DNA from: Candidatus Pacearchaeota archaeon
Lineage (GTDB): Archaea > Nanobdellota > Nanobdellia > Pacearchaeales > GW2011-AR1
Direction of reading: 5' to 3'
Assembly: GCA_016186365.1 (NCBI GenBank)
Contig: JACPLT010000015.1
Location: 1 to 48,739 of the forward strand
DNA: 48,739 bases
Of this stretch, positions 1 to 48,739 are shown piece by piece. The position numbers and the translations under genes are program-made. The stretch's first letter is position 1, and each line of letters begins with the position of its first letter. Below the pieces are notes generated by a model. It searched no databases. It worked only from the letters and a program-made list of their open reading frames with translations, and was not told where the DNA came from.

Positions 1-70
1 TAGATTGATTATTTGTATGCCCTTTATTTTTCAGCTTGAAAAATTCTTTTCTTATTTCTTCTTTTTTCAT
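1..70 (-). CDS. partial CDS, N-terminal 23 codons only (continues past the left edge); product unknown
   Basis: Minus-strand ATG at 68-70 opens MKKEEIRKEFFKLKNKGHTNNQS with no stop before the window edge. It is absent from the ORF track because it is truncated. Confidence 0.3.
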   Translation of the reverse strand, partial: MKKEEIRKEFFKLKNKGHTNNQS

Positions 71-128
71 GCAAAACCGAAGAAATCAAACGAGAACTAA
101 TTTTCGGTTTTGCCTAGGACATATGTCC
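71..128. repeat. intergenic hairpin (11-bp stem) followed by a 12-nt perfect palindrome
   Basis: gcaaaaccgaa (71-81) pairs perfectly with ttcggttttgc (103-113). ggacatatgtcc (117-128) is self-complementary. Confidence 0.6.
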
Positions 129-189
129 GCTGGTTATACAATTCAACCATTAACAACAAATTTAAATATCCTGTTTTTATAGTTCTTAT

Positions 190-522
190 ATGTTCGGAAA
201 CATAGACCCAAAAAAGATTCAAAGCATGATGTCAAAAATGGGGATTAAGCAGGAAGAAATAGAAGCAAAAAGAGTGGTCATAGAGCTCGAAGATAAAAAC
301 ATAATAATAGAAAATCCTTCTGTAATCAAGATAAATATGCAGGGTAATGAAAACTTTCAGATTTCTGGAGACATAAAGGAAGAAATGAATTCAGAAAAAA
401 CAAAACAGGAAGACATCAAAACAATAATGGAAAGATGCTCCTGCTCCAAAGAGCAGGCAGAGTTAGCATATAAAAAAGCAGACGGCGATTTGGCAGAAGC
501 GATAATTCTGCTTTCATCATAA
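190..522 (+). CDS. nac: nascent polypeptide-associated complex protein (archaeal NAC)
   Basis: 110 aa. NAC-type core (VVIELEDKNIIIENPSVIKINMQGNENFQISG) plus a C-terminal UBA-like tail (EQAELAYKKADGDLAEAIILL). Confidence 0.85.
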   Translation: MFGNIDPKKIQSMMSKMGIKQEEIEAKRVVIELEDKNIIIENPSVIKINMQGNENFQISGDIKEEMNSEKTKQEDIKTIMERCSCSKEQAELAYKKADGDLAEAIILLSS

Positions 523-570
523 CTCTACATTTTCAGTAAACTATTTTAACAGCTTTTTCTTTATTATGAT

Positions 571-1044
571 ATGCAGGAAAAACATATTCAAAGCTTTAAT
601 TTGGCAAGAAGAGAGCTCCAGATAGCAGAACATCTCGCACATATAACTTACAGCATAGTTAAAGAGGACAGATTAATTCCAAGAATACTGGATAAAATCT
701 GCCTCTCATTATTATATACTATAAACGGAATTCTTCAATATGAATACGCCAATAAAAGGATTATTATGTATAAAAATTCAAAAGATAACTTAGAAACCTT
801 TAAAAAAATCGCTCCGAAATATAATATAACTTCTGAAAAAATAAGGGTAATAGAAGAAATAATAAGAACAGCAGAAAAGCATAAGAACAGCCCATTTGAA
901 TTCTCAAAAAACAGCAAGATAGTCATAATGTCAGAAGAAGGGATAATCCTAACCCTAACAATAGAAAAGATAAAAGAATACCTTGATATCTCAAAAGAAG
1001 CCCTAAATCAGGCAGAAAGTCAGATTTTAGGCAAAATGGATTAA
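571..1044 (+). CDS. hypothetical protein, paralog of the next gene
   Basis: 157-aa ORF. Shares the layout A(E/D)HL..., EF(S/R)KN..., (I/L)(E/D)K(I/L)KEY with ORF 1161-1595. Confidence 0.6.
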   Translation: MQEKHIQSFNLARRELQIAEHLAHITYSIVKEDRLIPRILDKICLSLLYTINGILQYEYANKRIIMYKNSKDNLETFKKIAPKYNITSEKIRVIEEIIRTAEKHKNSPFEFSKNSKIVIMSEEGIILTLTIEKIKEYLDISKEALNQAESQILGKMD

Positions 1045-1160
1045 TAGGAAAATATAAAAACACCCTATTCCTTATTATTTTTCTCGCTTTGTCAGGAGAG
1101 TTATTCCTGTGCATTTTGGTAAAAGAGGGAAATTCAACTATACAAAGAGAGTCCGGCCAT

Positions 1161-1595
1161 ATGGAAAAGATAATACAAGAAAAAATAAGTGCAGACCATC
1201 TGCTATATGTTAGTTTAAAATACACGAAAACCACCGATGTAATGCTTAATCTATTAGCAAGATGGAAGAGCATGATTGATTTGTCTATTGAAAAACTGCT
1301 TTTAAATGCCAAAAAAAAGAGAATAATAAGCGCTATTCCTTCAGTCCCAAAACTTCAGGTAGATAAAGTTAAGGAGATATATAAAAAAGACCCCATAATC
1401 TCTGAAACACTTAAGATATACGAATTTTTTAAAAGAGTAGATAAGCTGGAAAAAATAAGGGAAAATGAATTCAGAAAGAATGTCTGCCTAAAAGTTCTTG
1501 ATCAGGGAAAATGGGAAACCATAGATATTGACAAGCTAAAAGAGTATTCTGCCCTATTAGAAAAATTTATAAGCAATTTAAAACAAGCTTTATGA
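1161..1595 (+). CDS. hypothetical protein, paralog of 571-1044
   Basis: The ORF track gives 1089-1595. The first ATG with a sensible N-terminus is 1161 (MEKIIQEK). The C-terminal EFRKN...DIDKLKEY mirrors EFSKN...TIEKIKEY of the upstream gene. Confidence 0.6.
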   Translation: MEKIIQEKISADHLLYVSLKYTKTTDVMLNLLARWKSMIDLSIEKLLLNAKKKRIISAIPSVPKLQVDKVKEIYKKDPIISETLKIYEFFKRVDKLEKIRENEFRKNVCLKVLDQGKWETIDIDKLKEYSALLEKFISNLKQAL

Positions 1596-1599
1596 TAAA

Positions 1600-2361
1600 A
1601 TGGGAAAAATTTATGTAATCACCTCAGGAAAAGGGGGTGTAGGAAAAACAACAACCGCAGTTAATTTAGCTGCTGCCTTAAATAAATTCAAGGAAGATGT
1701 TACAATAGTAGATACTAACCTCACCACCCCTAATATCGGGCTTTATTTCGGAGCGCCAATAGTCCCTATTAATTTAAACCATGTTCTTCAGGGAAAAGCA
1801 GAAATAGAAGAAGCAATTTATGAGCATGAATCAGGAATCAAAATAATACCTTCTTCTCTCTCACTTAAAGATTTGCAGGATACAAAAGATAAATCAGTAA
1901 AAGATATTATAAAAGAATTAAAAGAAGTGTCAGAGCATATCATTTTAGACTCTTCGGCAGGGCTGGGAGAAGAAACCAGAGTAGCGTTAGAAGCTGCAGA
2001 TGAAATAATAATTGTTACAAATCCCAATATTTTATCAGTAACAGACTCTCTTAAAGCAGTCAAGCTTGCAGAAGAGATGAAAAAACCAGTAAAAGGATTA
2101 ATACTTACAAGAGTAAAAGACGATAGCACTGAAATGCCGATTGAAAATATCCGAGAAATGCTTGAAATTCCATTGCTGGGAATAATTCCAGAAGATAAAT
2201 CAGTCGGAGAATCCTTAGTAAAAAAGAACGCAGTTGTTCATACCAAACCCAAATCAAGAGCCGCAAGGTCATATATGGATATCGCTGCAAAAATGTTAGG
2301 CAAAAAAAGAAGGCAGGAATCTCTAGTTGACAGATTTTTATCCGTAGTCGGGTTGAGATAG
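1600..2361 (+). CDS. minD: MinD/ParA-family P-loop ATPase (archaeal MinD-like)
   Basis: N-terminal deviant Walker A motif SGKGGVGKTTT. 253 aa, typical MinD/ParA length and layout. Confidence 0.85.
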   Translation: MGKIYVITSGKGGVGKTTTAVNLAAALNKFKEDVTIVDTNLTTPNIGLYFGAPIVPINLNHVLQGKAEIEEAIYEHESGIKIIPSSLSLKDLQDTKDKSVKDIIKELKEVSEHIILDSSAGLGEETRVALEAADEIIIVTNPNILSVTDSLKAVKLAEEMKKPVKGLILTRVKDDSTEMPIENIREMLEIPLLGIIPEDKSVGESLVKKNAVVHTKPKSRAARSYMDIAAKMLGKKRRQESLVDRFLSVVGLR

Positions 2362-2428
2362 TTATCTAAACTGAATATATATTTCTAACTATAGTATGTT
2401 TTTAAAAATATAAAATTTATATGGAGTC

Positions 2429-3043
2429 ATGTTATTCCACCTAAAAGAACCAGACTATGAAAGAGAAGCTCCAAAAGATATTACTACTCGATTTTATGGA
2501 AGAACTTCAGAACAAATTCTAACAACCTTAGATTACTATGCTAAAAGAACTGAAAAAGAAGGGAATGCAGAAAATCCAAATAGGGTTTGGTGGTTAAAAA
2601 GAGAATTCTCAGTTAAAGATATAGAACAAGTCAAGACAGGAGAATTTTATTTTTTTACAGGCATGATATATGTAGGAGAAGAAGTTAAAGATCAAAAATT
2701 GTTTGAAAAAATTAGGATAGGAGAGGATTTCAATATTGGTGTACCTCGAGAGAATATAGGGAATTTTGCACTCTGGAGAATGTATATTCTAAAAGAAAAA
2801 AGAGCAGAATTATACAAACTACAAAATCCTATTCCTGCATTTATGAACATTTCATTTGTTCCTGAAGATATAGCTATAGCAATAATTAATTGTGATTTAA
2901 CTCCTTATGAAAATGCAGTTAGAGAGGATTTGGCTAGAAGAGCAGAATTATCTAAACATCCTAATGTGAAAGTAGATATTCTGCAGGAAATCCTTAAAAA
3001 TCAATCAAAAGTTCCTGATATTGGAAATCCATCGCAAAATTAA
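2429..3043 (+). CDS. hypothetical protein
   Basis: 204-aa ORF with non-repetitive composition. No motif recognised. Confidence 0.5.
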   Translation: MLFHLKEPDYEREAPKDITTRFYGRTSEQILTTLDYYAKRTEKEGNAENPNRVWWLKREFSVKDIEQVKTGEFYFFTGMIYVGEEVKDQKLFEKIRIGEDFNIGVPRENIGNFALWRMYILKEKRAELYKLQNPIPAFMNISFVPEDIAIAIINCDLTPYENAVREDLARRAELSKHPNVKVDILQEILKNQSKVPDIGNPSQN

Positions 3044-3052
3044 AAAAATAAA

Positions 3053-3481
3053 ATGAAACTTATAGAACCTAAAACAGATAAAGATTTTGAAAGATATTAT
3101 GATTTAAGATGGAGAATATTGAGAGCTCCATGGAATCAGCCAAAAGGAAGCGAAAAAGATGACTTAGAAAATAAGAGTATTCATCTAATGGCAATAGATA
3201 ATAATGAAATCTGGGGTGTTGGAAGATTGCATTTTAATTCTTCAGAAGAAGCCCAAATAAGATATATGGCTGTTGAAGAAAATCAGCAGGGAAAGGGAAT
3301 AGGAAGCTCAATTCTTCTTAAGCTTGAAGAAAGAGCAAAAGAAAAAGGTGCGAAGTATACAGTATTAAACTCCAGAGATTCTGCTGTAAAATTCTATGAA
3401 AAATATGGTTATCGAGTTATAGGAGAAGCTCCAACTTTATTTGGAGTTATTAAACATTTCAAAATGCGAAAAGAATTTTGA
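3053..3481 (+). CDS. GNAT-family N-acetyltransferase
   Basis: Acetyl-CoA binding motif A (VEENQQGKGIGSSILLKLEERAKEKG) followed by FYEKYGY, typical of GNAT. Confidence 0.85.
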   Translation: MKLIEPKTDKDFERYYDLRWRILRAPWNQPKGSEKDDLENKSIHLMAIDNNEIWGVGRLHFNSSEEAQIRYMAVEENQQGKGIGSSILLKLEERAKEKGAKYTVLNSRDSAVKFYEKYGYRVIGEAPTLFGVIKHFKMRKEF

Positions 3482-3626
3482 AAAAATTAAGCAGTTTGAA
3501 TATATTCCTGATGAATAATGTAGATTTAACGATTAAAATTTGTTTATAATCAAAGACTTTAATATTTTTCCAGTTTGTCCTCTGCTAGATAGAGAAAGAT
3601 TTGTGTCTTTCACTATATTTTTAGAA

Positions 3627-4208
3627 TTATCTTTCTTTATAATAATTAATCAAAAGCGCAGCCCCTCCCAGAAGGGTAAATCCTACTATCAAAATATTGC
3701 TTAAAAGCCTGTCCTGGATAGAGATTAGGGCAGTTTTAAATGCAAAAATAACAAATATATATAGAATAAAAAAGAAGAATATTTTTGACAGCAGCATACA
3801 ACCCTCTAAATGGCTTTCAGCTACAACATCTTTGAGATAAGTGGCAATCGCAAATCCTACAGATATCAATATTAACGCTCCGGTTATTGCAGGGATAACT
3901 CCTAAAATTGTAACCAGCCATCCGGTAAGAGCAGGAACATTAAGCTCCAATAATGCGAGGTTTATAAACAAGATATAGATGCTCCATTTTAAAACAGATA
4001 AAAATAAATTGATAAAACTCAAGTTTATAACTTTCTCAAGTTTTGTTTTCTCAAAAAGCTTTCTGAACAAAAATTTAAGTATCTTTCCGATAAAAACCCC
4101 AATTATAATAACTAATATGGCAATGATAATACTGGCTATAAATTCCCCAGACACAATTCCAAGCCCTTCTATTCTTTCAAATAAAGCGTTTAATATTGAT
4201 TCTTGCAT
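3627..4208 (-). CDS. multi-pass membrane protein, function unknown
   Basis: 193 aa with several long hydrophobic segments (IIIAILVIIIGVFIG, WLVTILGVIPAITGALILISVGFAIA, FFFFILYIFVIFAF). Confidence 0.6.
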   Translation of the reverse strand: MQESILNALFERIEGLGIVSGEFIASIIIAILVIIIGVFIGKILKFLFRKLFEKTKLEKVINLSFINLFLSVLKWSIYILFINLALLELNVPALTGWLVTILGVIPAITGALILISVGFAIATYLKDVVAESHLEGCMLLSKIFFFFILYIFVIFAFKTALISIQDRLLSNILIVGFTLLGGAALLINYYKER

Positions 4209-4250
4209 TTTATCCTAAGTTTCCCTGCATTTATAAAATTTCTGATTTAT

Positions 4251-4380
4251 TTCAAAATCTGGGTTAATACCCCCCAGCTTGCTGTGTCAGATTTTGAACC
4301 TTCAAAATCATGGATTTTGAATGGCCATGGAAAAACCTGCGTTTTTCCTTGGAGATAGAAATTGCCCTTAGGCAATTTCT
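4251..4380. repeat. cluster of four consecutive intergenic hairpins
   Basis: ttcaaaatctg (4251-4261) pairs with cagattttgaa (4288-4298). ttcaaaatc/gattttgaa span 4301-4321. ccatggaaaaac/gtttttccttgg span 4325-4352 with one mismatch. agaaattgcc/ggcaatttct span 4357-4380 and abut the stop of the GT2 gene. Confidence 0.7.
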
Positions 4381-5781
4381 TTATTCGTTATATATCATTT
4401 GCAGCAATTCTTTAAGCTTATTTTCTTTTTCTTCTGCTTCTATTCTGCCCCTTACTTTCAATGAAGTTATAAAATGATTGAGTTTTTCTATTTTCTTCTC
4501 TTCTGTTTTAAGCAAAAGTTTTAATCCATCATCAATCGCTTTATACCAAATTTTCTCCCTTTCTTCTCTGCTCTTTATTGTTTCATTGGGATGCATACTA
4601 AACCAGCTTTTCTTTTTTTCAACAACAAATTCTTTATAGCTTAGTTTGGCATAATTAATCGCCTCTTTCATATTCCTCTTATAAATAATAGAAAAAACTG
4701 CGATAATTCTGGAATAACAATAATCTCTTACATTCACTCTATTTCCAGAAGACTTCCCACTTTCGCATATTCTAGAAAATTTAGCTAAGCTAAATTTTCC
4801 GTTAGTTAATTTTAAAAGCCAGTCAATTCCACTAAACCCTCCTAATTTTGCCCCATACACTCCATGAAAAGAAGCGGCTTTTGTTCCAGGAAGATAATAA
4901 AGAGAATAAGCATTTTCTATCAATCTGCAGGCAAATTCTTGTTCCTCTCCTGCTTTATTGGGCCATGTTGCAAATTCCGGAAATCCCCCTACATCCAGAT
5001 ATTTGCTTCTATCAATGATAAAATGCCCCCATGTCTGGTAAACTTTAATAGGAAGAAAAATTTTAAGATTATTATTAAAGAATATATTTTTGTTTAAAAG
5101 ATATTCTTCTGGAATAGAATTAAAACTCGCACTTGCAGTTCCTCTCTTAAAAAAGGTTTTAGTTAAGTCTTCTATTTTAATTGCTTTACTAGGATAAGAC
5201 GCCCGATTATAAACAGGAAGGACTAAAACTGCAAAATTCTTGTCTTTTTCAAGATGTTTTATAACAATATCAGAAATAAATGTGAGATAAGGAGTTGGAA
5301 CGCAGTCATCATCAAGGAAGAATAAATATTTTCCGCCGGCATTTTTAGCCCCTATATTTCTAGAAATTGAACTTCCCTTCCTTTCTGCATTTTTAAAATA
5401 TTTTATTTCTATTCCCTTTGTGCTGTATGCCTCTTTTTTTAATTCTTCTACCACTTCTTTAGTATTATCGTTAGAACAGTCATCTACAACAATTATTTCT
5501 TTTAAAGGAGATTTTTGCAATAACAACGCCTTTACGCAGATATACAAAGGATTATAAAAATAATCAGGGGACTTTTTATCAAAGGGGCACCGATTATAAG
5601 TGGGTATTATTGCACTTATTTCTGAAGGTTTCCCAGAAATTTTGAATTTAGCCAAATACAATGGATTAAAAAAATCTTTTTGAAACTCCTTTTTAAGCTG
5701 TTCTTCACTAATGTCCATGCAATATTTATAGAAAAGCTTTTTAAAAGCCTTGCTATTATTATTAAAATGAACCTGCTTCAC
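4381..5781 (-). CDS. family 2 glycosyltransferase (GT-A fold) with an extended C-terminal region
   Basis: IIPTYNR...IIVVDDCSNDNT...FFLDDDCV are the GT2 signature segments (DxD). The start may instead be the internal Met at 5718, which would avoid overlap with the divergent gene. Confidence 0.8.
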   Translation of the reverse strand: MKQVHFNNNSKAFKKLFYKYCMDISEEQLKKEFQKDFFNPLYLAKFKISGKPSEISAIIPTYNRCPFDKKSPDYFYNPLYICVKALLLQKSPLKEIIVVDDCSNDNTKEVVEELKKEAYSTKGIEIKYFKNAERKGSSISRNIGAKNAGGKYLFFLDDDCVPTPYLTFISDIVIKHLEKDKNFAVLVLPVYNRASYPSKAIKIEDLTKTFFKRGTASASFNSIPEEYLLNKNIFFNNNLKIFLPIKVYQTWGHFIIDRSKYLDVGGFPEFATWPNKAGEEQEFACRLIENAYSLYYLPGTKAASFHGVYGAKLGGFSGIDWLLKLTNGKFSLAKFSRICESGKSSGNRVNVRDYCYSRIIAVFSIIYKRNMKEAINYAKLSYKEFVVEKKKSWFSMHPNETIKSREEREKIWYKAIDDGLKLLLKTEEKKIEKLNHFITSLKVRGRIEAEEKENKLKELLQMIYNE

Positions 5782-6906
5782 ATAACTCCCTCTTACCCTC
5801 CGCTTAGCTCAGGAGGTATAGAAAGTCAGGTAAAAATATTTGCAGAATCCACCCCAAAACCCAATACTTCTGTAATTATCGCCCCCTCGCTATCAGAAGA
5901 CAGCATGCATCTAGAAAATAATATAAAAGTATACAGGACAAAAAAGATCAATCCAGAATTTAAAGAACAGGCAGATTATAAAAGAGACTATAATTATTTT
6001 ATTTCAATAATTGAAAAAGAAAAGATAAACAAAATTCTAGCTCATAACCTTCACGCCTGGATTAATGAGAATACTGCAAACGCCATTTTGGATGCAGCAC
6101 ATTCAAAGAATATCCCAGTATACTTGAGAGTGCATAATTATTGCAGGAAAGAAAACATAAATATGTTAAACTCTAAAAAATGGAAGAAATACCTATGTGT
6201 AAGCAAAAGCGTAGCAAGACAGATAATCTCTCTGGGAATTAAAAAAGGCAGGGTTAAAGTTTTGTATGTTCCGATAGAGATCTCTTCTTTTTTCTCAAAA
6301 AAAGACAGCTCAATAAGGGAAAAACTGGGAATTTCAAAAGATTCTATTTTAATACTGCAAGCAAGCAGAATAGTAGGCGGAAGAAAAACCTTTGAAGAAA
6401 AAGGGGTTCTTCATCTTATAAATTTATTTGCAAAATCAGAAAATAAAAATTCCCATTTGTTATTTTGTATTGCAAAAACAATAAAAAGCAAGGAAAAAGA
6501 GCTAATCCAAAGAATAAAAGAAATAGAAAGAGAAGCTGAAAGATTAAATGTTAAAAACAAGGTTCATGTAATTTCCCTCCCATTTGAAAAAATGTATTTA
6601 GCATATAACAATGCAGATATATTCATGATGATGTCAAAAATAGAAACCTTCGGAGGAGTTTATGCAGAAGCAATGGCTTGCGAAATTCCTGTAATAGGCA
6701 CAAGTGTCGGAGGAATTCCAGAAGTAATTAAAAATAATAAATCTGGATTCATAGTCAAAACAGACAAAGAAGCAGTTGAAAAGCTCAACTTGCTGATAAA
6801 AGACCGCAAATTAAGGCAGAAAATGGGAAAATTTGGCAGGGAGTATGTTATTAAAAATTTTGGTTTAAAGAAGATAACTAGAGAATTGATGAGAATAATA
6901 AAATGA
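5767..6906 (+). CDS. GT-B fold glycosyltransferase (GT1/GT4-like)
   Basis: The ORF track starts at 5680. ATG 5767 gives MNLLHITPSYPPLSSGGIE, a typical GT4 N-terminus. The C-terminal part has E..GGVYAEAMACEIPVIGTSVGGIPEVI (EX7E region). Confidence 0.8.
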   Translation: MNLLHITPSYPPLSSGGIESQVKIFAESTPKPNTSVIIAPSLSEDSMHLENNIKVYRTKKINPEFKEQADYKRDYNYFISIIEKEKINKILAHNLHAWINENTANAILDAAHSKNIPVYLRVHNYCRKENINMLNSKKWKKYLCVSKSVARQIISLGIKKGRVKVLYVPIEISSFFSKKDSSIREKLGISKDSILILQASRIVGGRKTFEEKGVLHLINLFAKSENKNSHLLFCIAKTIKSKEKELIQRIKEIEREAERLNVKNKVHVISLPFEKMYLAYNNADIFMMMSKIETFGGVYAEAMACEIPVIGTSVGGIPEVIKNNKSGFIVKTDKEAVEKLNLLIKDRKLRQKMGKFGREYVIKNFGLKKITRELMRIIK

Positions 6907-6909
6907 AGT

Positions 6910-8748
6910 TTACCTAACTCTCGCCCCAATCTCAATATCTTTCTCAGGAGAAATAAGAATAACCTTGCTCTCCTCTTCATTAACCGCAGCTAAAATCATT
7001 CCCTTGCTCTCAATCCCCCTCATTATTCTTGGTTTTAAATTTACAAAAAGAATTATTTTTTTCCCTTTTAATTCCTCTTTTTTATAATGCTGCTTTATCC
7101 CTGCACATACAACTCTTTTTTCGCTTCCAATATCAATTGTCAATTTATACAACTTGTCAGCATTCTCAATATCCTCAACTTTTTCTATTTTTCCAACTCT
7201 TAATTCCAATTTCTCCCAGTTTGAAAAATCCACTTCTTCCATACTCATAACTCCTTCAATTTCCTCATATTTATATGATTTGTTCTGCTTCTCTTCCCTA
7301 AGAGAAGTGAGTTTATTAAGTTTATCTTCTAATTCTATCTTCTTAAATAATATCTCCGCTTTCTTTATCTTGCTAATTTTAATTTCTTTCTTTATTTCTT
7401 TAAACTCCAATTTAAAACCAAAAGTTTCAGCTATTTTCTCTGAACTAGAAGGAATAAAAGAATAAAGCAAAATCGCGATTGATTTAATGCTGTCAACTAG
7501 CTCATATAAAACTTTTGAATCTCCAGATTCCCATGGCTTCTTCTCCTGAACATATTCATTGCATCTGTCTATAAAATCAAATATTAAATTAAGTGCTTTA
7601 TCAATCTCAAAATTTTCCATATTCTTTTCTATTTCTTTCAGCTTAAGCTTCTTAACCAGTTTATTTTCGCATTTTTTCAGGCCATATTTCTCAGCCAGAG
7701 CAGAAACCCTGCTTATTAAATTTCCAAGCTTGTTCGCAAGCTCGTTATTGTTTCTCTCTATCAATATCTCTTCAGAATAATCAGAATCATCAAATACAGA
7801 GCATCTTAATAAAGAATATCTTACAGAATCTTCTCCATATTTTTCAACTAAATCAATCGGATCAATAACATTCCCTAAAGATTTTGAAATTTTCTTTCCT
7901 CCAAGATTAAGATAACCATGAACTAAAAGTTTCTTAGGAAGCTCTATTCCAGCAGATAATAGAAGTGCGGGCCAAATAACAGAATGAAACCAGTTTATTC
8001 CCTTTCCAATAACATGAACATCTGCAGGCCAGTTTCCATTAGCTCCCGAATAATAATTCACCAAAGCATCGATCCAGACATAAATTTTAAATTTTTTATC
8101 AACAGGATTATCAATTCCCCAGCCAAGATTTGCTCTCGAAACACATAAATCTTTCAGCTCTTCATTTTCTAATCTTGCTAAAATCTCGTTTTTCTTTGCT
8201 TCAGGAACAATATAAGTTTTTACAAATTTTATCAGTTTATCCTTATATTTGCTCAATTTAAAAAAATAAGCATCTTCTGAGATTAATTCCGGCTCTCTAT
8301 TATGCTCGGGGCATTTTCCATTAACTAAATCCTTTTCAGTAATAAATGCCTCGCATCCTGTGCAGTAATACCCCTCATATTTCCCTTTGTAAATCTCTTT
8401 TTTGTCATAAATTTTCTTAAATATCTTTTGAGCAGTTTCAACATGCCTTTTTTCAGTTGTCCTGATAAAATCGTCATTGCTTAAATTCAGCTTCTTGCAT
8501 AACTCAATAAAAATAGCAGAATTCTTATCAACAAATTCTCTCACAGGAATTCCTGCCTCTTTCGCAGCCTGTGCATTTTTCTGTGCATTCTCATCTGTCC
8601 CTGTCAAAAACCATACCTTTTTCCCTGTCAGCCTATTCCATCTTGCAAGAGCGTCTGCTAGAGTTTTCTCAAATGCATGCCCAATATGCGGACGTGCATT
8701 TACATAATCAATTGCAGTAGTAATGTAAAACTTGTTTGTTTTTGCCAT
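6910..8748 (-). CDS. metG: methionyl-tRNA synthetase with C-terminal tRNA-binding (Trbp111/EMAPII-like) domain
   Basis: HIGH motif (ARPHIGHAF), zinc knuckles (CTGCEAF...CPEH), KMSKS motif (KISKSLGN) and a C-terminal OB-type tail (LRVGKIEKVEDIENADKLYKLTIDIG). Confidence 0.95.
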   Translation of the reverse strand: MAKTNKFYITTAIDYVNARPHIGHAFEKTLADALARWNRLTGKKVWFLTGTDENAQKNAQAAKEAGIPVREFVDKNSAIFIELCKKLNLSNDDFIRTTEKRHVETAQKIFKKIYDKKEIYKGKYEGYYCTGCEAFITEKDLVNGKCPEHNREPELISEDAYFFKLSKYKDKLIKFVKTYIVPEAKKNEILARLENEELKDLCVSRANLGWGIDNPVDKKFKIYVWIDALVNYYSGANGNWPADVHVIGKGINWFHSVIWPALLLSAGIELPKKLLVHGYLNLGGKKISKSLGNVIDPIDLVEKYGEDSVRYSLLRCSVFDDSDYSEEILIERNNNELANKLGNLISRVSALAEKYGLKKCENKLVKKLKLKEIEKNMENFEIDKALNLIFDFIDRCNEYVQEKKPWESGDSKVLYELVDSIKSIAILLYSFIPSSSEKIAETFGFKLEFKEIKKEIKISKIKKAEILFKKIELEDKLNKLTSLREEKQNKSYKYEEIEGVMSMEEVDFSNWEKLELRVGKIEKVEDIENADKLYKLTIDIGSEKRVVCAGIKQHYKKEELKGKKIILFVNLKPRIMRGIESKGMILAAVNEEESKVILISPEKDIEIGARVR

Positions 8749-8797
8749 TTTAAAATAAATTCTCCCAACTTTTACTAAAAGTTGCTAGTATAAAAAA

Positions 8798-9034
8798 CTA
8801 TCTTGCCAAATATCTTTCAGCATATTTTCTTATTGATTCAACCCCATGAAATCTATCTCCATTAGGAGCTTCCAATCTCGGAAGTAAAATAAATCCGTCA
8901 AGCTGAGAACCGCCAGGCATTTCTCTTACCTGCCCCCCACCCTCTTCAATCATTTTAAGATAGGGCATAATTGCTTTATTCTCCCAATCACGTTCTGGAG
9001 GGGCAGCACATGCAATATAAAAATTTCCTTTCAT
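8798..9034 (-). CDS. hypothetical protein (GC-rich island)
   Basis: 78-aa ORF with Gly/Pro/Arg-richer composition than its neighbours. Co-oriented with, and 47 nt downstream of, ORF 9082-10179. Confidence 0.5.
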   Translation of the reverse strand: MKGNFYIACAAPPERDWENKAIMPYLKMIEEGGGQVREMPGGSQLDGFILLPRLEAPNGDRFHGVESIRKYAERYLAR

Positions 9035-9081
9035 ATAGACTATAAAAATAACTTATTTAAATAATTTTCTAAAACTAAAAT

Positions 9082-10179
9082 CTATCTCACTTTCCAGTCA
9101 TAGTCTTTTAATTTTCCATCTCTAACAGGATCCCAATATGCAATTTCATTATGTCCAAAAACACCTATTGCCCTTGCCAGCAGCATCGATACCTCGCATA
9201 ATCTTAATCTTCTCAATCCCCCCCTTCCTGATTTTGAGGAGATAGTAGGGTCAAAAATAAGCACATTGTTTTCCAATTTTTTATAAATATCCACTCCCCT
9301 CTGTGAAAATAAAGCAAAAGGATTCATCTCCATAGGAGTAAGATTGTGCTCTTTCCAGCACTCTCCTGCAATTTTAATATAACTGGCAATATCCTGAGGA
9401 TAAAAAGTTATAACCTCGCTTCTCTCATTTTCACTATCCCAGGTATACCTAATATTATACACTGCATGAGGAGTTTGAGAATTTCCAACAGGCTCTCCCT
9501 GATCATCAATTACTGCAGAATTTTTCAATGTAAGGACACTAGCCAGATTTTCTTTCCCCCTTGTTGTAGGAACATGGAGTAATTTTAGTTTGTATCTCGG
9601 TTTTTTTCTTGTTCTTGAAGGAACCTCGCAGACAACACTCGCCCCCTCACGCCTTACTCTTTCAGCATCATCATAATTTTCTACGACTATCTCAATTCCT
9701 CTTCTGTCTGTTCCAGGAATTTTCATTGTTTCAGAATAAGCAAATAATCTCACTCCTTCTGGACAGAATACAAATGGGACAACTCTCTTTAAATTGTCTC
9801 CACCCCACCTTGGCTGAAAAGAATATCCCACAACCCTTATTTCTTCTTCTTTCATCCCCTTAAGTTTAGAAAAATCTCGTTCTCTCATTGCAAGAGGTAT
9901 CTCGCTTGAATCATAACATCCTTGTCTTGACTCTGGATGGCTTAGTCTAATCAACTCCCCATATTTAAGAGATTTTCTTGCAGCTTCCTCGCTCGTTCCA
10001 GAATTAATAAAAAACTTCCCAGGAATAAGCTGAAATCTTAATTCAACATAATCATTGCAGGAATCACTATCTTCTATCTTTTTCAAAAGATTTCTGCCAT
10101 TATAAGCCAGGACAGCCTTTAGTTTTCTTATCTGCCCTGATGTTCTTCTCTTAAAAAATGATTTTTTTTCTTCTGTCAT
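9082..10179 (-). CDS. hypothetical protein (GC-rich island), no recognisable family
   Basis: 365-aa ORF with non-repetitive, globular-looking composition. Local GC is far above the flanks (29 G+C in line 9601-9660 versus 10 in line 10321-10380). Confidence 0.6.
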   Translation of the reverse strand: MTEEKKSFFKRRTSGQIRKLKAVLAYNGRNLLKKIEDSDSCNDYVELRFQLIPGKFFINSGTSEEAARKSLKYGELIRLSHPESRQGCYDSSEIPLAMRERDFSKLKGMKEEEIRVVGYSFQPRWGGDNLKRVVPFVFCPEGVRLFAYSETMKIPGTDRRGIEIVVENYDDAERVRREGASVVCEVPSRTRKKPRYKLKLLHVPTTRGKENLASVLTLKNSAVIDDQGEPVGNSQTPHAVYNIRYTWDSENERSEVITFYPQDIASYIKIAGECWKEHNLTPMEMNPFALFSQRGVDIYKKLENNVLIFDPTISSKSGRGGLRRLRLCEVSMLLARAIGVFGHNEIAYWDPVRDGKLKDYDWKVR

Positions 10180-10274
10180 ATTAATCTTAGTTATGTAATA
10201 TTAATAAAATAGTGTGGTGAGGTTTATCACCCCAAATAGAAAGAGTTATAAATCTGGGGAAATTAAGATATATA

Positions 10275-10781
10275 ATGTTTAAAAAATATTCATTCAAAAA
10301 ATATAACAAGAATTACCCTAAATTATTTAACATAGAAAGAAAAAGATTAATTAAAATATTGCCAAAAAACGCAAAAATAAAACATATTGGGAGTACTGCA
10401 GTTCCTAATCTTGGGGGAAAGGGAATAATTGACATAATCATTTCAGTTAATAAGAATAAAATAAATTCTATTAAAAATAAGCTTATAAAATTTGGCTGCG
10501 AATTTAAAGAAAAAGCAGGAGAAAAAGATAGGCTATTTTTTGAAAAAGATTACAAAAATAAAGAAAAAATAAGAAGGGTTCATATTCAACTAACTGAACA
10601 TAATAGCAAGATATGGAAAAATTCAATTAAATTTAGAGATTTATTAAGAAATAATGAATTATTAACAAAAAAATATTCGGAACTAAAGAGGAGAGCAGTT
10701 AAATTAAAAAAACAGGGAAAAGATTATAGGAAATTTAAAGAGAAATTTATCAGAGAGATATTAAAATATGAAATTATTTGA
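10275..10781 (+). CDS. GrpB/UPF0157-family nucleotidyltransferase-fold protein
   Basis: IKHIGSTAVPNLGGKGIIDIII matches the conserved GrpB core (H-x-GST-[AS]-VPG...K-x-IID). Confidence 0.75.
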   Translation: MFKKYSFKKYNKNYPKLFNIERKRLIKILPKNAKIKHIGSTAVPNLGGKGIIDIIISVNKNKINSIKNKLIKFGCEFKEKAGEKDRLFFEKDYKNKEKIRRVHIQLTEHNSKIWKNSIKFRDLLRNNELLTKKYSELKRRAVKLKKQGKDYRKFKEKFIREILKYEII

Positions 10782-11967
10782 TAAAGATGAATTAAAGCTT
10801 TTATGGCCGTTTTATCTAGACACGCTCTTAAGCCCCATGTTATTTTTTGCTCCGGTATTTTATATTATTTATTTTTCTCAAATAGGGTTTAGCTTTACTC
10901 AAATAGGAATTTTATTAGCCATTCCTTCGTTAATAGCACTAATATTTGAAATTCCGACAGGAGCAATTGCAGATTTGTATGGAAGAAAATTTTCTGTCTT
11001 GCTGGGATTTTTATTATCAGGAATTGCCCTTTTTTTGCTTTATTTTTTCTCTGATTTTTATTCTGTAGCATTGATATTTGCTTTTATCGGATTCGCATCA
11101 ACACTGCCTTCAGGAAGCAAAGAAGCATGGGTCATGGATTTGCTAAAAAATGAAAATAAAAAATTAAGGCATGATTTTTTCTCAAAATTCCAGATATTTA
11201 ACAGCTTTGCCCTGATTATTTCTGGAATTTTTGGGGCATTTTTAGTAAAAAAGTTCGGATTAACTATAATCTGGCCAGTTGCAGGCTTGTCTTATTTAGT
11301 TGCTTTTTCAGTATTACTATTTGGTAAAGAAGATTATGAAAAAACAAAACTAAAGATTTCAGAATCCTTTAAGAATTTAAAGAATCAAACAAAAAAATCC
11401 CTTGTTTTCAGTTATAAGCATCCAGTATTATTTTACTTCTTCCTAGCAACCATGATTTTGATTTTTGCCTCTGCTCTTCATTCAGACCTTGGCTGGATTC
11501 CTTTTTTGACAGAATTGGGATTAAAAGAATATTATTTGGGTTATCTTTGGAGTGCACTAGCCCTTACTACTATGATTGCTCCTTTTTTCTCAATGAAATT
11601 TATGAAAAAAGGAAAAGAAAGAAATTTTATAGTCCTATGCCTAATCCTATCAATAATTATAACTCTCTTAATATTATATGCGTATAATTTAGCTCTGGCT
11701 TTTGCAGTATTGCTTATCTCTACATTTTTCTTTTATTCAAGGATACCTGCAGAAAGAACTTATTTTCATAAATTTATCCCAAGCAAAATGAGGGCAACAA
11801 TAGGGAGCATAGAAGGGATGTTAATTTCAATAGCAGGGATTTTTGCCTCTATTTTAGCAGGATTTTTAGTAGATAAAATAGGTCCAAAATATACTATTTT
11901 TATTTCCAGTATATTCATGATTCCAGCAATAATTATTTATCTAAAAATTCAGGAAAAGAAAAAATGA
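10768..11967 (+). CDS. MFS-type transporter
   Basis: 399 aa with about 12 hydrophobic helices. The loop motif GAIADLYGRKF between TM2 and TM3 is the MFS signature. Confidence 0.8.
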   Translation: MKLFDKDELKLLWPFYLDTLLSPMLFFAPVFYIIYFSQIGFSFTQIGILLAIPSLIALIFEIPTGAIADLYGRKFSVLLGFLLSGIALFLLYFFSDFYSVALIFAFIGFASTLPSGSKEAWVMDLLKNENKKLRHDFFSKFQIFNSFALIISGIFGAFLVKKFGLTIIWPVAGLSYLVAFSVLLFGKEDYEKTKLKISESFKNLKNQTKKSLVFSYKHPVLFYFFLATMILIFASALHSDLGWIPFLTELGLKEYYLGYLWSALALTTMIAPFFSMKFMKKGKERNFIVLCLILSIIITLLILYAYNLALAFAVLLISTFFFYSRIPAERTYFHKFIPSKMRATIGSIEGMLISIAGIFASILAGFLVDKIGPKYTIFISSIFMIPAIIIYLKIQEKKK

Positions 11968-12677
11968 TGAACACAAACAAACTAGAACAAGCAGGATTGA
12001 CAAAAAATGAAGCTTTAGTTTACCAAGCTCTCCTAAAATCAGGCCCTAATCTGGCAGGCAGAATTTCGAGATTAACCGGCTTGCATAGAAGAACGATTTA
12101 TGATATTACAGATATGCTTATTAAAAAAGGATTAATAGGATATATAATAAAGAATAATCAAAGATTATTCAAAGCCAGCTCTCCGAACAAATTTCTTGAA
12201 ATTATGAAAGAAAAAGAAAACTCGATTTCAGAAATAATGCCAGAGATGCTATCTTTATATAGTTCTGTAAAAGAAAAAGAAGAAACTAATTTTTACAAAG
12301 GAAAAGAAGGGTTAAAAACAGTTTTCGAAGACCAGATAGAAGAAGGAAAAGAAATTTTAATATTAGGAGCCTCTCCTCTAGCTTATGAAATTCTCAAGTT
12401 TTATTTCAAATGGTTTGATGAAAGAAGAAAAGCGAAAAAGATAAGGACAAGAATAATTTTTAATAAAACAGAAAAGAAACTCCATATTCCATTGTCAGAA
12501 ATTCGCTACTTGCCAAAAAAATACTCCTCTCCATTGTCAATAAACATCTATGGAAGCAAGACAGCAATAATCTTCTGGAGAAAAGAAAATCCCATAGCTA
12601 TAGTGATAAAAGACAGGGACATGGCAGAAGCTTACAAGAAGCATTTTGAGTTGATTTGGAACTATGCAAAAAAGTGA
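11964..12677 (+). CDS. TrmB-family transcriptional regulator
   Basis: N-terminal wHTH LEQAGLTKNEALVYQALLKSGPNLAGRISRLTGLHRRTIYDITDMLIKKGLI is typical of TrmB. ATGA overlap with the upstream MFS gene. Confidence 0.8.
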   Translation: MMNTNKLEQAGLTKNEALVYQALLKSGPNLAGRISRLTGLHRRTIYDITDMLIKKGLIGYIIKNNQRLFKASSPNKFLEIMKEKENSISEIMPEMLSLYSSVKEKEETNFYKGKEGLKTVFEDQIEEGKEILILGASPLAYEILKFYFKWFDERRKAKKIRTRIIFNKTEKKLHIPLSEIRYLPKKYSSPLSINIYGSKTAIIFWRKENPIAIVIKDRDMAEAYKKHFELIWNYAKK

Positions 12678-12713
12678 ATAAATCTTTAAAAATGGAGGTT
12701 AGATAGTTAAATT

Positions 12714-13817
12714 ATGAGTCCAGCATCATTGCACCTAAATGTGATAACAATTAAAGAAGAAGACTTAAAAGAAGCAGCCAGATATATCCAGTTAACCAGA
12801 AGGCTAGCATATTTTATTCACGAACAAGGAATATCTAAAAAAATAGGGGTTCCAGAAAGAAGTTATAGATGCCTGCAAGCTCTTGCTAAAACCCCGGATT
12901 CCACTGGTTTAGACTATGTCTCTCCAACTATCAAATTAAATGGCGGAGATATATCAAATTTTTTATTTAGTATTATAACAGATTCGCAAGCAGGATTTTT
13001 AGAAACACTCATAAATTTCAATGAATCAACTTTAGGGAGTCCAGATTTAAGATGGGGATTAGAAACCCTAGCAAAATATTTAGAAATTGCCAAAAGAACC
13101 GAAGGAGTTATCAGAAGAAAGTTTGGACCAGAAAATAAAAGGATGCGAACAATATTAGAAGTATTAGAAAAAACAAACTCTCAAAGAAAGATGGATGAAA
13201 CAAGAAAGTGTTTTCAAGCCACTATTTCTATGTGGAAATATTTAACAAAAGTAATGGGCATAAAATTAAAAAGAACAGGCGCAATTGCAAGATATTGCCC
13301 GCCTCTTGCACAAGTTTATCAAAAGTTCGGACCTGCCCTATGCTCCAGTTTAGGTTGTACTAAAGTCTTTCAAAATGAAAATGATTCTGAAATAGTGGGA
13401 GAAATACTAAAAGAGCTAGTCACATTTTCAGAGGAAGATGCCTACATATACACCGCAGCCCTAACTTCATTTACTCCAATTCAAGAAAAAAAGAAATGTG
13501 TTGAAATTGTAATTCCAAAAGAAAAACCAGTAGAAAAACCTTCTGTAAAAGAAGCTGAATCTTTCTCCGATTATAACCCTCATGCTCTAATTAAAAATAA
13601 AGTACATTCCAGATTATCAGGAGACAGCAGATTAAGAATAGAGTATTTCTTTGAAGAAGTTTTAAATAATCCTAAATATAGTCAAGGACTAAGAAATAAT
13701 CTTGCAGGGAAAATAAAAAATAATAACTGGTACAACCCTAATATGACTGATACAGAAGTAAGAAATTACTTTGATGATTTAGAATTGGAAGCAGTAAGAG
13801 CAACAAGAAAAGAGTAA
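12714..13817 (+). CDS. hypothetical protein
   Basis: 367-aa ORF. No motif recognised. Confidence 0.55.
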   Translation: MSPASLHLNVITIKEEDLKEAARYIQLTRRLAYFIHEQGISKKIGVPERSYRCLQALAKTPDSTGLDYVSPTIKLNGGDISNFLFSIITDSQAGFLETLINFNESTLGSPDLRWGLETLAKYLEIAKRTEGVIRRKFGPENKRMRTILEVLEKTNSQRKMDETRKCFQATISMWKYLTKVMGIKLKRTGAIARYCPPLAQVYQKFGPALCSSLGCTKVFQNENDSEIVGEILKELVTFSEEDAYIYTAALTSFTPIQEKKKCVEIVIPKEKPVEKPSVKEAESFSDYNPHALIKNKVHSRLSGDSRLRIEYFFEEVLNNPKYSQGLRNNLAGKIKNNNWYNPNMTDTEVRNYFDDLELEAVRATRKE

Positions 13818-13823
13818 ACCAGA

Positions 13824-14429
13824 TTAATGTTTAGATCTCTTTCTAGACTGATAATATTTAATATCTCCTTTTTCATCATATTTCACATATCCCGATTGTT
13901 GATACTGGCTTTTTGTTACCTTCCTGGATGTAACTTTCTTATTCCAATTATCAACATACCTTCTGTCTGAATCATGATAAAGAACATCATCAATATACAA
14001 AGTGTTTGTTCGAGCATCATAATGCCATGCAACTCTTTCATTGGGCGCTCCCAAAGGAGAGATAGAAAAATCTCCAATATTTTCTTTTACAGGATTTATA
14101 GGATTTGCAGCAATTTTTCTAATAAAACCTTTATATTTGCTAAGATGATTCTTTATGTAGCCATCTTTTCTTGCTCTTTCCAAAGCTGGCCTAGATATCA
14201 TTATTCTAACTTTCTCTTTTTTAACACGAACAGGTGACTGAGCTATTTCTTCAAGGGTTTGAGAAACAAGCAATAAAACTATCCCCAAGGCTATAAGAGA
14301 TAATCCAAAAAAATAAACTTCAGCTTTATTGATTCCTATAACCGCCGCAGTTATGCTTGAACTAGCAAGAGTTATTGCTATTCCTGCAACTAAGAACGCT
14401 ATACCCATCACCCTTTTCATGCAAATCAT
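13824..14429 (-). CDS. membrane-anchored protein with a RelE/ParE-like C-terminal region (tentative)
   Basis: The ORF track extends to a GTG at 14444. ATGs are at 14429 and 14420. There are two N-terminal TM helices, followed by ...GDFSISPLGAPNERVAWHYDARTNTLYIDDVLYH, which resembles the RelE/ParE beta-sheet core. Confidence 0.55.
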   Translation of the reverse strand: MICMKRVMGIAFLVAGIAITLASSSITAAVIGINKAEVYFFGLSLIALGIVLLLVSQTLEEIAQSPVRVKKEKVRIMISRPALERARKDGYIKNHLSKYKGFIRKIAANPINPVKENIGDFSISPLGAPNERVAWHYDARTNTLYIDDVLYHDSDRRYVDNWNKKVTSRKVTKSQYQQSGYVKYDEKGDIKYYQSRKRSKH

Positions 14430-14469
14430 AACTTTTTTATACACTCTTACTATAAAAATATATGGATAA

Positions 14470-14594
14470 GCGCTATTAGTTTATCGGTAGAATGAAGCCT
14501 TCCCAATGTAAGGAACCAAGGTTCCTTAACACTCAACCTCCTAAAAATAAAAAGGAAAAAGGCTTAGAGCCGGGTTCAATTCCCGGATGGCGCA
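14470..14594 (+). tRNA. tRNA-Gly(CCC) with a 54-nt intron at 37/38
   Basis: Acceptor GCGCTAT/ATGGCGC (one G-U). D arm GTTT-ATCGGTA-GAAT. Anticodon stem AAGCC/GGCTT with loop TTCCCAA (CCC at 14502-14504). T arm CCGGG-TTCAATT-CCCGG, discriminator A, no encoded CCA. Confidence 0.85.
14506..14559 (+). other. tRNA-Gly intron (canonical position)
   Basis: TTCC (32-35) pairs with GGAA (14554-14557), flanked by 3-nt bulges, giving bulge-helix-bulge geometry. Contains hairpin GGAACCAAGGTTCC. Homologous to the tRNA-Asn intron. Confidence 0.75.
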
Positions 14595-14839
14595 TATCGG
14601 AATTGCAAATGCCGGGAATTGCAGTGATAAACCTACTCTGAATTTTAATCATAAGAAGAGAGCACGAGAGAAACTTTGGTTCTCTCGTGTTCAATTCCAG
14701 GCATGGGCATTCACGCGTAAAAGCGACTATGCATCGGAGGGGCATAGCAAAGATATAAGTCCACTCACACTTGGGGCATGGAATTGTGGAGAGTTCAAAT
14801 CCCGGAAAAGGGGTTGCTGTCAATAAATTTTTATCTATA
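14595..14839. other. GC-rich non-coding block with strong hairpin and T-loop-like motifs; unassigned RNA or tRNA debris
   Basis: 29 G+C in line 14701-14760. A 10-bp perfect hairpin pairs cacgagagaa (14663-14672) with ttctctcgtg (14680-14689). GTTCAATTCC occurs at 14690-14698 and GTTCAAATCC at 14793-14802, neither with a partner T-stem. Three GGAATTG copies are at 14599, 14615 and 14780. Confidence 0.35.
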
Positions 14840-15313
14840 TTAATTAATTTTAGTTTTTACAATTTCCTTAAAATTAGAACCGCTGGCTCTTATTTCTACT
14901 GGCTGATTTTGCTGACAGAACAAACTAAACTCAACACCAGGATTTATTTCTACACCCGTAATTATCCATTTTTTAGTGTGTATTAAATCATTATATTCTC
15001 CAGTAAAATCTTTTTTAGTTTGATTTAGTAATTTTAATTCAACTTCATCAATTCCAATCGCGCAATTTGTAACATACAATATTCTAAACTGCAATTCTTC
15101 AGTTGCCATATTTCCAACATTCTTAATTCTAATTCTATAATTGCCATCCAAATTATCTTCAAAACTTATTTTAATAGAAGGGCGTAGGGAAATAGCTAAG
15201 ATAAAAAGTTGAGAAATTATTAATACAATTAAACCATACACTATATATTTGACTACATTTTCTGGCTTTTTTACTTCTATCATAACTTTACTTAACCAAT
15301 TGTTTATACCCAT
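14840..15313 (-). CDS. hypothetical membrane-anchored protein
   Basis: 157 aa with one N-terminal TM helix (IVYGLIVLIISQLFILAISL) followed by a beta-rich soluble part. Confidence 0.5.
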   Translation of the reverse strand: MGINNWLSKVMIEVKKPENVVKYIVYGLIVLIISQLFILAISLRPSIKISFEDNLDGNYRIRIKNVGNMATEELQFRILYVTNCAIGIDEVELKLLNQTKKDFTGEYNDLIHTKKWIITGVEINPGVEFSLFCQQNQPVEIRASGSNFKEIVKTKIN

Positions 15314-15424
15314 ACTATCGTTAGGAAAAATTAGTATTTATAATTAACTTTTTTGATATACTATCTTGCTATCATAAAAATTGTTTTAGATAACTTTAAA
15401 AATCATATATTCTTACATTCATTA

Positions 15425-15679
15425 ATGAAAAAAAGTTCAAAATTATGGATCATTGGAATTATCGGAATTATCTTGGCATTCGTTGGAATTTTATTAATAG
15501 AATCTGGGTGTAGATGGATTACCTATTCTGGAGAAGGTTATGGTGGAGGATATAACTATTGCCCTTATGAGAGTTTGGGAACAGTTGGGCTCATAGTTGG
15601 AGGTGTTTTAATTGCATTCGCTATTTTAGTAGCAGTTACGAAATCTTTCAAATATTTCCTGAAAGATGAATCTAAATAA
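15425..15679 (+). CDS. small membrane protein
   Basis: The ORF track starts at 15353. ATG 15425 gives MKKSSKLWIIGIIGIILAFVGILLI, a signal/TM-like N-terminus. A second TM lies near the C-terminus. Confidence 0.5.
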   Translation: MKKSSKLWIIGIIGIILAFVGILLIESGCRWITYSGEGYGGGYNYCPYESLGTVGLIVGGVLIAFAILVAVTKSFKYFLKDESK

Positions 15680-15735
15680 CTTCATATTCACGAAAATGGG
15701 GGAAAGAACAAGAATTTCCTTGAAGAAAAGCTGAA

Positions 15736-15802
15736 GGGGGCATAGCAAGCAAGTCCATGCCCATACGGAGTATTTCCCAAAAAATGGCAAAATGCCACCC
15801 CC
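15736..15802. other. GC-rich double-hairpin element between convergent genes (candidate small RNA or terminator)
   Basis: gggcat (15738-15743) pairs with atgccc (15757-15762). tggca-aaa-tgcca spans 15785-15797. GGGGG/CCCCC flank the element. It shares GGGGCATAGCAA...AAGTCCA with 14739-14763. Confidence 0.3.
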
Positions 15803-15814
15803 GTAAGCCGCATT

Positions 15815-16093
15815 TCACTCTCCCTCTTTCTGCTCATTAACAGAACTAACTATCTCTGTAATATTATCCATAACATGCTGGATTGCCTCTTTTTCTCCTG
15901 CTCTCGGATTCTTCTCTAAATATTTGAGCAGAAAATCTGCCGCAGCTACTGCGCATATCTTTTCCTGCTTGCCCGCATCCAGAGATTTCATCAAGTATTT
16001 TATAATTTCCTCGCTTTCAGCACTAGGATTTTCTTTTTTATAAGAAAAAACCGCATTTGCAGAAGTTATCATCACCAATTTTTCATTTTCCAT
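15815..16093 (-). CDS. hypothetical protein
   Basis: 92-aa helical-looking ORF. No motif recognised. Confidence 0.5.
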   Translation of the reverse strand: MENEKLVMITSANAVFSYKKENPSAESEEIIKYLMKSLDAGKQEKICAVAAADFLLKYLEKNPRAGEKEAIQHVMDNITEIVSSVNEQKEGE

Positions 16094-16210
16094 TATAACT
16101 ATTATTTTTGATGCTTTTTAAGTATTTTTATGCTGGAATATATTTATCAAAAAAACCCAAAATAACAAAACTCGCTATATATTTTTAAACAAGAGAATAT
16201 TAAAAATCTA

Positions 16211-17596
16211 ATGAAATCTGAATCAAAAAAAGAGACAGAAGAAAAAGAAAAGACAATGAAGCTTTCCATAAAAGAAGGGGCAGTTGCTTCTGTAATGACA
16301 GGAGCAGGAGACGGATATATCACTCCTTTCGCTCTTGCATTAAATGCAAATAATGCTCAGATAGGATTTCTTTCTTCATTCCCAGGATTAATCGCCCCAA
16401 TAGCCCAAATCTTTGGCTCAAAAATGATGGAAAAATATTCAAGAAGAAAAATTATGTATTTTTTTACTTTTCTTCAGTCATTAATGTGGCTCCCACTAAT
16501 CCTGCTTGCATTCTTTTTCAATAAAAATATTCTGACCTCGCATCTTCCAATAATACTCCTAGCTTTTTATACAATTTATGCAGTTTTTGGGGCAGTTGCA
16601 GGCCCATCCTGGTTTTCACTAATGGGAGAGATCATCCCAGAAAGCATAAGAGGAAAATATTTCAGCAAAAGAAATAAAATAGCCACAACTATTTTTATAA
16701 TATCTACAATTATTGCAGCATTCATACTGGACTTTTTCAAAACAAAGGGATTAGTCTTGGCAGGATTTTCAATAATATTCTTTCTGGCATTTATTTCAAG
16801 AGCAATTTCTTCACGCATGCTGAAAAAACACAAAGATGTTAAATTCAAATTTAAAAAAGACTACTATTTTACAATCTGGCAGTTTATTAAAAAATCACCT
16901 GAAAACAATTTTGGAAAGTTTGTGATATTTATTGCCCTGATGTATTTTGCGGCGATGATTTCAGGCCCATTCTTTTCAGTTTACATGCTAAAAGATTTGA
17001 AATTTTCTTATACCACATTTATGATAGTAAATATTTCCGCTTCATTGTTCTCAGTTATATTTCTTCCTATTTTAGGAAAATTCTCAGATAAATATGGCAA
17101 CAGGGAAATGTTAAAAGTCTCAAGCATATTTGTCTCTCTTATACCAATACTCTGGATTTTCTCCAGCTCTCCAGTTTATCTTATTCTTGCTCCCCAGTTA
17201 ATAGCAGGAATGGGCTGGGCAGCATTCAATCTTGCGGTGAATAATTTTATATATGATTCAGTCACTCCCCAAAGAAGGGGTATATGCGTAGCTTATCTTA
17301 ATGTTTTAGTAGGAATAGGCATATTTTCAGGAGCATTCATAGGCGGACTGCTTGCCCAATATATCTCCATAACTTTCATGAACATTCTTTTGTTTATCTT
17401 CTTAATTTCAGGAGCAGCAAGAATATTAGTTACATTATTAATGATTCCAAAAATAAAAGAAATAAAACAAAAAAGAGAAAAACCCGTATTGCTTTATGTA
17501 GAAGATATATTTTTCTCTCCATTAAAAGGGTTAAAATACAAGCTTTACTCAAATTTCCATTCTGTTAAAAAAAGATTAGGAATTTTTGGAATATAG
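16211..17596 (+). CDS. MFS-type transporter
   Basis: 461 aa with about 12 hydrophobic helices and the loop motifs MMEKYSRRK and GKFSDKYGNRE, typical of MFS. Confidence 0.8.
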   Translation: MKSESKKETEEKEKTMKLSIKEGAVASVMTGAGDGYITPFALALNANNAQIGFLSSFPGLIAPIAQIFGSKMMEKYSRRKIMYFFTFLQSLMWLPLILLAFFFNKNILTSHLPIILLAFYTIYAVFGAVAGPSWFSLMGEIIPESIRGKYFSKRNKIATTIFIISTIIAAFILDFFKTKGLVLAGFSIIFFLAFISRAISSRMLKKHKDVKFKFKKDYYFTIWQFIKKSPENNFGKFVIFIALMYFAAMISGPFFSVYMLKDLKFSYTTFMIVNISASLFSVIFLPILGKFSDKYGNREMLKVSSIFVSLIPILWIFSSSPVYLILAPQLIAGMGWAAFNLAVNNFIYDSVTPQRRGICVAYLNVLVGIGIFSGAFIGGLLAQYISITFMNILLFIFLISGAARILVTLLMIPKIKEIKQKREKPVLLYVEDIFFSPLKGLKYKLYSNFHSVKKRLGIFGI

Positions 17597-18271
17597 CTAA
17601 AACCCAGTTTTAATCTCACTGATAACTTCTTTTGAATACCTCTTTGCCAGTCTTAATGGCTCTGGAATTTTGTGCGGCTCTTTAGTTAATCTTTTTGTCA
17701 ATTTTAAAGCACTTTCTAAACATATCATATTTCCAGGAGAAATATAAATTGGATTTGCTCCCTCTTTTGTTTTAAGAACCTTCCCCATAACCTTTCCATT
17801 AAAAATAATATCCTCTCCCTGAACCTCACCTACATGCAAAGAGTCAGCTATACCAATTGTAGGAACTCCTGTTGCAATAGAAAAATGGCTTGCAATTCCA
17901 ATTCCCTTTGGATGCAAAATTCCATTTCCCCTGATAAACACTATGTCCGGCTTTTCATCAAGCTTATTAAAAGCTTCAATCATGTTAGGCAGCTCCCTAT
18001 AAGCCCTAAAACCTGGAATATAAGGAAATCTTATCTTATCTTCAGAATACTCCTGTTCTGCAAGCCCTTCGCTGTCCATAACAACAAGAGCAGAAATTAT
18101 TTTATTTCCTAAAAAAACATTCTCAATTCCTGCAATTCTTTCAGCAAGATTAAAATCAATACTATCTTTTAAGCTGACTAATTTAGCCAGTTTTATCTGC
18201 TCTTCTTCAAGTTTCTTAATATCAATATTGTACTTCTTAATAACTTCTTCTATCCTCTCTTTTTCATGCAT
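17597..18271 (-). CDS. nfi: endonuclease V
   Basis: IAGIENVF..., PYIPGFRAYRELPNMIEAF, PDIVFIRGNGILHPKGIGIASHFSIATGVPTIGIA and HKIPEPLRLA match conserved EndoV blocks. Confidence 0.9.
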   Translation of the reverse strand: MHEKERIEEVIKKYNIDIKKLEEEQIKLAKLVSLKDSIDFNLAERIAGIENVFLGNKIISALVVMDSEGLAEQEYSEDKIRFPYIPGFRAYRELPNMIEAFNKLDEKPDIVFIRGNGILHPKGIGIASHFSIATGVPTIGIADSLHVGEVQGEDIIFNGKVMGKVLKTKEGANPIYISPGNMICLESALKLTKRLTKEPHKIPEPLRLAKRYSKEVISEIKTGF

Positions 18272-18304
18272 AAATTTTTAAATACAGATGAATATTAAAA
18301 CCTT

Positions 18305-18958
18305 ATGTTTGAAAAAAAATGCAAATCCTGCGGTGAAAAACTGACAAAAGAGTTTAGATTCTGCCCTTTTTGCGGGGCTTCTGTCAAAAATAACAGCGAC
18401 TATGGAATGCTGGGAACAACCGATGATATTGAAGAGTTAGCAATGGGAATTCCAAATAATTTCAATAAAATGTTCAGCGGATTAATGGAAGAAATAGAAA
18501 ATGATTTTAAAGAATTCGATAAACAGGAAAGAAAAACAAAAAACCCCTCTCCAGATATGCTCCCTCAAGGGATAAGAATAAACATCTGTTCAGGAGACGG
18601 GAAAAAATTTGACATTAAAATAGGGGGATTGGGCAATATCGGGAACATGAATCAAAAAGCAAGAGAGATTAAAATTCCATTCGGAAAGCTGACAGATGAA
18701 GATGCTAAAAGATTATCCTCTCTCCCTAGAGAAGAAGCAAAAACGGGTGTAAAAAGAATAGGCAATTCAGTTGTTTACGAACTCAATCTCCCAGGAATAA
18801 CCAACATAAAAGAGATAATAATGAATAAGCTGGAGAACAGCCTAGAAATAAAAGCATTTTCAAAAGACAGGGTTTATTTCAAGATAATTCCAATAAAACA
18901 AAATTTATATAATTATAAATTTGAAAAAGAAAAGCTGTTTCTCGAATTTAAGGCATAA
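18305..18958 (+). CDS. zinc-ribbon protein with C-terminal Hsp20/alpha-crystallin-like domain
   Basis: N-terminal CKSCGEKL...FCPFCGA. The C-terminal VVYELNLPGITNIKEIIMNKLENSLEIKAFSKD...LFLEF follows the ACD pattern (LPG, l.I.a). Confidence 0.6.
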   Translation: MFEKKCKSCGEKLTKEFRFCPFCGASVKNNSDYGMLGTTDDIEELAMGIPNNFNKMFSGLMEEIENDFKEFDKQERKTKNPSPDMLPQGIRINICSGDGKKFDIKIGGLGNIGNMNQKAREIKIPFGKLTDEDAKRLSSLPREEAKTGVKRIGNSVVYELNLPGITNIKEIIMNKLENSLEIKAFSKDRVYFKIIPIKQNLYNYKFEKEKLFLEFKA

Positions 18959-18971
18959 TTTTAGACTATCT

Positions 18972-19207
18972 ATTAAGTAAACTATAGAACTTAACATCCT
19001 CTAATCACTTAAACCTATTATTCCCAGAGAATTTTATTTGTTCTCCCCTTTCCAAAAAAACTAGGGTTATTTTTGTTAGTTTTTAGGGTGCTCAGAAATG
19101 CACGAGGCAAATAGCATTTCTGACATAATAAGTGAGAAAAATCAAATTTCTGCTATACTATAAATTCTAAACTAGACAAGGGATGTTAAGGAGGTTATAG
19201 ACTTAAC
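18972..19207. mobile_element. MITE-like element, copy 1 (about 236 bp) carrying a nested 84-nt insertion
   Basis: Imperfect terminal inverted repeats TTAAGTAAACTATAGAACTTAACATCC (18973-18999) and GGGATGTTAAGGAGGTTATAGACTTAA (19180-19206). Shares a 23-mer and a 13-mer with the reverse complement of the 33.1-kb copy. No ORF. Confidence 0.7.
19080..19126 (+). repeat. hairpin repeat family, copy a (nested inside MITE copy 1)
   Basis: TTTTTAGGGTGCTCAGAAATGC...GCATTTCTGACAT, with 10-bp stem tcagaaatgc (19092-19101) pairing gcatttctga (19114-19123). Related copies lie at 29.5 kb (minus) and 41.4 kb. Confidence 0.65.
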
Positions 19208-19208
19208 A

Positions 19209-19988
19209 TTATCTAAAATACCCCAAAGCTTCTCGAACACTCTCAACTTCAACAATCTTTATTCCAGTTTCCTGCTCGATATTAACTTTTCTCGGAACTG
19301 TTTCATTCACGCAGACTTCATTTCCCCCAAACTGCTGGCAGTGCTCTCTTGATTCATAAACAACATCTGCAGAATTTAATAATGGAACTAAAAATAAATC
19401 TGCCCCTGAATTTTTTGCAGCTTTTGCCTTTTCTAAAATGTCAGAAACAGGCCCTATTGTTCCGTCATGATTGATTGTCCCGGTAATCATAACATTATCT
19501 TTTAAACTCTCGTTATTCAAAGCAAAAATAGTGGCAATAGAAATAGCCGCTCCTGCTGATGGTCCCCCAATTAAGCTTGCATTCGCCTCAACTCTATAAA
19601 CTAAATCATAATCATTTATTTCATTTTTAGAAAGATTTCCAGCAACATATCTTGCCATTCTTATACTCTGTTGAGTATCTGCCCAAAATAGCAGGTTGTC
19701 AATATCTACTAAAGTTTTTCCGCTTCCTTTTGTTGCTTCTACAATAAGCAGGCTGGAAATTCCCTTTCCGTCATAGCTGACAGCCGGCAATTTCATCTTT
19801 ATCAGAGTGGAGTTTTCCCTCGAGAAAAAACCCGGGGTTTTTTCTTTCTCAATAATTTTAGCTTTTTCATTCATGTCCTTAAGAAAACTGAATGAAAGCC
19901 CCTCAAGCAAAACGAACACAATTCCAGTTACAATTATGTATTTCACTAATTTGCTCATTCCCTTTTTTCTCATTATAATTTTATGCAA
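19209..19988 (-). CDS. membrane-anchored Lon-like serine protease (S16 proteolytic domain only)
   Basis: N-terminal TM. GGPSAGAAISIATIFAL (catalytic Ser context) and ITGTINHDGTIGPVSDILEKAKAA (catalytic Lys context) match the Lon C-terminal domain. Confidence 0.8.
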   Translation of the reverse strand: MHKIIMRKKGMSKLVKYIIVTGIVFVLLEGLSFSFLKDMNEKAKIIEKEKTPGFFSRENSTLIKMKLPAVSYDGKGISSLLIVEATKGSGKTLVDIDNLLFWADTQQSIRMARYVAGNLSKNEINDYDLVYRVEANASLIGGPSAGAAISIATIFALNNESLKDNVMITGTINHDGTIGPVSDILEKAKAAKNSGADLFLVPLLNSADVVYESREHCQQFGGNEVCVNETVPRKVNIEQETGIKIVEVESVREALGYFR

Positions 19989-20051
19989 ATTAACATTTAT
20001 ATATCTTTATTAAAAGTTGAACTCGCCCCCACAGATTTCCTAAATAGAGTA

Positions 20052-20065
20052 GAAAGATTTAAATA
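20052..20065 (+). promoter_or_regulatory. BRE/TATA-like promoter element for the RHH-HNH operon
   Basis: GAAAGATTTAAATA ends 22 nt upstream of ATG 20087, implying a leaderless or near-leaderless mRNA. An identical 14-mer lies upstream of tbp. Confidence 0.5.
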
Positions 20066-20086
20066 CATATGTAATATTATATTACT

Positions 20087-20419
20087 ATGGTAAACAAAGA
20101 TAAAAGAGAAGAAAAATCCACAGTTTTTAGTTTTAGGTTACCAAATAATTTGCTTAATGAAATTGATAAAATGGCTAAACAAGAACAGATTGATAGAGCT
20201 TCATGGATAAAACGAGCAATGGTTATAGCAATAGGTGAGCTAAGAGATTCAGCAGTTGAAGGAGCTATCGAAGATTATATTGCTGGAAAAATTGATGACG
20301 ATTTGTTTATCAAAGAAACAGAAAATAAACAAGTTCCACAAGATATTAAAGAAGCTAGAAAGAGGCATATTACCCATTTAGAAGAAAGGCTAACGAATAA
20401 AAGAGTTAAAGGAAAATGA
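20087..20419 (+). CDS. ribbon-helix-helix (CopG/Arc-like) DNA-binding protein
   Basis: TVFSFRLPNNLLNEIDKMAKQEQIDRASWIKRAMVIAI fits the RHH beta-alpha-alpha pattern. ATGA overlap with the next gene. Confidence 0.75.
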   Translation: MVNKDKREEKSTVFSFRLPNNLLNEIDKMAKQEQIDRASWIKRAMVIAIGELRDSAVEGAIEDYIAGKIDDDLFIKETENKQVPQDIKEARKRHITHLEERLTNKRVKGK

Positions 20420-21822
20420 AAAAGTTAATATTTGGCTTGTTTTTAATTATTTCTTTTATTAGTTCAGTTTCTGCTTGCCAATATAAAGTTAATGAAATTT
20501 ATCATGAAGTAGAAATGGGATTATATGACTCTTCTGGAAATTATGTGGGCGAACCTTTAATACTAAGCAATTTTAGTGGAGGATATCAAAATATTGCTGG
20601 ATGTGGACCATTGTCTATAATCATTTCAAATCCTCTTTCTTTTGATATAAACGTTGAGATTAATTTTACTGCAAGACATGATGGAATAATCGGTTGGCCC
20701 CAAGAAGATTATTTAATATCTAGAGCGATTACCATTAAATCGTTTTCATCAGAACAAATCGTGGGGGATTGCCCTTCGGTCGGAGGATCTAGATTATTAG
20801 AAGATTCTATTGAGTATGTAATAACTTCTCCAAAACTACTTATTCCTAAAATGCAAGAAGTAGAAAAGCAAAAAGAGATTTGTAAAATTTGTCCTAATGA
20901 AAAACAATGTTTGGATGATGGTGCTTCTTGTGATTTACCAATAGTATGTGGTTCAAATATCTGTAATCCCGATAATAAATGTGGAACCTTTCAAGGATGT
21001 TCCCAAGGCAAGAAATTATGTAATAACATTTCATGTTTAACTCCTTCAATTAAAAAAACCGAAGAGGCTTACTTATGTGATTGGGAATGTGCTTCTGGAA
21101 CAATAGCTTGTAATGGAATATGCAGGAATGTTTCTTCAAAGAAAATCGGACAGGAGTATTATTGTATTGAAGAATGTAAATCAGGATATGGCAAAGAGAA
21201 TAAATGTATAAGAAATCCCAATGTAGCTAGAAATTTATTAATTCTCTTTATCTCAATTATCCTTTTAATTCTAGGAATAGCATCTTATTTTATTATAGGG
21301 GCTATTAATGAAAAACGTGGAAGAAGGAAAGAGAAAGAGATAATAAAAGAAGCTGAAGAAAAAGCTGAAAAAATAATTAGCTCAGCTAAAAATAAATTAA
21401 AAAGGCTTAATGATGAAATTGAGAAATCTGAAAAATTAAAGACAGAACTTAACTCCCTAAAAAAAGGAAGTATCGAAGCCAGAAAAATAAAAAAAGAATT
21501 GGAAGAAACTAACGAATCAATTCAAAAAGAGAGAATAAGACAAGAAGAAGAAATTAAAAATACTTTGGAAGCATATGAAAAGAGATATAGTCATAGGTTT
21601 GTATTAGATAATAAAGGATATATAAGATTTGCTAAAGGATTTATTAGTGCGGGTATTGGGGGATATTTACATAGGTGGATATATAAGAATGTTCATGGGA
21701 AAATAAACGATGGATATGAAATTCACCATAAGGATTTTAATAAATTTAATAATGAAATAAACAATCTTGAAGAGTTAACTCCTAAAGAGCATCAAAATAA
21801 ACATCTTAATAGGTATAGATAA
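20416..21822 (+). CDS. single-pass membrane protein: lipobox-like signal, Cys-rich ectodomain, TM, coiled coil, C-terminal HNH nuclease
   Basis: Signal MKKLIFGLFLIISFISSVSAC. 20 Cys, most of them in the ~100 residues before TM LLILFISIILLILGIASYFIIGAI, then NEKRGRRKEKE (positive-inside). K/E-rich coiled coil, followed by HNH motif YEIHHKDFNKFNNEINNLEELTPKEHQNKH. Confidence 0.75.
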   Translation: MKKLIFGLFLIISFISSVSACQYKVNEIYHEVEMGLYDSSGNYVGEPLILSNFSGGYQNIAGCGPLSIIISNPLSFDINVEINFTARHDGIIGWPQEDYLISRAITIKSFSSEQIVGDCPSVGGSRLLEDSIEYVITSPKLLIPKMQEVEKQKEICKICPNEKQCLDDGASCDLPIVCGSNICNPDNKCGTFQGCSQGKKLCNNISCLTPSIKKTEEAYLCDWECASGTIACNGICRNVSSKKIGQEYYCIEECKSGYGKENKCIRNPNVARNLLILFISIILLILGIASYFIIGAINEKRGRRKEKEIIKEAEEKAEKIISSAKNKLKRLNDEIEKSEKLKTELNSLKKGSIEARKIKKELEETNESIQKERIRQEEEIKNTLEAYEKRYSHRFVLDNKGYIRFAKGFISAGIGGYLHRWIYKNVHGKINDGYEIHHKDFNKFNNEINNLEELTPKEHQNKHLNRYR

Positions 21823-21824
21823 AT

Positions 21825-22022
21825 ATGAAAATTGAAAAAATATTTGAGATTATTTGGCTAGTTTTCTTAGCAATAGCAATCCCCTCAATTGATGCTTTGG
21901 TAGCCATAGAATTTGGGAAGATTGTAGGAGGGGTTTATGGTTTTTTATTCTTTTTAATAGCGATTATCGCGACTATTGGACCTTGGATTAAAATATATAA
22001 AAAGATAGAAAAATTAAGATAG
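21825..22022 (+). CDS. small two-TM membrane protein
   Basis: 65 aa. Starts 3 nt after the HNH gene stop. Two hydrophobic helices. Confidence 0.45.
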   Translation: MKIEKIFEIIWLVFLAIAIPSIDALVAIEFGKIVGGVYGFLFFLIAIIATIGPWIKIYKKIEKLR

Positions 22023-22182
22023 TTAAACGCCCCCCAAATTCATTCATAAAAATTTTATATTCGCGGTGTAAACTCTCTTGCGGGAGCGTTTAACCAATTT
22101 TAGTATAATTTGGGCTTGTTTTTACACATAAAGTTATGCTAACATTAACCTTAGTAACTTGTCACCGCGAGATTATTAATAT

Positions 22183-22232
22183 CGAGGTTCAAATCCGAGA
22201 TAATGAGTGAGGCTGCGAGGATTTGAACCTCG
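22183..22232. repeat. 14-bp perfect inverted repeat built from a tRNA T-arm sequence
   Basis: cgaggttcaaatcc (22183-22196) is the exact reverse complement of ggatttgaacctcg (22219-22232), which is the T arm of the orphan tRNA half. Confidence 0.8.
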
Positions 22233-22243
22233 GACCCCGGCCT
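22208..22243 (-). tRNA. orphan tRNA 3' half (positions 38-73) preceded by an intron-like leader; no 5' half in cis
   Basis: The minus strand reads A-GGCCG-GGGTC-CGAGG-TTCAAAT-CCTCG-CAGCCTC-A. The leader 22244-22285 contains an exact 22-mer (22262-22283) also found in the tRNA-Asn intron. The required GAGGCTG 5' acceptor is absent before the rpl15e start. Confidence 0.5.
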
Positions 22244-22332
22244 TTCTAATATTTTCTACACAAGGAAGGTAGTGCGGTAGGAAAGAAACAAAGCAAGAAA
22301 AGCTTTAAAAACACCTGTTAACAGAAAATATT

Positions 22333-22890
22333 ATGAAATCAGCATATGACTATATTAAAGAGAATTTAAGAGCAGGTTTAAGAAACAAGTTAATTCAGTG
22401 GAGAGCTGAAGATTCTGCTGTCAGATTAGAAAAGCCAAGCGACATAGGCAGAGCCAGAAATCTTGGATATAAAGACAAGAAAGGTTATGTAATTATGAGG
22501 ATAAAACTAAAGAGAGGGGGAAGAAGGAGAATAAGAGTTAATAAAGGAAGAAGAAGCAAAAGGCAAACAGGAAGAAAAACTCTTAAAATGAATTACCGAT
22601 GGGTTGCTGAACAAAGAGCAGCAAGGAGATTCCCAAATTTAGAAGTTCTTAACTCATATGAAGTTGCAAAAGACGGACAATTCTATTTTTTTGAAGTAAT
22701 TATGATTGATACAAGCAGACCAGAAATTATAGCAGACAAAACAATTAACTGGATGTGCAGACCTGAAAACCAATCAAGAGCTTTCAGAGGGCTAACTTCA
22801 GCTGGAAAGAAATCAAGAGGATTATACAGCAAGTCAAGAAACCTTAAGATAAGACCAAGCCTAAGGTCATGGGACAGAAAAGGCAAGTAG
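22333..22890 (+). CDS. rpl15e: 50S ribosomal protein L15e
   Basis: MKSAYDYIKE...LIQWRAE...RLEKPSDIGRARNLGYKDKKGYVIMRIKLKRGGRRR...NSY matches the conserved L15e sequence pattern. Confidence 0.95.
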   Translation: MKSAYDYIKENLRAGLRNKLIQWRAEDSAVRLEKPSDIGRARNLGYKDKKGYVIMRIKLKRGGRRRIRVNKGRRSKRQTGRKTLKMNYRWVAEQRAARRFPNLEVLNSYEVAKDGQFYFFEVIMIDTSRPEIIADKTINWMCRPENQSRAFRGLTSAGKKSRGLYSKSRNLKIRPSLRSWDRKGK

Positions 22891-22953
22891 AATTCTTTTT
22901 GTTGGAAAAATATTTAAAAGAGAGGGTGTAATCAAAGATGTCTGATTAAAAAC

Positions 22954-23679
22954 ATGGCTAAAAATAATCCTGAAAAAAACAAGTTAACAAGAGAAAAAAT
23001 AGAAAAACTTCTGATAGATATCGCTATAAAAATAACAAAAGACGGAAAGGGTTGTTTATTTGTCATCAAAGAGAAAGAATTTGAATATGAAACAATGATA
23101 GAACAGGACATCAAGCAGTTCAATGTGATAGACTATCCCAGGAGATTAGAAGCTCTCTCAATAATTGATGGAGCTTGCGTAATTGACATTAATGGAAATC
23201 TTATAGCTTACTCTGCAAAAATAAAGAATACCAAGCCGTTTACAGGATACGGAACAAGGCATGCCGCAGCATATACCTCAAGTTTGAATGGCAACACTTC
23301 TATAATGTCCAGTGAGGAAGATAGAAAAGTAAAAATTTTCAAATCAGGAGTTTTAATAATGCAGATTGACCCCTTTGAAAAAAATATTGAATATAAAACT
23401 AAAGAAGCAGTTAATATTCTAGAAAGCATAGGCATAGGAAGTGTCGCTTCAATTACAGCTTCAACACTCGCTCCAGTATCTTATCTGACTGCATTTGGAA
23501 TATCCGCAGCTGCCCCTGCAGGTCTTGTCCTAATTCCAGGCATAGTTGTTTTTGCAACAACCCACTACATTCTAAAATCACTTCTAAAAAAGAAGTCAGA
23601 AGAAGAAAAAGCACAGCAAAGGACAATATTTGATTTTTTATGGAATATAGGAAGGAAAAAAAATGAAAACAAAGTTTAA
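22954..23679 (+). CDS. diadenylate cyclase (DAC/DisA_N) domain protein with C-terminal TM segments
   Basis: IIDGACVIDINGNL, GYGTRHAAAYTSS and MSSEEDRKVKIF correspond to the DGA, GTRHR/AA and SEE.G motifs of DAC domains. The C-terminus is hydrophobic (APAGLVLIPGIVVFATTHYIL). Confidence 0.7.
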   Translation: MAKNNPEKNKLTREKIEKLLIDIAIKITKDGKGCLFVIKEKEFEYETMIEQDIKQFNVIDYPRRLEALSIIDGACVIDINGNLIAYSAKIKNTKPFTGYGTRHAAAYTSSLNGNTSIMSSEEDRKVKIFKSGVLIMQIDPFEKNIEYKTKEAVNILESIGIGSVASITASTLAPVSYLTAFGISAAAPAGLVLIPGIVVFATTHYILKSLLKKKSEEEKAQQRTIFDFLWNIGRKKNENKV

Positions 23680-24700
23680 TTCTTATTGCATAAATGACTT
23701 GCCAAACGGATGCAAATATTGTGTAAAAGGAGAAAAACTCGTTCTGTTTATATCTGGAATCTGTTCAAGAAATTGTAAATACTGCTCATTAAGCAAAAAG
23801 AGGAAAAATAAAGATATAATTTATGCAAATGAAAAAATATGCAAGAATGTTAAAGAGTGCATAAAAGAGGCAGAGCTAAGCCATGCTAAAGGAGCAGGAA
23901 TAACCGGAGGAGACCCCCTTCTATTTCTTAAAAGAACTATTAGTTATGCTAAATCTTTAAAAAAACATTTCAAAAACTTTCACATTCATATATACCTTCC
24001 TACAAAACTTGTTACAGGAAAAAAATTAGAAAAGCTGTCTTCCTATATAGATGAAGTTAGGTTTCACCCAGAGTTCCTGATAAAGAAACCCGCCAATAAA
24101 GATAAGGAAAAAATAGAACTTGCTTCTTTATACTGGAAAAAAGAAAATATTGGATGCGAGCTTCCCTGCATTCCAGATAAAAAAGAAGAAATTGCAAATT
24201 TCATAAAAGAAATATCGGCTTATGTAGGATTTGTAAATTTAAACGAGTTTGAGATAAGTGAAACTAATTTTAATTGCATAAAATCAAATTATAAGCTTAA
24301 TCCAGATACTTACACAATAAAAGACTCCATAAAATCAGGTATATGGATAATAAATAAATGTAAAAATTTAGGAATAAAAATTCACCTATGCACTGCAAAA
24401 ACAAAGAATATCAATCAATATGTAAATCGGCTCAAATTAAGAGAATGCTTTCCTTATGGAAAAAAAACAAGCGAAGGAACAGTTGTCTATTTTGCAATTT
24501 ATTCAGATAATGCCGGCAATATAACAAAACATCTGAAAAAACAGGGATATTCCAATATGTTTTATATTGACAAAGAGAGAAAAAGAATACTTCTCTCCCA
24601 AAAGATAGTCAGAAAATTAATAGAAAAATACAGAATAAAAAAAGTTGAAGAATTCCCTACTTCAGACCATATTGAAATAGAATCAGAATACCTGAGTTAA
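23663..24700 (+). CDS. radical SAM protein
   Basis: CxxxCxxC cluster motif GICSRNCKYCSL, followed by a glycine-rich ITGGDPLL SAM-binding segment. Overlaps the DAC gene by 17 nt. Confidence 0.8.
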   Translation: MKTKFNSYCINDLPNGCKYCVKGEKLVLFISGICSRNCKYCSLSKKRKNKDIIYANEKICKNVKECIKEAELSHAKGAGITGGDPLLFLKRTISYAKSLKKHFKNFHIHIYLPTKLVTGKKLEKLSSYIDEVRFHPEFLIKKPANKDKEKIELASLYWKKENIGCELPCIPDKKEEIANFIKEISAYVGFVNLNEFEISETNFNCIKSNYKLNPDTYTIKDSIKSGIWIINKCKNLGIKIHLCTAKTKNINQYVNRLKLRECFPYGKKTSEGTVVYFAIYSDNAGNITKHLKKQGYSNMFYIDKERKRILLSQKIVRKLIEKYRIKKVEEFPTSDHIEIESEYLS

Positions 24701-24791
24701 AAGTGATACAAAACTTAGAACATCCAAAAATTATAAATTGATTAAATTTAAAAATAATTTAAAATGAATCTCAAAAAATATAAGATAAAAT

Positions 24792-25235
24792 TTATTTAAA
24801 AAACCCAACAGATTTCAAGAAAAGGTAAAGTAATATCAGCAAAAGTATCCATAATATTATCCTTGGATCAATTACAAACTGCCCTTTTTTATTTTTTCTT
24901 TTGAACAACTCTTCTAAAACTCTTAGTCTTACATCCATTTTACTAAATAACTCGTTAAAGTTTAAATCCCTCCTTACATCTTCTATATTTTTATTATTAA
25001 TGTCTATATCATTGCACATCTTTTTATATCTTCCCCTTATAAAATATAGGAATATTATAAATATAACGACTCCGATAATAATCCCTGTATAAATCAATGC
25101 CTGATAAGTTATCTCTTTTGGAGAGGTTTTCAATAAAAAGTATATAGGGATTGCAGCAAATATAAGTGTGGATATTTGTATAAATAAATCTGCCCATCTG
25201 GGAAGTTTATTATCCGAATCCGCTGCCATTTGCAC
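24792..25235 (-). CDS. hypothetical membrane protein
   Basis: 147 aa with three hydrophobic helices. No motif recognised. Confidence 0.5.
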   Translation of the reverse strand: MQMAADSDNKLPRWADLFIQISTLIFAAIPIYFLLKTSPKEITYQALIYTGIIIGVVIFIIFLYFIRGRYKKMCNDIDINNKNIEDVRRDLNFNELFSKMDVRLRVLEELFKRKNKKGQFVIDPRIILWILLLILLYLFLKSVGFFK

Positions 25236-25335
25236 AAGAAATAATTGATATTTTATAAATCTATCTAATGATATAGTCTAATAAAGTAAATATACAAACA
25301 AGAACATTAATAAATATTATTTGTTTAGTATAAAA

Positions 25336-27030
25336 ATGAAATACTCTGATTTATGCAAGGTTTATGAAGAGCTGGAAAAAACAACAAAGGGGCTGGAAAA
25401 AACCTCTATTTTATCAAAATTTCTGGAGAAAATAGAAAACGAGCCTGAAATAATTTATCTTCTTCAGGGAAGGATATTTCCAGATTATAATAATCAGGAA
25501 CTTGGGATATCCACACAACTCGTGATAAAAGCGATTGCAAGAGCCACAGGTATAGAAGAGCCCGAAGTTATAAAAGAATTCAAGAAACTTGGAGATTTGG
25601 GAAAAGTTGCAGAATTCCTTATTAACAAAAAAAGGCAGTCAACTTTATTTTCAAAAAATCTTACTACAGAGAAAATACTTGCTAATTTAAAGAAGATTCC
25701 AGAATTGGAGGGAAAAGGAACAATTGATAAAAAACTTGCACTTATTATAGAACTCCTTAACTCTGCAAGAGGAGAAGAAGCGAAATACATAATAAAAACT
25801 ATTTTATCAGATTTAAAAATAGGAGTAGGCAGCGGATTAATAAGAGATGCAATTGTGGATTACTGCTACCATCCAAAAAGTATTGAAGAAAAAAAAGCAG
25901 GTATTGAAAAAGTTCAGGAGGCTTATGATATCACCACAGATTTTGCAGAGGTTTTCAATAAAACCTGCAAGAATTCTTTATCTTCAATCTCCCTATCTCC
26001 AGGAAAGCCGGTCAAAGTGATGCTGTTTCCAAAAGCAGAAAATATAGACAATGCTTTTGAAATAGTAGGAAAACCTGCTGCTTTTGAATATAAATATGAC
26101 GGATTCAGAATGATGATTAACAAGCAGGATAACGGAGAGATAAAGATATTCACAAGAAGGCTGGAGAATGTAACAAAGCAGTTTCCAGATGCAGTGAAAT
26201 ATATAAAAGAAAACATAAAAGGAAAAAGTTTTATTCTTGATGCAGAAGCAGTAGGCTATTCCCCAATAACAAAAGAATATCGTGCATTTCAGGATATCTC
26301 CCAAAGAATAAAAAGAAAATATAATATTAATATCCTTGAAAAAGAGCTGCCAATAGAATTGAACATATTTGATATAATCTATTTCGAAGGAAGTTCTTTG
26401 ATTAGCACCCCCTTCAAAAAAAGAAGAGAGCTAATTGAAAAAATAATTAAACCCTCACCTTTCAAAATAAAACTGGCTGAACAGATAATAACTGCAGATG
26501 AAAAAGAAGCAGAAGAGTTCTATGAAAAAGCTCTTGAAGAAGGACAAGAAGGATTAATGGCAAAAAACCTTGAGGCAGGATACAAACCAGGAGCAAGAGT
26601 GGGGCATGCAGTAAAGCTAAAGCCAGACGCAGAAGAGTTGGATTTAGTTATAACCGGAGCAGAATATGGGACAGGGAAAAGAGCAGGCTGGCTTACCAGT
26701 TATGATGTTTCTTGCAAGAATAATGCGTCTCTGCTTGAAATAGGAAAGGTTTCAACAGGATTAAAAGAAAAACAAGAGCAGGGATTATCTTTTATTGATT
26801 TAACAAATGAGCTTAAAAAAATAATAATAAAAGAAGAGGGGAAGCATTTATTCGTAAAGCCGGAGATAGTTATAACCGTAGGATATCAAAATATACAAAA
26901 ATCTCCCTCCTACTCTTCGGGATATGCCCTGAGATTTCCAAGGGTGAAAGCTCTCCGTCCAGACAGGAGCATTTCAGACATAGCAACACTTAAAGAAGTG
27001 GAAAAAGAGTTCATCAAACAGCAAAAATAA
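25336..27030 (+). CDS. lig: ATP-dependent DNA ligase
   Basis: Adenylation motif I EYKYDGFRM, motifs ILDAEAV and MAKNLEAGYKPGARVGHAVKLK, and an OB-domain tail. The ORF track starts at TTG 25321; the first ATG is 25336 (MKYSDL). Confidence 0.95.
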   Translation: MKYSDLCKVYEELEKTTKGLEKTSILSKFLEKIENEPEIIYLLQGRIFPDYNNQELGISTQLVIKAIARATGIEEPEVIKEFKKLGDLGKVAEFLINKKRQSTLFSKNLTTEKILANLKKIPELEGKGTIDKKLALIIELLNSARGEEAKYIIKTILSDLKIGVGSGLIRDAIVDYCYHPKSIEEKKAGIEKVQEAYDITTDFAEVFNKTCKNSLSSISLSPGKPVKVMLFPKAENIDNAFEIVGKPAAFEYKYDGFRMMINKQDNGEIKIFTRRLENVTKQFPDAVKYIKENIKGKSFILDAEAVGYSPITKEYRAFQDISQRIKRKYNINILEKELPIELNIFDIIYFEGSSLISTPFKKRRELIEKIIKPSPFKIKLAEQIITADEKEAEEFYEKALEEGQEGLMAKNLEAGYKPGARVGHAVKLKPDAEELDLVITGAEYGTGKRAGWLTSYDVSCKNNASLLEIGKVSTGLKEKQEQGLSFIDLTNELKKIIIKEEGKHLFVKPEIVITVGYQNIQKSPSYSSGYALRFPRVKALRPDRSISDIATLKEVEKEFIKQQK

Positions 27031-27057
27031 AATTCGCATAAAAATTGATGCTTTTTC

Positions 27058-27510
27058 TTATCCAGAGGTAATTTCAAGGAATTTTTTTATCTTATCCTTT
27101 GCATCTTCTAAACTTGCATAAGCATAACATTCAAAAAAAGAGGGGATATATTGAGAGTTCATTTTTCCTTGGATATAAGCGGAAACTTTATCTTTTAACT
27201 CTCCTTTGAATAAACACAAAATGGGTTTTCCTAAATGAATCATGTCAGAAATCTCGCTTCCCACTCCCAAGCTAGGATTGCTTACTTCAAAAATTCCTAC
27301 ATCAGATTCCAGCTCCCATTTATAATCTCTATCATGAATACAAGTTTTTGTAAGTTTATTCTCTTCTTCTATTATGCCTACTTGTATTTGATGTCTAGAA
27401 ACCAATTTGTGTCCCAATTTCTCTATACTTTCTTGAAGCCTTTCTAATTCCTCTCTTTTTACAACATCCTGTCCTCCCCTCATAGCACAACCAAAAAATA
27501 CTTTTGCCAT
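27058..27510 (-). CDS. nucleoside 2-deoxyribosyltransferase-like protein (DNPH1/Rcl-like)
   Basis: N-terminal VFFGCAMRGGQD resembles the DNPH1 (I/V)YF(C/A)GSIRGGR motif. 150 aa, the right size. Confidence 0.65.
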   Translation of the reverse strand: MAKVFFGCAMRGGQDVVKREELERLQESIEKLGHKLVSRHQIQVGIIEEENKLTKTCIHDRDYKWELESDVGIFEVSNPSLGVGSEISDMIHLGKPILCLFKGELKDKVSAYIQGKMNSQYIPSFFECYAYASLEDAKDKIKKFLEITSG

Positions 27511-27645
27511 AAAGTTAATTAATATGATTATTTTTAAATCTTACATTCATAAAAAAGTGCAAAAGAGAATATGACCTCAAAATTACATTGTTCAAATAAT
27601 CTTACAAAAAATAAATTTATAAACTACCTCTTCCTATAATAAAAA

Positions 27646-27758
27646 ATGAAAAAATTTGATAATTTTTACCTCGTTAAATTTCAGGAGAAATTTAAGATGA
27701 AAAAAATGAATGAATTTTTTACCTCGTTAAATTTCAGGAGAAATTTAAGATGAAAAAG
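27646..27758 (+). repeat. tandem duplication (51 + 53 nt units plus a partial third) of the ribosome-binding site and start-codon region
   Basis: The unit ATGAAAAAA...TTTTTACCTCGTTAAATTTCAGGAGAAATTTAAG occurs at 27646-27696 and 27697-27749, with a third ATGAAAAAG at 27750. The 42-mer 27663-27704 equals 27716-27757. Confidence 0.85.
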
Positions 27759-28217
27759 AAAGTGAACCTTGTTATATGGATTGTATTTTTCTTAGCACTA
27801 ACTTCATTTATCTCTTTTGCAGAACAAACCTGCATTCCTGATTGGGAATGCGATTCCTGGGATCCCGAAACTTGTATAGAAGGAGAAGACGACTATCAAT
27901 ACAGAAGCTGTTGGGATAACAATGATTGCGGGACTGATGAAGGTTATCCTAAAGAAGAGAGAGAGTGCAACTTCAATCAGGAAGCTGGAAATTCAACTAA
28001 AATGCTGGCTAATGAATTAGAATTTCTTAAAGAAAAAATGGACTACATCCGCCAGGCGAATTTAACTCCAATAGGAATTGTCATTCTAGCAATAGCGGGA
28101 ATACTAATTATTATAATACTTGCTAATTGGCTGTACAAACAGCTAAAGCCAAAAACAAAAGCAATAATTTATGTCAGCAAATCCGAAGACAAAGAGCAAA
28201 AATACGCCACGAGGTAG
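27750..28217 (+). CDS. secreted Cys-rich protein with C-terminal TM anchor
   Basis: Signal MKKKVNLVIWIVFFLALTSFISFA. CIPDWECDSWDPETCIEGEDDYQYRSCWDNNDCG...EC. TM IGIVILAIAGILIIIILANWLY. Confidence 0.6.
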   Translation: MKKKVNLVIWIVFFLALTSFISFAEQTCIPDWECDSWDPETCIEGEDDYQYRSCWDNNDCGTDEGYPKEERECNFNQEAGNSTKMLANELEFLKEKMDYIRQANLTPIGIVILAIAGILIIIILANWLYKQLKPKTKAIIYVSKSEDKEQKYATR

Positions 28218-28305
28218 AAATGTTTATTTTATTTTGTCTTGCCAATCCGCAAGATAGAATTTAAATTTGGAAGAAAATAGATGATTAAAATTAGTTAAAT
28301 AATTT

Positions 28306-28689
28306 CTATTTATTAAACGAAATTTTACAATTATTTTTTATCCAAGATATATCATCTTTAATCTCAACAACCCTTTTGCTAATACCTTCAACATTTATTT
28401 CTGTTTCTGTAATCCTCTTTTTTAAGGGATTTAAATAAGAAATCCATAATAGAAAACCGCCACCAAATAATCCCGCCATCCATTCATAACCTGGCGGTAA
28501 ACCTATTTCTTGAAATATTGGGTCTTTTGTTGCTACCGCAGTGATTACTATAACAAATTGAATTATTACTAAAAAATCGAGTATTCTACTTAGAATGTAT
28601 CTAACTTTTTTAGTTTGGCTTAATCTTTTTATGATAAGTAATAAGAAAAATCCAATAATCAATACCCACCAAACAATCATAAATAACAT
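28306..28689 (-). CDS. hypothetical membrane protein
   Basis: 127 aa with three hydrophobic helices. Confidence 0.5.
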   Translation of the reverse strand: MLFMIVWWVLIIGFFLLLIIKRLSQTKKVRYILSRILDFLVIIQFVIVITAVATKDPIFQEIGLPPGYEWMAGLFGGGFLLWISYLNPLKKRITETEINVEGISKRVVEIKDDISWIKNNCKISFNK

Positions 28690-28808
28690 ATTAACTTATC
28701 TCTCCTTTTGTATTATAAAATTTATAGTTTGAAAGTATTTAAACATTTTTATCTGGTCTTGATTATTTTATTCATTTAAATACCTAAAATATCTCCTCGA
28801 TTAAAATA

Positions 28809-28822
28809 GAAAGATTTAAATA
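28809..28822 (+). promoter_or_regulatory. BRE/TATA-like promoter element of tbp
   Basis: GAAAGATTTAAATA ends 25 nt upstream of ATG 28847. The 14-mer is identical to 20052-20065, and both genes start in the context TTACTATG. Confidence 0.5.
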
Positions 28823-28846
28823 GGCACTCTATTTAAAAATCTTACT

Positions 28847-29404
28847 ATGTCATCTGAAAAAGCCAGTTTAAAAGTTCAAAATATTGTTGCTACCACTTCT
28901 CTTAATGTTCCTGTTCCTCTTACAAAACTCGCAAGAAGCCAAAGCAATACAGAATACAATCCTGAAACATTTCCAGGCTTAGTTTTAAGAATAAAAAAGC
29001 CAAAATCCGCAGTTCTCGTTTTTTCATCAGGAAATCTTGTCTGCACAGGAACAAAAAGCATCGGGCAGGTTAAGCAGGTTATAGAATCTGTAATAAAACA
29101 GCTAAAAAGAATAAATGTCAGGGTAAAAGACAAGCCAAGAATTAATGTTCAGAATATAGTTGCCTCTGGTTCTATTAATTTAATGTTAAATCTTAATCTT
29201 CTTGCTCTCGAGCTGGAAAACACAGAATACGAGCCAGAGCAGTTCCCGGGCTTAGTTTACAAGCTTGCAGAACCGAACGCAACTTTCCTTCTCTTCACAA
29301 ACGGCAAGCTTGTCTGCACAGGAACAAAAAATAAAAAACAGCTTGAAAAAAGCATGGACCAGCTCATCAAGAATGTCAAAGAAGCTATGAAGCGTATGGA
29401 ATAA
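28847..29404 (+). CDS. tbp: TATA-box binding protein
   Basis: Two direct repeats (VQNIVATTSLNVPV...PGLVLRIKKPKSAVLVFSSGNLVCTGTKS and VQNIVASGSINLML...PGLVYKLAEPNATFLLFTNGKLVCTGTKN), the classic TBP fold signature. Confidence 0.95.
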   Translation: MSSEKASLKVQNIVATTSLNVPVPLTKLARSQSNTEYNPETFPGLVLRIKKPKSAVLVFSSGNLVCTGTKSIGQVKQVIESVIKQLKRINVRVKDKPRINVQNIVASGSINLMLNLNLLALELENTEYEPEQFPGLVYKLAEPNATFLLFTNGKLVCTGTKNKKQLEKSMDQLIKNVKEAMKRME

Positions 29405-29458
29405 GCTAACTCTAATAATCCCTTCCCAAATATCGCGATAAAGAAATTGCTCAGCAAT

Positions 29459-29626
29459 GTCAAGAACCCCCGGTTCTTGAGCACCCTAAAATTGCATAAA
29501 GCAAACAGCAATTTTTTGGTTTCAGTCTTTCTAAATCTGACATGTCGGAAATGCTATGTATCTCATGCATTTCTGAGCATGCTCAAGAACCCATGCACGT
29601 TTTGAGCTTTAGCAAGGTTCTTGACA
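29459..29626. repeat. inverted-repeat cluster in the tbp-mcm spacer, including hairpin-family copy c (minus strand)
   Basis: caagaacc/ggttcttg arms lie at 29461, 29472, 29584 and 29616. Palindrome tgagcatgctca spans 29574-29585. ggaaatgc (29547-29554) pairs with gcatttct (29567-29574). The reverse complement matches copy a: GCTCAGAAATGCA.GAG....ATAGCATTTC.GACAT. Confidence 0.65.
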
Positions 29627-29720
29627 CAACAAACTGGAGGTATTAAACCCAGATTTAGAAATAAAAATATATATCTCAATCTATAGAAATTAATATAAAT
29701 CCCGCCCTGCTTATAAAAAA

Positions 29721-31730
29721 ATGGAGAAAAAAACAGAGGAGCTAATTTTAGAAGCAAGAAACTTTTTTGAAAGTTATAAAAAAGAGCTTGGAAAAACCAT
29801 AAGAGAGGGAAGCAACGTAATCTCCATTGATTTCAACTCCCTGTCTGAAAATGCAAGAGAGGTGGCAGATAGCCTTCTCTCTAACCCAGAAGAAACTATT
29901 TCTATTCTTGAACTCGCTGCAGAAGAGCTTGGATTTGTCACAAATCCTGTAGTAAGACTTCTTGTTCTGCAGGAATCTTATTCAGAAAAAATAAGAAATT
30001 TAAGAGCAAAACATCTCAATAAATTAATACAAGTAGAAGGAATAATAAGGCAGGCTTCTGAAGTCCGTCCTCAAGTTGTGAATGCCAAGTTTGAATGCCC
30101 TTCTTGTGGAACAATTATCTCTGTTTTGCAGATAGAAGCCCGATTCAGAGAGCCCACTCGCTGCACCTGTGGCAGAAAAGGTGGATTCAAGCTCATGACA
30201 AAAGAAATGGTAGACGCTCAAAGAATTGTTATAGAAGAATCCCCTGATGCTCTAGAGGGAGGTGAACAGCCAAGAAGAATTTCTGTTTTTTTAAAAAAAG
30301 ATTTAGTTGACCCTAGAATGGAAGAAAGAACAACTCCTGGAAGCAGGGTAAAAATAATAGGTATACTAAAAGAAATTCCAAGATTAAGCCCTGCAGGCGG
30401 AATACTGACAAGATACGACATCGCAGTAGAAGCAAATAATGTTATCCCAATGGAAGAAACCTTTGAAAATTTAGACATTTCAGAAGAAGATGAAATGCAG
30501 ATAAAAGAAATGGCCGCAGACCCCAGAATTCTTGACAGGTTTATAGAGAGCATCTCTCCAAGTGTTTATGGGCATACTGAAATTAAAAAATCTCTCGCCT
30601 TGCAATTATTCGGAGGAGTTAAAAAAACAAGGAGCGACGGGACAAAAACAAGAGGAGATATCCATGTGTTATTAGTCGGAGACCCAGGAGTTGCAAAATC
30701 AGTAATGTTAAAATTTATTTCAGGAATTGCTCCAAAAGGAAGGTATGTTGCAGGAAGAGGAACAAGCGGAGCAGGGCTGACAGCAACAGTTGTAAGAGAT
30801 GAATTTCTAAGAGGGTGGAGCTTGGAAGCAGGAGCAATGGTCCTTGCAAATAAAGGATTAGTCTGTATTGATGAACTAGAAAAAATGGATCCCCAGGACA
30901 GAAGTGCCATGCATGAATCAATGGAGCAGCAGTCTGTAACAGTAAGCAAGGCTAACGTCCAAGCGACGCTTCGCTCGGAGACATCAGTCTTGGCAGCAGC
31001 TAATCCAAAATTTGGAAGGTTCGATCCCTATCAAACAGTTGCCAGCCAGATAGATATTCCTCCCACTTTAATCAACAGATTTGATGTTATTTTTATACTG
31101 AAAGATAACCCTGACAGGGCAAAAGACGAAGCAATCGCAAACCATGTTTTAATGGAGCATAAACAGGAGGGAGGAAAAGCAATCATAGAAAGAGAGTTAT
31201 TCAGAAAATATATTGCCTATTCCAAACAAAAAGTATTCCCAAAACTTACAGATGAAGCAGTAGAAGAAATAAAAAAATTTTATGTGGATTTAAGAAATAC
31301 TTCGGTTTCTCTCGACCAGCCTACACGACCTCTTCCAATATCTGCAAGACAGCTAGAAGCCCTAATCAGACTTTCAGAAGCCTGTGCGAGATGTAGATTA
31401 AGCAAAAAAGTTTCAAGAGAAGACGCGATGAAAGCTATTGACTTAATGAAATACTATTTAATGCAAGTTGGCTATGATTACGAAACAAAAACATTTGATA
31501 TAGACAGGATAGCTTCAGGAGTTTCTTCAAGCCAGAGAGGAAAAATAATGCTGGTCAAAGATACAATAGCCAAGCTCGAAAACAAATTAGGAAAGCTCAT
31601 CCCTGTTGAAGAGCTGAAAAAAGAGCTGGAAGGAAAAATAGACGATAAAACACTTGAAGAGGCAGTTGAAAAACTGACAACTTCAGGAGACATTTTCCAC
31701 CCAAGAAAAGGATTTATACAAAAAATGTAA
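29721..31730 (+). CDS. mcm: MCM replicative helicase
   Basis: Zn motif CPSCG...CTCG, Walker A LLVGDPGVAKS, Walker B CIDELEKMD, arginine-finger region INRFDVIF and a C-terminal wH. 669 aa. Confidence 0.95.
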   Translation: MEKKTEELILEARNFFESYKKELGKTIREGSNVISIDFNSLSENAREVADSLLSNPEETISILELAAEELGFVTNPVVRLLVLQESYSEKIRNLRAKHLNKLIQVEGIIRQASEVRPQVVNAKFECPSCGTIISVLQIEARFREPTRCTCGRKGGFKLMTKEMVDAQRIVIEESPDALEGGEQPRRISVFLKKDLVDPRMEERTTPGSRVKIIGILKEIPRLSPAGGILTRYDIAVEANNVIPMEETFENLDISEEDEMQIKEMAADPRILDRFIESISPSVYGHTEIKKSLALQLFGGVKKTRSDGTKTRGDIHVLLVGDPGVAKSVMLKFISGIAPKGRYVAGRGTSGAGLTATVVRDEFLRGWSLEAGAMVLANKGLVCIDELEKMDPQDRSAMHESMEQQSVTVSKANVQATLRSETSVLAAANPKFGRFDPYQTVASQIDIPPTLINRFDVIFILKDNPDRAKDEAIANHVLMEHKQEGGKAIIERELFRKYIAYSKQKVFPKLTDEAVEEIKKFYVDLRNTSVSLDQPTRPLPISARQLEALIRLSEACARCRLSKKVSREDAMKAIDLMKYYLMQVGYDYETKTFDIDRIASGVSSSQRGKIMLVKDTIAKLENKLGKLIPVEELKKELEGKIDDKTLEEAVEKLTTSGDIFHPRKGFIQKM

Positions 31731-31803
31731 TATATAATAAATTATCTAATAATTTAAATACTTAAAAAAAGGTGAATAAAACAGGAGAAAAGAGTGTTAT
31801 AAA

Positions 31804-32415
31804 ATGCCGGAAATAATGCAGAGAGCAACTGCTTACAAATTAAGGATTGGAGATATTACTAGAGGAAAACCCATTCTCGATGGAGAAAAGTTCAAATATC
31901 TTGAATTAGACAACAGACAGATTGTCCGAGCCAGCATAGTAGCAAACATAATAGAAAGGTATGAAGGCCAGGGAGAGAAAAAATATCTTTCTTTCACAAT
32001 AGACGATGCTTCCGGGCAGATAAGGCTGAAAATATTCGGAGAGGATGTTGAAAAATATAAAGAAATAGCTCAAGGGAATACAGTAGTGGTTGTAGGTTTG
32101 GTAAGATTTTATAATAATGAAGTTTATATTGCTCCAGACTTGATAAGAATTCAGGACCCCAGATATCTTTTAGTTAGAAAGCTGGAGCTAGAAAAAGATA
32201 TTCCAAAAGAAGTCAAGAAAGAGGAATTTATTGAAGCGAGAGACAAAATAATCGAAATGATAAAAAAAGCAGAAGATATGGGGGGATTAGAAACAGATAA
32301 GTTAGTTATGGAACTGAAATTTTCTCCTGAAATAATAAATAAAGAAATTCAAAAATTGCTTGAAGAAGGTCTTGCTTACGAGCCTCGCCCAGGCAAAATC
32401 CGGTATCTTGGATAA
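31804..32415 (+). CDS. OB-fold protein with C-terminal winged-helix (RPA32/Rpa2-like, tentative)
   Basis: The central block VRASIVANIIERYEG...LSFTIDDASGQIRLKIFGED...VVVVGLVRFYNNEVYI looks like an OB fold. The C-terminal EIQKLLEEGLAYEPRPGKIRYL looks like a wH. Lies directly downstream of mcm. Confidence 0.55.
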   Translation: MPEIMQRATAYKLRIGDITRGKPILDGEKFKYLELDNRQIVRASIVANIIERYEGQGEKKYLSFTIDDASGQIRLKIFGEDVEKYKEIAQGNTVVVVGLVRFYNNEVYIAPDLIRIQDPRYLLVRKLELEKDIPKEVKKEEFIEARDKIIEMIKKAEDMGGLETDKLVMELKFSPEIINKEIQKLLEEGLAYEPRPGKIRYLG

Positions 32416-32450
32416 GACAAGCTTAAAAACCCTATAATTCTCACATTATT

Positions 32451-32858
32451 ATGGAAGAATATGAAAAACTGCTTGATGAAGCTTACAAAAAGATTAAGCC
32501 AGTTGAAAGCAAGGTAGACAGATTTGAAATTCCGCCAGTTGAAGGATTAATAGAAGGAAATAAGACAATTGTTTCAAATTTTATTCAAATCTGTTCATAC
32601 ATAAGGAGAAATCCAGAACATTTGATTAAATTTCTCTCAAAAGAGCTCGCAGCTCCCGGAAAAATGGATAATGGAAGATTAATACTTGTAAAAAAGATTC
32701 CTGCAAGAAGAATAGATGAAGTGGTAAAGGCTTATGTTGACAAGTATGTTACATGCAAAGAGTGTGGAAAGCCAGACACAGAGCTTATAAAAAAGGACAA
32801 TTTCACATTTATTCACTGCCTCGCATGCGGTGCTAAATACTCTATTGCCAAGATATAG
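32451..32858 (+). CDS. eif2b: translation initiation factor aIF2 beta subunit
   Basis: N-terminal helix, central domain (T.V.NF..I...L.R.PEHL.KFL..EL) and C-terminal zinc ribbon CKECGKPDT...CLACGA. Confidence 0.9.
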   Translation: MEEYEKLLDEAYKKIKPVESKVDRFEIPPVEGLIEGNKTIVSNFIQICSYIRRNPEHLIKFLSKELAAPGKMDNGRLILVKKIPARRIDEVVKAYVDKYVTCKECGKPDTELIKKDNFTFIHCLACGAKYSIAKI

Positions 32859-32921
32859 TGGTAAGATAGGTTTAAAAACCAAGGCAAATAAACTTAAAAA
32901 TGAAAGGAGGAAACTTGAATA

Positions 32922-33065
32922 ATGACAGAAGCATATTGTGTTAAGTGTAAGAAGAAAGTAGAAATGAAAGACGGAAAAGAGACAAAGACAAAAAGAGGCA
33001 CAGCAATGATGAAAGGAAAATGCCCTTCTTGTGGAACAACCGTCTGTAGAATAGGCGGGAAATAA
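32922..33065 (+). CDS. small zinc-ribbon protein (47 aa, DUF5679-like)
   Basis: Not in the ORF track. MTEAYCVKCKKKVEMKDGKETKTKRGTAMMKGKCPSCGTTVCRIGGK has CxxC...CxxC. A strong SD-like AAAGGAGGA lies about 20 nt upstream. Confidence 0.6.
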   Translation: MTEAYCVKCKKKVEMKDGKETKTKRGTAMMKGKCPSCGTTVCRIGGK

Positions 33066-33084
33066 TAATCTCTAAAGAATAAAT

Positions 33085-33241
33085 ATTAAGTAAACCTTGT
33101 AAATTAACATCTCCCGATTAAATATTATTCACCTAGAATTTGATTTTTCTCCCTTATTAAAAGGGGAGAACAAATAAAATTCAGGTCATATAATCCATTA
33201 AGTACTCGGTGTGAGATGTCAAGTTTGATTGTTTACTTAAG
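33085..33241. mobile_element. MITE-like element, copy 2 (about 157 bp, opposite orientation to copy 1)
   Basis: TTAAGTAAAC (33086-33095) pairs with GTTTACTTAA (33231-33240), and inner ACATCTC pairs with GAGATGT. Internal aaaaggggagaacaaataaaattc and aatttgatttttc match copy 1 in reverse complement. GAATAAAT is present on both flanks. Confidence 0.7.
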
Positions 33242-33302
33242 AATAAATTTATTAAAAAGAAGTCGTAGTAATATTTAAAAGAGATTAAAAGCTTTAATTT
33301 TT

Positions 33303-33599
33303 ATGCAATTAAAAATCCATCAGTCATACAGAAATGTAGTCTGTATCTGTGATTCTGAGCTGCTGGGAAAGCAGTTTGAAGAAAAAGAAAAGATACTCAA
33401 TGTCAGAGAAAGCTTCTATAAAGGAGATGAAATGGATGAACAGAAATTAGTCAAGACTATAGATGACATGGCAAAAGAAGATGCCACTTTTAATATTGTG
33501 GGAGAAAAATCAGTTAATCTAGCTATAAAAGCGGGAATTATCAGCAAAGAAGGAGTCAAATCAGTTTCAGGTATTCCTTTTGCTTTAGTTTTGATGTAG
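33303..33599 (+). CDS. DUF424-family archaeal protein
   Basis: The pattern VVCICDSELLGKQFEEKEKILNVRESFYKGDEM resembles the conserved DUF424 N-terminal block. Confidence 0.6.
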   Translation: MQLKIHQSYRNVVCICDSELLGKQFEEKEKILNVRESFYKGDEMDEQKLVKTIDDMAKEDATFNIVGEKSVNLAIKAGIISKEGVKSVSGIPFALVLM

Positions 33600-33717
33600 G
33601 GTTCTCAAACATTATGTATTCAATACATACTAATCATCAGTTAGTATAATTCGAATTCATAGATATTAACGCATTAACCAAAAAGCTTAAATATAGTATT
33701 TTCTACTAATATATTAC

Positions 33718-34047
33718 ATGGAAGAATTATTAAAAAATGCTCAAGAATTCCTAGAATCAGGAGAAGATAATATCAAAAAACAAAGATTCAGCCCTGCTGT
33801 TTCTGATTTCTTCAAGGCAATAGTAATCTTTTGCGATTATCTAATTTATAAAGAAATAAAAATAATACCAAAAAATCACGCTGACAGATTCTCTTTGCTG
33901 GAAAAATATTTTTCAGAAATTTATATCAAAATTTCAGAATTGTTTAAGCTTTATACTCAATCATACAATCTTAGATTAAAAATCGAAGATGCAGTTAAAT
34001 TGAAAAATTATGCCCATGAACTTAGAAATCTTGCAGATAAAAAATAA
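33718..34047 (+). CDS. HEPN-like protein (partner of the adjacent nucleotidyltransferase)
   Basis: 109-aa all-helical ORF that overlaps the downstream minimal NTase gene, the usual HEPN-MNT layout. I do not see a clean Rx4-6H motif. Confidence 0.55.
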   Translation: MEELLKNAQEFLESGEDNIKKQRFSPAVSDFFKAIVIFCDYLIYKEIKIIPKNHADRFSLLEKYFSEIYIKISELFKLYTQSYNLRLKIEDAVKLKNYAHELRNLADKK

Positions 34048-34537
34048 GCTTAAAAATTATCTTAATGACAAAAGAATACTAGATATAATCATATTTGGTT
34101 CTGCTGTAAAAGGAAAAGCCATGCCAAATGACATAGATATTGCAATAATATGTAATGAAGATATAAAAATAGATATTAATAATTTTCATATTAGTGTATT
34201 AAAATCAGAAGATTTTCTCAAACCCATTTCAATTATTAACACATTATTCAGAGAAGGGTATAGTTTAAAATATAATATGCCTTTTTCTGAAGTGCATAAG
34301 TTCTCAAGCAAAGTTCTATTTAGATATGAACTTTCTGGATTAAATTCCTCAACAAAAGTAAAAGTAGTTAATTTCTTAAGAGGAAAGGGCAATTCGTCAG
34401 GAATTGTAAAAGAAAATAAAGGGGAATGGCTGGCAAATCAGGTTTTTTTAATTCCTATAACTAACGAGCATATTTTTGAAAAATTTTTTATAAATTTTAA
34501 TGTGAAATATAAAAAATTCTTTATATTAATACATTAA
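34010..34537 (+). CDS. minimal nucleotidyltransferase (MNT-type) with extended C-terminus
   Basis: IIIFGSAVKGKAMPNDIDIAII is the GS-x10-DxD signature of the Pol-beta superfamily. Confidence 0.75.
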   Translation: MPMNLEILQIKNKLKNYLNDKRILDIIIFGSAVKGKAMPNDIDIAIICNEDIKIDINNFHISVLKSEDFLKPISIINTLFREGYSLKYNMPFSEVHKFSSKVLFRYELSGLNSSTKVKVVNFLRGKGNSSGIVKENKGEWLANQVFLIPITNEHIFEKFFINFNVKYKKFFILIH

Positions 34538-34543
34538 TTTAAA

Positions 34544-34792
34544 ATGATAAAAAGTAAACAAAAAGATAATACATTAATTAAGATAAATAAGCTAAGTTCA
34601 GAAATGAAGAATGCAGGAATAACCCGGGTGAGTGATGATTCTCTATACTTTATTGACCAGTTTATCTGGGAGAAAATTAAAAAAATAATTCCCTCGTTAA
34701 AGCAGGAAATGATAATTCATGGAAGAAAGACTCTGAAAAAAGAAGATGTTAAAAGTGTTCTTGAATTAAAAAAAGAATTTTCAGAAATCTAA
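34544..34792 (+). CDS. histone-fold protein (archaeal histone-like)
   Basis: AGITRVSDDSLYFIDQFIWEKIKKIIPSLKQEMIIHGRKTLKKEDVKSVL parallels HMf-type (RVS.DA...A.HAGRKT.K.EDI). Confidence 0.65.
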   Translation: MIKSKQKDNTLIKINKLSSEMKNAGITRVSDDSLYFIDQFIWEKIKKIIPSLKQEMIIHGRKTLKKEDVKSVLELKKEFSEI

Positions 34793-34840
34793 AACTCCCT
34801 CTATCATCACCTTTATAAATCACCCTTATCTTTAATTTTT

Positions 34841-35155
34841 ATGGAGCAATATAATCAACAGCCAACAGAATTTGTAAGAGTAAAACTTCCGAGAGGAAGG
34901 GAAATTCTAGGAATAATCGAGCAAAGAGTTGGTGGAACAAGAATGCAGGTAAAATGTGTAGATGGTAAACTAAGAAACTGCAGAGTTCCAGGAAGGCTAA
35001 GAAGAAGTCTATGGTTAAGAGAGGGAGATATAGTAATAGTAGAACCCTGGGAATTCGATAATGAAAAGGGGGATGTTCTTTTCAAATACAATCCTACTCA
35101 AATTCAGTGGCTCGAAAGAAAAGGGCATCTTAAAAATATTAAAAATGAATTCTAA
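34841..35155 (+). CDS. eif1a: translation initiation factor aIF1A
   Basis: S1-like OB core: VRVKLPRGREILGIIEQRVGGTRMQVKCVDGKLRNCRVPGRLRRSLWLREGDIVIVEPWEF. Confidence 0.9.
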   Translation: MEQYNQQPTEFVRVKLPRGREILGIIEQRVGGTRMQVKCVDGKLRNCRVPGRLRRSLWLREGDIVIVEPWEFDNEKGDVLFKYNPTQIQWLERKGHLKNIKNEF

Positions 35156-35699
35156 CATACAGGAAAAAGAAGAGAGAATAATAGGAATTCTAAAACCTCA
35201 AACAATCAGGAAAATAGCTGCAAGCAGGAAAAAGCTGGAAATTTCTCTCAAAACAAAAATTAGCATAAAAAGCAGCATAATCACTGTTTCTGGAAGCGAG
35301 ATTAATAACTATCTGGCAGAAAAAGTATTTGAAGCTTTAGACAGGAATTTTCCAATAAATGTTTCTCTTCTTCTTTTAGACGAAGACTTCATTCTTGAAG
35401 ATATTTTAATTAAAGAGATAACAAAGAAAAAAAATATACCCATAATAAGAGCCAGAATAATAGGGACAGAAGGAAAAACCCTCAAAGTATTGGGAGAGTT
35501 GTCAAACTCCTATGTAACCTTAAACGACAACACAGTAAGTGTAATCGCTCCTTCCGAAAACATAAAAGAAATAACCAATGCTATAATAAGTTTAATCAAC
35601 GGAAGCAAGCAGGCTAAAGTTTATGCCTATCTTGAAAAAAACAGAAAGAAGAAGATTTTCTCAAAAAACAAGATAAGCGACAATCCTAGTAAGCTTTAA
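35145..35699 (+). CDS. KH-domain RNA-binding protein (Dim2/Pno1-like)
   Basis: The ORF track starts at 35061. ATG 35145 overlaps the aIF1A stop by 11 nt. The KH-like block is ARIIGTEGKTLKVLGELSNSYVTLNDNTVSVIA. Confidence 0.65.
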   Translation: MNSNIQEKEERIIGILKPQTIRKIAASRKKLEISLKTKISIKSSIITVSGSEINNYLAEKVFEALDRNFPINVSLLLLDEDFILEDILIKEITKKKNIPIIRARIIGTEGKTLKVLGELSNSYVTLNDNTVSVIAPSENIKEITNAIISLINGSKQAKVYAYLEKNRKKKIFSKNKISDNPSKL

Positions 35700-35725
35700 A
35701 AATCTCTTGTATTTTAGATTTTCAA

Positions 35726-35856
35726 GTCCCAGTAGCTCAGCAGGTAGAGCAACTGACTGTTAAAGCGCAGGAAACCAAGGTTTCCTACCGCACTACCTTC
35801 CTTAAAGAAGCTAAATTGAAATCAGTGGGTCGTTGGTTCGAGTCCAGCCTGGGACG
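35726..35856 (+). tRNA. tRNA-Asn(GUU) with a 58-nt intron at 37/38
   Basis: Acceptor GTCCCAG/CTGGGAC. D arm GCTC-AGCAGGTA-GAGC. Anticodon stem ACTGA/TCAGT with loop CTGTTAA (GTT at 35759-35761). Variable loop GGGTC, T arm GTTGG-TTCGAGT-CCAGC, discriminator G. TATA-like GCTTTAAAAAT lies about 25-30 nt upstream. Confidence 0.9.
35763..35820 (+). other. tRNA-Asn intron
   Basis: Contains hairpin GGAAACCAAGGTTTCC followed by TACCGCACTACCTTCCTT. The 22-mer at 35782-35803 recurs at 22262-22283 on the opposite strand. Confidence 0.8.
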
Positions 35857-35872
35857 TTTATAAAAGAGGAAA

Positions 35873-36718
35873 ATGAGTTTCATAACACCCGTAGTATCTG
35901 CACTATTGCAGGCAAGTTCATTCACCCTAGACAAAGTTATAATGTCTGCAAAAAAAGTAACTTATAAAAATTATATTGGACTAAGTTTCCCTCTTATATT
36001 CATAATTAACCTTATAATATTTCTCATATTCCGGCCAGAACTATCCCCAAGATTGTTCGCAGGAAAATTTCTGTTTCTGGTAATCCTTTCTATCTCCCTT
36101 TCAATAATAATAAACCTGATTTTCTATAAAGCCCTCAAATCTGAAAAGCTGAATGAAATAGAGATGATTTCTTTGCTCGGCTCAATCCCAGTTATAATTC
36201 TGACTAGTTTTATATTTGAATCAGAAAGAAACTTTATGATAATAATCCTTGCTTTAATCTCCTCTTCAGCTATCATCTGGTCGCACTGGAGAAAAGATCA
36301 CTTCCAGATTGCAAAAAAAACATGGGCATATCTTCTTGCTACACTAATAATCAGCCCGATAGGCGCGATAACATCAAAGATCCTTTTGGCAGAGTGGAAC
36401 CCTATGTCTTTAGAATTAGTAAGGTCTTTTTTTCTCGCCGTAATTTTCAGCATGTTCTTTTTTAAATCCATAGAAAAAACAGGAGCAAAAACATTTCTTC
36501 TATTAGTTATAACAAACATTCTTACCACAATCGCATGGATATTATATTATTTCTCATACAAAACAAATGGAGTTATTGAGACAGTTTTAATTTTTTCCCT
36601 TCAGCCCATGCTTGTCTATTTAGCATCTTTCATTCTTCTAAAAGAAAAATTCCACATGAAAAAATTCATAGCGTTCGTTATTGTTCTTGCCTCAATTACT
36701 CTCTCGCAAATTCTATAG
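35873..36718 (+). CDS. EamA/DMT-superfamily membrane transporter-like protein
   Basis: 281 aa with about 10 hydrophobic helices in two similar halves. Confidence 0.65.
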   Translation: MSFITPVVSALLQASSFTLDKVIMSAKKVTYKNYIGLSFPLIFIINLIIFLIFRPELSPRLFAGKFLFLVILSISLSIIINLIFYKALKSEKLNEIEMISLLGSIPVIILTSFIFESERNFMIIILALISSSAIIWSHWRKDHFQIAKKTWAYLLATLIISPIGAITSKILLAEWNPMSLELVRSFFLAVIFSMFFFKSIEKTGAKTFLLLVITNILTTIAWILYYFSYKTNGVIETVLIFSLQPMLVYLASFILLKEKFHMKKFIAFVIVLASITLSQIL

Positions 36719-36752
36719 CAATCTTTTTATATCCCTGTTTGTTATAGGTAAC

Positions 36753-37313
36753 ATGGATTTAGACAAAGCAATAAAAGAGAGGCATTCATCAAGGAGATAT
36801 TCTTCCAAAAAAGTTGCCTGGCAGGATATAATGAAAGCTGTCAATTTAGCAAGACTCGCACCTCTAGCAGGAAATATTCCCACTCTAAAATTTGTGGTTA
36901 TAGATGATAAAGAAACAATGCAAAAGCTGGCAGACGCCTGTCAGCAGGATTTCGTTGCAACTGCAAAATACGTCGTAGCTGTCTGTTCTGATAATTCTAA
37001 TCTTCTAGTAAGTTATGAAGATAGGGCTAAAAAATACTCTCATCAGCAGGCAGGAGCAGCAATAGAAAATTTTCTTCTCAAAATAGCAGAATTAAGATTA
37101 ACAACCTGCTGGGTTGGTGCATTTGTCGATGAACAAGTAAAAAGCATATTGAAAATTCCAGGCAGCATTGAAGTTGAAGCCCTATTCCCAATTGGATATG
37201 AAATGCCCCCTAAGTCCAAGCAAAGAACAAAAATAAATCTTGACAGAATGCTGTTCTTTAATTCCTGGGGCAACAGGTATATGGTTCCATTAAAAAAGCC
37301 CGAGGGCTTGTAG
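36753..37313 (+). CDS. nitroreductase-family protein
   Basis: ATG 36753 gives MDLDKAIKERHSSRRY, the canonical nitroreductase N-terminus (R-x-S-x-R). APLAGN... follows. The ORF track starts at 36681. Confidence 0.8.
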   Translation: MDLDKAIKERHSSRRYSSKKVAWQDIMKAVNLARLAPLAGNIPTLKFVVIDDKETMQKLADACQQDFVATAKYVVAVCSDNSNLLVSYEDRAKKYSHQQAGAAIENFLLKIAELRLTTCWVGAFVDEQVKSILKIPGSIEVEALFPIGYEMPPKSKQRTKINLDRMLFFNSWGNRYMVPLKKPEGL

Positions 37314-38027
37314 TTACTTTTTTGCTATAAAAGCTGCATAAAGAGGGTCTTTATTATAACCTTCCCAAAATTCTTCCCCCATTGATTTTATGCCCTCAGG
37401 AATTACACTAAGCTCTTTCCAATCTATCTCTTTAAAACCAGATTTAAGTGCTGCTTTTTTATAATCTTGTTTTGAAAAATAAGAATAGTCTGAACTAAAA
37501 GAATATTTTCCATTAATAAAAAATTCAGTTCTCATCTTTCTTCCAGATATTTTTAATATTCTTCTGTTATAAACAATCTTACCAAGTCTAGAAAAATTGG
37601 GGTTGATAATTATAGCCAAAAATTCTCCTCCATTTCTTAGATGCTTAAATGCAGAGTTAAAAAAAGAAACTAACTCTGAATAATTTTTAGCATAGAATAA
37701 AACCATGTTAGAAACAGCTTTATCAAATTTTTCATGATAATCAAATTTATTCTGGTCTGAACAAAAAAACTTCATATTTTTATTCTCTCTCGCTTTTGCT
37801 AGCTCTATTTGTCTTTCTGATGAATCATACCCTATGATTTTTGCTCCTTTTTCTGCAATAATGCTTGTAAAATACCCATCTCCACATCCAATGTCTAAAA
37901 TTAACTTTCCATGTATATCTCCTAAAAGTCGTATTGCTTCAGGGTATTGTAAATACTTTTTAAGAGGGTCCTGAATTATTAGTTTAGAATAATCTTCTGC
38001 AAGGTGATTATATTGTTTTATGCTCAT
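37314..38027 (-). CDS. class I SAM-dependent methyltransferase
   Basis: Motif I ILDIGCGDGYFT, followed by IIGYDSSERQI (acidic post-I residue). Confidence 0.8.
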   Translation of the reverse strand: MSIKQYNHLAEDYSKLIIQDPLKKYLQYPEAIRLLGDIHGKLILDIGCGDGYFTSIIAEKGAKIIGYDSSERQIELAKARENKNMKFFCSDQNKFDYHEKFDKAVSNMVLFYAKNYSELVSFFNSAFKHLRNGGEFLAIIINPNFSRLGKIVYNRRILKISGRKMRTEFFINGKYSFSSDYSYFSKQDYKKAALKSGFKEIDWKELSVIPEGIKSMGEEFWEGYNKDPLYAAFIAKK

Positions 38028-38060
38028 ATAAAAAATAAGAGAATAGCATATTTATAAATT

Positions 38061-38123
38061 TACATTCAATCAGTCAAAAAAAATAAAAAGAAAAAAAAGA
38101 AAAAAGCTGCTCTGACGAGCAGC
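38061..38123 (-). terminator. hairpin plus long oligo-T tract downstream of ftsZ
   Basis: gctgctc (38106-38112) pairs with gagcagc (38117-38123), 8 nt after the ftsZ stop. On the minus strand this is followed by a T-rich run (plus-strand A-run 38065-38105). Confidence 0.55.
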
Positions 38124-38130
38124 AATTGAA

Positions 38131-39210
38131 TTATCTGTAAGTTCTTATTCCCAAATCAGACATCTCGCTAGACATTCCTGTATTCTGTGAATAAGTTTGC
38201 TTTCCAAGGATGTATGGAGACTTAACTCCAGTCATAATTGTTATGACTCTTACCTTTCCAGTAAAATCTTTGTTAATTCTCGCCCCAATAATAACTTGAG
38301 CTTCAGAATTAAGATTCTCTGAAACCATCTGCCCGATTGTGCTGAATTCTTCCAGCTTCAAATCAGGCCCGCCAGTAATGTGTATCAAAGCTCCAGTTGC
38401 TCCCTTATAATCAACATCCAGCAAAGGATGAGACATTGCTTGTTTAACTGCCTCATCAACTCTGCTTGAATTGTCGCTCTCTCCAATTCCAATTACAGCT
38501 ACATCTCCATTCTTCATGATAGCTGAAACATCTGCATAATCCAAGTTAATCAATGATGGGAGAGTAATAGTTTCCACTATTCCCTTTATCATTGTGCTAA
38601 TCAACTCGTTTGCAACTGCAAATGCTTGTTCCATTGGAAGATTTCCTGCAACATCTACCAGTCTATTATTATCAATAACAACCACAGTATCAGTTACATC
38701 TCTCAATTCCTGCAACCCAAATTCCGCCTTGTCTATTCTAGCTTTTTCGCAGTCAAATGGCATGGTAACAACCGCTATTACTACTGCTCCTGTTTCTTTT
38801 GCAAGTTGTGCAAATACAGGTGCAGAGCCAGTTCCTGTTCCACCACCCATTCCAGCTATAATAAAGACCATATCTGCTCCAGATACAGACTTCTTAATGT
38901 CTGAAATAGCCTCTTTTGCTGCCTCTCTGCCTTTTTGAGGGTATCCTCCGCATCCCAATCCTCTTGTCAATTCTTTTCCAATAAGGATTTTTTCATCAGC
39001 CTTGGTTATGCTAAGATGAAGTGCATCTGTGTTGGCTCCATAAACTGTAGCCCCATTGATACCTTTATTAAAAAGCCAGGTTACTGCATTACATCCTGCT
39101 CCACCACATCCAAAAACCTTGATATTCGCTTTTCCAGCTTTCAACTCATCAAAGTTAATGCTATGAGTAGATGCATTCTCTATTGCTTCTTTGGCAAAAT
39201 CTAATACCAT
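38131..39210 (-). CDS. ftsZ: cell division protein FtsZ
   Basis: IKVFGCGGAGCNAV, tubulin signature GMGGGTGTGSAPV and NLDYADV. An SD-like AAAGGAGGA lies upstream. Confidence 0.95.
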   Translation of the reverse strand: MVLDFAKEAIENASTHSINFDELKAGKANIKVFGCGGAGCNAVTWLFNKGINGATVYGANTDALHLSITKADEKILIGKELTRGLGCGGYPQKGREAAKEAISDIKKSVSGADMVFIIAGMGGGTGTGSAPVFAQLAKETGAVVIAVVTMPFDCEKARIDKAEFGLQELRDVTDTVVVIDNNRLVDVAGNLPMEQAFAVANELISTMIKGIVETITLPSLINLDYADVSAIMKNGDVAVIGIGESDNSSRVDEAVKQAMSHPLLDVDYKGATGALIHITGGPDLKLEEFSTIGQMVSENLNSEAQVIIGARINKDFTGKVRVITIMTGVKSPYILGKQTYSQNTGMSSEMSDLGIRTYR

Positions 39211-39613
39211 CTTTTTAGTCCTCCTTTCAATTTTTGAGGTTAAGTTTCGATAAGTTTAAATACTTCTTATGCCTCAATATTTTATAATAGAATTCCAAAT
39301 ACGACACACGCAAAAAAGGAATTCACCTCAATTCACCCCGTAGGATTTGTTCAATTCGCCAAAATTGAATAAATCTTAAAATACGGAAGCTCTAATTCTT
39401 TATAAATCTTTTTATAATTCTGAATATATGTTAGTTGTATCTAGAAAGTAACTCTATAAAACAAAAAGAAAAAATTATGCTCATTTTTTTCTATAATCCT
39501 ATAAGATGAGTGGCAAACCATCTATTATCTTGCAGAGAAATTAAAAATAAGAAAGGCTAAAGATATTATAATATCCCACATTTATTTATAAATAAGGTTT
39601 AATTCTATTTTTT

Positions 39614-40066
39614 ATGGCCGATTTGGAGCAATTAGTTAGTAATCACCCAAAAATAAGAGGAGTGATAAATAAAGATAGAGTAGAATTCTTGTATGCTCTT
39701 GAAATGCCTGCAGTGGATGAAGCAACTTATGGAGAATTAACAAGACTAGAAATAGGAATACGTGTTTCCAAGAAATTTATAAGAGAGTTTAATTTATTAA
39801 AATATAATAAGGATTCGACAAAATTGCCTAATGAAGCAGATGCCAGGGTTATTTTTGAGGCTATTCGACCAACTTTTAAAGGAAGAAAGTTAAAACCTAT
39901 ATGGCATCTTAATGAAGATTACCGCACATTTGATGAGGCGGATGAAGAGCTTAGTACTTATAGAGGATTTCATTGCCATTTTAAGAGAGAAGGCAGAGAT
40001 ATAGTTTTAAATGTAGTTGGCGACTTGGAACTTGATGAAGAATATGATGAATCTTTTGCTGGTTAA
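39614..40066 (+). CDS. hypothetical protein
   Basis: 150-aa ORF with an acidic C-terminus. No motif recognised. Confidence 0.5.
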   Translation: MADLEQLVSNHPKIRGVINKDRVEFLYALEMPAVDEATYGELTRLEIGIRVSKKFIREFNLLKYNKDSTKLPNEADARVIFEAIRPTFKGRKLKPIWHLNEDYRTFDEADEELSTYRGFHCHFKREGRDIVLNVVGDLELDEEYDESFAG

Positions 40067-40124
40067 AGTGATTTGACCCCATAATTCAATGATTTTCTCC
40101 TCAATAATCATCAAATTTAATTTA

Positions 40125-40358
40125 TTATTTTATTCTTTCTTCAATAATAGCAGAAATACTTTTTCCAGTTTTCTCTTTCATTTTTGCTAATTTATCAAGG
40201 GTTCTAACAGATAAAGTTATGTCTATTCTTTTTCTTTGTGAAGGAAGCTCTCTTGTTTTGTCATAATTCTCCAAAGCTTCAAAAAGCTCTTTATATTTGC
40301 CAATAATATATTTAATTTTCTTGTTTGTTATCATTTTATACAACTTTTCATTCTCCAT
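40125..40358 (-). CDS. small RHH-like protein downstream of doc (possible antitoxin)
   Basis: 77 aa. The C-terminal RKRIDITLSVRTLDKLAKMKEKTGKSISAIIEERI fits a ribbon-helix-helix pattern. Overlaps the doc gene by 28 nt. Confidence 0.5.
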   Translation of the reverse strand: MENEKLYKMITNKKIKYIIGKYKELFEALENYDKTRELPSQRKRIDITLSVRTLDKLAKMKEKTGKSISAIIEERIK

Positions 40359-40672
40359 TCAATGTTTCTTATTTGAGTGAGATTATTTTTGGCAATAGAT
40401 ATTATTTGTTGAACTAATAAGTCTCTATCCGCCTGCTTTCCATTTTCTTCTGCAAAATTAAGGCATAAAAACATCGCAGTTCTTTTATTTCCATCTGAAA
40501 AAGGATGATCGACAAGTATTGCCCTTAACAAAAAAGCCAGCTTTTTGTAATCTCCCAGCTTGTTATTTTTTTGCATAGCCAAGGCATAATCCAAACTAGA
40601 GTCACTCCTTAAATTTCCATCAAATCCCATGTTTATTCTTATCAAATCTTCCTTACTAATTTCCATACACAT
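40331..40672 (-). CDS. doc: Fic/Doc-family toxin (Doc-like)
   Basis: Fic motif HPFSDGNKRTAM (HxFx[D/N]GNKR). About 110 aa, Doc-sized. Confidence 0.85.
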   Translation of the reverse strand: MCMEISKEDLIRINMGFDGNLRSDSSLDYALAMQKNNKLGDYKKLAFLLRAILVDHPFSDGNKRTAMFLCLNFAEENGKQADRDLLVQQIISIAKNNLTQIRNIEWRMKSCIK

Positions 40673-40708
40673 AGATAATAGTAATAAGTATATAAATGTT
40701 TCGCTTCA

Positions 40709-41269
40709 TCAAATCTCATTTTCTAATCTCACTATTCTCGCCCTCGTTCTCCCCAATCTCGAATTTGCCTCTCTTACAAGCAGTTTTAAGTAATTATCAT
40801 CAACCAATATTTTTTTCTCGTCAATTATCGGAAGCTCTAATTTTTCTGTGGAAAAAAGTTCGCATATAACTCTTTTTTTTCCTGCCAACATGCCAATTCT
40901 TTTCCAACCCGCTTTAGTTGCTTTCTGCAAAAATTCTTTCGCCTTATCAACATTCTGGCAGGCAACATGAAGTATGCACGGCTCCTGCTTAAAATAAACA
41001 ATTTTATCATACTCTTTTTTTATCTCTTCCAATTTTATTTTCAGCTGTTTAAAACTAATCTTATTATGGCTTTTGAAAAGAAAAACATCATCTGCTTTTT
41101 CAACTATTCCTTTAACAAGGACGATTCTCCCAGAACAGCTGCTTGTGGTATAATAATCATACAATAAATTTATTTTGTTGCACAAATTCTCAATATCTCT
41201 GTCCCATTTGCCTTCATCACTCATATCTTTTCTATTCAGCTGATTTTTCTTTTGTTCAAAAAAGTTCAT
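40709..41269 (-). CDS. taw3: tRNA wyosine-derivative methyltransferase Taw3/TYW3-like
   Basis: The conserved TTSSCSGRIVL motif and the layout of TYW3-family proteins. 186 aa. Confidence 0.75.
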   Translation of the reverse strand: MNFFEQKKNQLNRKDMSDEGKWDRDIENLCNKINLLYDYYTTSSCSGRIVLVKGIVEKADDVFLFKSHNKISFKQLKIKLEEIKKEYDKIVYFKQEPCILHVACQNVDKAKEFLQKATKAGWKRIGMLAGKKRVICELFSTEKLELPIIDEKKILVDDNYLKLLVREANSRLGRTRARIVRLENEI

Positions 41270-41314
41270 AGAGATAATAAAAAAGCAAGTTTTTTATAGT
41301 TTAGCATATCAAAA

Positions 41315-41440
41315 AAATAAAGGGCAACCACATCCTAAAGGATGTGGTTTGTCACAGCCCTTTATTTTTAGGATGCTCAGAAAAGGATAGTTGTTCACAA
41401 CTATCTGCACCCTAAAGGGTGCAGTTTACTTTTCTGACAT
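41315..41440 (+). repeat. 126-nt multi-hairpin element (hairpin family copy b); candidate structured RNA
   Basis: Nested stems aaataaagggc/gccctttattt (41315-25 with 41357-67) and aaccacatcc/ggatgtggtt (41326-35 with 41340-49). An outer stem tcagaaaag/cttttctga (41377-85 with 41429-37) encloses hairpins gatagttg/caactatc and tgcaccc/gggtgca. Confidence 0.65.
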
Positions 41441-41473
41441 TAGAATTTAGAGGAATAAATCTATTTAGAAAAC

Positions 41474-42511
41474 CTACTTGCCCAAAACCCTAATTAAATT
41501 CTCCTTAAACTTCAGCTCATCTTCAGCTTTTATTTCAGCCCCAGCAGCAGGAATATGCCCCCCTGCACTCGTATCTTCCAAGCCCTTCACAGATTCTAAA
41601 GCCAATTTATAACAATCCGTTTTTCTGTTCTGATTCCTGAAACTTATGCTCATTCTATTATTTTTCAAAAAAGCAAAGACAAAAACACTTTCTTTTTCAG
41701 TCATACTTAGTCCAGTTATTATCATGCTCTTTACAGCAAATCTAGAAGAAAATTTATAGTAATAACCCCAGCTATAAACTTCCCTATTCTTATTAAAATC
41801 TTCTTTTATCCTCTCGATTTCATCATAAACCTGGGAAGAATATTTTTTTATCTCTCCTAGTTTATCTAAGCTGAAATCAGCAAGAATATCATAGGCCTGT
41901 TTAGTTTTTCCTGAAAGGTAAATTAAAGCAAGAGTTATGTCTTGAGTAATATTCCAAATTTCACTCTCATTAATATCTTCACTCATTTTCATATCATATT
42001 TTTCAGCAACAGAATCCACAAATTCCTTATTTTGATAATAGCTGATTTCAGAAACAATCCCCAGAGCAACAATTAATTCCTTATTCTTTATATTTGCAAT
42101 CTTGGAAAAAAGATAATAGCAAAGATAGCATGCAGGAGAGTTTGTTTCTGTTTTTATATAGACTATTTTATCAGAATTTAAGTCTTTTTCAAATCTATGA
42201 TGATCCAAAACAACTATATCGGTTACTTGTTTTAATTCTTCAATTTTCTTAATATCTTCCTTAATTGAAATATCACAGAATATTATTTTATTTATTTTTC
42301 TTTTTTTCACTTCAACAGCTAATTTTTCAGTCATATCAGAAGAGTACTCTATAAAATCCAGGTGTTCTATGTTTCCTATGACTTCTGAAACAACAATAGC
42401 TGAAGCAACCCCGTCTAAATCATTATGGCAAATCAGCGCAATTTTATCCTTATCATTTAACCCAGAAACAAATTCAAAAAACCTCTTCTCGCTTCCAGCT
42501 AAAAATTTCAT
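41474..42511 (-). CDS. DHH/DHHA1-family phosphoesterase (RecJ/GAN-like)
   Basis: Motifs ALICHNDLDGVASA, VVLDHH and C-terminal GGHIPAAGA (DHHA1 GGGH-like). Confidence 0.75.
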   Translation of the reverse strand: MKFLAGSEKRFFEFVSGLNDKDKIALICHNDLDGVASAIVVSEVIGNIEHLDFIEYSSDMTEKLAVEVKKRKINKIIFCDISIKEDIKKIEELKQVTDIVVLDHHRFEKDLNSDKIVYIKTETNSPACYLCYYLFSKIANIKNKELIVALGIVSEISYYQNKEFVDSVAEKYDMKMSEDINESEIWNITQDITLALIYLSGKTKQAYDILADFSLDKLGEIKKYSSQVYDEIERIKEDFNKNREVYSWGYYYKFSSRFAVKSMIITGLSMTEKESVFVFAFLKNNRMSISFRNQNRKTDCYKLALESVKGLEDTSAGGHIPAAGAEIKAEDELKFKENLIRVLGK

Positions 42512-43239
42512 TCTTGCCTCCTTAAAAGAGGGATAATCTTATTTTTTAAGCTCAATAAAAGTTTAACTTTCTCTTCACTTTCCATTTCATCCACCTGACC
42601 ATCATTAATATTTTTGAATATTTCAAAAGAGATTGTTAAATCTTTATTTAATTTTATTATCCTAGAAAGGATATCTTCAAGTTGTTTATCTGAAAAAGAA
42701 GTATGGCTTATTCCTTCATAATGATTTCCCAAGTGTAAATGTTTTATTCTTCCTTGCAAAGAAAAGAATTTATCAAGTTCACTTTGAGAGATTGCAAGAG
42801 CGTGAGCAGTATCTAATGTTAAACTTAATCCCGCACTATTAAGAATGTTTAAAGTAGTTTCAAAATTAAGAGTGTTTTCTAATAGCAATTCTAAATTAAG
42901 TGAGTCACAATATTCTTTTATTTTTTTCAAGTAAGCTACATTCTCTTCAAGGTTAAATATTTCTGATTGATGAATAACTATTATTCTAGCTCCAAATTTG
43001 GAAAACAACCCTATGGATTTAATTATCTCATCATGATCCTCTTTTACATTAAACTTTAATTCCCAGTGAATATGTCCAATAACTAAAAAATTATCTAACA
43101 ACCGAATAATATTTTCTATTTCTTTATCTGAATAATTAAAATGCACATCAAATGTTATTTCCACGAAATCAAATTTCTTAGACAGGTTTAGTTGTTCAAA
43201 TAAATCAGCATTCGGATTAACAGTATAACCGATTTTCAT
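42508..43239 (-). CDS. xylose-isomerase-like TIM-barrel protein (sugar phosphate isomerase/epimerase or AP endonuclease 2 family)
   Basis: IVIHQS, LLLEN, LDTAHA and HLHLGN are the metal-ligand strand ends typical of this fold. ATG 43239 (MKIGYT) is preferred over the ORF-track start 43281. Confidence 0.65.
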   Translation of the reverse strand: MKIGYTVNPNADLFEQLNLSKKFDFVEITFDVHFNYSDKEIENIIRLLDNFLVIGHIHWELKFNVKEDHDEIIKSIGLFSKFGARIIVIHQSEIFNLEENVAYLKKIKEYCDSLNLELLLENTLNFETTLNILNSAGLSLTLDTAHALAISQSELDKFFSLQGRIKHLHLGNHYEGISHTSFSDKQLEDILSRIIKLNKDLTISFEIFKNINDGQVDEMESEEKVKLLLSLKNKIIPLLRRQE

Positions 43240-43886
43240 TTTCTCTCCAGAATCTTGCAGGTTATTCCTTCTGCATCGCATAAATCCAAAAATTTGAATG
43301 AATCCTCTCTTCCGCCCATAATATTTCCATAATGCATCGGGATTACAACTTTCGGCCTTATCAAAACTGCGGCTCTCATTGCTTCCTGCGCATTCATTGT
43401 AGTTATTCCAGATACAGGAAGCAGGGCAATGTCTACATCTCCTTCCAAGCTGTTCATTTCAGGAATCAAATCACTATCCCCTGAATGATAAACCTTTTTC
43501 CCATTAATGTTAATAAGATAGCCGTTCCAATAATCCGCTTTTGTATGAAAGCTCTTACCAACATTATAAGAAGGAATTGCCTTAATCTTAACCTCACCCA
43601 ATACTAATTCCTGCCCCGGTTCCATTATCTTTAAGTCAATTTTCTCCTTTATTTTTCCTATTTTGCTCTGACAGTCTGCAGGCGCCACAATGATAGTTCC
43701 ATCTCTTGCTATTTTCCTCAAATCCTCAATAGAACAATGGTCATAATGACTATGAGTAACTAAGATAATGTCTGCTTTTTCCCTCTCTCCAACAAGCTGA
43801 AAAGGGTCAATATAAATTTTTTTCTTGTCAAGTATAAAAAATCCAGAATGCCCTGTCCACTCAATCTCCAATCCTTCAACTATCAT
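43236..43886 (-). CDS. metallo-beta-lactamase-fold hydrolase (UPF0173-like)
   Basis: VTHSHYDHCS (HxHxDH motif), then later HSGDS and PMHYG. Confidence 0.8.
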   Translation of the reverse strand: MIVEGLEIEWTGHSGFFILDKKKIYIDPFQLVGEREKADIILVTHSHYDHCSIEDLRKIARDGTIIVAPADCQSKIGKIKEKIDLKIMEPGQELVLGEVKIKAIPSYNVGKSFHTKADYWNGYLININGKKVYHSGDSDLIPEMNSLEGDVDIALLPVSGITTMNAQEAMRAAVLIRPKVVIPMHYGNIMGGREDSFKFLDLCDAEGITCKILERK

Positions 43887-43943
43887 CTTAAAAATTAACA
43901 GAAAAAATAATATATAAACCTATGGCAATTAAGTAAATCAAGG

Positions 43944-45242
43944 TTATTTAAATCTCTTTGCAAACTCTAATAAAGCCAAATCGTCAAATTTCTTCCCCAT
44001 AACCTGCATTCCCACAGGAATATCCTCAACCTTTCCAGCAGGAATGCTTATTGCGGGAATTTCAGCTAAATTAGCAGGAATAGTTAAAGAATCATAAGCA
44101 TACATATCTTCCACACTTATCTTTTCTCCTATTTTATGCGGCAATTTTGGAACACTCGGAAGAATAATAAAATCTACTTTCTTAAACGCCTCTTCAAACT
44201 CTTTTTTTATCAGCTCTTTAACTTGTAATGCCTTTCTATAAAACTTTCCAGCATACTCTGCTTTAGTTATCTCGCTCCCTCCAAGAATTCTTCTCAAAAC
44301 CTCTCTTCCGCAGGAATCTTCAATTTTCTTTCCAAACCTTCTTCCGTCAAACTTTCTTGTTCCTGAAAAAAATTCAGTATAGCATAATGGATAATAAGTC
44401 TGTACAGCCAAATCAACATGAGGCAGTTTTATTTTTATAATTTCAATATCTTTTCCAGATACATTTTTTATTTTTTCATTAACTAATTTCCAGATTTTCT
44501 CCTCTGCTTTAATCTCAGGAATTCCTATTTTTATTTTTTCTTTTAGCTTTTCTTTTTTTAGCTCATCGCTTGTTGCATCTCTTTCATCTTTCCCTTTTAT
44601 AACCTCAAATAAAAGCTGGATATCCTGAATATTCCTAGCCAACGGACCTATAACATCTAAACTCATAGATAAATCAATCAATCCGTATCTTGAAACTGCC
44701 CCATAACTCGGCTTAAATCCAAAAACATCACAGTGTGAAGCCGGATTTCTTATGCTTCCTCCTGTATCAGAGCCAAGAGCCATATCACAAAAATTAGCTG
44801 CAACAGCGGCAGCACTTCCGCTTGAACTTCCTCCAGGAATTCTATCAATCGAAGTAGGATTTCTGCAAGGTCCAAAAGCAGAAGTCTCTCCGCTTGAACC
44901 GCACGCAAACTCATCCATATTGCACATTCCAATAATAACTCCATCCTCATTTTTTATTTTTTCAATAACAAAAGCGTCATATCCCGCTTTATAACTCTCA
45001 AGTGTTCTAGAAGCACAATTACATATCATTCCCCTGACATTTATATTGCTTTTAACAGCGATAATTTTCCCAGCGAGCTTTCCCGCTTTTCCATTTTTTA
45101 TTTTTTCATCAACTTTTTTTGCGTCTTCAATAAGATTAGGATTAATATGCAGGATAGCATTTATCTTTTTACCTTTAAGATTGTTTCTCTCTATTTCTTC
45201 AAGATATTTTTTAGCTCTTTCTTCTGTTGTTTTTTGTTTCAT
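43944..45242 (-). CDS. gatA: Asp/Glu-tRNA amidotransferase subunit A (amidase signature family)
   Basis: Amidase signature GGSSSGSAAAVAANFCDMALGSDTGGSIRNPAS. 432 aa. Confidence 0.85.
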   Translation of the reverse strand: MKQKTTEERAKKYLEEIERNNLKGKKINAILHINPNLIEDAKKVDEKIKNGKAGKLAGKIIAVKSNINVRGMICNCASRTLESYKAGYDAFVIEKIKNEDGVIIGMCNMDEFACGSSGETSAFGPCRNPTSIDRIPGGSSSGSAAAVAANFCDMALGSDTGGSIRNPASHCDVFGFKPSYGAVSRYGLIDLSMSLDVIGPLARNIQDIQLLFEVIKGKDERDATSDELKKEKLKEKIKIGIPEIKAEEKIWKLVNEKIKNVSGKDIEIIKIKLPHVDLAVQTYYPLCYTEFFSGTRKFDGRRFGKKIEDSCGREVLRRILGGSEITKAEYAGKFYRKALQVKELIKKEFEEAFKKVDFIILPSVPKLPHKIGEKISVEDMYAYDSLTIPANLAEIPAISIPAGKVEDIPVGMQVMGKKFDDLALLEFAKRFK

Positions 45243-45275
45243 TTTGCATCTTCTTTAACTGCAATTTTCAATATG

Positions 45276-46352
45276 TTATTTTTCATTTTCTTTTATATCT
45301 TTCTTTTTAATTAAAGGAGAATTTAAAAAATATTCTTTTGTAAGCAGGGCGTATTTATAAACTGATTTTATCAGATGGTTGCTTCTTGAAAATGAAGTGT
45401 CTCTTTTTTTTTCATAGTAAGTATAAAGAACTGTTTTTACTCCTCTGCTTTCTAGACTTTTTATAACTGGAACAAAATCGCTGTCTGAAGATATTAGAAT
45501 TACTCTTTTAACACTGGGAAATTCTAATGGAACATTTGTAAGATCCATGGCTAAAAGTATATCCACTGCCTTCTGCTTAAAAATGAAATTCCCATCCATC
45601 TTTACTCTTTGGCATCTTCCTTCTCTAACAAGAATATTTTGTTCTATTAATTTATTAATAAACCGGTCATATCCATCTTTTTTATTTTCTTCTTCTTTAG
45701 TAGGATTAGCAGACTGAAATGGAGGAGCAGTGTAATAAAAAATTTTTCTGTTGTTAAGTCTTTGTTTTTTGCATAATTCATCAGAAAATTTCTCTAAATC
45801 ATACACTAAATAACTGCCGTTTCCAAAATGCTTTGACAATTTAGATAAAAAATTTGCATCAATAAAAACTAAAGTATCTTTAAAAAAAGACTCATCCGGC
45901 GACCCTTGCGAATCACCGGGGAGCATGTTAGTATTATTAGCATTCTTGCCTTTATAAATTTTTCTTTTTTCATCAACACATTTTAATGCTTCTTCATATT
46001 TTTCCTTGCCAACAAGCTCATCAGCTTCTTCCAATAATTCATCTGGCTCTTTATAATTTTTATCCCATTCAAACTTAATTTTTCTGTTTGGTTCTTTTCC
46101 ATAAATTTCTTTTTCCATTTCAGAGGGGGTTTTTCCAGTGTCACTCTGCTTTCTCTCATTATTATACCAATTCATAAAATCTTCCATTTGTTTCTTTTCT
46201 TCTTCATCTGTTTTTGGCTTTTTTTTATCCTTAAAATATTCTTCAAAAGCCATGCTAAACTCGCTTTTTGCCTTGTTTATGTCTTTTTTAATATTATTCA
46301 TTATTTTTCTCATGATTTTCAGAGCAGAAACATTTGTCGCATAAGCCATCAT
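45276..46352 (-). CDS. NYN/LabA-like domain protein with charged N-terminal extension
   Basis: The C-terminal half has VFIDANFL...KAVDILLAMDL...VILISSDSDFVPVIKSLESRGVKT, the NYN (LabA/DUF88) acidic motifs. Confidence 0.7.
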   Translation of the reverse strand: MMAYATNVSALKIMRKIMNNIKKDINKAKSEFSMAFEEYFKDKKKPKTDEEEKKQMEDFMNWYNNERKQSDTGKTPSEMEKEIYGKEPNRKIKFEWDKNYKEPDELLEEADELVGKEKYEEALKCVDEKRKIYKGKNANNTNMLPGDSQGSPDESFFKDTLVFIDANFLSKLSKHFGNGSYLVYDLEKFSDELCKKQRLNNRKIFYYTAPPFQSANPTKEEENKKDGYDRFINKLIEQNILVREGRCQRVKMDGNFIFKQKAVDILLAMDLTNVPLEFPSVKRVILISSDSDFVPVIKSLESRGVKTVLYTYYEKKRDTSFSRSNHLIKSVYKYALLTKEYFLNSPLIKKKDIKENEK

Positions 46353-46476
46353 GCCAATTCAAGATATTCTGCATATTCTATTTCTCTTCGGAATATTATT
46401 TATATCTTCCTAACTTTTTCATTATCTTTCAATAATAGTTTTTTTATTGGAACAAATTCATTTTCTTCTTCTGTTG

Positions 46477-46743
46477 TCATTTCACCCACTCCCCCTTTTC
46501 AGCAACAATACAATTTTCTTCAGTTTTAGGAGCATTCTCAAACATAATTTTTCTGAAATCTTTATCTTCATCCCCTCCGCCTTTTTCTTCCCTTCTGTCT
46601 TCCTCTCTTTCAATCCTTGCATCTTTAACAGAAATATTCTCCAAAACTTCAGCAAAAGAATTCATTATCTCTTTAGCCTGTTTCTCTATTTCCTCTCTCT
46701 CCTTTCCAGCTACCTTACCCCATAACGCACTTTCCTGTTTCAT
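46477..46743 (-). CDS. gatC: GatC-like amidotransferase subunit C (tentative)
   Basis: 88 aa. The layout ...FAEVLENI...REED...FENAPKTEENCIVAEKG parallels the GatC pattern (F.e.l..i, R.D, NAP...g.f.vP). Confidence 0.45.
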   Translation of the reverse strand: MKQESALWGKVAGKEREEIEKQAKEIMNSFAEVLENISVKDARIEREEDRREEKGGGDEDKDFRKIMFENAPKTEENCIVAEKGEWVK

Positions 46744-46823
46744 AATCTATCCTAGAATAGTATATTTATAAATTTAGAGTTTATCAATAAAAAAATAAAA
46801 AAGAAAAAGTTAAATTCAGTTTT

Positions 46824-46914
46824 TATTCGCTTTCTTCTGCCTCTTCTTCAAATTCTTCTTCATCCATGTCTTCATCTTCCATAGGCTCTTCGACTTTGGC
46901 TTGTGGTTTTGGCA
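46824..46914 (-). CDS. possible 30-aa highly acidic micro-protein
   Basis: MPKPQAKVEEPMEDEDMDEEEFEEEAEESE, preceded by GGAGGT 6 nt upstream of the ATG. Not in the ORF track. Confidence 0.3.
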
Positions 46915-46994
46915 TTTTATACCTCCAATATTTCAGTTAATCTACTAATTTTTGGGATTTAAAAAGCTTTGGTTTTCCTCTTATCACTAGATAG

Positions 46995-48023
46995 TTATAG
47001 AACTCTTAATCTCCGCATCAACCCAGAATAAAAAGTCAAATTATGAATAGTAGCTAATCTTGCAGCTTTATCATAATTATTCTTAAACATCTCATAAAGT
47101 TGCTCTAAAGAATAATTTCTGCATAATTCACACTTGCATAATTTAGAAATATTTATTGTAAAATATTTCTTTCTCACATTTATTTCCTGAATTTTCCCAT
47201 TCTGAAAAAAGAATAATCTCTTATGCCTCGCATCTCTTGTAGGAATAACGCAGTCAAATAAATCATAACCCATTTTCACACATTCAATTATATCTTCTGG
47301 CTTGCCAATTCCCATTGCATATTTTAATTTATCATCCGGAATCAAGCCTGCAGTATATTTTAAAATTCCTTTTAAAAGTTTTCCATTTTTCATAGGAAAC
47401 CCTCCAAAAGCATACCCGTCAAAATCCAATTTTACCAGTTCCTTGGCACATTTCTTTCTTAATTTTTTATTCTGCCCTCCCTGAATTATTGCAAAAAGTT
47501 TTGGTTTATCTTTCTCGCTCATCTTAGAAGTCAATCTCATAAATTCTTTTTTGCATCTTTCAGCCCATTGGATAGTTCTTTCCACTGCTTTTTTCTGTCT
47601 TTTCTCATCTAATTCAGAATGAGTGCATTCATCCAAGCACATAATAATATCACTCCCTAATTTTATCTGCATCTCAATGCATTTTTCAGGAGTCAAATCT
47701 ATTCTTTTTCCAGCCAGAAGAAAAATAACTCCCTCATCAGTTATCTCTCCTAATTCAGAGTTTTTATGAATTAAACTCATAACCTGAAAGCCTCCTGAAT
47801 CAGAAATAACAGGAATTTTTATTCCCATATATTTATGCACTCCTCCTTTCTCAATTTCTTTAATCTTTCCTGCTTTAATCAAGTGGTAAGCATTTACAAC
47901 TACTCCATCAATTTTAAGTTTCTCTATCTCATTATTTTCAATTCCCTTTATCTGCCCATAAGTAGCATCAGGAAAAAATGCAGGAAGTTTCAGTTTTCCA
48001 GATTTAAGTTTTATATTTTTCAT
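46995..48023 (-). CDS. tgt: tRNA-guanine transglycosylase, catalytic TIM-barrel only (archaeosine TGT-like, no PUA/C-terminal domains)
   Basis: FFPDAT, VVNAYHL, SDSGGFQV and MCLDE, plus Zn site CKCELCRNYS...IHN. Confidence 0.85.
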   Translation of the reverse strand: MKNIKLKSGKLKLPAFFPDATYGQIKGIENNEIEKLKIDGVVVNAYHLIKAGKIKEIEKGGVHKYMGIKIPVISDSGGFQVMSLIHKNSELGEITDEGVIFLLAGKRIDLTPEKCIEMQIKLGSDIIMCLDECTHSELDEKRQKKAVERTIQWAERCKKEFMRLTSKMSEKDKPKLFAIIQGGQNKKLRKKCAKELVKLDFDGYAFGGFPMKNGKLLKGILKYTAGLIPDDKLKYAMGIGKPEDIIECVKMGYDLFDCVIPTRDARHKRLFFFQNGKIQEINVRKKYFTINISKLCKCELCRNYSLEQLYEMFKNNYDKAARLATIHNLTFYSGLMRRLRVL

Positions 48024-48047
48024 AATTAAAAATAAGAAACCTAGTTT

Positions 48048-48632
48048 TTAAGCCTTCTTTTCATAAATCTTTTTCACAATCTCTTTTCTTAATTTTAGTG
48101 TATTTGCCCATCTCGCATAAGCTTGCCAGCCTTGAAAAGATTCAAGAAATTTTTCTTTATTTATATTTCCTTCTTTATAATTTTTAATTTTTAAAATAAT
48201 TTTATTTATATTTCGCTTTCTAAGCAGTCTAAAATAATAAAAATTTCTAAAGCCTACAAAATCTACTCCTCCTGAAAGAGAAATTATTTTTGATTTTTGA
48301 GAGTGCAGTTCTATTTTTAAGTTATCTCTTAAAAAATCATTAATCTTATTCATCCATAATTCTAATTGTTCTTTAGAATTATGCAAAATAATAAAATCAT
48401 CTACATATCTTATGTAATATTTTGCTTTTAATTTATGTTTGACAAAATAATCCAACTCATTCAAATAAATATTTGCAAAAAATTGAGAAGTTAAATTTCC
48501 TAGAGGCATTCCAATACCCACTCTAACTTTTCCATTTTCTAATACTTTTTTAATCAGCCAGATAACTTTTTTGTCTTTTATTTTTTTTCTTATAATTTTG
48601 GTGAACCTCTCCGCAGCAAGCTGCGGAGCATC
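48048..48632 (-). pseudogene. DGR-type reverse transcriptase, 5'-truncated (motifs 1-3 missing)
   Basis: Motif 4 GMPLGNLTSQFFANIYL carries the DGR-specific [LIV]GxxxSQ. Motif 5 is YIRYVDDFII, with a thumb-like tail. The frame stays open upstream only to a TAA at 48633-48635, which is the stop of a tnpA-like ORF. No ATG start; the ORF track uses GTG at 48521. Confidence 0.7.
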
Positions 48633-48739
48633 TTAGATAAACTCAAATAATTTTAACTGCTCTCCTTTTCTTCCCTGATTTTTTATGTATTCCCTGATGA
48701 TGTCTGCATTAATCCCCTCCCCAACAGAAGCAACATAAC
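48609..48739 (-). mobile_element. end of an IS200/IS605-like insertion sequence (tnpA 3' end plus subterminal hairpin)
   Basis: Perfect 9-bp stem ctccgcagc (48609-48617) pairs with gctgcggag (48620-48628), immediately downstream of the tnpA-like stop. This is the arrangement expected for an IS200/IS605 end. Confidence 0.6.
48633..48739 (-). CDS. tnpA: IS200/IS605 TnpA (Y1 transposase), C-terminal 34 codons only
   Basis: The minus strand reads YVASVGEGINADIIREYIKNQGRKGEQLKLFEFI*, matching the conserved TnpA tail (GYFv.tVG...e.i.kYI.nQ). Truncated by the window edge. Confidence 0.6.
   Translation of the reverse strand, partial: YVASVGEGINADIIREYIKNQGRKGEQLKLFEFI

Follow-up and report, generated by a model that had tools for sequence, protein, structure and literature searches.

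The window, meaning the whole 48.7-kb stretch of DNA that was analyzed, has a GC content of 32% and carries genes of the archaeal informational type (MCM, ATP-dependent DNA ligase, TBP, aIF2-beta, L15e, MetRS, FtsZ, ArcTGT, and TYW3). Among public genomes, the 5' exon of its tRNA-Asn gene is common only to DPANN MAGs of Pacearchaeota and Woesearchaeota. DNA of the window was found in four groundwater metagenomes, and both tRNA introns described below are seen in genomic DNA of all four. Together these data mark the source as a DPANN archaeon. Neither an EndA gene nor an RtcB gene lies within the window. In its default bacterial mode, ARAGORN calls no tRNA in the entire 48.7 kb; with introns allowed, it reports Gly(ccc) with an intron of length 54 at position 37. 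The features of this gene are:

14470-14594 (+), tRNA-Gly(CCC) gene with intron (Rfam RF00005, 45.2 bits; ARAGORN in intron mode)
14470-14505 and 14560-14594 (+), exons 1 and 2 of tRNA-Gly(CCC)
14506-14559 (+), 54-nt bulge-helix-bulge (BHB) intron at position 37/38 (direct sequence reading; BHB scoring)
14495-14499 and 14561-14565 (+), outer helix of the BHB, AAGCC with GGCUU
14500-14503 and 14554-14557 (+), central helix of the BHB, UUCC with GGAA
14504-14506 and 14558-14560 (+), the two bulges of the BHB
14507-14542 (+), type-A module (model R1, 63 bits; MFE fold; covariation on alignment A3)
14507-14516 with 14521-14527 and 14529-14531 (+), stem of the module, A14528 bulged
14517-14520, 14532-14536, and 14537-14542 (+), loop CAAG, spacer, and tail CCUCCU of the module

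The 54-nt intron that the earlier note had placed at 37/38, from 14506 to 14559, has the same borders when called by ARAGORN with introns allowed. The BHB geometry first described for it is perfect in direct reading: AAGCC/GGCUU, a bulge C-A-a, UUCC/GGAA, and a bulge a-a-A, scoring H 4/4 and h 5/5. Its hairpin folds by MFE as UGU-AAGGAAC-CAAG-GUUCCUU-A-ACA. The orthologous Gly(CCC) intron in locus L160 keeps this architecture through compensatory changes. The second tRNA gene with a long intron lies about 21 kb downstream:

35726-35856 (+), tRNA-Asn(GUU) gene with intron (Rfam RF00005, 55.2 bits; intron-less homologues fix the junction)
35726-35762 and 35821-35856 (+), exons 1 and 2 of tRNA-Asn(GUU)
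35763-35820 (+), 58-nt BHB intron at position 37/38 (direct sequence reading)
35757-35760 and 35815-35818 (+), central helix of the BHB, CUGU with AUUG, containing a U·U mismatch
35761-35763 and 35819-35821 (+), the two bulges of the BHB
35765-35803 (+), type-B module (model R1, 25.3 bits, E=1.6e-4; MFE fold)
35765-35767 and 35789-35791 (+), basal helix of the module, GCG with CGC
35769-35775 and 35780-35786 (+), stem of the module, AGGAAAC with GUUUCCU
35776-35779 and 35796-35803 (+), loop CAAG and tail CCUUCCUU of the module

The Rfam tRNA model places an insert of 57-59 nt in the anticodon loop of both genes, in agreement with the 58-nt intron at 35763-35820 proposed for the second. ARAGORN labels this second gene Ser(tga), with the intron slid by 4 nt. 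We reject that label: because the variable loop is short (5 nt) and five intron-less tRNA-Asn relatives read GACTGTTAATCAGTGGGTCG across the exon junction, the gene is tRNA-Asn(GUU) with its junction at 37/38, where it can slide by one A. The hairpin of the Asn intron folds by MFE as GCG-C-AGGAAAC-CAAG-GUUUCCU-AC-CGC. Its BHB combines an outer helix ACUGA/UCAGU with a central helix CUGU/AUUG (C-G, U·U, G·U, U-A) and scores H 3/4 (one G·U, one U·U) and h 5/5; the central helix is thus weaker than that of Gly, as had been reported. An unrelated 25-nt tRNA-Asn intron of a DPANN archaeon (L008) has a matching U·U (CTGT/GTTG), so that the weak helix is a property of tRNA-Asn rather than a defect. 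The earlier note had read it as a sign of a relaxed-specificity splicing endonuclease, and such an enzyme may plausibly be present in the source archaeon, in line with published work that links the alpha4 EndA of DPANN, which carries an L3 loop, to more disrupted tRNA genes (PMC5829648). A KH-domain gene of the Krr1/Pno1 (Dim2-like) type at 35061-35699 (+) ends 27 nt before tRNA-Asn.

The hairpins and tails quoted earlier for the two introns are the same in direct reading and in the folds, and the hairpin has no further occurrence anywhere in the window. The claim that the introns can be aligned is borne out for part of their length. Homology is limited to the first ~41 nt, where each hairpin starts one or two nt past the 5' splice site and the basal helices of the two modules differ by compensatory changes. 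The 3' parts are A-rich linkers followed by 4 tRNA-specific nt that pair with nt 32-35, and to these the claim does not extend. A covariance model (R1) trained on 22 type-A copies, from which the Asn intron was left out, recovers that intron at 25.3 bits (E=1.6e-4) as the sole other significant match on both strands of the 48.7 kb. At gathering thresholds and at E<=10 alike, Rfam gives only the tRNA match for the introns. Literature searches on the core sequence and on DPANN tRNA-intron motifs yielded no description of the module.

The shared segment belongs to a family of dispersed repeats. GTDB species representatives were scanned with a hairpin pattern and then with a hairpin-plus-tail pattern, which yielded, among the matches listed, at least 119 module loci, mostly in Woese-, Pace-, Nano-, Micr-, and Iainarchaeota. 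The module, of ~41 nt, has a covarying stem of 10 bp topped by the loop CAAG, which is invariant, and continues with a spacer of 5-10 nt and a CC(x)UCCUU tail. A control pattern with the loop flipped to CUUG matched 33 loci in the 596 Gb scanned, nearly all of them in assorted bacteria and 3-4 archaeal; this sets the chance background and shows that loop and tail of the module are co-oriented. In alignment A3, 99.5% of stem cells are paired across the 22 type-A copies, none of 500 shuffles reaches the observed covariation, and the outermost stem pair (3-27) is UA in 17, GC in 3, and CG in 2. Across 90 distinct copies, the flanks of a copy pair better with each other than with swapped flanks (3.46 versus 2.09 ± 0.10). 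Covariation and own-flank pairing together argue that the stem is selected as a structure, which points to a single-stranded nucleic acid. The sequence of the tail follows that of the stem:

stem type A, 3' arm TTCCTT, dominant tail nCCTCCTT (nCCUCCUU in RNA), 33 of 35
stem type I, 3' arm TTCCCT, dominant tail CCCTCCTT (CCCUCCUU in RNA), 47 of 62
stem type II, 3' arm TTTCCT, dominant tail CCTTCCTT (CCUUCCUU in RNA), 36 of 42

This association is drawn from the DPANN and giant-virus sets and is not forced by the search pattern, and its counts are inflated by shared ancestry within subfamilies. The tail might base-pair with the stem's purine strand, or it might form a triple helix there. A second conserved segment, GGYUCARGRCUGA, occurs 10-20 nt past the tail in nine loci (L059, L152, L153, L171, L214, L230, L113, L141, and L201) and is absent from the Gly and Asn introns of the window. 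Five loci in Proteobacteria MAGs (L132, L200, L191, L170, and L215) have a GC-rich GGAGGGAACCAAGGTTCCCTCC followed by CCTCCCTCCTTC with perfect stems of 9-10 bp; these versions could be convergent or contaminant.

Placement was analyzed for 116 copies, taken from the retrieved loci and the window. Among the matches listed, tRNA introns hold 23 of the 116, each in the orientation of its tRNA. They cover ~15 anticodons (with BHB-corrected borders UCU, UCG, GCG, GGU, UAC, UAA, GCU, UUU, CAU, CUC, CCC, GCC, GAA, GUC, and GUU), and every one is at the canonical site 37/38, with none at noncanonical intron positions. Well-defined module introns have a canonical central helix and anticodon stem, the module stem begins at intron nt 2-3 in all of them, and their 3' ends are tRNA-specific. 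Near-identical modules resembling type B occur in the tRNA-Leu(UAA) intron of L059 and the tRNA-Val(UAC) intron of L052. The same loci hold 22 tRNA introns that lack a module. Seven other tRNA-Asn(GUU) introns at 37/38 have unrelated 5'-proximal hairpins; one (L396) has a degenerate AAAACCAAGGTTTT version. The unrelated hairpins indicate that a 5' hairpin set against the splice-site bulge is a general design, and the module is one recurrent way to supply it. A tRNA-Asn(GUU) gene of an uncultured archaeon (L007:~2700-2830, minus strand) has an apparent insertion in the T arm (GGGAGTTCGAAAAGTTGTGGCGAATAATCACAACTTGAATACGTCTCCC), which would be a noncanonical intron site.

Copies that flank tRNA genes fall in leaders or trailers and never within exons. 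Trailer copies share the strand of the tRNA and lie 1-3 nt past its 3' end (L050, L161, L166, and L228); nine copies on the strand opposite to the tRNA are 0-5 nt away from its 5' end (L113, L214, L230, L192, L213, L188, L204, L226, and L207). In L145, L227, L154, and L168, leader copies are flanked by directly repeated sequence, the initial 14-21 nt of the tRNA being duplicated; taking leaders and trailers together, duplications of tRNA ends span 12-21 nt (L154:595-803, minus strand; L145:290-370, plus strand; L227; L168; L032; and L228). A primer-binding site was considered for the 12-nt complement of tRNA-Gln in L032 and rejected because the complement of CCA is absent. The leader copy of L154 sits in a perfect BHB (11/11; CCUGUAGC/GCUACAGG, UCAU/AUGA, two 3-nt bulges). 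A BHB around every nonintron copy was also rejected, as only L154 (11/11) and perhaps L224 exceed the decoy level. The intron of the L154 tRNA-Arg itself contains a diverged unit, GGGAAAUUUCCC-AUU-CCUCCUUUU. One type-A module lies at 201-232 inside an archaeal RNase P RNA gene (L062:1-293; Rfam RF00373, 119.8 bits); a CCGUUC/GAACGG helix surrounds it, and a canonical BHB could not be fitted by hand. Intergenic copies show no orientation bias relative to neighboring genes, and their hairpin side tends toward the gene boundary. A coding reading of the opposite strand fails on stop codons that follow any possible start. In metagenomes of the source community, read depth over the module region is 20-40 times that of its flanks. 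RNA data sets gave no coverage in three comparisons: groundwater metatranscriptomes X7-X9 against L153, X13-X15 against a Micrarchaeota array, and X13-X15 plus X7 against the window tRNA-Gly.

A similar design occurs in giant viruses. Among the matches listed, the hairpin-tail pattern finds many loci in giant-virus contigs of IMG/VR, including L231-L348, and the flipped-loop control finds 11 loci only; units whose CAAG loop and tail point the same way exceed those with a flipped loop at least 10:1. The contigs are those of real giant viruses, with Rpb1 containing an intein, MutS, and PIF1 helicase. Their units read (T/A)AAGGGAACCAAGGTTCCCTT-NNGAT-CCCTCCTT or AAGGAAACCAAGGTTTCCTT-...-CCTTCCTT, and here too the stem covaries and the tail matches the stem subtype. 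They lie between genes, near gene ends, as convergent inverted pairs 70-130 nt apart or as tandem arrays (for example L236:10090-10185, L245:2319-2466, and L242:10725-11003). Some pairs lie between divergent AAAATTGA promoter motifs, no target duplication is seen at the inverted pairs, and one locus has a TnpB-like ORF 7 kb away. Units of the giant-virus type, including inverted pairs, also occur on L129, L131, L133, and L149 of the MAG 'Candidatus Shapirobacteria Bin_12_23', with further contigs of this type in the same bin (L157, L187, L221, and L367); the bin may hold giant-virus contigs. In Mimiviridae, transcript 3'-end formation depends on hairpins (PMC4402537), and the giant-virus units resemble those hairpins in being intergenic and near gene ends. 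However, palindromes under the Mimiviridae 'hairpin rule' are gene-specific, whereas the relatives of the module are one conserved sequence family that has a tail and is repeated, and the placement of some of their pairs between divergent promoters is also unlike that rule.

On balance, we think it probable that both introns of the window are ordinary BHB introns whose h' helix comes from a copy of a structured, duplicative repeat dispersed in DPANN genomes. Each intron comprises a 5' module of ~41 nt, an A-rich linker, and a 4-nt 3' segment complementary to tRNA nt 32-35. By the known pathway, EndA would cut in the two 3-nt bulges and RtcB would join the exons. Because the module stem begins at intron nt 2-3, it is predicted to provide the h' that flanks the bulge of the 5' splice site. 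This would also explain why intron copies are sense-only, since in no other orientation would the hairpin abut the 5' bulge, which in an inverted copy would have single-stranded RNA beside it. The repeat has probably settled repeatedly in tRNA introns and beside the ends of tRNA genes, as sites where it would be removed from the mature RNA or be harmless.

The two introns are then alike because each holds a copy of one repeat family (subtypes A and B), and not through wholesale co-descent. The near-identical 40-nt modules in tRNA-Asn, tRNA-Leu (L059), and tRNA-Val (L052) make it clear that the family has spread among genes, and we infer that the spread was duplicative. Of the two explanations offered in the earlier note for shared sequence, intron transposition is upheld insofar as there was spread among nonisoacceptor tRNAs, but what is shared is the 41-nt 5' module and not the whole intron. 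The other was a conserved function of the excised RNA; in this respect a stable circular intron may exist. Some features weigh against our main reading. An inverted partner within 400 nt accompanies only 5 of 101 copies, all in the Shapirobacteria bin, and no DPANN copy; duplications flanking DPANN copies have no fixed length. A reading of the DPANN copies as MITEs is rejected on both grounds. The related giant-virus family points to behavior at the DNA level. More speculatively, small circles bearing a piece of a tRNA could have integrated by a single crossover, which would fit the variable length of the duplicated tRNA ends.

That the likeness of the two introns is a chance resemblance of AT-rich spacers has a probability close to nil. 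It might describe the 3' parts, which are A-rich, of low complexity, and not meaningfully alignable, but it is refuted for the 5' segment by a covariance-model match (E=1.6e-4) with no others in the window, by near-identical 40-nt modules in other tRNAs of other genomes, and by the flipped-loop control, which returns background only. Supply of h' nevertheless leaves two things unexplained, the invariance of the CAAG loop and the conservation of a tail matched to the stem, and this makes a functional RNA, or a recognition site in single-stranded form, a serious rival. If the module were a functional RNA in its own right, tRNA genes would be its expression platform: EndA would free it from introns, probably circularised, and tRNA 3' processing would free the trailer copies, after which it might act in trans or fold specifically, for example by the pyrimidine tail pairing or triplexing on the purine strand AAGG(x')AA. 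Such a role would account for a loop and tail that are strand-specific and co-oriented by at least 10:1 over the flipped loop, for stem covariation and the three-way correlation of stem and tail, and for sense orientation in 23 of 23 intron copies. It also fits a hairpin side that always neighbors a processing site (the 5' splice site, a tRNA 3' end at 1-3 nt, or the complement of a tRNA 5' end at 0-5 nt), the perfect 11/11 BHB around the L154 leader copy, and the architecture preserved in the orthologous Gly(CCC) intron. We regard it as unlikely, given that intergenic copies have no orientation bias relative to flanking genes, most nonintron copies have no BHB above the decoy level, and giant-virus pairs lie between divergent promoter motifs. 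A related and equally tentative proposal is that the hairpin-tail unit is an undescribed class of small structured elements common to DPANN and giant viruses. It would be active as a single strand, either RNA excised at tRNA-processing sites or single-stranded DNA, and its tail would dock on the stem's purine strand through alternative pairing or a triple helix. Spread would take place from gene to gene, perhaps also across very different hosts, with tRNA introns as its safe harbors.

More specific functions fare worse. The tail, (UCA)ACCUCCUU, could copy the anti-Shine-Dalgarno sequence at the 3' end of 16S rRNA; the excised intron would then be a decoy or a regulator, with Shine-Dalgarno sequences or the 16S 3'-end factors Nob1 and Dim2 as its targets. 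Type-A tails (UCAACCUCCUU) and that of L211 (AUCACCUCCUUUA) each stand behind a hairpin, an arrangement that we take to resemble helix 45 and the 3' tail of 16S rRNA, and tRNA-Asn is closely preceded by a Dim2/Krr1-like KH-domain gene. The 16S 3' end bound by archaeal Dim2 is GGAUCACCUCC, and the type-A tail is similar to it. But the type-B tail of the same genome is CCUUCCUU and not CCUCC, the tail tracks the stem of its own element rather than a fixed sequence, and tails built in this way abound in the giant viruses of eukaryotes, where Shine-Dalgarno pairing is not used. We judge this mimicry very improbable, and the position of the KH-domain gene is probably coincidental. The earlier note had also named a guide RNA. 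For a modification guide (a C/D-box or H/ACA sRNA) encoded by the intron, there is a precedent, and a few longer copies have a downstream ...GGYUCAAGRCUGA that contains CUGA; neither window intron, however, has a RUGAUGA C box or a k-turn, Rfam returns only the tRNA match and no guide family even at E<=10, and a perfect hairpin occupies the would-be guide positions. Without C/D or H/ACA boxes, this function is effectively refuted by the sequence and we give it hardly any credence. A k-turn or L7Ae site was likewise discarded, there being no tandem G·A pairs and a bulge of only 1 nt.

In most respects, the introns of the window conform to canonical archaeal BHB introns. They share the 37/38 position, the two 3-nt bulges, a 4-bp helix formed by nt 32-35 and the 3' end of the intron, and the anticodon stem as outer helix, and their removal restores a normal tRNA. 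They differ in that h' is a long, sequence-conserved hairpin at the 5' end of the intron, and in that one hairpin-tail unit recurs in many different tRNAs. Furthermore, in the textbook hBHBh' motif h' adjoins the central helix, whereas here a single-stranded bridge of 15-80 nt runs between the 3' strand of h' and that helix. The haloarchaeal tRNA-Trp intron, which encodes a C/D-box sRNA, is similar in holding a conserved RNA module within a tRNA intron; the DPANN module, in contrast, lacks C, D, C', and D' boxes as well as a k-turn and matches no Rfam family.

The closest parallel for spread among tRNAs is in Thermoproteales, where related introns in different tRNAs have been ascribed to 'intron transposition' (reviews PMC4033280, PMC4090602, PMC4390854). 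As in those families, similar introns in nonisoacceptor tRNAs imply duplication or transfer over vertical descent. Thermoproteales introns, however, occupy many noncanonical positions, whereas DPANN module copies occupy 37/38 only. New relative to Thermoproteales are the lineage (DPANN), the sharing of the 5' module alone, the restriction to 37/38, and a module that is found beyond introns and, with the viruses of eukaryotes, beyond Archaea.

Dispersed short palindromic repeats include REP/BIME, Rickettsia palindromic elements, and MITEs. The module, as a hairpin repeat of 35-45 nt that is mostly intergenic, resembles these; it forms tandem arrays, enters a stable-RNA gene (the RNase P RNA of L062), and has giant-virus relatives in inverted pairs. 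It differs in that DPANN copies stand alone and lack both terminal inverted repeats and a target duplication of fixed length, and in being strongly tRNA-associated and sense-only in introns. REP/RAYT and IS200/IS605-type hairpin ends are mobilised by a linked HUH (TnpA/RAYT) gene; the module has a strand-specific hairpin and a conserved flanking motif, and any kinship with such ends would be tentative.

Gain of archaeal tRNA introns has so far been studied mainly through the Thermoproteales families, and DPANN provide a second, unrelated lineage. The 41-nt unit marks about half of the sampled introns, so that the gain and turnover of introns can be traced and tested. A simple structural filter may decide which insertions survive, to judge from the sense-only rule and the constant position beside the 5' bulge. 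The conserved loop, the stem-matched tail, and the like design in giant viruses hint at an unknown partner or fold; if homologous rather than convergent, they would constitute an unusual element family spanning archaea and viruses of eukaryotes. Since module-bearing introns defeat default tRNA finders, they contribute to the 'missing' or mistyped tRNAs of DPANN bins.

Two further genes of the window were noted. The C-terminal half of a reverse transcriptase lies at 48048-48521 on the minus strand and runs on toward the window end at 48739 (Pfam RVT_1, 6.7e-12). It has the motif signature of diversity-generating retroelements (GMPLGNLTSQFFANIYL ... RYVDDF), an in-frame stop just upstream, and N-terminal motifs that are missing or off-window. 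DPANN are rich in diversity-generating retroelements. At 20416-21822 (+), an ORF of 468 aa has an HNH_3 endonuclease domain at its C-terminus and no other Pfam match, and may encode a homing or mobile endonuclease.

Follow-up and report, generated by a model that had tools for sequence, protein, structure and literature searches.

A GC-rich block downstream of an archaeal tRNA-Gly(CCC) gene: probable insertion scars of small hairpin-bearing elements

The tRNA-Gly(CCC) locus

The window, i.e., the whole stretch of 48,739 nucleotides analysed here, is contig C11 of a Candidatus Pacearchaeota genome recovered from groundwater metagenomes, which comprises 0.97 Mb in 43 contigs, has a GC content of 33%, and is 82% complete. 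Related records carry the names Candidatus Pacearchaeota, Woesearchaeota or Nanoarchaeota. Positions 14470–14594 on the plus strand contain a tRNA-Gly(CCC) gene with an intron of about 54–57 nt at position 37/38, which matches Rfam RF00005 over its full length (45.2 bits) and is 90% identical to intron-bearing homologues in the metagenome contigs L065/L066. ARAGORN reported no tRNA in the window and so missed this gene, the T-loop of which, TTCAATT, is unusual. The arrangement between 14566 and 15400 is confirmed by contigs of four DNA runs from one groundwater study, and in these runs no strain-level presence/absence polymorphism was seen at the locus.

The block that follows the gene (14595–14839) has a GC content of 42.4%, as against 32.3% for the whole window, with 29 G+C among the 60 positions 14701–14760; in 100-nt windows the GC fraction reaches 0.49 within the block and is about 0.30 in its flanks. 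The initial annotation had drawn attention to this contrast, to a perfect 10-bp hairpin, to a recurrent heptamer, and to two further T-loop motifs, all of which were found again. The hairpin (14663–14689) is formed by the strands CACGAGAGAA (14663–14672) and TTCTCTCGTG (14680–14689) around the 7-nt loop ACTTTGG. The heptamer GGAATTG is present on the plus strand at 14599, 14615 and 14780, and its complement is found exactly at 14577 and 14692, and as the A variant CAAATCC at 14796. Counting either strand, five exact matches lie within 210 nt versus 23 in the whole 48.7 kb, where 10.3 would be expected and 23 is reached in 0 of 100 shuffles. The T-loop motifs GTTCAATTCC (14689–14698) and GTTCAAATCC (14793–14802) both fall outside any Rfam tRNA. 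A repeat search assigns the three T-loop segments to one in-register repeat family, with 14571–14595 as the reference, 14686–14710 at 76% and 14790–14814 at 64%. At the gathering threshold as well as at E ≤ 10, Rfam recovers only tRNA-Gly(CCC).

The reference copy of the repeat, X1 (14571–14595), consists of the tRNA's own T-loop, the 3' strand of the T-stem, the 3' strand of the acceptor and the discriminator. It is followed by a segment of roughly 95 nt, module 1 (14596–14689), whose left arm (14596–14629) contains two tandem inverted T-arm copies, CGGAATTGCA and CCGGGAATTGCA, with GGAATTG at 14599 and 14615. These heptamers read as they do because the arm is the reverse complement of the TTCAATT T-loop. 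The pre-hairpin segment (14636–14662), delimited by alignments and by the covariance model R1 of the module core, includes the TATA-like sequence TTTTAATC followed by AAGAAGAGAG, where sister copies have GTTTAAAC ... AGGAAAG/AGGAGAG (alignments A1/A2); R1 matches here with 94 bits. Module 1 ends with the conserved terminal hairpin (14663–14689; 10-bp stem, 7-nt loop) and, based on these sequence features, is a recognisable member of the family described below.

At the foot of the module 1 hairpin begins X2 (14686–14710), a displaced and decayed duplicate of the tRNA 3' end that has drifted by about four changes in 22 nt. The repeat search also indicated that 14604–14621 is complementary to 14692–14709 (83% over 18 nt), the right partner of this inverted pair being located in the duplicated target and the left partner, the arm, behind variable filler. 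Compared without gaps, X2 is closer to the arm (15/18) than to X1 (13/18), a match that could reflect selection on an arm:duplicate stem and hence be a hint of function. X2 is followed by TTCACG (14710–14715), which module-free relatives identify as the ancestral 3' flank of tRNA-Gly(CCC).

The next 74 nt, a GC-rich middle block between the flank of X2 and the third repeat copy (14716–14789), include a hairpin CTATGC/GCATAG at 14727–14747, the sequence GGGGCATAGCAA at 14739–14750, and GGAATTG at 14780–14786 followed by GGAGAG (to 14793); the terminal hairpin is absent. An exact 12-mer of this block is repeated at 15737–15748, and 14774–14786 has an inverted match to 15750–15762; apart from this pair of matches the block has no relative. 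No homologue of the middle block was found in 40 relatives. Its assignment to the protein-context subfamily described below was rejected, as the resemblance is limited to short motifs and an nhmmer profile of the protein-context elements gave no match. Only its position between two decaying duplicates suggests that the middle block is presumably the wreck of an older insertion. The third repeat copy, X3 (14790–14814), is the oldest duplicate of the tRNA 3' end; it has kept the T-loop and T-stem (12/13) and has lost the acceptor part. Neither X2 nor X3 matches any other tRNA of the genome. An AT-rich tail with a T-run (14815–14839) then extends to the stop codon of the convergent ORF 14840–15313 on the minus strand.

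Several assignments of single motifs were tried and discarded. A C/D-box sRNA is not compatible with GTGATAA and CTGA only 7 nt apart, which is too close, nor with an antisense element on the wrong side of the boxes. As a tRNA-Cys anticodon arm, CGGAATTGCAAATGCCG would overlap the supposed T-stem, and the loop in the copy on contig C17 would have 6 or 8 nt. For a bulge-helix-bulge intron made up of the module and X1, the MFE folds contain no such motif, and oligo-T follows X1 in sister copies.

Other copies in the genome and empty sites in relatives

BLAST searches of 40 relatives and of the genome itself identified a second module copy (88–89% identity) at tRNA-Gly(GCC) on contig C17. This tRNA gene has an intron of about 330 nt and is followed by a homologous left arm, 89% identical to that of module 1, by an 89-nt palindromic nested insert, and by the same hairpin, after which come GTTTAAGTT and an exact 13-nt copy of the tRNA-Gly(GCC) end, CCGGGCAGCGCAT. 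The reverse complement of the arm common to the window and C17 reads CAATTCCCGGCATTT(T)GCA. Since the two tRNAs differ in the acceptor, at least this arm must have travelled with the element. The copies in the window are relics: the duplicates have decayed, and the hairpin is present in only two copies in the genome.

The same plan, i.e., X1, a short inverted target copy (X'), an interior and X2, is found at tRNA-Tyr on contig C24, with an exact 22-nt repeat and GGGGATTTGAAC as X'. At tRNA-Ser(GGA) on contig C27 an exact repeat of 46 nt extends 20 nt beyond the gene, and the interior is made up of nested palindromes, the first part of which is the reverse complement of the stretch of tRNA that borders the repeat on its left. 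Both interiors are unrelated to the modelled core, and the phenomenon is thus wider than the one core family modelled here. ARAGORN calls the C27 duplication a tRNA-Ser with a 161-nt intron.

Empty sites were taken from related metagenome contigs; a synteny-based comparison with the 40 nearest genomes gave none. Among related metagenome sequences, tRNA-Gly(CCC) without the module is present at five distinct loci (six records, of which L065 and L066 are the same in sequence). The nearest of them, L065/L066, shares the intron, has 90% identity over 14448–14598, and is syntenic with the window from metG to the homologue of 15818–16117. In the module-free relatives the tRNA end is directly followed by TTTCACG (L065/L066) or TTCACT (L064). 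In the window TTCACG adjoins X2, not X1. Therefore, X2 together with TTCACG represents the displaced original end of the locus, and 14596–14689 is inserted DNA.

Distribution and anatomy of the element family

The R1 model has matches in 28 of the 151 genomes of the family, G000 (the window's genome) included, with up to five copies per genome. In an order-level sample searched at E ≤ 1e-4, a stricter threshold than that of the family-wide search, matches were obtained in 0 of 45 genomes of other families and in 3 of 105 of the own family. A pattern scan of 185,579 species, each represented by one genome, gave archaeal matches only in MAGs named Pacearchaeota, Woesearchaeota or Nanoarchaeota and in one doubtful Bathyarchaeota, and a number of bacterial matches near that estimated for chance. 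In these searches, only Nanoarchaeota-type DPANN archaea (MAGs named Pacearchaeota, Woesearchaeota) yielded the element family.

The plan of the family was derived from 60-odd copies. It starts with the gene end X1, 0–30 nt of unique filler and X', continues with GAAC..AAT..GTTTAAAC..(A)TTCAAAC..AGGAAAG/AGGAGAG and the hairpin, and ends with X2, a direct copy of X1; the insert amounts to about 65–110 nt with a conserved core. Flank statistics were obtained from 46 distinct copies, about 30 of which are flanked by direct repeats of 13–33 nt with 0–1 mismatch, and X2 starts between -2 and +8 nt from the last hairpin pair.

The elements occupy three contexts. Hosts at the 3' end are tRNAs for Gln, Arg, Gly, Lys, Ser/Leu and others; here X begins in the T-loop, at position 54 or 57, and extends to the discriminator and a further 0–5 bases of the trailer, and X' resembles GGATTCGAAC, the reverse complement of the T-loop sequence GTTCGAATCC. 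In another genus, for instance, tRNA-Gln(TTG) precedes about 45 nt, then the hairpin, in which a single pair has undergone a compensatory change, and then a duplicate of the 3' end of this tRNA. A large subfamily is the mirror image, located at the 5' end of opposite-strand tRNAs, with X the antisense of tRNA nucleotides 1–16 (GCTGAGCTAC plus 7 nt) and X' composed of GTAGC and as many as six bases from the acceptor of that same tRNA (L071, L108, L131). The third subfamily is associated with protein-gene ends and has a different stem-loop as its left arm; in the protein-end copies L041 and L052, repeats of 33–35 nt cover the last codons and the stop. The copy at locus L059 abuts the ATG of SRP54. 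Other copies are inserted in frame and stop-free inside a PCMT gene and a GatB/E gene, the Pfam domains of which are split in two by 29–44 extra residues. For some hairpin copies that immediately precede a complete tRNA or the SRP54 ATG, no duplication is detectable.

Family-wide, seven of the ten hairpin pairs exhibit compensatory changes and 88.9% of cells are paired, a level that is reached in 0 of 500 shuffles and exceeds all slid controls. The hairpin is under structural selection, which would suit the unknown ncRNA or protein-binding array raised in the initial annotation and is equally expected for a transposition signal. The match of X' to its cognate target has a mean length of 6.8 nt versus 5.5 nt for non-cognate targets (p about 0.001). 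X' is therefore in the main a generic anti-T-loop arm that is extended to some degree in a target-specific manner.

Signs of mobility

The 5'-end subfamily has a 65-nt core for which identities of 95% and 98% were obtained at two different tRNAs of a single MAG. Between MAGs that bear the names of different lineages, where neither flanks nor fillers are related, the core reaches 97–98%. Core identities of 95–98% across MAGs named Pacearchaeota, Woesearchaeota and Nanoarchaeia suggest that the elements were active recently and may have spread horizontally. At L047, L061, L025, L071 and L104 a single tRNA is followed by stacked or tandem modules, each with a further copy of the tRNA end behind it, and at the sequence level this is exactly the pattern of the window.

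Analysis of the ORFs within about 1.5 kb of 45 copies, and of the window locus, identified no integrase or transposase beside them, and an all-against-all comparison of the ORFs around the 45 copies revealed no shared mobility gene and no recurrent ORF. A search for long versions, in which the left arm has no hairpin within 70 nt, yielded nothing informative.

Interpretation of the block

Taken together, these results make it probable that 14595–14839 arose from two or more old insertions that piled up at the 3' boundary of tRNA-Gly(CCC) and were made by small non-coding, non-autonomous, hairpin-bearing elements. The insertions put a duplicate of the last ~20 nt of the tRNA (T-loop to discriminator) beyond the insert, and the T-loop motifs have no 5' partner because such a duplicate sits beyond each insert. 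The tRNA gene is the target and is left intact by each event. On this interpretation the block consists of insertion scars and is not a gene. Among the options raised in the initial annotation, that of stacked tRNA 3' fragments left by integration is borne out by the in-register decaying copies, by the family insert with its target duplications, and by the relatives with empty sites. Its premise, according to which a GC-rich stretch in an AT-rich archaeal genome points to a structural RNA gene, fails at this block, and here a contrast in GC is not by itself the mark of an RNA gene. The insertions explain the orphan T-loops and GC-rich hairpins behind tRNA genes of these tiny genomes, which should serve as a warning for annotators.

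The module might instead be a small transcription unit used by the host, with a promoter of its own that would drive an RNA made up of the hairpin and the tRNA tail, or a promoter/leader cassette for downstream tRNAs; either would act on the expression, processing or protection of the tRNA, the duplicates being functional tails. The TATA-like box (GTTTAAAC/TTTAAGG), the T-run after X2 and the covariation of the hairpin would all be compatible with such a unit. In addition, complete Ser/Leu-type tRNAs of several genera, and likewise the SRP54 start codon, are immediately preceded by GGAGAG and the hairpin; since some such copies have no detectable duplication, a promoter or leader role is possible. 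The window module folds well on the plus strand with the arm paired to X2 (z = -5.7), but the fold of the minus strand is nearly equal in strength (z = -4.6), as is expected for a DNA palindrome, and the spacing between the TATA-like box and the hairpin varies from 20 to 29 nt. Moreover, the distribution is patchy, with matches in 28 of 151 genomes and at few tRNAs in each; close relatives have no module at the same tRNA; and old tails decay (76% and 64% in the window). We therefore consider a host-used unit unlikely.

Direct repeats that span the T-loop to the tRNA 3' end could also be the attL/attR-like remains of a tyrosine-integrase virus or plasmid that recombined within the tRNA T-loop and was later almost wholly deleted. 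Williams is said to have described in 2002 just this segment as the block of identity that is usual for integrases of the T-loop type. Integration of a circle with a folded or palindromic att site would give the order X1, spacer, inverted copy, body and X2, and tRNA fragments resulting from the integration of a mobile element have been documented in Caldiarchaeum (PMC3293823). The insert, however, is always about 65–110 nt with a conserved core, which does not resemble the remnants of random deletion. Near-identical cores are present at different tRNAs of one genome, each with repeats of its own tRNA, a pattern that a fixed attP cannot produce. Copies also exist at tRNA 5' ends and at protein-gene ends, and the surroundings of the 45 copies and of the window locus are free of integrases, as described above. 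Att-site scars are in our opinion quite improbable.

A further view is that the block contains pieces of a real multi-intron, permuted or split tRNA whose 5' part is encoded elsewhere. Nanoarchaeota are the classic home of split tRNAs, Rfam recognises only 25 tRNAs in this 82%-complete genome, many of them with long introns, and the block has two 3' ends with a T-loop and an acceptor-like part. Yet RF00005 has no match in 14595–14839 even at E ≤ 10, a result that equally removes the support for the earlier option of a tRNA with non-canonical introns. The CATGGGC of X2 mismatches the tRNA 5' strand GCGCTAT at four of seven positions, X3 would require the acceptor CCCTTTT, and a genome-wide scan revealed no credible partner with a 5' acceptor and D-arm for X2; the genome being 82% complete, this negative result is not absolute. 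An oligo-T run separates the tRNA from the module in many sister copies, which speaks against an intron. Finally, the fragments are accounted for as decayed copies of the adjacent tRNA, and sister copies duplicate whichever gene end they adjoin, including antisense 5' ends and protein C-termini. A real tRNA in pieces is thus highly improbable. That the stretch is protein-coding is scarcely credible: the ORFs 14587–14826 (plus strand, 79 aa; named in the initial annotation) and 14533–14823 (minus strand, 96 aa) are both open, but neither has a Pfam match at E ≤ 1, both overlap the tRNA 3' end, the conserved parts change by hairpin-compensating substitutions and indels and not codon-wise, and the region is missing from relatives.

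Possible mechanism

If the block is a pile-up of insertions, as we propose, the junctions place constraints on how the element moves. The hairpin-side junction is precise, and the gene-side junction is ragged, with 0–30 nt of filler followed by the short inverted target copy. Neither DDE cut-and-paste nor conservative site-specific recombination fits this pattern well: a DDE transposase with a fixed stagger is unsuited because the duplications vary from 13 to 33 nt and the precision is one-sided, and a sequence-specific integrase because many tRNAs carry near-identical cores, each flanked by repeats of the tRNA concerned. The element might rather be copied in replicatively at tRNA genes, by a target-primed or template-switch process. 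Its tRNA-end-like tail and inverted arm would base-pair with a new tRNA gene at the conserved T-loop or D-arm, and target-primed synthesis or template switching would then produce the precise junction on the hairpin side, the ragged junction with filler on the gene side, and duplications of variable length.

In the copies at C17, L007, L019 and L078, a mutated, fossil T-loop piece (GTTTAAGTT, TTCGGATT) is located between the hairpin and a shorter exact duplicate, which is offset by 7–8. We infer from its sequence that this piece derives from a previous target. Together with the shared arm, such putative fossils point to pairing of the tail and arm with the T-loop or D-arm during copy-in. More specifically, the element may be a homology-guided, target-primed mobile element in which the hairpin, the tRNA-end-like tail and the inverted anti-T-loop/anti-D-arm segment would serve as guide or primer at the nucleic-acid level and would select the conserved T-loop or D-arm of whichever tRNA gene, the tail being re-templated at each target; this proposal is speculative, and we advance it only tentatively.

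The search for an autonomous partner or enzyme covered Cas1, TnpB, IS110, reverse transcriptase (RT) and shared ORFs, and identified none. Cas1 is present in 10 of the 151 genomes and in none of the 28 that bear modules, where chance alone would give about 1.9 overlaps. Five module-rich genomes contain neither TnpB nor IS110. RT is encoded in 57 of the 151 genomes of the family, i.e., in 12 of the 28 with modules versus 45 of the 123 others, so RT is not associated with the modules; the one RT that was inspected is DGR-type.

Comparison with known systems

In the literature searched, which included a 2026 Nanobdellota genome survey consulted by keyword, we found no description of such elements in DPANN archaea. 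The traits that characterise the family are the targeting of the outer ends of tRNA genes, on both sides, and the unusually long duplications.

Among prokaryotic mobile DNA, MITEs and small palindromic repeats such as Correia, ERIC and the Rickettsia RPE form the obvious comparison set. Like these, the element is shorter than 150 nt, non-coding and multi-copy (up to five copies per genome), and as in MITEs its inverted ends give a long hairpin, its target is duplicated, and nested and stacked copies occur. The occasional in-frame, stop-free insertion into an ORF, here PCMT and GatB/E, resembles that of RPE. In contrast to the short and fixed duplications of MITEs, those of the element are long and variable (13–33 nt), only one of its ends is precise, and its inverted repeat consists of the element's arm and the duplicated target, as in the arm:X2 pair of the window, and not of two element-borne TIRs. 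Nor do MITEs have its strong preference for the outer 15–20 nt of tRNA genes at either end, and no autonomous relative of the element was found.

Archaeal elements that integrate at tRNA genes offer a second comparison. In Aciduliprofundum boonei, a casposon at the 3' end of tRNA-Pro is associated with a 15 bp target duplication and has left the tRNA intact, and mini versions of casposons can integrate (PMC5137440). The unusually long target duplication and the intact tRNA are shared with that casposon (PMC5137440). However, the casposon TSD has a fixed length and overlaps the tRNA by only 5 bp, whereas the duplication of the element is variable. Casposons, moreover, are kilobases long, have true TIRs and encode Cas1 and PolB, and Cas1 is found in none of the 28 module-bearing genomes. 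In Caldiarchaeum, a 1.8 kb element that encodes a recombinase has left behind a tRNA-Thr fragment (PMC3293823). As with that element, the insertion adjoins a tRNA gene, an orphan tRNA fragment is left, and the gene stays functional (PMC3293823). Each insertion of the element leaves a tRNA fragment beside a TATA-like box and so bears on the fragmentation of archaeal tRNA genes, as in the model put forward for Caldiarchaeum (PMC3293823). Unlike the Caldiarchaeum element, the insert here measures 65–110 nt, is non-coding, and has near-identical cores at many tRNAs.

Variable TSDs are a feature of target-primed retroposons of the SINE/LINE type and of the eukaryotic retroelements that target tRNA genes. 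The precise 3' junction, the ragged 5' junction with filler and the duplications of variable length are shared with such retroposons, as are a tail homologous to the target and an internal promoter-like box, but the element has no A-tail and no association with RT. No retroposon-type element of the target-primed kind is known in archaea, so the likeness concerns the mechanism only.

The 3'-half genes of the split tRNAs of Nanoarchaeum equitans consist of a promoter-like box, a leader and a tRNA 3' piece. The same succession of promoter-like box, leader and tRNA 3' piece is seen here, in a nanoarchaeote-type genome. The piece, in contrast to those half genes, is only about 17–21 nt long, from the T-loop onward, and it decays; a complete tRNA is located upstream, and a complementary partner trailer is absent. 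Should the guided, target-primed mode of insertion nonetheless be correct, the orphan 5' and 3' tRNA pieces that it would leave in a promoter-proximal position could be raw material for the split tRNA genes of nanoarchaeotes.

Related arrangements at other tRNA genes of the genome

The plan of the tRNA-Gly(CCC) locus recurs with a different interior at the tRNA-Tyr gene of contig C24 in the same genome (C24:11142-11392 of G000, outside the window). After the tRNA comes GGGGATTTGAAC, which is the tRNA's T-loop in reverse complement, followed by ~120 nt of unrelated sequence and then by a 22-nt exact copy of the tRNA's 3' end. A search with R1, the covariance model of the hairpin-element core, gave no match to this interior. 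At tRNA-Ser(GGA) (C27:27421-27654, minus strand), an exact 46-nt direct repeat spans from the T-arm to 20 nt beyond the gene, and the two copies are ~130 nt apart with nested palindromes in between. ARAGORN wrongly reads this locus as a tRNA with a 161-nt intron.

The tRNA-Gly(GCC) gene (C17:3975-4348, minus strand) has an intron of ~330 nt that includes a tandem duplication of ~65 nt, and the module downstream of it carries a nested palindromic insert of 89 nt (TAGATAAATGACT...AGTCATTTATCTA). Five further T-loop plus acceptor 3' ends in G000 (C27:1970, C29:291, C4:37958, C6:48037, and C24:9003) fall outside the 25 Rfam tRNA calls. These are probably additional intron-rich tRNAs that standard tools either missed or found by half.

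Other features of the window

A GC-rich double-hairpin element at 15736-15802 has two sequences in common with 14739-14786, namely GGGGCATAGCAA, a 12-mer identical in both, and a 13-mer in inverted orientation; the genome contains no further copy. Five related records (L063, L065-L068), which represent four distinct loci, have metG immediately next to tRNA-Gly(CCC). In the window the two genes are ~5.7 kb apart, with extra genes at 8798-14444 that include a TrmB-like regulator (11964-12677) as well as some ORFs without Pfam matches. This segment looks like an island inserted 5' of the tRNA. A partial reverse-transcriptase (RVT_1) match is located at the end of the window (48246-48560, minus strand), and a full-length reverse transcriptase is encoded at C28:6685-7293. 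Such enzymes occur in 57 of the 151 genomes of the family; the one inspected, from genome G005, is of the DGR type.

The hairpin element at other genes

In several related loci (L030, L033, L055, L027, L040; L059), AAGGAGAG and the hairpin are positioned directly upstream of complete tRNAs, some of them of the Ser/Leu type, or abut the ATG of SRP54. No flanking repeat was detectable at these copies, and the unit may serve there as a promoter or leader.

The element is also associated with protein genes. In L041 (G148:C21) and L052 (G005:C74), it is found at the 3' end of the gene between direct repeats of 33-35 nt, which take in the stop codon together with the codons just before it; the gene upstream of the element is intact, and an orphan C-terminal mini-frame remains. 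In L031 (G105:C8) and L034 (G166:C13), the element is inside the PCMT and GatB/E genes, respectively, in frame and without stops, with a length equivalent to 29 aa (IATFFGGNEKSRRSGIRGESARETAGSLA) in the former and 44 aa in the latter. These copies may be translated, in the manner of the RPEs of Rickettsia, or may be removed. In both genes the element cuts the Pfam domain into two stretches.

Follow-up and report, generated by a model that had tools for sequence, protein, structure and literature searches.

Within the window, i.e. the whole 48,739-nucleotide stretch of the Candidatus Pacearchaeota archaeon contig JACPLT010000015.1 that was analysed, positions 20024-22158 constitute a discrete small mobile cassette. 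The central gene of the cassette encodes a 468-residue protein comprising, in order, a signal peptide, an Ig-like β-sandwich, a Cys-rich stalk, one transmembrane (TM) helix, a charged helix and an HNH_3 nuclease domain, and represents a large, previously undescribed, DPANN-specific protein family. The best explanation for the cassette as a whole, and the most likely function, albeit one held tentatively, is that of a nuclease that is coupled to the cell surface and serves in conflict or defence.

Organization and boundaries of the cassette

The + strand of the window carries three coupled genes, encoding a ribbon-helix-helix (RHH) protein, the 468-residue protein and a 65-residue two-helix membrane protein. 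The initial annotation had described these as translationally coupled, and the sequence bears this out, with an ATGA overlap (20416-20419) between the RHH and 468-residue protein genes and a 2-nt gap (21823-21824) between the latter and the third gene. The features of the region are as follows.

20016..20030, + strand: left boundary motif in degenerate form, GTTGAACTCGCCCCC, for which relatives have GTTAAACGCCCCC
20058..20065, + strand: TATA-box-like TTTAAATA, 22 nt 5' of the RHH start codon
20087-20419, + strand: RHH open reading frame (ORF), 110 aa, CopG-like
20416-21822, + strand: receptor-like HNH ORF, 468 aa
21825-22022, + strand: small membrane protein ORF, 65 aa, two-TM, lineage-specific
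22022..22158, + strand: non-coding right-end element, starting with GTTAAACGCCCCC (22022-22034) and with an inverted partner at 22082-22094
22209..22244, - strand: tRNA 3'-half-like sequence, with the pattern of a T arm and acceptor strand

The TATA-box-like element TTTAAATA is probably a leaderless-type promoter, and the block AGAAAGATTTAAATACATATGTAATATTATATTAC in the promoter region is near-invariant in the window and in four of the loci compared with it (L012, L013, L014 and L016). Similarity of the window to L012, L013 and L126 begins at 20024, and the upstream neighbours differ. Exact copies of GTTAAACGCCCCC flank the module in L013, L017 and L012, the last of which has two cassettes in a row with this motif at their boundaries; two copies of the boundary motif are present versus 0.2 expected. 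The right-end element is 76-90% identical in L013, L017/L006 and L124, despite the different cassettes and flanks at these loci; it has no Rfam match and a fold z-score of just -1.36. The L013 copy of this element lies directly next to a genuine tRNA, and a third copy of GTTAAACGCCCCC forms the junction with the tRNA 3' end. The tRNA 3'-half-like sequence in the window, in which neither ARAGORN nor Rfam detects a full tRNA, represents either the remains of an integration site or a tRNA that is split or unusual.

The cassette is found again in other genomic settings, often next to tRNA genes and with flanking genes that vary by locus, and it is single-copy and patchily distributed. In L001, for example, the family gene lies ~55 nt downstream of the orthologue of the window tRNA at 35726-35856, a position occupied in the window by an EamA transporter gene. 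Free-standing HNH genes also adjoin family members in L001, where an HNH ORF is found inside a tRNA intron. A survey of neighbourhoods for defence-island enrichment, as had been suggested with the initial annotation, revealed housekeeping genes with scattered VapBC, ParE and PIN toxin-antitoxin pairs and no defence islands.

Integron cassettes and CALINs occur in Archaea, including Nanoarchaeota and Aenigmatarchaeota, and the archaeal cassettes are enriched in genes for toxin-antitoxin, restriction-type and signal-peptide proteins (PMC9668308). As in integrons, the modules described here are discrete cassettes parted by a repeated, imperfectly palindromic site; unlike in integrons, the core sites (GTTAAAC...GTTTAAC) are the reverse of the canonical RYYYAAC...GTTRRRY and the repeats resemble copies of a tRNA 3'-end junction. 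An attC reading of the boundary was rejected on the basis of the reversed core-site order, the weakness of the hairpin and the lack of an integrase among 18 window ORFs (ten of 342-461 aa and eight flanking the module), and is kept only as a lead. Matches to the boundary motif in viral contigs, of which there were 15, are unrelated, have 42-66% GC and are at chance level.

Domain architecture of the 468-residue protein

The architecture first proposed for the 468-residue protein, i.e. a Cys-rich ectodomain, a single TM helix, a K/E-rich helix and a C-terminal HNH domain, holds, and its elements can be delimited as follows.

20416..20475, + strand: signal peptide, aa 1-20 (MKK, h-region, VSA), conserved in the family
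20476..20886, + strand: extracellular Ig-like β-sandwich, aa 21-157, the most variable domain (AF2 pLDDT ~85-95)
20887..21219, + strand: extracellular Cys-rich stalk, aa 158-268, with 16 Cys and lower AF2 confidence
21235..21306, + strand: single TM helix by hydropathy, aa 274-297 (~L274-I297), with NEKRGRRKEKE coming next
21307..21591, + strand: charged helical linker, aa 298-392, a coiled coil or single α-helix
21592..21822, + strand: HNH_3 nuclease domain, predicted cytoplasmic, aa 393-468 plus the stop codon

The signal sequence, which reads MKK followed by a hydrophobic stretch and VSA, with Cys immediately after, had been taken as lipobox-like. When compared with the pattern [LVI][ASTVI][GAS]C, the window has VSAC and most homologues have V-x-A-(2-4 residues)-C-Q-Y, e.g. 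VYA-LD-CQY, so that a lipobox does not appear to be conserved; because most homologues insert 2-4 residues between the Ala and the conserved Cys, the region looks more like a signal-peptidase-I site followed by the conserved first Cys of the mature domain.

The Ig-like domain is 18-46% identical to those of relatives. Foldseek comparison of the full-length and ectodomain models with the PDB gave only generic Ig, FnIII, ApaG and arrestin matches (E ~5e-3), and therefore no ligand can be proposed from the fold. Sequence searches of the PDB with the whole protein and with the ectodomain profile gave no match, a Pfam scan of 12 ectodomains returned no family, and the Cys-rich stalk has no relative in Pfam or the PDB. 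In the family alignment C172, C178, C183, C189, C195 and C264 of the stalk are invariant. The protein has the 20 ectodomain cysteines initially reported, every one of them N-terminal to residue 265, so that the part beyond the TM helix has none; 17 are clustered in residues 156-264, the seventeenth, C156, belonging to the final strand of the Ig-like domain.

The AF2 model has one unbroken helix over residues 276-391. The linker (residues 298-392) is 52% K/E/R, and in its best heptad register 52% of the a/d positions are hydrophobic, versus 16% elsewhere. Across the family the distance between the TM helix and the HNH domain ranges from 4 to 297 residues, a variability more in keeping with a tether than with a tuned signalling helix, and one that argues against a conserved allosteric relay.

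A further protein in the window (27750-28217, 155 aa) had been cited as showing that the ectodomain style recurs; it does have the same style (a signal, 8 Cys and a TM helix), but it does not have the same domain, being unrelated by the ectodomain profile (E>1).

Distribution and evolution of the family

A search with the ectodomain profile identified 321 cluster representatives, 157 of them at E<=1e-30, and the full layout (signal, ectodomain, TM helix, linker and HNH domain) is present in at least 122 of the 157, all of which were examined. Full-length relatives occur only in DPANN genomes, i.e. in Nanoarchaeota, Woesearchaeota, Aenigmatarchaeota and Micrarchaeota metagenome-assembled genomes; the viral contigs searched contain no full-length member. 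The initial view that the architecture lies outside described systems is borne out, in that no PADLOC model, Pfam ectodomain family or paper fits it: a literature search found no description of the family or its architecture, and PADLOC-DB v2 matched the 468-residue protein only with general homing-endonuclease models (E=5e-5) and, as noise from coiled coils, with LmuB, ZorB and JetC, and gave nothing for the RHH and 65-residue proteins.

The cassette has evolved as a mosaic. Between the window protein and its closest relative (P0001 versus P0002), identity is 96% in the HNH domain and 81% in the linker, and falls to 42% in the Ig-like and 52% in the Cys-rich domain. At the DNA level identity is 90% over 21272-22158 and only ~70%, in patches, across the ectodomain; the 87% identity to L012-14 covers only the promoter, the RHH gene and the signal peptide, and then collapses. 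By these comparisons the ectodomain is the fast-evolving part of the protein, and its divergence may be the signature of an arms race.

The HNH domain and its predicted location

The Pfam model HNH_3 (PF13392) matches residues 417-460 with E=1.7e-12 and 47.2 bits (cut-off 24.8), and PHROG HNH families match the domain down to 9e-12. Residues 395-465, modelled by AF2 at pLDDT ~90, adopt a ββα fold, which superposes on phage HNH endonucleases with rmsd values of 1.4-4 Å over ~70 residues. In 122 homologues with the full layout, diverged below 50% identity, H438 and N450 are retained in 122/122, H459 in 120/122, H437 in 119/122, and D440, as D or N, in 122/122; the degeneration of HNH residues in homologues that had been raised as an objection is not seen. 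The HNH_3 domain is thus predicted to be catalytically intact, and nuclease activity is probable.

Phage and free-standing HNH_3 homing endonucleases are soluble, carry AP2, NUMOD or IENR modules and reside in phage genomes or introns. The 468-residue protein shares the catalytic core of I-HmuI-type enzymes (ββα-Me nickases), including the conserved His/Asn/His, and differs from them in having a signal peptide, a ~250-aa ectodomain, a TM helix and a ~95-aa helical tether; its gene is archaeal and chromosomal, and it has no recognisable DNA-binding module beside the HNH domain. Assignment to the homing endonuclease class was rejected, since the protein is a membrane protein with no AP2, NUMOD or IENR match and no full-length relatives in viral contigs. 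The same evidence bears on the proposal that a phage-type HNH_3 gene was fused by chance to a surface-protein gene as a selfish passenger, with no joint function. Viral/phage HNH_3 copies share up to 58% identity with the HNH core over ~46 residues, and the free-standing and intronic HNH genes of L001 would also be in keeping with such an origin. However, at least 122 diverged members, drawn from several phyla of DPANN, have kept the fusion, the HNH domain invariably coming behind a TM helix and a helical linker, and an intron or intein context is likewise lacking. A passenger would, moreover, be expected to show frequent HNH decay, against which the near-invariant catalytic residues argue, making this proposal highly improbable.

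A type I, single-pass topology, with the N terminus outside and the C terminus inside, is predicted from four proxies: the asymmetry of Cys residues, the positive-inside rule, glycosylation sequons and fusions to DnaJ. Over 113 members the median number of Cys is 18 outside versus ~0.5 inside, K+R counts are 4.9 after versus 3.2 before the TM helix, and N-X-S/T occurs at 1.36x expectation outside versus 0.95x inside; counted separately, a C-terminal DnaJ domain follows the HNH domain in three members. Every computed proxy thus places the HNH domain inside the cell, and not outside, as had been considered. Hydropathy also supports the type I layout, with a cleavable signal and one internal TM helix.

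An external sensor, one helix and an internal DNA-binding domain also make up the topology of one-component membrane regulators such as ToxR and CadC, which pair an outer or periplasmic sensor and one TM helix with a cytoplasmic nucleic-acid-binding domain. The protein could, by such logic, be a membrane-tethered regulator or chromosome anchor, its HNH fold serving as a non-cutting DNA-binding finger, and in some ectodomain relatives (P0098, P0110 and P0162) a cytoplasmic zinc ribbon does replace the HNH domain. Unlike in ToxR/CadC, though, the output domain is an HNH and not a winged helix, the sensor is N-terminal with a cleavable signal, giving a reversed polarity, and the locus is mobile and hypervariable, occurring in varying contexts without a fixed regulon. 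Retention of the general-base His and the metal-site Asn and His in 120-122 of the 122 members also points to selection for catalysis, and a regulatory role is very unlikely.

Alternatively, the ectodomain may be a host adhesin and the membrane-near nuclease may process incoming host DNA for salvage or gene uptake. Confinement of the family to host-dependent DPANN lineages, a hypervariable ectodomain, as expected of partner-specific adhesion, the predicted location of the nuclease at the inner membrane face, and a tether of variable length, which fits positioning rather than signalling, are all consistent with a role in symbiosis or DNA acquisition. Such a role is nevertheless distinctly unlikely, as transporter, pilus or DNA-translocase genes are linked in no locus, a mobile, patchy, single-copy cassette is unlike a core symbiosis function, and the RHH family also serves stand-alone nucleases (see below), which points to conflict systems.

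The RHH protein and the 65-residue protein

The 110-residue protein has an RHH region at about residues 12-50, followed by a family-specific C-terminal helical extension with the motif AIEDYI..(K/R)ID...(I/V)P.DI.EARK. The window protein itself is sub-threshold against PF01402 (16.1 versus 20.5 bits), with sub-threshold RHH matches at the same residues in Pfam, NCBIfam and PHROGs; 9 of 10 relatives match RHH_1 (best 6.8e-7), and the family profile matches the CopG structures 6xrw and 1b01 with E 0.001-0.002 over residues 4-50. On these profile matches the protein is a member of the RHH/CopG superfamily (PF01402).

Among the 18 loci with readable upstream sequence, the RHH gene is directly upstream of the family gene in 7 independent loci, usually with an ATGA overlap (as in the window, L013, L004, L025 and L124), and is absent in ~11. 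Some homologues are thus linked to RHH genes, the reverse of what had been put forward as grounds for doubt, and the partnership of the RHH protein is dedicated yet optional; its absence from the ~11 loci implies that, in general, the nuclease can do without an antitoxin. The same RHH family precedes a 68-aa stand-alone HNH_3 protein in L015 and a DUF559 endonuclease-TM-ectodomain protein in L016, and so tracks nucleases. The L016 protein, too, spans the membrane once and is predicted to have its nuclease in the cytoplasm. Its C-terminal ectodomain was considered as a further copy of the Ig-like domain and was not accepted as homologous (hhalign probability 5% over 22 columns); the architecture is analogous only.

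These data bear on whether the module is an addiction cassette, in which the HNH protein would be a membrane-tethered toxin and the RHH protein a labile antitoxin and autorepressor, together stabilising the cassette or its region, with the ectodomain secondary. The layout is the classic one of type II toxin-antitoxin systems with CopG/ParD/BrnA-like RHH antitoxins, in that a small upstream RHH gene is coupled by ATGA, the RHH protein combines an N-terminal DNA-binding fold with a conserved C-terminal tail, one RHH family is paired with different nucleases, as in modular toxin swapping, and the location is mobile and among other toxin-antitoxin pairs. Adjacency and coupling are thus as in type II systems; co-occurrence is not obligate, however, the RHH gene being missing from most family loci, which is hard to square with an obligatory antitoxin. 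Type II toxins known so far are small soluble proteins, whereas the 'toxin' here would be a 468-aa receptor-like membrane protein, which matched none of the known toxin families, and the ~270-aa, conserved yet diversifying, disulfide-rich ectodomain would be left unexplained. Addiction is, on balance, an unlikely primary role.

Relative to L017, the gene for the 65-residue protein has 10 codons with synonymous and 5 with non-synonymous substitutions, none of them at a second position. The protein has no homologue outside its own 90% cluster, and the small downstream TM ORFs at other loci are not detectably homologous to it; a general linkage of such a gene to the family is not supported.

Proposed function and implications

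The ligand, activation and role that we infer for the 468-residue protein, as a surface-coupled conflict or defence nuclease, are as follows. The fast-evolving extracellular Ig-like domain, on its disulfide-rich stalk, would engage a virus, a partner or a competitor cell. The HNH_3 domain, apparently borrowed from phage-type homing endonucleases, would sit in the cytoplasm just beneath the membrane, and the tethered nuclease would cut DNA at the site of engagement, either through engagement-driven clustering and activation or simply through being placed where foreign DNA enters. The dedicated RHH partner is probably the repressor of the operon; through its conserved C-terminal tail it may also restrain the nuclease, much as an antitoxin would.

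Zorya, in which ZorAB has a long cytoplasmic tail and ZorC/D is the nuclease, is an envelope-triggered anti-phage system, as is Kiwa (cf. PMC11890865). It may be that the logic is shared, with a membrane part perceiving an envelope event and a long helix leading to a DNA-targeting activity; by contrast with these multi-protein, motor-based assemblies, a single archaeal polypeptide here combines ectodomain, TM helix and nuclease. Homology to these systems is lacking, the PADLOC ZorB match (E=0.016) being coiled-coil noise.

In its strongest form, which is doubtful, the proposal is of a true transmembrane receptor-nuclease, in which binding of a virus or foreign cell surface by the hypervariable Ig-like ectodomain would cluster or re-register the helical stalks and so switch on the HNH domain, with the RHH protein as a safety catch. 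DPANN archaea would then have, on cassettes that target tRNA genes, an immunity in which one polypeptide is triggered at the surface and destroys DNA. If correct, this would be a signalling-to-nuclease architecture without a described counterpart in any domain of life.

The DPANN archaea are tiny, host-dependent cells. To our knowledge, hardly anything is known of their surface biology and antiviral defences, and recognisable defence systems are few among them. If its members do act as surface-coupled nucleases of conflict or defence, the family described here, with at least 300 clusters pairing a rapidly diversifying surface domain with a conserved nuclease, would be a testable candidate for the policing of DNA at the envelope, which DPANN cells could direct against viruses or exercise at host contact. 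It would also represent the domestication of a phage homing-endonuclease domain within the scaffold of a membrane receptor. In addition, it brings to light a system of small cassettes, with tRNA-end-like repeats at their borders, by which genes for surface proteins move from one DPANN genome to another.

An operon centred on a putative receptor-nuclease

On sequence grounds, the best-supported reading of the 468-aa protein is a conflict/defence nuclease that would be coupled to the cell surface. The tight coupling of its gene to both neighbours, proposed in the initial annotation, was confirmed, with an ATGA overlap between the first and second reading frames and 2 nt between the second and third.

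20087-20419 (+), RHH protein, 110 aa
20416-21822 (+), receptor-like HNH protein, 468 aa
21825-22022 (+), small membrane protein, 65 aa

The operon lies in an AT-rich archaeal chromosome of ordinary character (31% GC in the window), the gene content of which includes L15e, FtsZ, TGT, a GatA-like amidase, MFS transporters and intron-bearing tRNAs; within the window there is one copy only of the 468-aa protein. Its N terminus comprises MKK, a hydrophobic core and VSA/C, and the proposed Cys-rich ectodomain is borne out, all 20 Cys being N-terminal of residue 265 and 17 of them within residues 156-264. The single internal hydrophobic helix (about L274-I297) is followed by NEKRGRRKEKE, and K, E and R make up 52% of residues 298-392. 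The C-terminal HNH motif corresponds to a Pfam HNH_3 match at residues 417-460 (E=1.7e-12).

An AlphaFold2 model, run on the family alignment (mean pLDDT 77.5), has a confident β-sandwich at residues 23-157 (pLDDT about 85-95), a Cys-rich region of lower confidence, a continuous helix without a break at residues 276-391, and a confident HNH domain at residues 395-465. Structural matches to the sandwich are to generic Ig, FnIII, ApaG and arrestin-type folds only (E about 5e-3); the HNH model overlays phage HNH endonucleases with rmsd 1.4-4 Å over about 70 residues, at 25-35% identity.

Family range, topology and nuclease conservation

A word-indexed search returned just 14 relatives, one named 'HNH endonuclease [Nanoarchaeota archaeon]', and an ectodomain-only profile searched against 1.84 billion representatives matched 321 proteins at E<=1e-3, of which 288 reach E<=1e-10 and 157 reach E<=1e-30. 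Of the 157 members inspected, at least 122 have the HNH domain by our own HMM, and a few others give weak Pfam HNH_3 matches. In nearly all of these a signal peptide leads into the ectodomain, after which come a single TM helix, a helical linker and the HNH domain; members without HNH are mostly short proteins, terminating directly past the TM helix. Variants include three members with a DnaJ domain C-terminal of HNH (P0089, P0147 and P0160), proteins with tandem ectodomains (P0105 and P0120), and HNH-less proteins in which a cytoplasmic zinc ribbon at the N terminus precedes a TM helix, the ectodomain and a further TM helix (P0098, P0110 and P0162). Full-length relatives come only from MAGs (species-representative genomes) of Nanoarchaeota, Woesearchaeota, Nanoarchaeia, Aenigmatarchaeota and Micrarchaeota, except for two matches on contigs binned as Methanosarcinales, a placement we guess to be misbinning; bacterial and phage matches are restricted to the HNH core. 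The ectodomains of 12 members scanned against Pfam matched no family, and a PDB sequence search found no relative.

The proposal that the HNH domain is cytoplasmic was judged by four independent proxies, all of which agree with it, three being computed over 113 members. The median number of Cys is 18 in the ectodomain (range 10-42; even in 87/113 members) versus about 0.5 in the C-terminal half; over the 15 residues past the TM helix K+R is 4.9, versus 3.2 ahead of it, and is greater past the helix in 85 members; and N-X-S/T sequons occur at 1.36 times expectation in the ectodomain and 0.95 times in the C-terminal half. As the fourth we counted the DnaJ fusions, since DnaJ requires cytoplasmic Hsp70. 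A host-contact or DNA-scavenging device is second in weight among the rival explanations.

The HNH motif is not degenerate in homologues. Among 122 members, each representing a 50%-identity cluster, H438, N450 and L451 are invariant, H459 and H437 are conserved in 120 and 119, respectively, and position 440 is D in 110 and N in 12. Such near-invariance argues for selection for catalysis; a membrane-tethered, ToxR-like DNA binder is the third-placed rival. The HNH domain was probably recruited from the phage HNH_3 homing endonuclease pool, because core identity to these enzymes reaches 58%; a selfish fusion is given the least weight of the four rivals.

The RHH and small membrane partners

Profile matches identify the 110-aa protein as an RHH protein. 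The same residues give sub-threshold matches in Pfam, NCBIfam (aCcr1, BrnA) and PHROGs (CopG-like repressor), RHH_1 is matched by 9/10 of its relatives (best 6.8e-7), and the family profile matches CopG structures; the C-terminal tail, AIEDYI..RID...IP.DI.EARK, is peculiar to this RHH family. The proposed linkage holds in part: an RHH homologue is immediately upstream of the family gene in seven distinct loci (the window, L012-14, L004/L127, L025, L017/L123, L124 and L126), most with the ATGA overlap, and is absent from about 11 others. All RHH relatives that could be placed precede a nuclease gene, i.e. an 85% identical family member (P0017), a stand-alone 68-aa HNH_3 protein (P0021), or a 263-aa DUF559/MTES_1575 endonuclease-TM-β-rich protein (P0019, 79% identical). 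The last pairing is at locus L016 (447-1735), where the RHH gene, its product 79% identical to that of the window, is coupled to the 263-aa protein gene, with a 59-aa TM protein next. The 263-aa protein opens with the DUF559/MTES_1575 endonuclease and ends in a β-rich domain with 2 Cys, a single TM helix lying between them; the theme recurs here with a different nuclease fold and reversed domain order, the β domain outside and the nuclease inside. Similarity of this outer domain to the family ectodomain was not significant, and homology is not claimed. The weightiest rival explanation is a TA-like addiction cassette.

The 65-aa gene looks real: compared with L017, codon changes are 10 synonymous and 5 non-synonymous, with second positions unchanged. 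Small TM ORFs occupy the equivalent place in six family loci and L016, with no detectable relationship to it; the 65-aa protein has no homologues outside its own cluster.

Neighbourhoods and a mosaic cassette

No defence island was recognisable in family neighbourhoods, surveyed as the initial annotation advised, and PADLOC found no defence system. Housekeeping genes near family loci include those for DNA polymerase B, Topo VI, eIF-1A, RtcB and CDC48, with scattered VapBC, ParE and PIN pairs; other neighbours encode Bro-N proteins (L010, L021), a LAGLIDADG protein (L008) and extra HNH proteins (L001). Bro-N domain proteins are virus-associated and DNA-binding, and adjoin family members in two unrelated loci (L010, 3028-3867; L021, 5369-6214). 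In L001 the family gene is followed by a stand-alone 141-aa HNH_3 protein, then a 3-TM protein. Within the window the cassette is flanked on the left by a TM-anchored protein with a Lon_C-only protease domain (19209-19988, -) and on the right by a diadenylate-cyclase (DAC) domain protein with a hydrophobic C-terminal segment (22954-23679, +). The 155-aa protein at 27750-28217, cited as a recurrence of the ectodomain style, shares the layout (signal peptide, 8 Cys within about 60 residues, linker, one TM helix, short tail) and is unrelated to the family (E>1).

Identity of the 468-aa protein to its closest relative, P0002, is 96% in the HNH domain, 81% in the linker, 52% in the Cys-rich stalk and 42% in the Ig-like sandwich. 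DNA of L017 is 90% identical to the window across 21272-22158, with the ectodomain at about 70% in patches only. L012-14 are 87% identical across 20024-20514 (promoter, RHH, signal peptide) and unrelated beyond, except for one 70% patch in the Cys-rich region (20869-20967); in L013, similarity returns at 82% across 22021-22151. We conclude that the ectodomain is exchanged or diversified more quickly than the remaining cassette.

With all of these loci, similarity extends leftwards to 20024 and rightwards to 22151-22158 and no further. The adjoining genes differ, being a Lon-like protease and L15e in the window, a 458-aa membrane protein and CDC48 in L017, and another cassette in L012. The motif GTTAAACGCCCCC occurs at both module ends in L013, L017 and L012, and at the right end in the window and L124, with a degenerate left-end copy in the window; a third copy in L013 forms a junction to a tRNA 3' end. 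In L001, from a genome whose FtsZ is 79% identical to that of the window, the family gene lies about 55 nt past the orthologue of the window tRNA at 35726-35856, a slot held in the window by an EamA transporter. From these shared limits, differing neighbours, GTTAAACGCCCCC ends and tRNA junctions, we conclude that 20024-22158 is a discrete cassette, moving or recombining between genomes with a preference for the vicinity of tRNA genes. The second cassette in L012 (1301-2924), also flanked by GTTAAACGCCCCC, carries genes for a Cys-rich secreted protein of 162 aa and a multi-TM protein of 288 aa, both lacking Pfam matches, and suggests an array of surface-protein cassettes.

Non-coding features at the right end are:

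22022-22158, conserved element of roughly 137 nt, its first base the last of the 65-aa gene stop codon
22082-22094, inverted partner of GTTAAACGCCCCC, both within this element
22183-22207 (+), second, degenerate T-arm-like stretch
22209-22244 (-), tRNA 3'-half-like sequence, T arm CGAGGTTCAAATCCTCG plus acceptor strand

The element shares 76-90% identity with its counterparts in L013, L017/L006 and L124, lacks an Rfam match and is predicted to fold weakly (z -1.36); it could serve as a recombination site or an RHH operator, or encode a small RNA. No 5' half was detectable for the tRNA-like sequence, which may have been left behind by integration or belong to a split or unusual tRNA of the sort known in Nanoarchaeota. 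Rfam identified two tRNAs only in the 48.7 kb (14470-14594 and 35726-35856), their lengths of 125-131 nt implying introns; ARAGORN found none. The L001 orthologue of the latter (4349-4945) is seemingly interrupted by an insert of about 510 nt, a candidate tRNA intron with a homing endonuclease since it encodes a 112-aa HNH protein of the classic zinc-finger type (4408-4746).

A possible new class of receptor-nuclease

As a conflict nuclease coupled to the surface, the 468-aa protein would present a diversifying binder outside the cell and keep a conserved nuclease beneath the membrane by a helical tether, with the dedicated RHH protein as repressor and possibly also inhibitor. The tether between TM helix and HNH varies from 4 to 297 residues across the family, and the heptad signal in the 468-aa protein linker is moderate only, so a nuclease that is clustered or positioned where engagement occurs is slightly favoured over a precise allosteric relay.

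The components, i.e. RHH, the HNH_3 domain, the Ig-like sandwich and tRNA-associated cassettes, are known. As the initial annotation supposed, the combination, a single polypeptide joining an extracellular domain through one TM helix to a cytoplasmic HNH, is absent from PADLOC, Pfam and the searched literature. We file the cassette as a variant, itself new, of nuclease-based conflict or TA-like cassettes. The single-polypeptide combination appears to be kept in at least 300 clusters, in DPANN archaea only, and there is a substantial chance that the family is a new kind of transmembrane receptor-nuclease.

Follow-up and report, generated by a model that had tools for sequence, protein, structure and literature searches.

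A lone archaeal tRNA 3′ half beside rpl15e is very probably the remnant of a contiguous, intron-containing tRNA-Ile(GAU) gene

In canonical intron-containing archaeal tRNAs, the intron lies between positions 37 and 38, and a bulge-helix-bulge (BHB) motif is processed by EndA and an RtcB-type ligase. Split tRNA genes, whose products are trans-spliced, have been described in Nanoarchaeum equitans, Caldivirga maquilingensis, Staphylothermus and Aeropyrum (PMC3218864, PMC2237900), and recently split tRNAs are known to occur beside mobile elements (PMC3218864, PMC3293823). A tRNA fragment combined with heterogeneity at the tRNA locus has been reported for the tRNA-Thr of Caldiarchaeum subterraneum (Sugahara et al. 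2012, PMC3293823); there, an element that encodes a recombinase has displaced a 5′ piece, and the functional gene stays in the same genome (PMC3293823). Transposition of tRNA introns has been proposed for Thermoproteales (PMC4090602, PMC4033280).

The locus analyzed here lies in a 48.7-kb stretch of archaeal DNA (hereafter the window). It resembles split tRNA genes in presenting a stand-alone 3′ half that starts at position 38, with intron-like sequence ahead of it, in a DPANN/Nanoarchaeota-related genome. In contrast with those genes, it lacks a partner 5′ half, a promoter dedicated to it and a complementary leader rich in G/C, and a contiguous version exists in the same strain. This intact allele, carried by contigs L007 and L001, matches the canonical intron-containing tRNA gene exactly, whereas 41 intron nucleotides and the 3′ exon are all that the window copy keeps. 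Among published cases, the Caldiarchaeum tRNA-Thr comes nearest in pairing a fragment with allele heterogeneity, and our locus shares with it a natural population, a tRNA locus in more than one form including a fragment, an adjacent mobile-looking module, and related introns. Unlike that case, the fragment here is a 3′ piece that results from a simple 130-bp deletion, the module is common to both alleles, and no second functional copy was seen. As in the intron spread proposed for Thermoproteales, homologous introns occur in three tRNAs (Ile, Asn and Gly) of one genome while the tRNA-Ile of relatives is without it, although here all three introns are at the canonical position and the host is a DPANN archaeon.

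The tRNA 3′ half and its surroundings

The 3′ half, AGGCCGGGGTCCGAGGTTCAAATCCTCGCAGCCTCA, is 36 nt long and lies on the minus strand, exactly where the initial annotation had placed it (22243-22208; Table 1). It comprises position 38, the anticodon-stem strand GGCCG, the variable loop GGGTC, the T arm CGAGG-TTCAAAT-CCTCG, the acceptor strand CAGCCTC and the discriminator A. Across the window it is single-copy at up to 3 mismatches, and 100 shuffles yielded 0 matches. The absence of a matching 5′ half, noticed earlier for the vicinity of the feature, extends to the whole window: GAGGCTG, the 5′ acceptor strand, occurs there only as the complement of the 3′ acceptor strand, and the full 5′ exon is absent at ≤3 mismatches. 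A permuted tRNA, in which the 5′ half would lie downstream of the 3′ half, was considered and rejected, as no acceptor or D-arm sequence is present in the 185 nt downstream.

ARAGORN called zero tRNAs in the whole window, overlooking all three intron-bearing tRNAs (the Ile remnant locus, tRNA-Asn and tRNA-Gly) because their introns are too long. Rfam recovered the two intron-bearing genes for tRNA-Asn and tRNA-Gly, and its tRNA model did not report the half in 22208-22300 at E≤10. A weak mascRNA-like (tRNA-like) Rfam match of 19.6 bits was recorded at 22209-22244.

The half is located in a 310-nt spacer between a 65-aa ORF (21825-22022, plus strand) and rpl15e, from which it is divergent, in a window with a G+C content of ~32%. 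The best matches to the L15e protein of the window come from MAGs labelled Nanoarchaeota, Woesearchaeota or Pacearchaeota archaeon and reach no more than 72% identity, which makes the host a DPANN-type archaeon without a close sequenced relative. Complete tRNA-Ile genes are found at the corresponding place in relatives. Both closer relatives carry an intact tRNA-Ile(GAU) on the minus strand adjoining rpl15e, near it in L014 and in the order Lon_C (minus), tRNA-Ile(GAU) (minus), rpl15e (plus) in L015. In the more distant relatives whose 3′ exon is identical, the gene is complete and lies either beside rpl15e (L010/L012 and L013, with tRNA-Ile directly upstream of rpl15e in L012 and L013) or in another context (L009/L011). 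By this synteny, the remnant sits in the conserved tRNA-Ile slot.

The initial annotation had also pointed to a TATA-like element at about 22301-22309 and had taken it for the promoter of a minus-strand leader. The sequence is indeed present, as CTTTAAAAAC at 22303-22312 on the plus strand, with an A-rich stretch on its upstream (plus-strand) side, but its position 30 nt ahead of the rpl15e ATG suggests a different role, and the same motif is found at the same spacing ahead of rpl15e in the relatives L015 and L016. Because its A-rich side faces rpl15e and the element is conserved in these relatives, we read it as the putative rpl15e promoter, which the minus-strand interpretation had read backwards. 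Backward firing of this TATA is possible in principle, though unsupported.

A 14-nt perfect inverted copy of the T arm (which itself spans 22219-22232) does lie 11 nt beyond the discriminator base, as had been described. In the intact-allele contigs L002 and L007 it belongs to a small hairpin, ATCTCG...CGAGAT, which is weakened in the window by a SNP at 22181 (A in the window, C in the contigs). Separately, an inverted 11-mer relates the intron tail to the rpl15e leader (22247-22257 and 22323-22333), and we judged it compatible with chance in AT-rich DNA.

Table 1. Features of the window and of the contigs aligned to it.
Feature	Window position	Strand	Remark
tRNA-Gly gene	14470..14594	+	Anticodon CCC by reading; Rfam; more diverged intron of the same family
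Module of ~2.1 kb: RHH/CopG-like protein, 468-aa HNH endonuclease, 65-aa ORF, conserved non-coding tail	20087..22158	+	
14-nt inverted T-arm copy in the tRNA 3′ trailer	22183..22196	+	Found in intact-allele contigs L002 and L007 too
tRNA-Ile(GAU) 3′ exon, positions 38-73, discriminator A	22208..22243	-	Same sequence as in the L007 intact gene and relatives L009-L013
Last 41 nt of the 59-nt tRNA-Ile intron (37/38); "leader" of the initial annotation	22244..22284	-	Contains the 23-mer shared with tRNA-Asn
Deletion junction, 3-nt AAA/TTT microhomology	22282..22284	.	Alignment walked from both sides
Putative rpl15e promoter: A-rich BRE-like stretch and TATA CTTTAAAAAC	22295..22312	+	Orientation reasoned from sequence
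rpl15e (ribosomal protein L15e)	22333..22890	+	Divergent neighbour of the tRNA-Ile slot
tRNA-Asn(GUU) gene, intron ~58 nt	35726..35856	+	Rfam, 55 bits
Contig L001 (SRR12113424)	22282..27692 (5411 nt)		100% identity
Contig L002 (SRR12113424)	19138..22259		99.97% identity
Contig L007 (SRR12113420)	21393..22284		99.8% identity
Contig L017 (SRR12113424), control	33212..38362		100% identity; straight across tRNA-Asn

The intact tRNA-Ile(GAU) gene and its intron family

When public assemblies were queried for proteins identical to L15e and to the 65-aa ORF product, short same-strain contigs came back from two runs of sister samples, SRR12113424 (L001, L002 and L017) and SRR12113420 (L007), all as Logan contigs (Table 1). 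Beyond window position 22284, where the window enters the rpl15e upstream region, L007 goes on with CCATGGGTTTCCTTCGCTTATCAGAGCCGTGCTCTAACCAGACTGGGCTACAGCCTCAT, which comprises the remaining intron and the 5′ exon. On its tRNA strand, L007 reads from the 5′ exon GAGGCTGTAGCCCAGTCTGGTTAGAGCACGGCTCTGATA through the intron AGCGAAGGAAACCCATGGTTTCCTACCGCACTACCTTCCTTGGGTAGAAAATATTAGAA to the same 3′ exon as the window. The intact gene is therefore 134 nt long, made up of a 39-nt 5′ exon, a 59-nt intron at 37/38 and a 36-nt 3′ exon, and its 5′ half (GAGGCTG...CGGCT) is joined to the 3′ half through that intron. The anticodon is GAU, which identifies the gene as tRNA-Ile, and the intron is placed one nucleotide 3′ of this anticodon. 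Positions 816-949 of L007 (minus strand) match RF00005 with 48 bits (gathering threshold 29) over the full model, 1-71, with one insertion after position 37; the intact allele forms all four arms of the cloverleaf and scores above the Rfam tRNA threshold.

L001 starts within the same 5′ exon, crosses 73 nt of upstream DNA and reaches rpl15e, and its overlap with L007 is 36 identical nt, the contig ends being at C32 for L001 and 3 nt upstream of the gene for L007. Thus, SRR12113424 holds the two ends of the intact gene (L001 and L002), and SRR12113420 holds the complete gene (L007). We considered whether a k=31 repeat shared with other tRNA introns was the cause of these Logan contig ends and rejected it, since the Ile and Asn introns share no exact match longer than 25 nt and the assembly runs unbroken through the Asn locus.

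When the anticodon arm of the intact allele was folded together with the intron, the predicted structure contained the anticodon stem, a 3-nt bulge at the 3′ splice site (AA to one side of the cut and A to the other) and a 4-bp anticodon-intron helix, CUGA/UUAG. The 5′ splice site falls at the helix/loop boundary, as in the relaxed form, and an enforced BHB was only 0.3 kcal/mol above the MFE structure. The predicted folding is consistent with a 37/38 intron in a relaxed BHB, and the intact allele is a standard intron-containing archaeal tRNA gene. Following established archaeal tRNA biology, it would be transcribed from its own BRE/TATA ~30 nt upstream, after which the archaeal splicing endonuclease would cut the relaxed bulge-helix-bulge at 37/38 and an RNA ligase would join the exons. 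The intact allele has one non-canonical D-stem pair, C12-A23, and this mismatch could mean that the locus is already decaying even in its intact form, with a functional copy elsewhere.

The initial annotation had described the sequence ahead of the 3′ half as an intron-derived leader, on the grounds of a 22-mer, TTCCTACCGCACTACCTTCCTT, common to it and to a tRNA-Asn intron. This identity is real. The 22-mer occurs exactly twice in the window, at 22283-22262 (minus strand) and at 35782-35803 (plus strand) inside the intron of the GTT (Asn) tRNA, no shuffle gave 2 matches, and the exact identity in fact covers 23 nt (TTTCC...). Over the first 41 nt, ~38 positions are identical between the Ile and Asn introns, and both fold alike into a GCG-(AGGAAACC...GGUUUCCU)-CGC hairpin with a further small hairpin after it. 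The Ile and Asn introns are homologous, and the tRNA-Gly intron is a more diverged member of the same family, whose introns measure ~54-59 nt in the three tRNAs. A regular-expression search for the intron module matched only the Asn and Ile copies, and an Rfam scan of the intron alone returned no family. The exact 23-mer is explained by the membership of the Ile intron in a family common to tRNA-Asn and tRNA-Gly, so that no split-gene leader is needed; what had been taken for such a leader is the 3′ two-thirds of the tRNA-Ile gene's own intron.

At 59 nt this intron is long for the clade. The tRNA-Ile(GAU) genes of relatives have either no intron (L009/L011, L013 and L015) or short, unrelated introns of 13 nt (L014) and 17 nt (L010/L012). 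This distribution is consistent with a recent spread of the intron family, which seems to have taken place within this lineage.

The 130-bp deletion and readings of the lone half

When L007 and L001 were merged, the window corresponded to the intact locus minus exactly 130 bp. Missing are the 5′ exon (39 nt), the initial 18 nt of the intron and, upstream of the gene, 73 nt that include the tRNA TATA, TTTTAAATA, at -33..-25, a spacing that agrees with the TATA boxes ahead of tRNA-Asn and tRNA-Gly in the window. The sequence that spans the junction in the window is GGTAGGAAAGAAACAAAGC: the deletion allele joins GGTAGGAAA to GAAACAAAGC, while in the intact allele GGTAGGAAA is followed by CCATGGGTTTCC and GAAACAAAGC is preceded by AACACAAA. 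A window-wide search found neither the deleted segment nor the 5′ exon anywhere else, and no ORF of ≥30 aa runs across the junction. The window copy does not have both exons of a canonical intron-containing tRNA gene, since the 5′ exon, along with 18 intron nucleotides, is gone.

Taken together, these data indicate that 22208-22284 (minus strand) is very probably the 3′ remnant left by a 130-bp deletion in a contiguous tRNA-Ile(GAU) gene with an intron, and comprises the 36-nt 3′ exon and the final 41 of the 59 intron nucleotides. This deletion, with its 3-nt microhomology, has taken the promoter, the entire 5′ exon and the start of the intron. Since the remnant has neither its own promoter nor a 5′ exon, it would be non-functional, a promoterless and partnerless copy from which no tRNA product could arise. 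The initial annotation had left the choice between a split-tRNA half gene and a rearrangement scar, with a preference for the former; its second option, a dead remnant, was essentially right, the scar being a 130-bp internal deletion, while the favoured split gene does not stand, as the matching 5′ half is contiguous at the same locus in the sister contigs L007 and L001.

A genuine split tRNA would require that the 3′ half be transcribed from a bidirectional TATA at ~22303-22312 and that its leader pair with a 5′ half encoded elsewhere for trans-splicing. Several features of the locus are compatible with this: neither the 3′ exon nor the bulge at the 3′ splice site is damaged, the AT-rich TATA lies ~60 nt upstream, and recently split tRNAs beside mobile elements are known, as cited above. 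In addition, TTTCCT and CCGC of the remnant pair with AGGAAA and GCG of the intact intron, so the trailer of a relocated 5′ half could give ~9 bp, and the sequence searched in this genome was the 48.7-kb window. However, the leader's natural partner, AGCGAAGGAAACC..., belongs to the 5′ portion of its own intron that was deleted, and the contiguous gene occupies the same locus in the same strain, with the 5′ exon nowhere in the window. The tRNA's own promoter was deleted, and the TATA that is left faces rpl15e and is conserved as its promoter in relatives. The leader has a G+C content of 37%, unlike the G/C-rich leaders of known split tRNAs (PMC3218864). Judged by the features that define split tRNA genes in PMC3218864, the window copy shows no separate 5′ half, has a contiguous counterpart, and lacks a dedicated promoter (as read from the sequence) and a G/C-rich leader.

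The search for a separate 5′ half was widened with one degenerate pattern, matching the 5′ exon or the reverse complement of the 3′ exon, which was validated first on the window and the loci and then run on GTDB species genomes, JGI metagenome contigs (both sets without the window's own contig) and viral contigs. The genome and metagenome sets gave 5 matches, all of them complete tRNA-Ile(GAU) genes of relatives, and the viral contigs contained neither this pattern nor the intron 23-mer. The separate GAGGCTG 5′ half with a complementary trailer, for which the initial annotation had proposed a genome-wide search, was found neither in the window nor in these three collections; the window's own contig is absent from the genome and metagenome sets. 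We therefore give the split-gene reading a very slim chance.

The other proposal was an old att-site duplicate, a displaced tRNA 3′ end left behind by a tRNA-targeting integrative element such as the neighbouring HNH module. Relative to L015, where it is absent, this mobile-looking module of ~2.1 kb is inserted between Lon_C and the 3′ end of tRNA-Ile, which it abuts; a related copy exists in a different context (L003/L008), and the inverted 14-nt T-arm copy lies between module and tRNA. Nevertheless, L002 and L007, the contigs of the intact allele, carry the module unchanged; it thus accompanies intact and truncated alleles alike and was neither the cause of the deletion nor tied to 5′-half loss. 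The module showed no integrase domain, the 3′ half is single-copy in the window, and neither exon occurs in the viral contigs. The remnant moreover aligns co-linearly, nucleotide by nucleotide, with the intact allele over 3′ exon and intron, and there is no second direct copy bounding an integrase-encoding element. An att-site duplicate is extremely improbable on these grounds; the scar is an internal deletion and involves neither a duplicate nor relocated halves. Even jointly, a functional split gene and an att-site duplicate have just a slim chance of accounting for the feature.

Origin of the deletion and its meaning

Whether the truncated form of the tRNA-Ile(GAU) gene exists in the sampled population was considered separately. 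The junction was seen in the window alone among the contigs compared, and it could be an assembly or library artefact: in that case only the intact gene would exist, and the gap and two base differences would come from chimeric or low-coverage reads or from an assembler path at a tangled tRNA node. Two independent samples show the intact allele between flanks that are the same in sequence as those of the window, and in relatives tRNA-Ile(GAU) fills a conserved single slot beside rpl15e and should be essential. This tRNA reads AUU and AUC; small DPANN genomes are expected to depend on a single copy of it and not to be viable once it is lost, which argues against a fixed real deletion. In addition, both base differences, the one at 22181 and that at 22260 in the intron tail (A in the window, C in the intact allele), are C>A on the plus strand, and C>A changes are also typical of oxidative library damage. 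The expected essentiality, the conserved slot, these changes and the single sighting of the junction would fit a non-viable minor allele as well.

Other observations speak against an artefact. The 3-nt microhomology is far below any k-mer overlap and cannot be collapsed by a de Bruijn assembler, no repeat of k-mer size connects the two breakpoints, and assembly passed cleanly through the tRNA-Asn locus, whose intron is of the same kind. The window departs from the sister contigs in just three places (the SNPs at 22181 and 22260 and the deletion), all inside one stretch of 104 nt out of the ~13.7 kb compared, and L002 ends exactly one base short of the 22260 SNP, which suggests that the window's allele co-occurs in SRR12113424. 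This clustering of variants, the end of L002 and the unbroken tRNA-Asn locus in the same sample point to apparent local heterogeneity of the tRNA-Ile locus in the sampled population. On balance, we favour with modest confidence a deletion that is a real haplotype in this population, linked to the two nearby SNPs, and consider an artefact a tentative alternative that retains appreciable likelihood. The two origins would leave the identity of the feature the same, and under both the remnant would be promoterless and non-functional. That the deletion allele is not just real but viable, with tRNA-Ile(GAU) supplied by a second gene or by a relocated 5′ half pairing with the intron tail, we regard as highly unlikely.

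The feature is an ordinary gene in truncated form, of an already known kind, and for intron spread within a lineage, too, other archaea offer precedents. In a metagenome contig, a lone tRNA half can mimic a split-tRNA gene, and caution is advisable with such finds; here, same-strain assemblies settled the matter. For tRNA specialists, two minor points are a structured intron family in a DPANN/Nanoarchaeota-type genome and the apparent local heterogeneity of its tRNA-Ile locus. Were the deletion allele both real and viable, which the evidence at hand does not support, it would bear on how tRNA genes become disrupted: it would offer a snapshot of tRNA gene disruption or splitting in a DPANN archaeon, beside a mobile HNH module and with an intron that has recently spread to at least three tRNAs.

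A mobile-like module and inverted repeats beside tRNA-Ile

A module of ~2.1 kb, flanked by Lon_C on one side and by the 3' end of tRNA-Ile on the other, encodes a 110-aa RHH/CopG-like protein, a 468-aa protein (with an HNH_3 endonuclease domain at its C terminus) and a 65-aa ORF, followed by a conserved 135-nt non-coding tail. In a comparison with one relative (contig L015), this module is an insertion. Its 3' part (window 21534-22158, from the last stretch of the HNH gene through the 65-aa ORF to the non-coding tail) was 84% identical to L003 and L008, two contigs that carry a related copy in another context and that continue with different DNA beyond the end point of the module. No integrase was seen within the ~2.1 kb. 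The module probably represents a small mobile element, one that lands beside the tRNA gene.

Coordinates of the features discussed in this part.
Feature	Location	Remarks
tRNA-Asn intron	window 35763-35822	tRNA-intron family member
tRNA-Gly intron	window 14507-14563	tRNA-intron family member
tRNA-Ile intron	L007 853-911	tRNA-intron family member
tRNA-Ile 5' exon, intact allele	L007 916-949; L001 1-34	
HNH module, ~2.1 kb	window 20087-22158	between Lon_C and tRNA-Ile 3' end
Inverted T-arm copy, 14 nt	window 22183-22196	within 22178-22202
Inverted repeat, 13 nt	window 22022-22094	GTTAAACGCCCCC / GGGAGCGTTTAAC, 47-nt loop; begins at stop codon of 65-aa ORF
Structured element, ~90 nt	L009 about 1230-1330	Woesearchaeota MAG CAYHEY010000077.1; ~50 nt downstream of intronless tRNA-Ile

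The 50 nt separating the module end from the tRNA 3' end contain a 14-nt copy of the T arm of tRNA-Ile in inverted orientation. This copy is also carried by the intact alleles and can form a 14-bp stem with the T arm on either strand. In the intact alleles, the region of this copy forms a small hairpin (ATCTCG..CGAGAT) that is weakened by the SNP at 22181 in the window. The inverted copy may be a terminator for the plus-strand module or a relic of insertion. Within the module, the region of the 13-nt inverted repeat is conserved in sequence in L003 and L008, and two mismatches break its stem there; thus, comparison with these contigs gave no covariation support for the stem.

State of the tRNA-Ile locus and a tRNA-like element in a relative

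Three Logan short-read contigs from the same strain all terminate in the tRNA-Ile gene or at its edge: L002 ends at the 22260 SNP, L001 starts at C32, and L007 ends 3 nt upstream of position 1. A fourth contig, L017, crosses the tRNA-Asn locus unbroken. These observations suggest that more than two alleles or contexts of the tRNA-Ile locus are present in these samples. The intact tRNA-Ile carries C12 rather than the U12 of relatives, resulting in a D-stem C12-A23 mismatch (flagged by Rfam) that could be tolerated or could be a sign that the intact copy is already decaying.

In the more distant relative represented by L009, the ~90-nt element includes tRNA-like pieces and is arranged as GAGCCGAGG, a T-loop-like GGTTCAAAT, a 9-bp hairpin and CCTCGCGGGCTCA. 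Rfam did not call it at the gathering threshold; a tRNA of unusual or disrupted form is one possible identity.

Related structured introns in three tRNAs

Structured introns of ~54-59 nt occupy the canonical position in tRNA-Ile, tRNA-Asn and tRNA-Gly and constitute one family, which had no match in Rfam. The shared fold comprises a hairpin, AGGAAACC..GGUUUCCU, between GCG and CGC, followed by a second small hairpin. The first 41 nt of the Ile and Asn introns are nearly identical (~38/41), and the tRNA-Gly intron is a more diverged member. Because the introns are alike in these three tRNAs, while the tRNA-Ile orthologues of relatives are intronless or have short, unrelated introns, a recent spread of the family within this DPANN lineage is suggested.

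ARAGORN, run with bacterial settings on the whole window, detected none of its tRNAs because each contains such an intron. Annotation pipelines built on ARAGORN would therefore under-call the tRNAs of this lineage.
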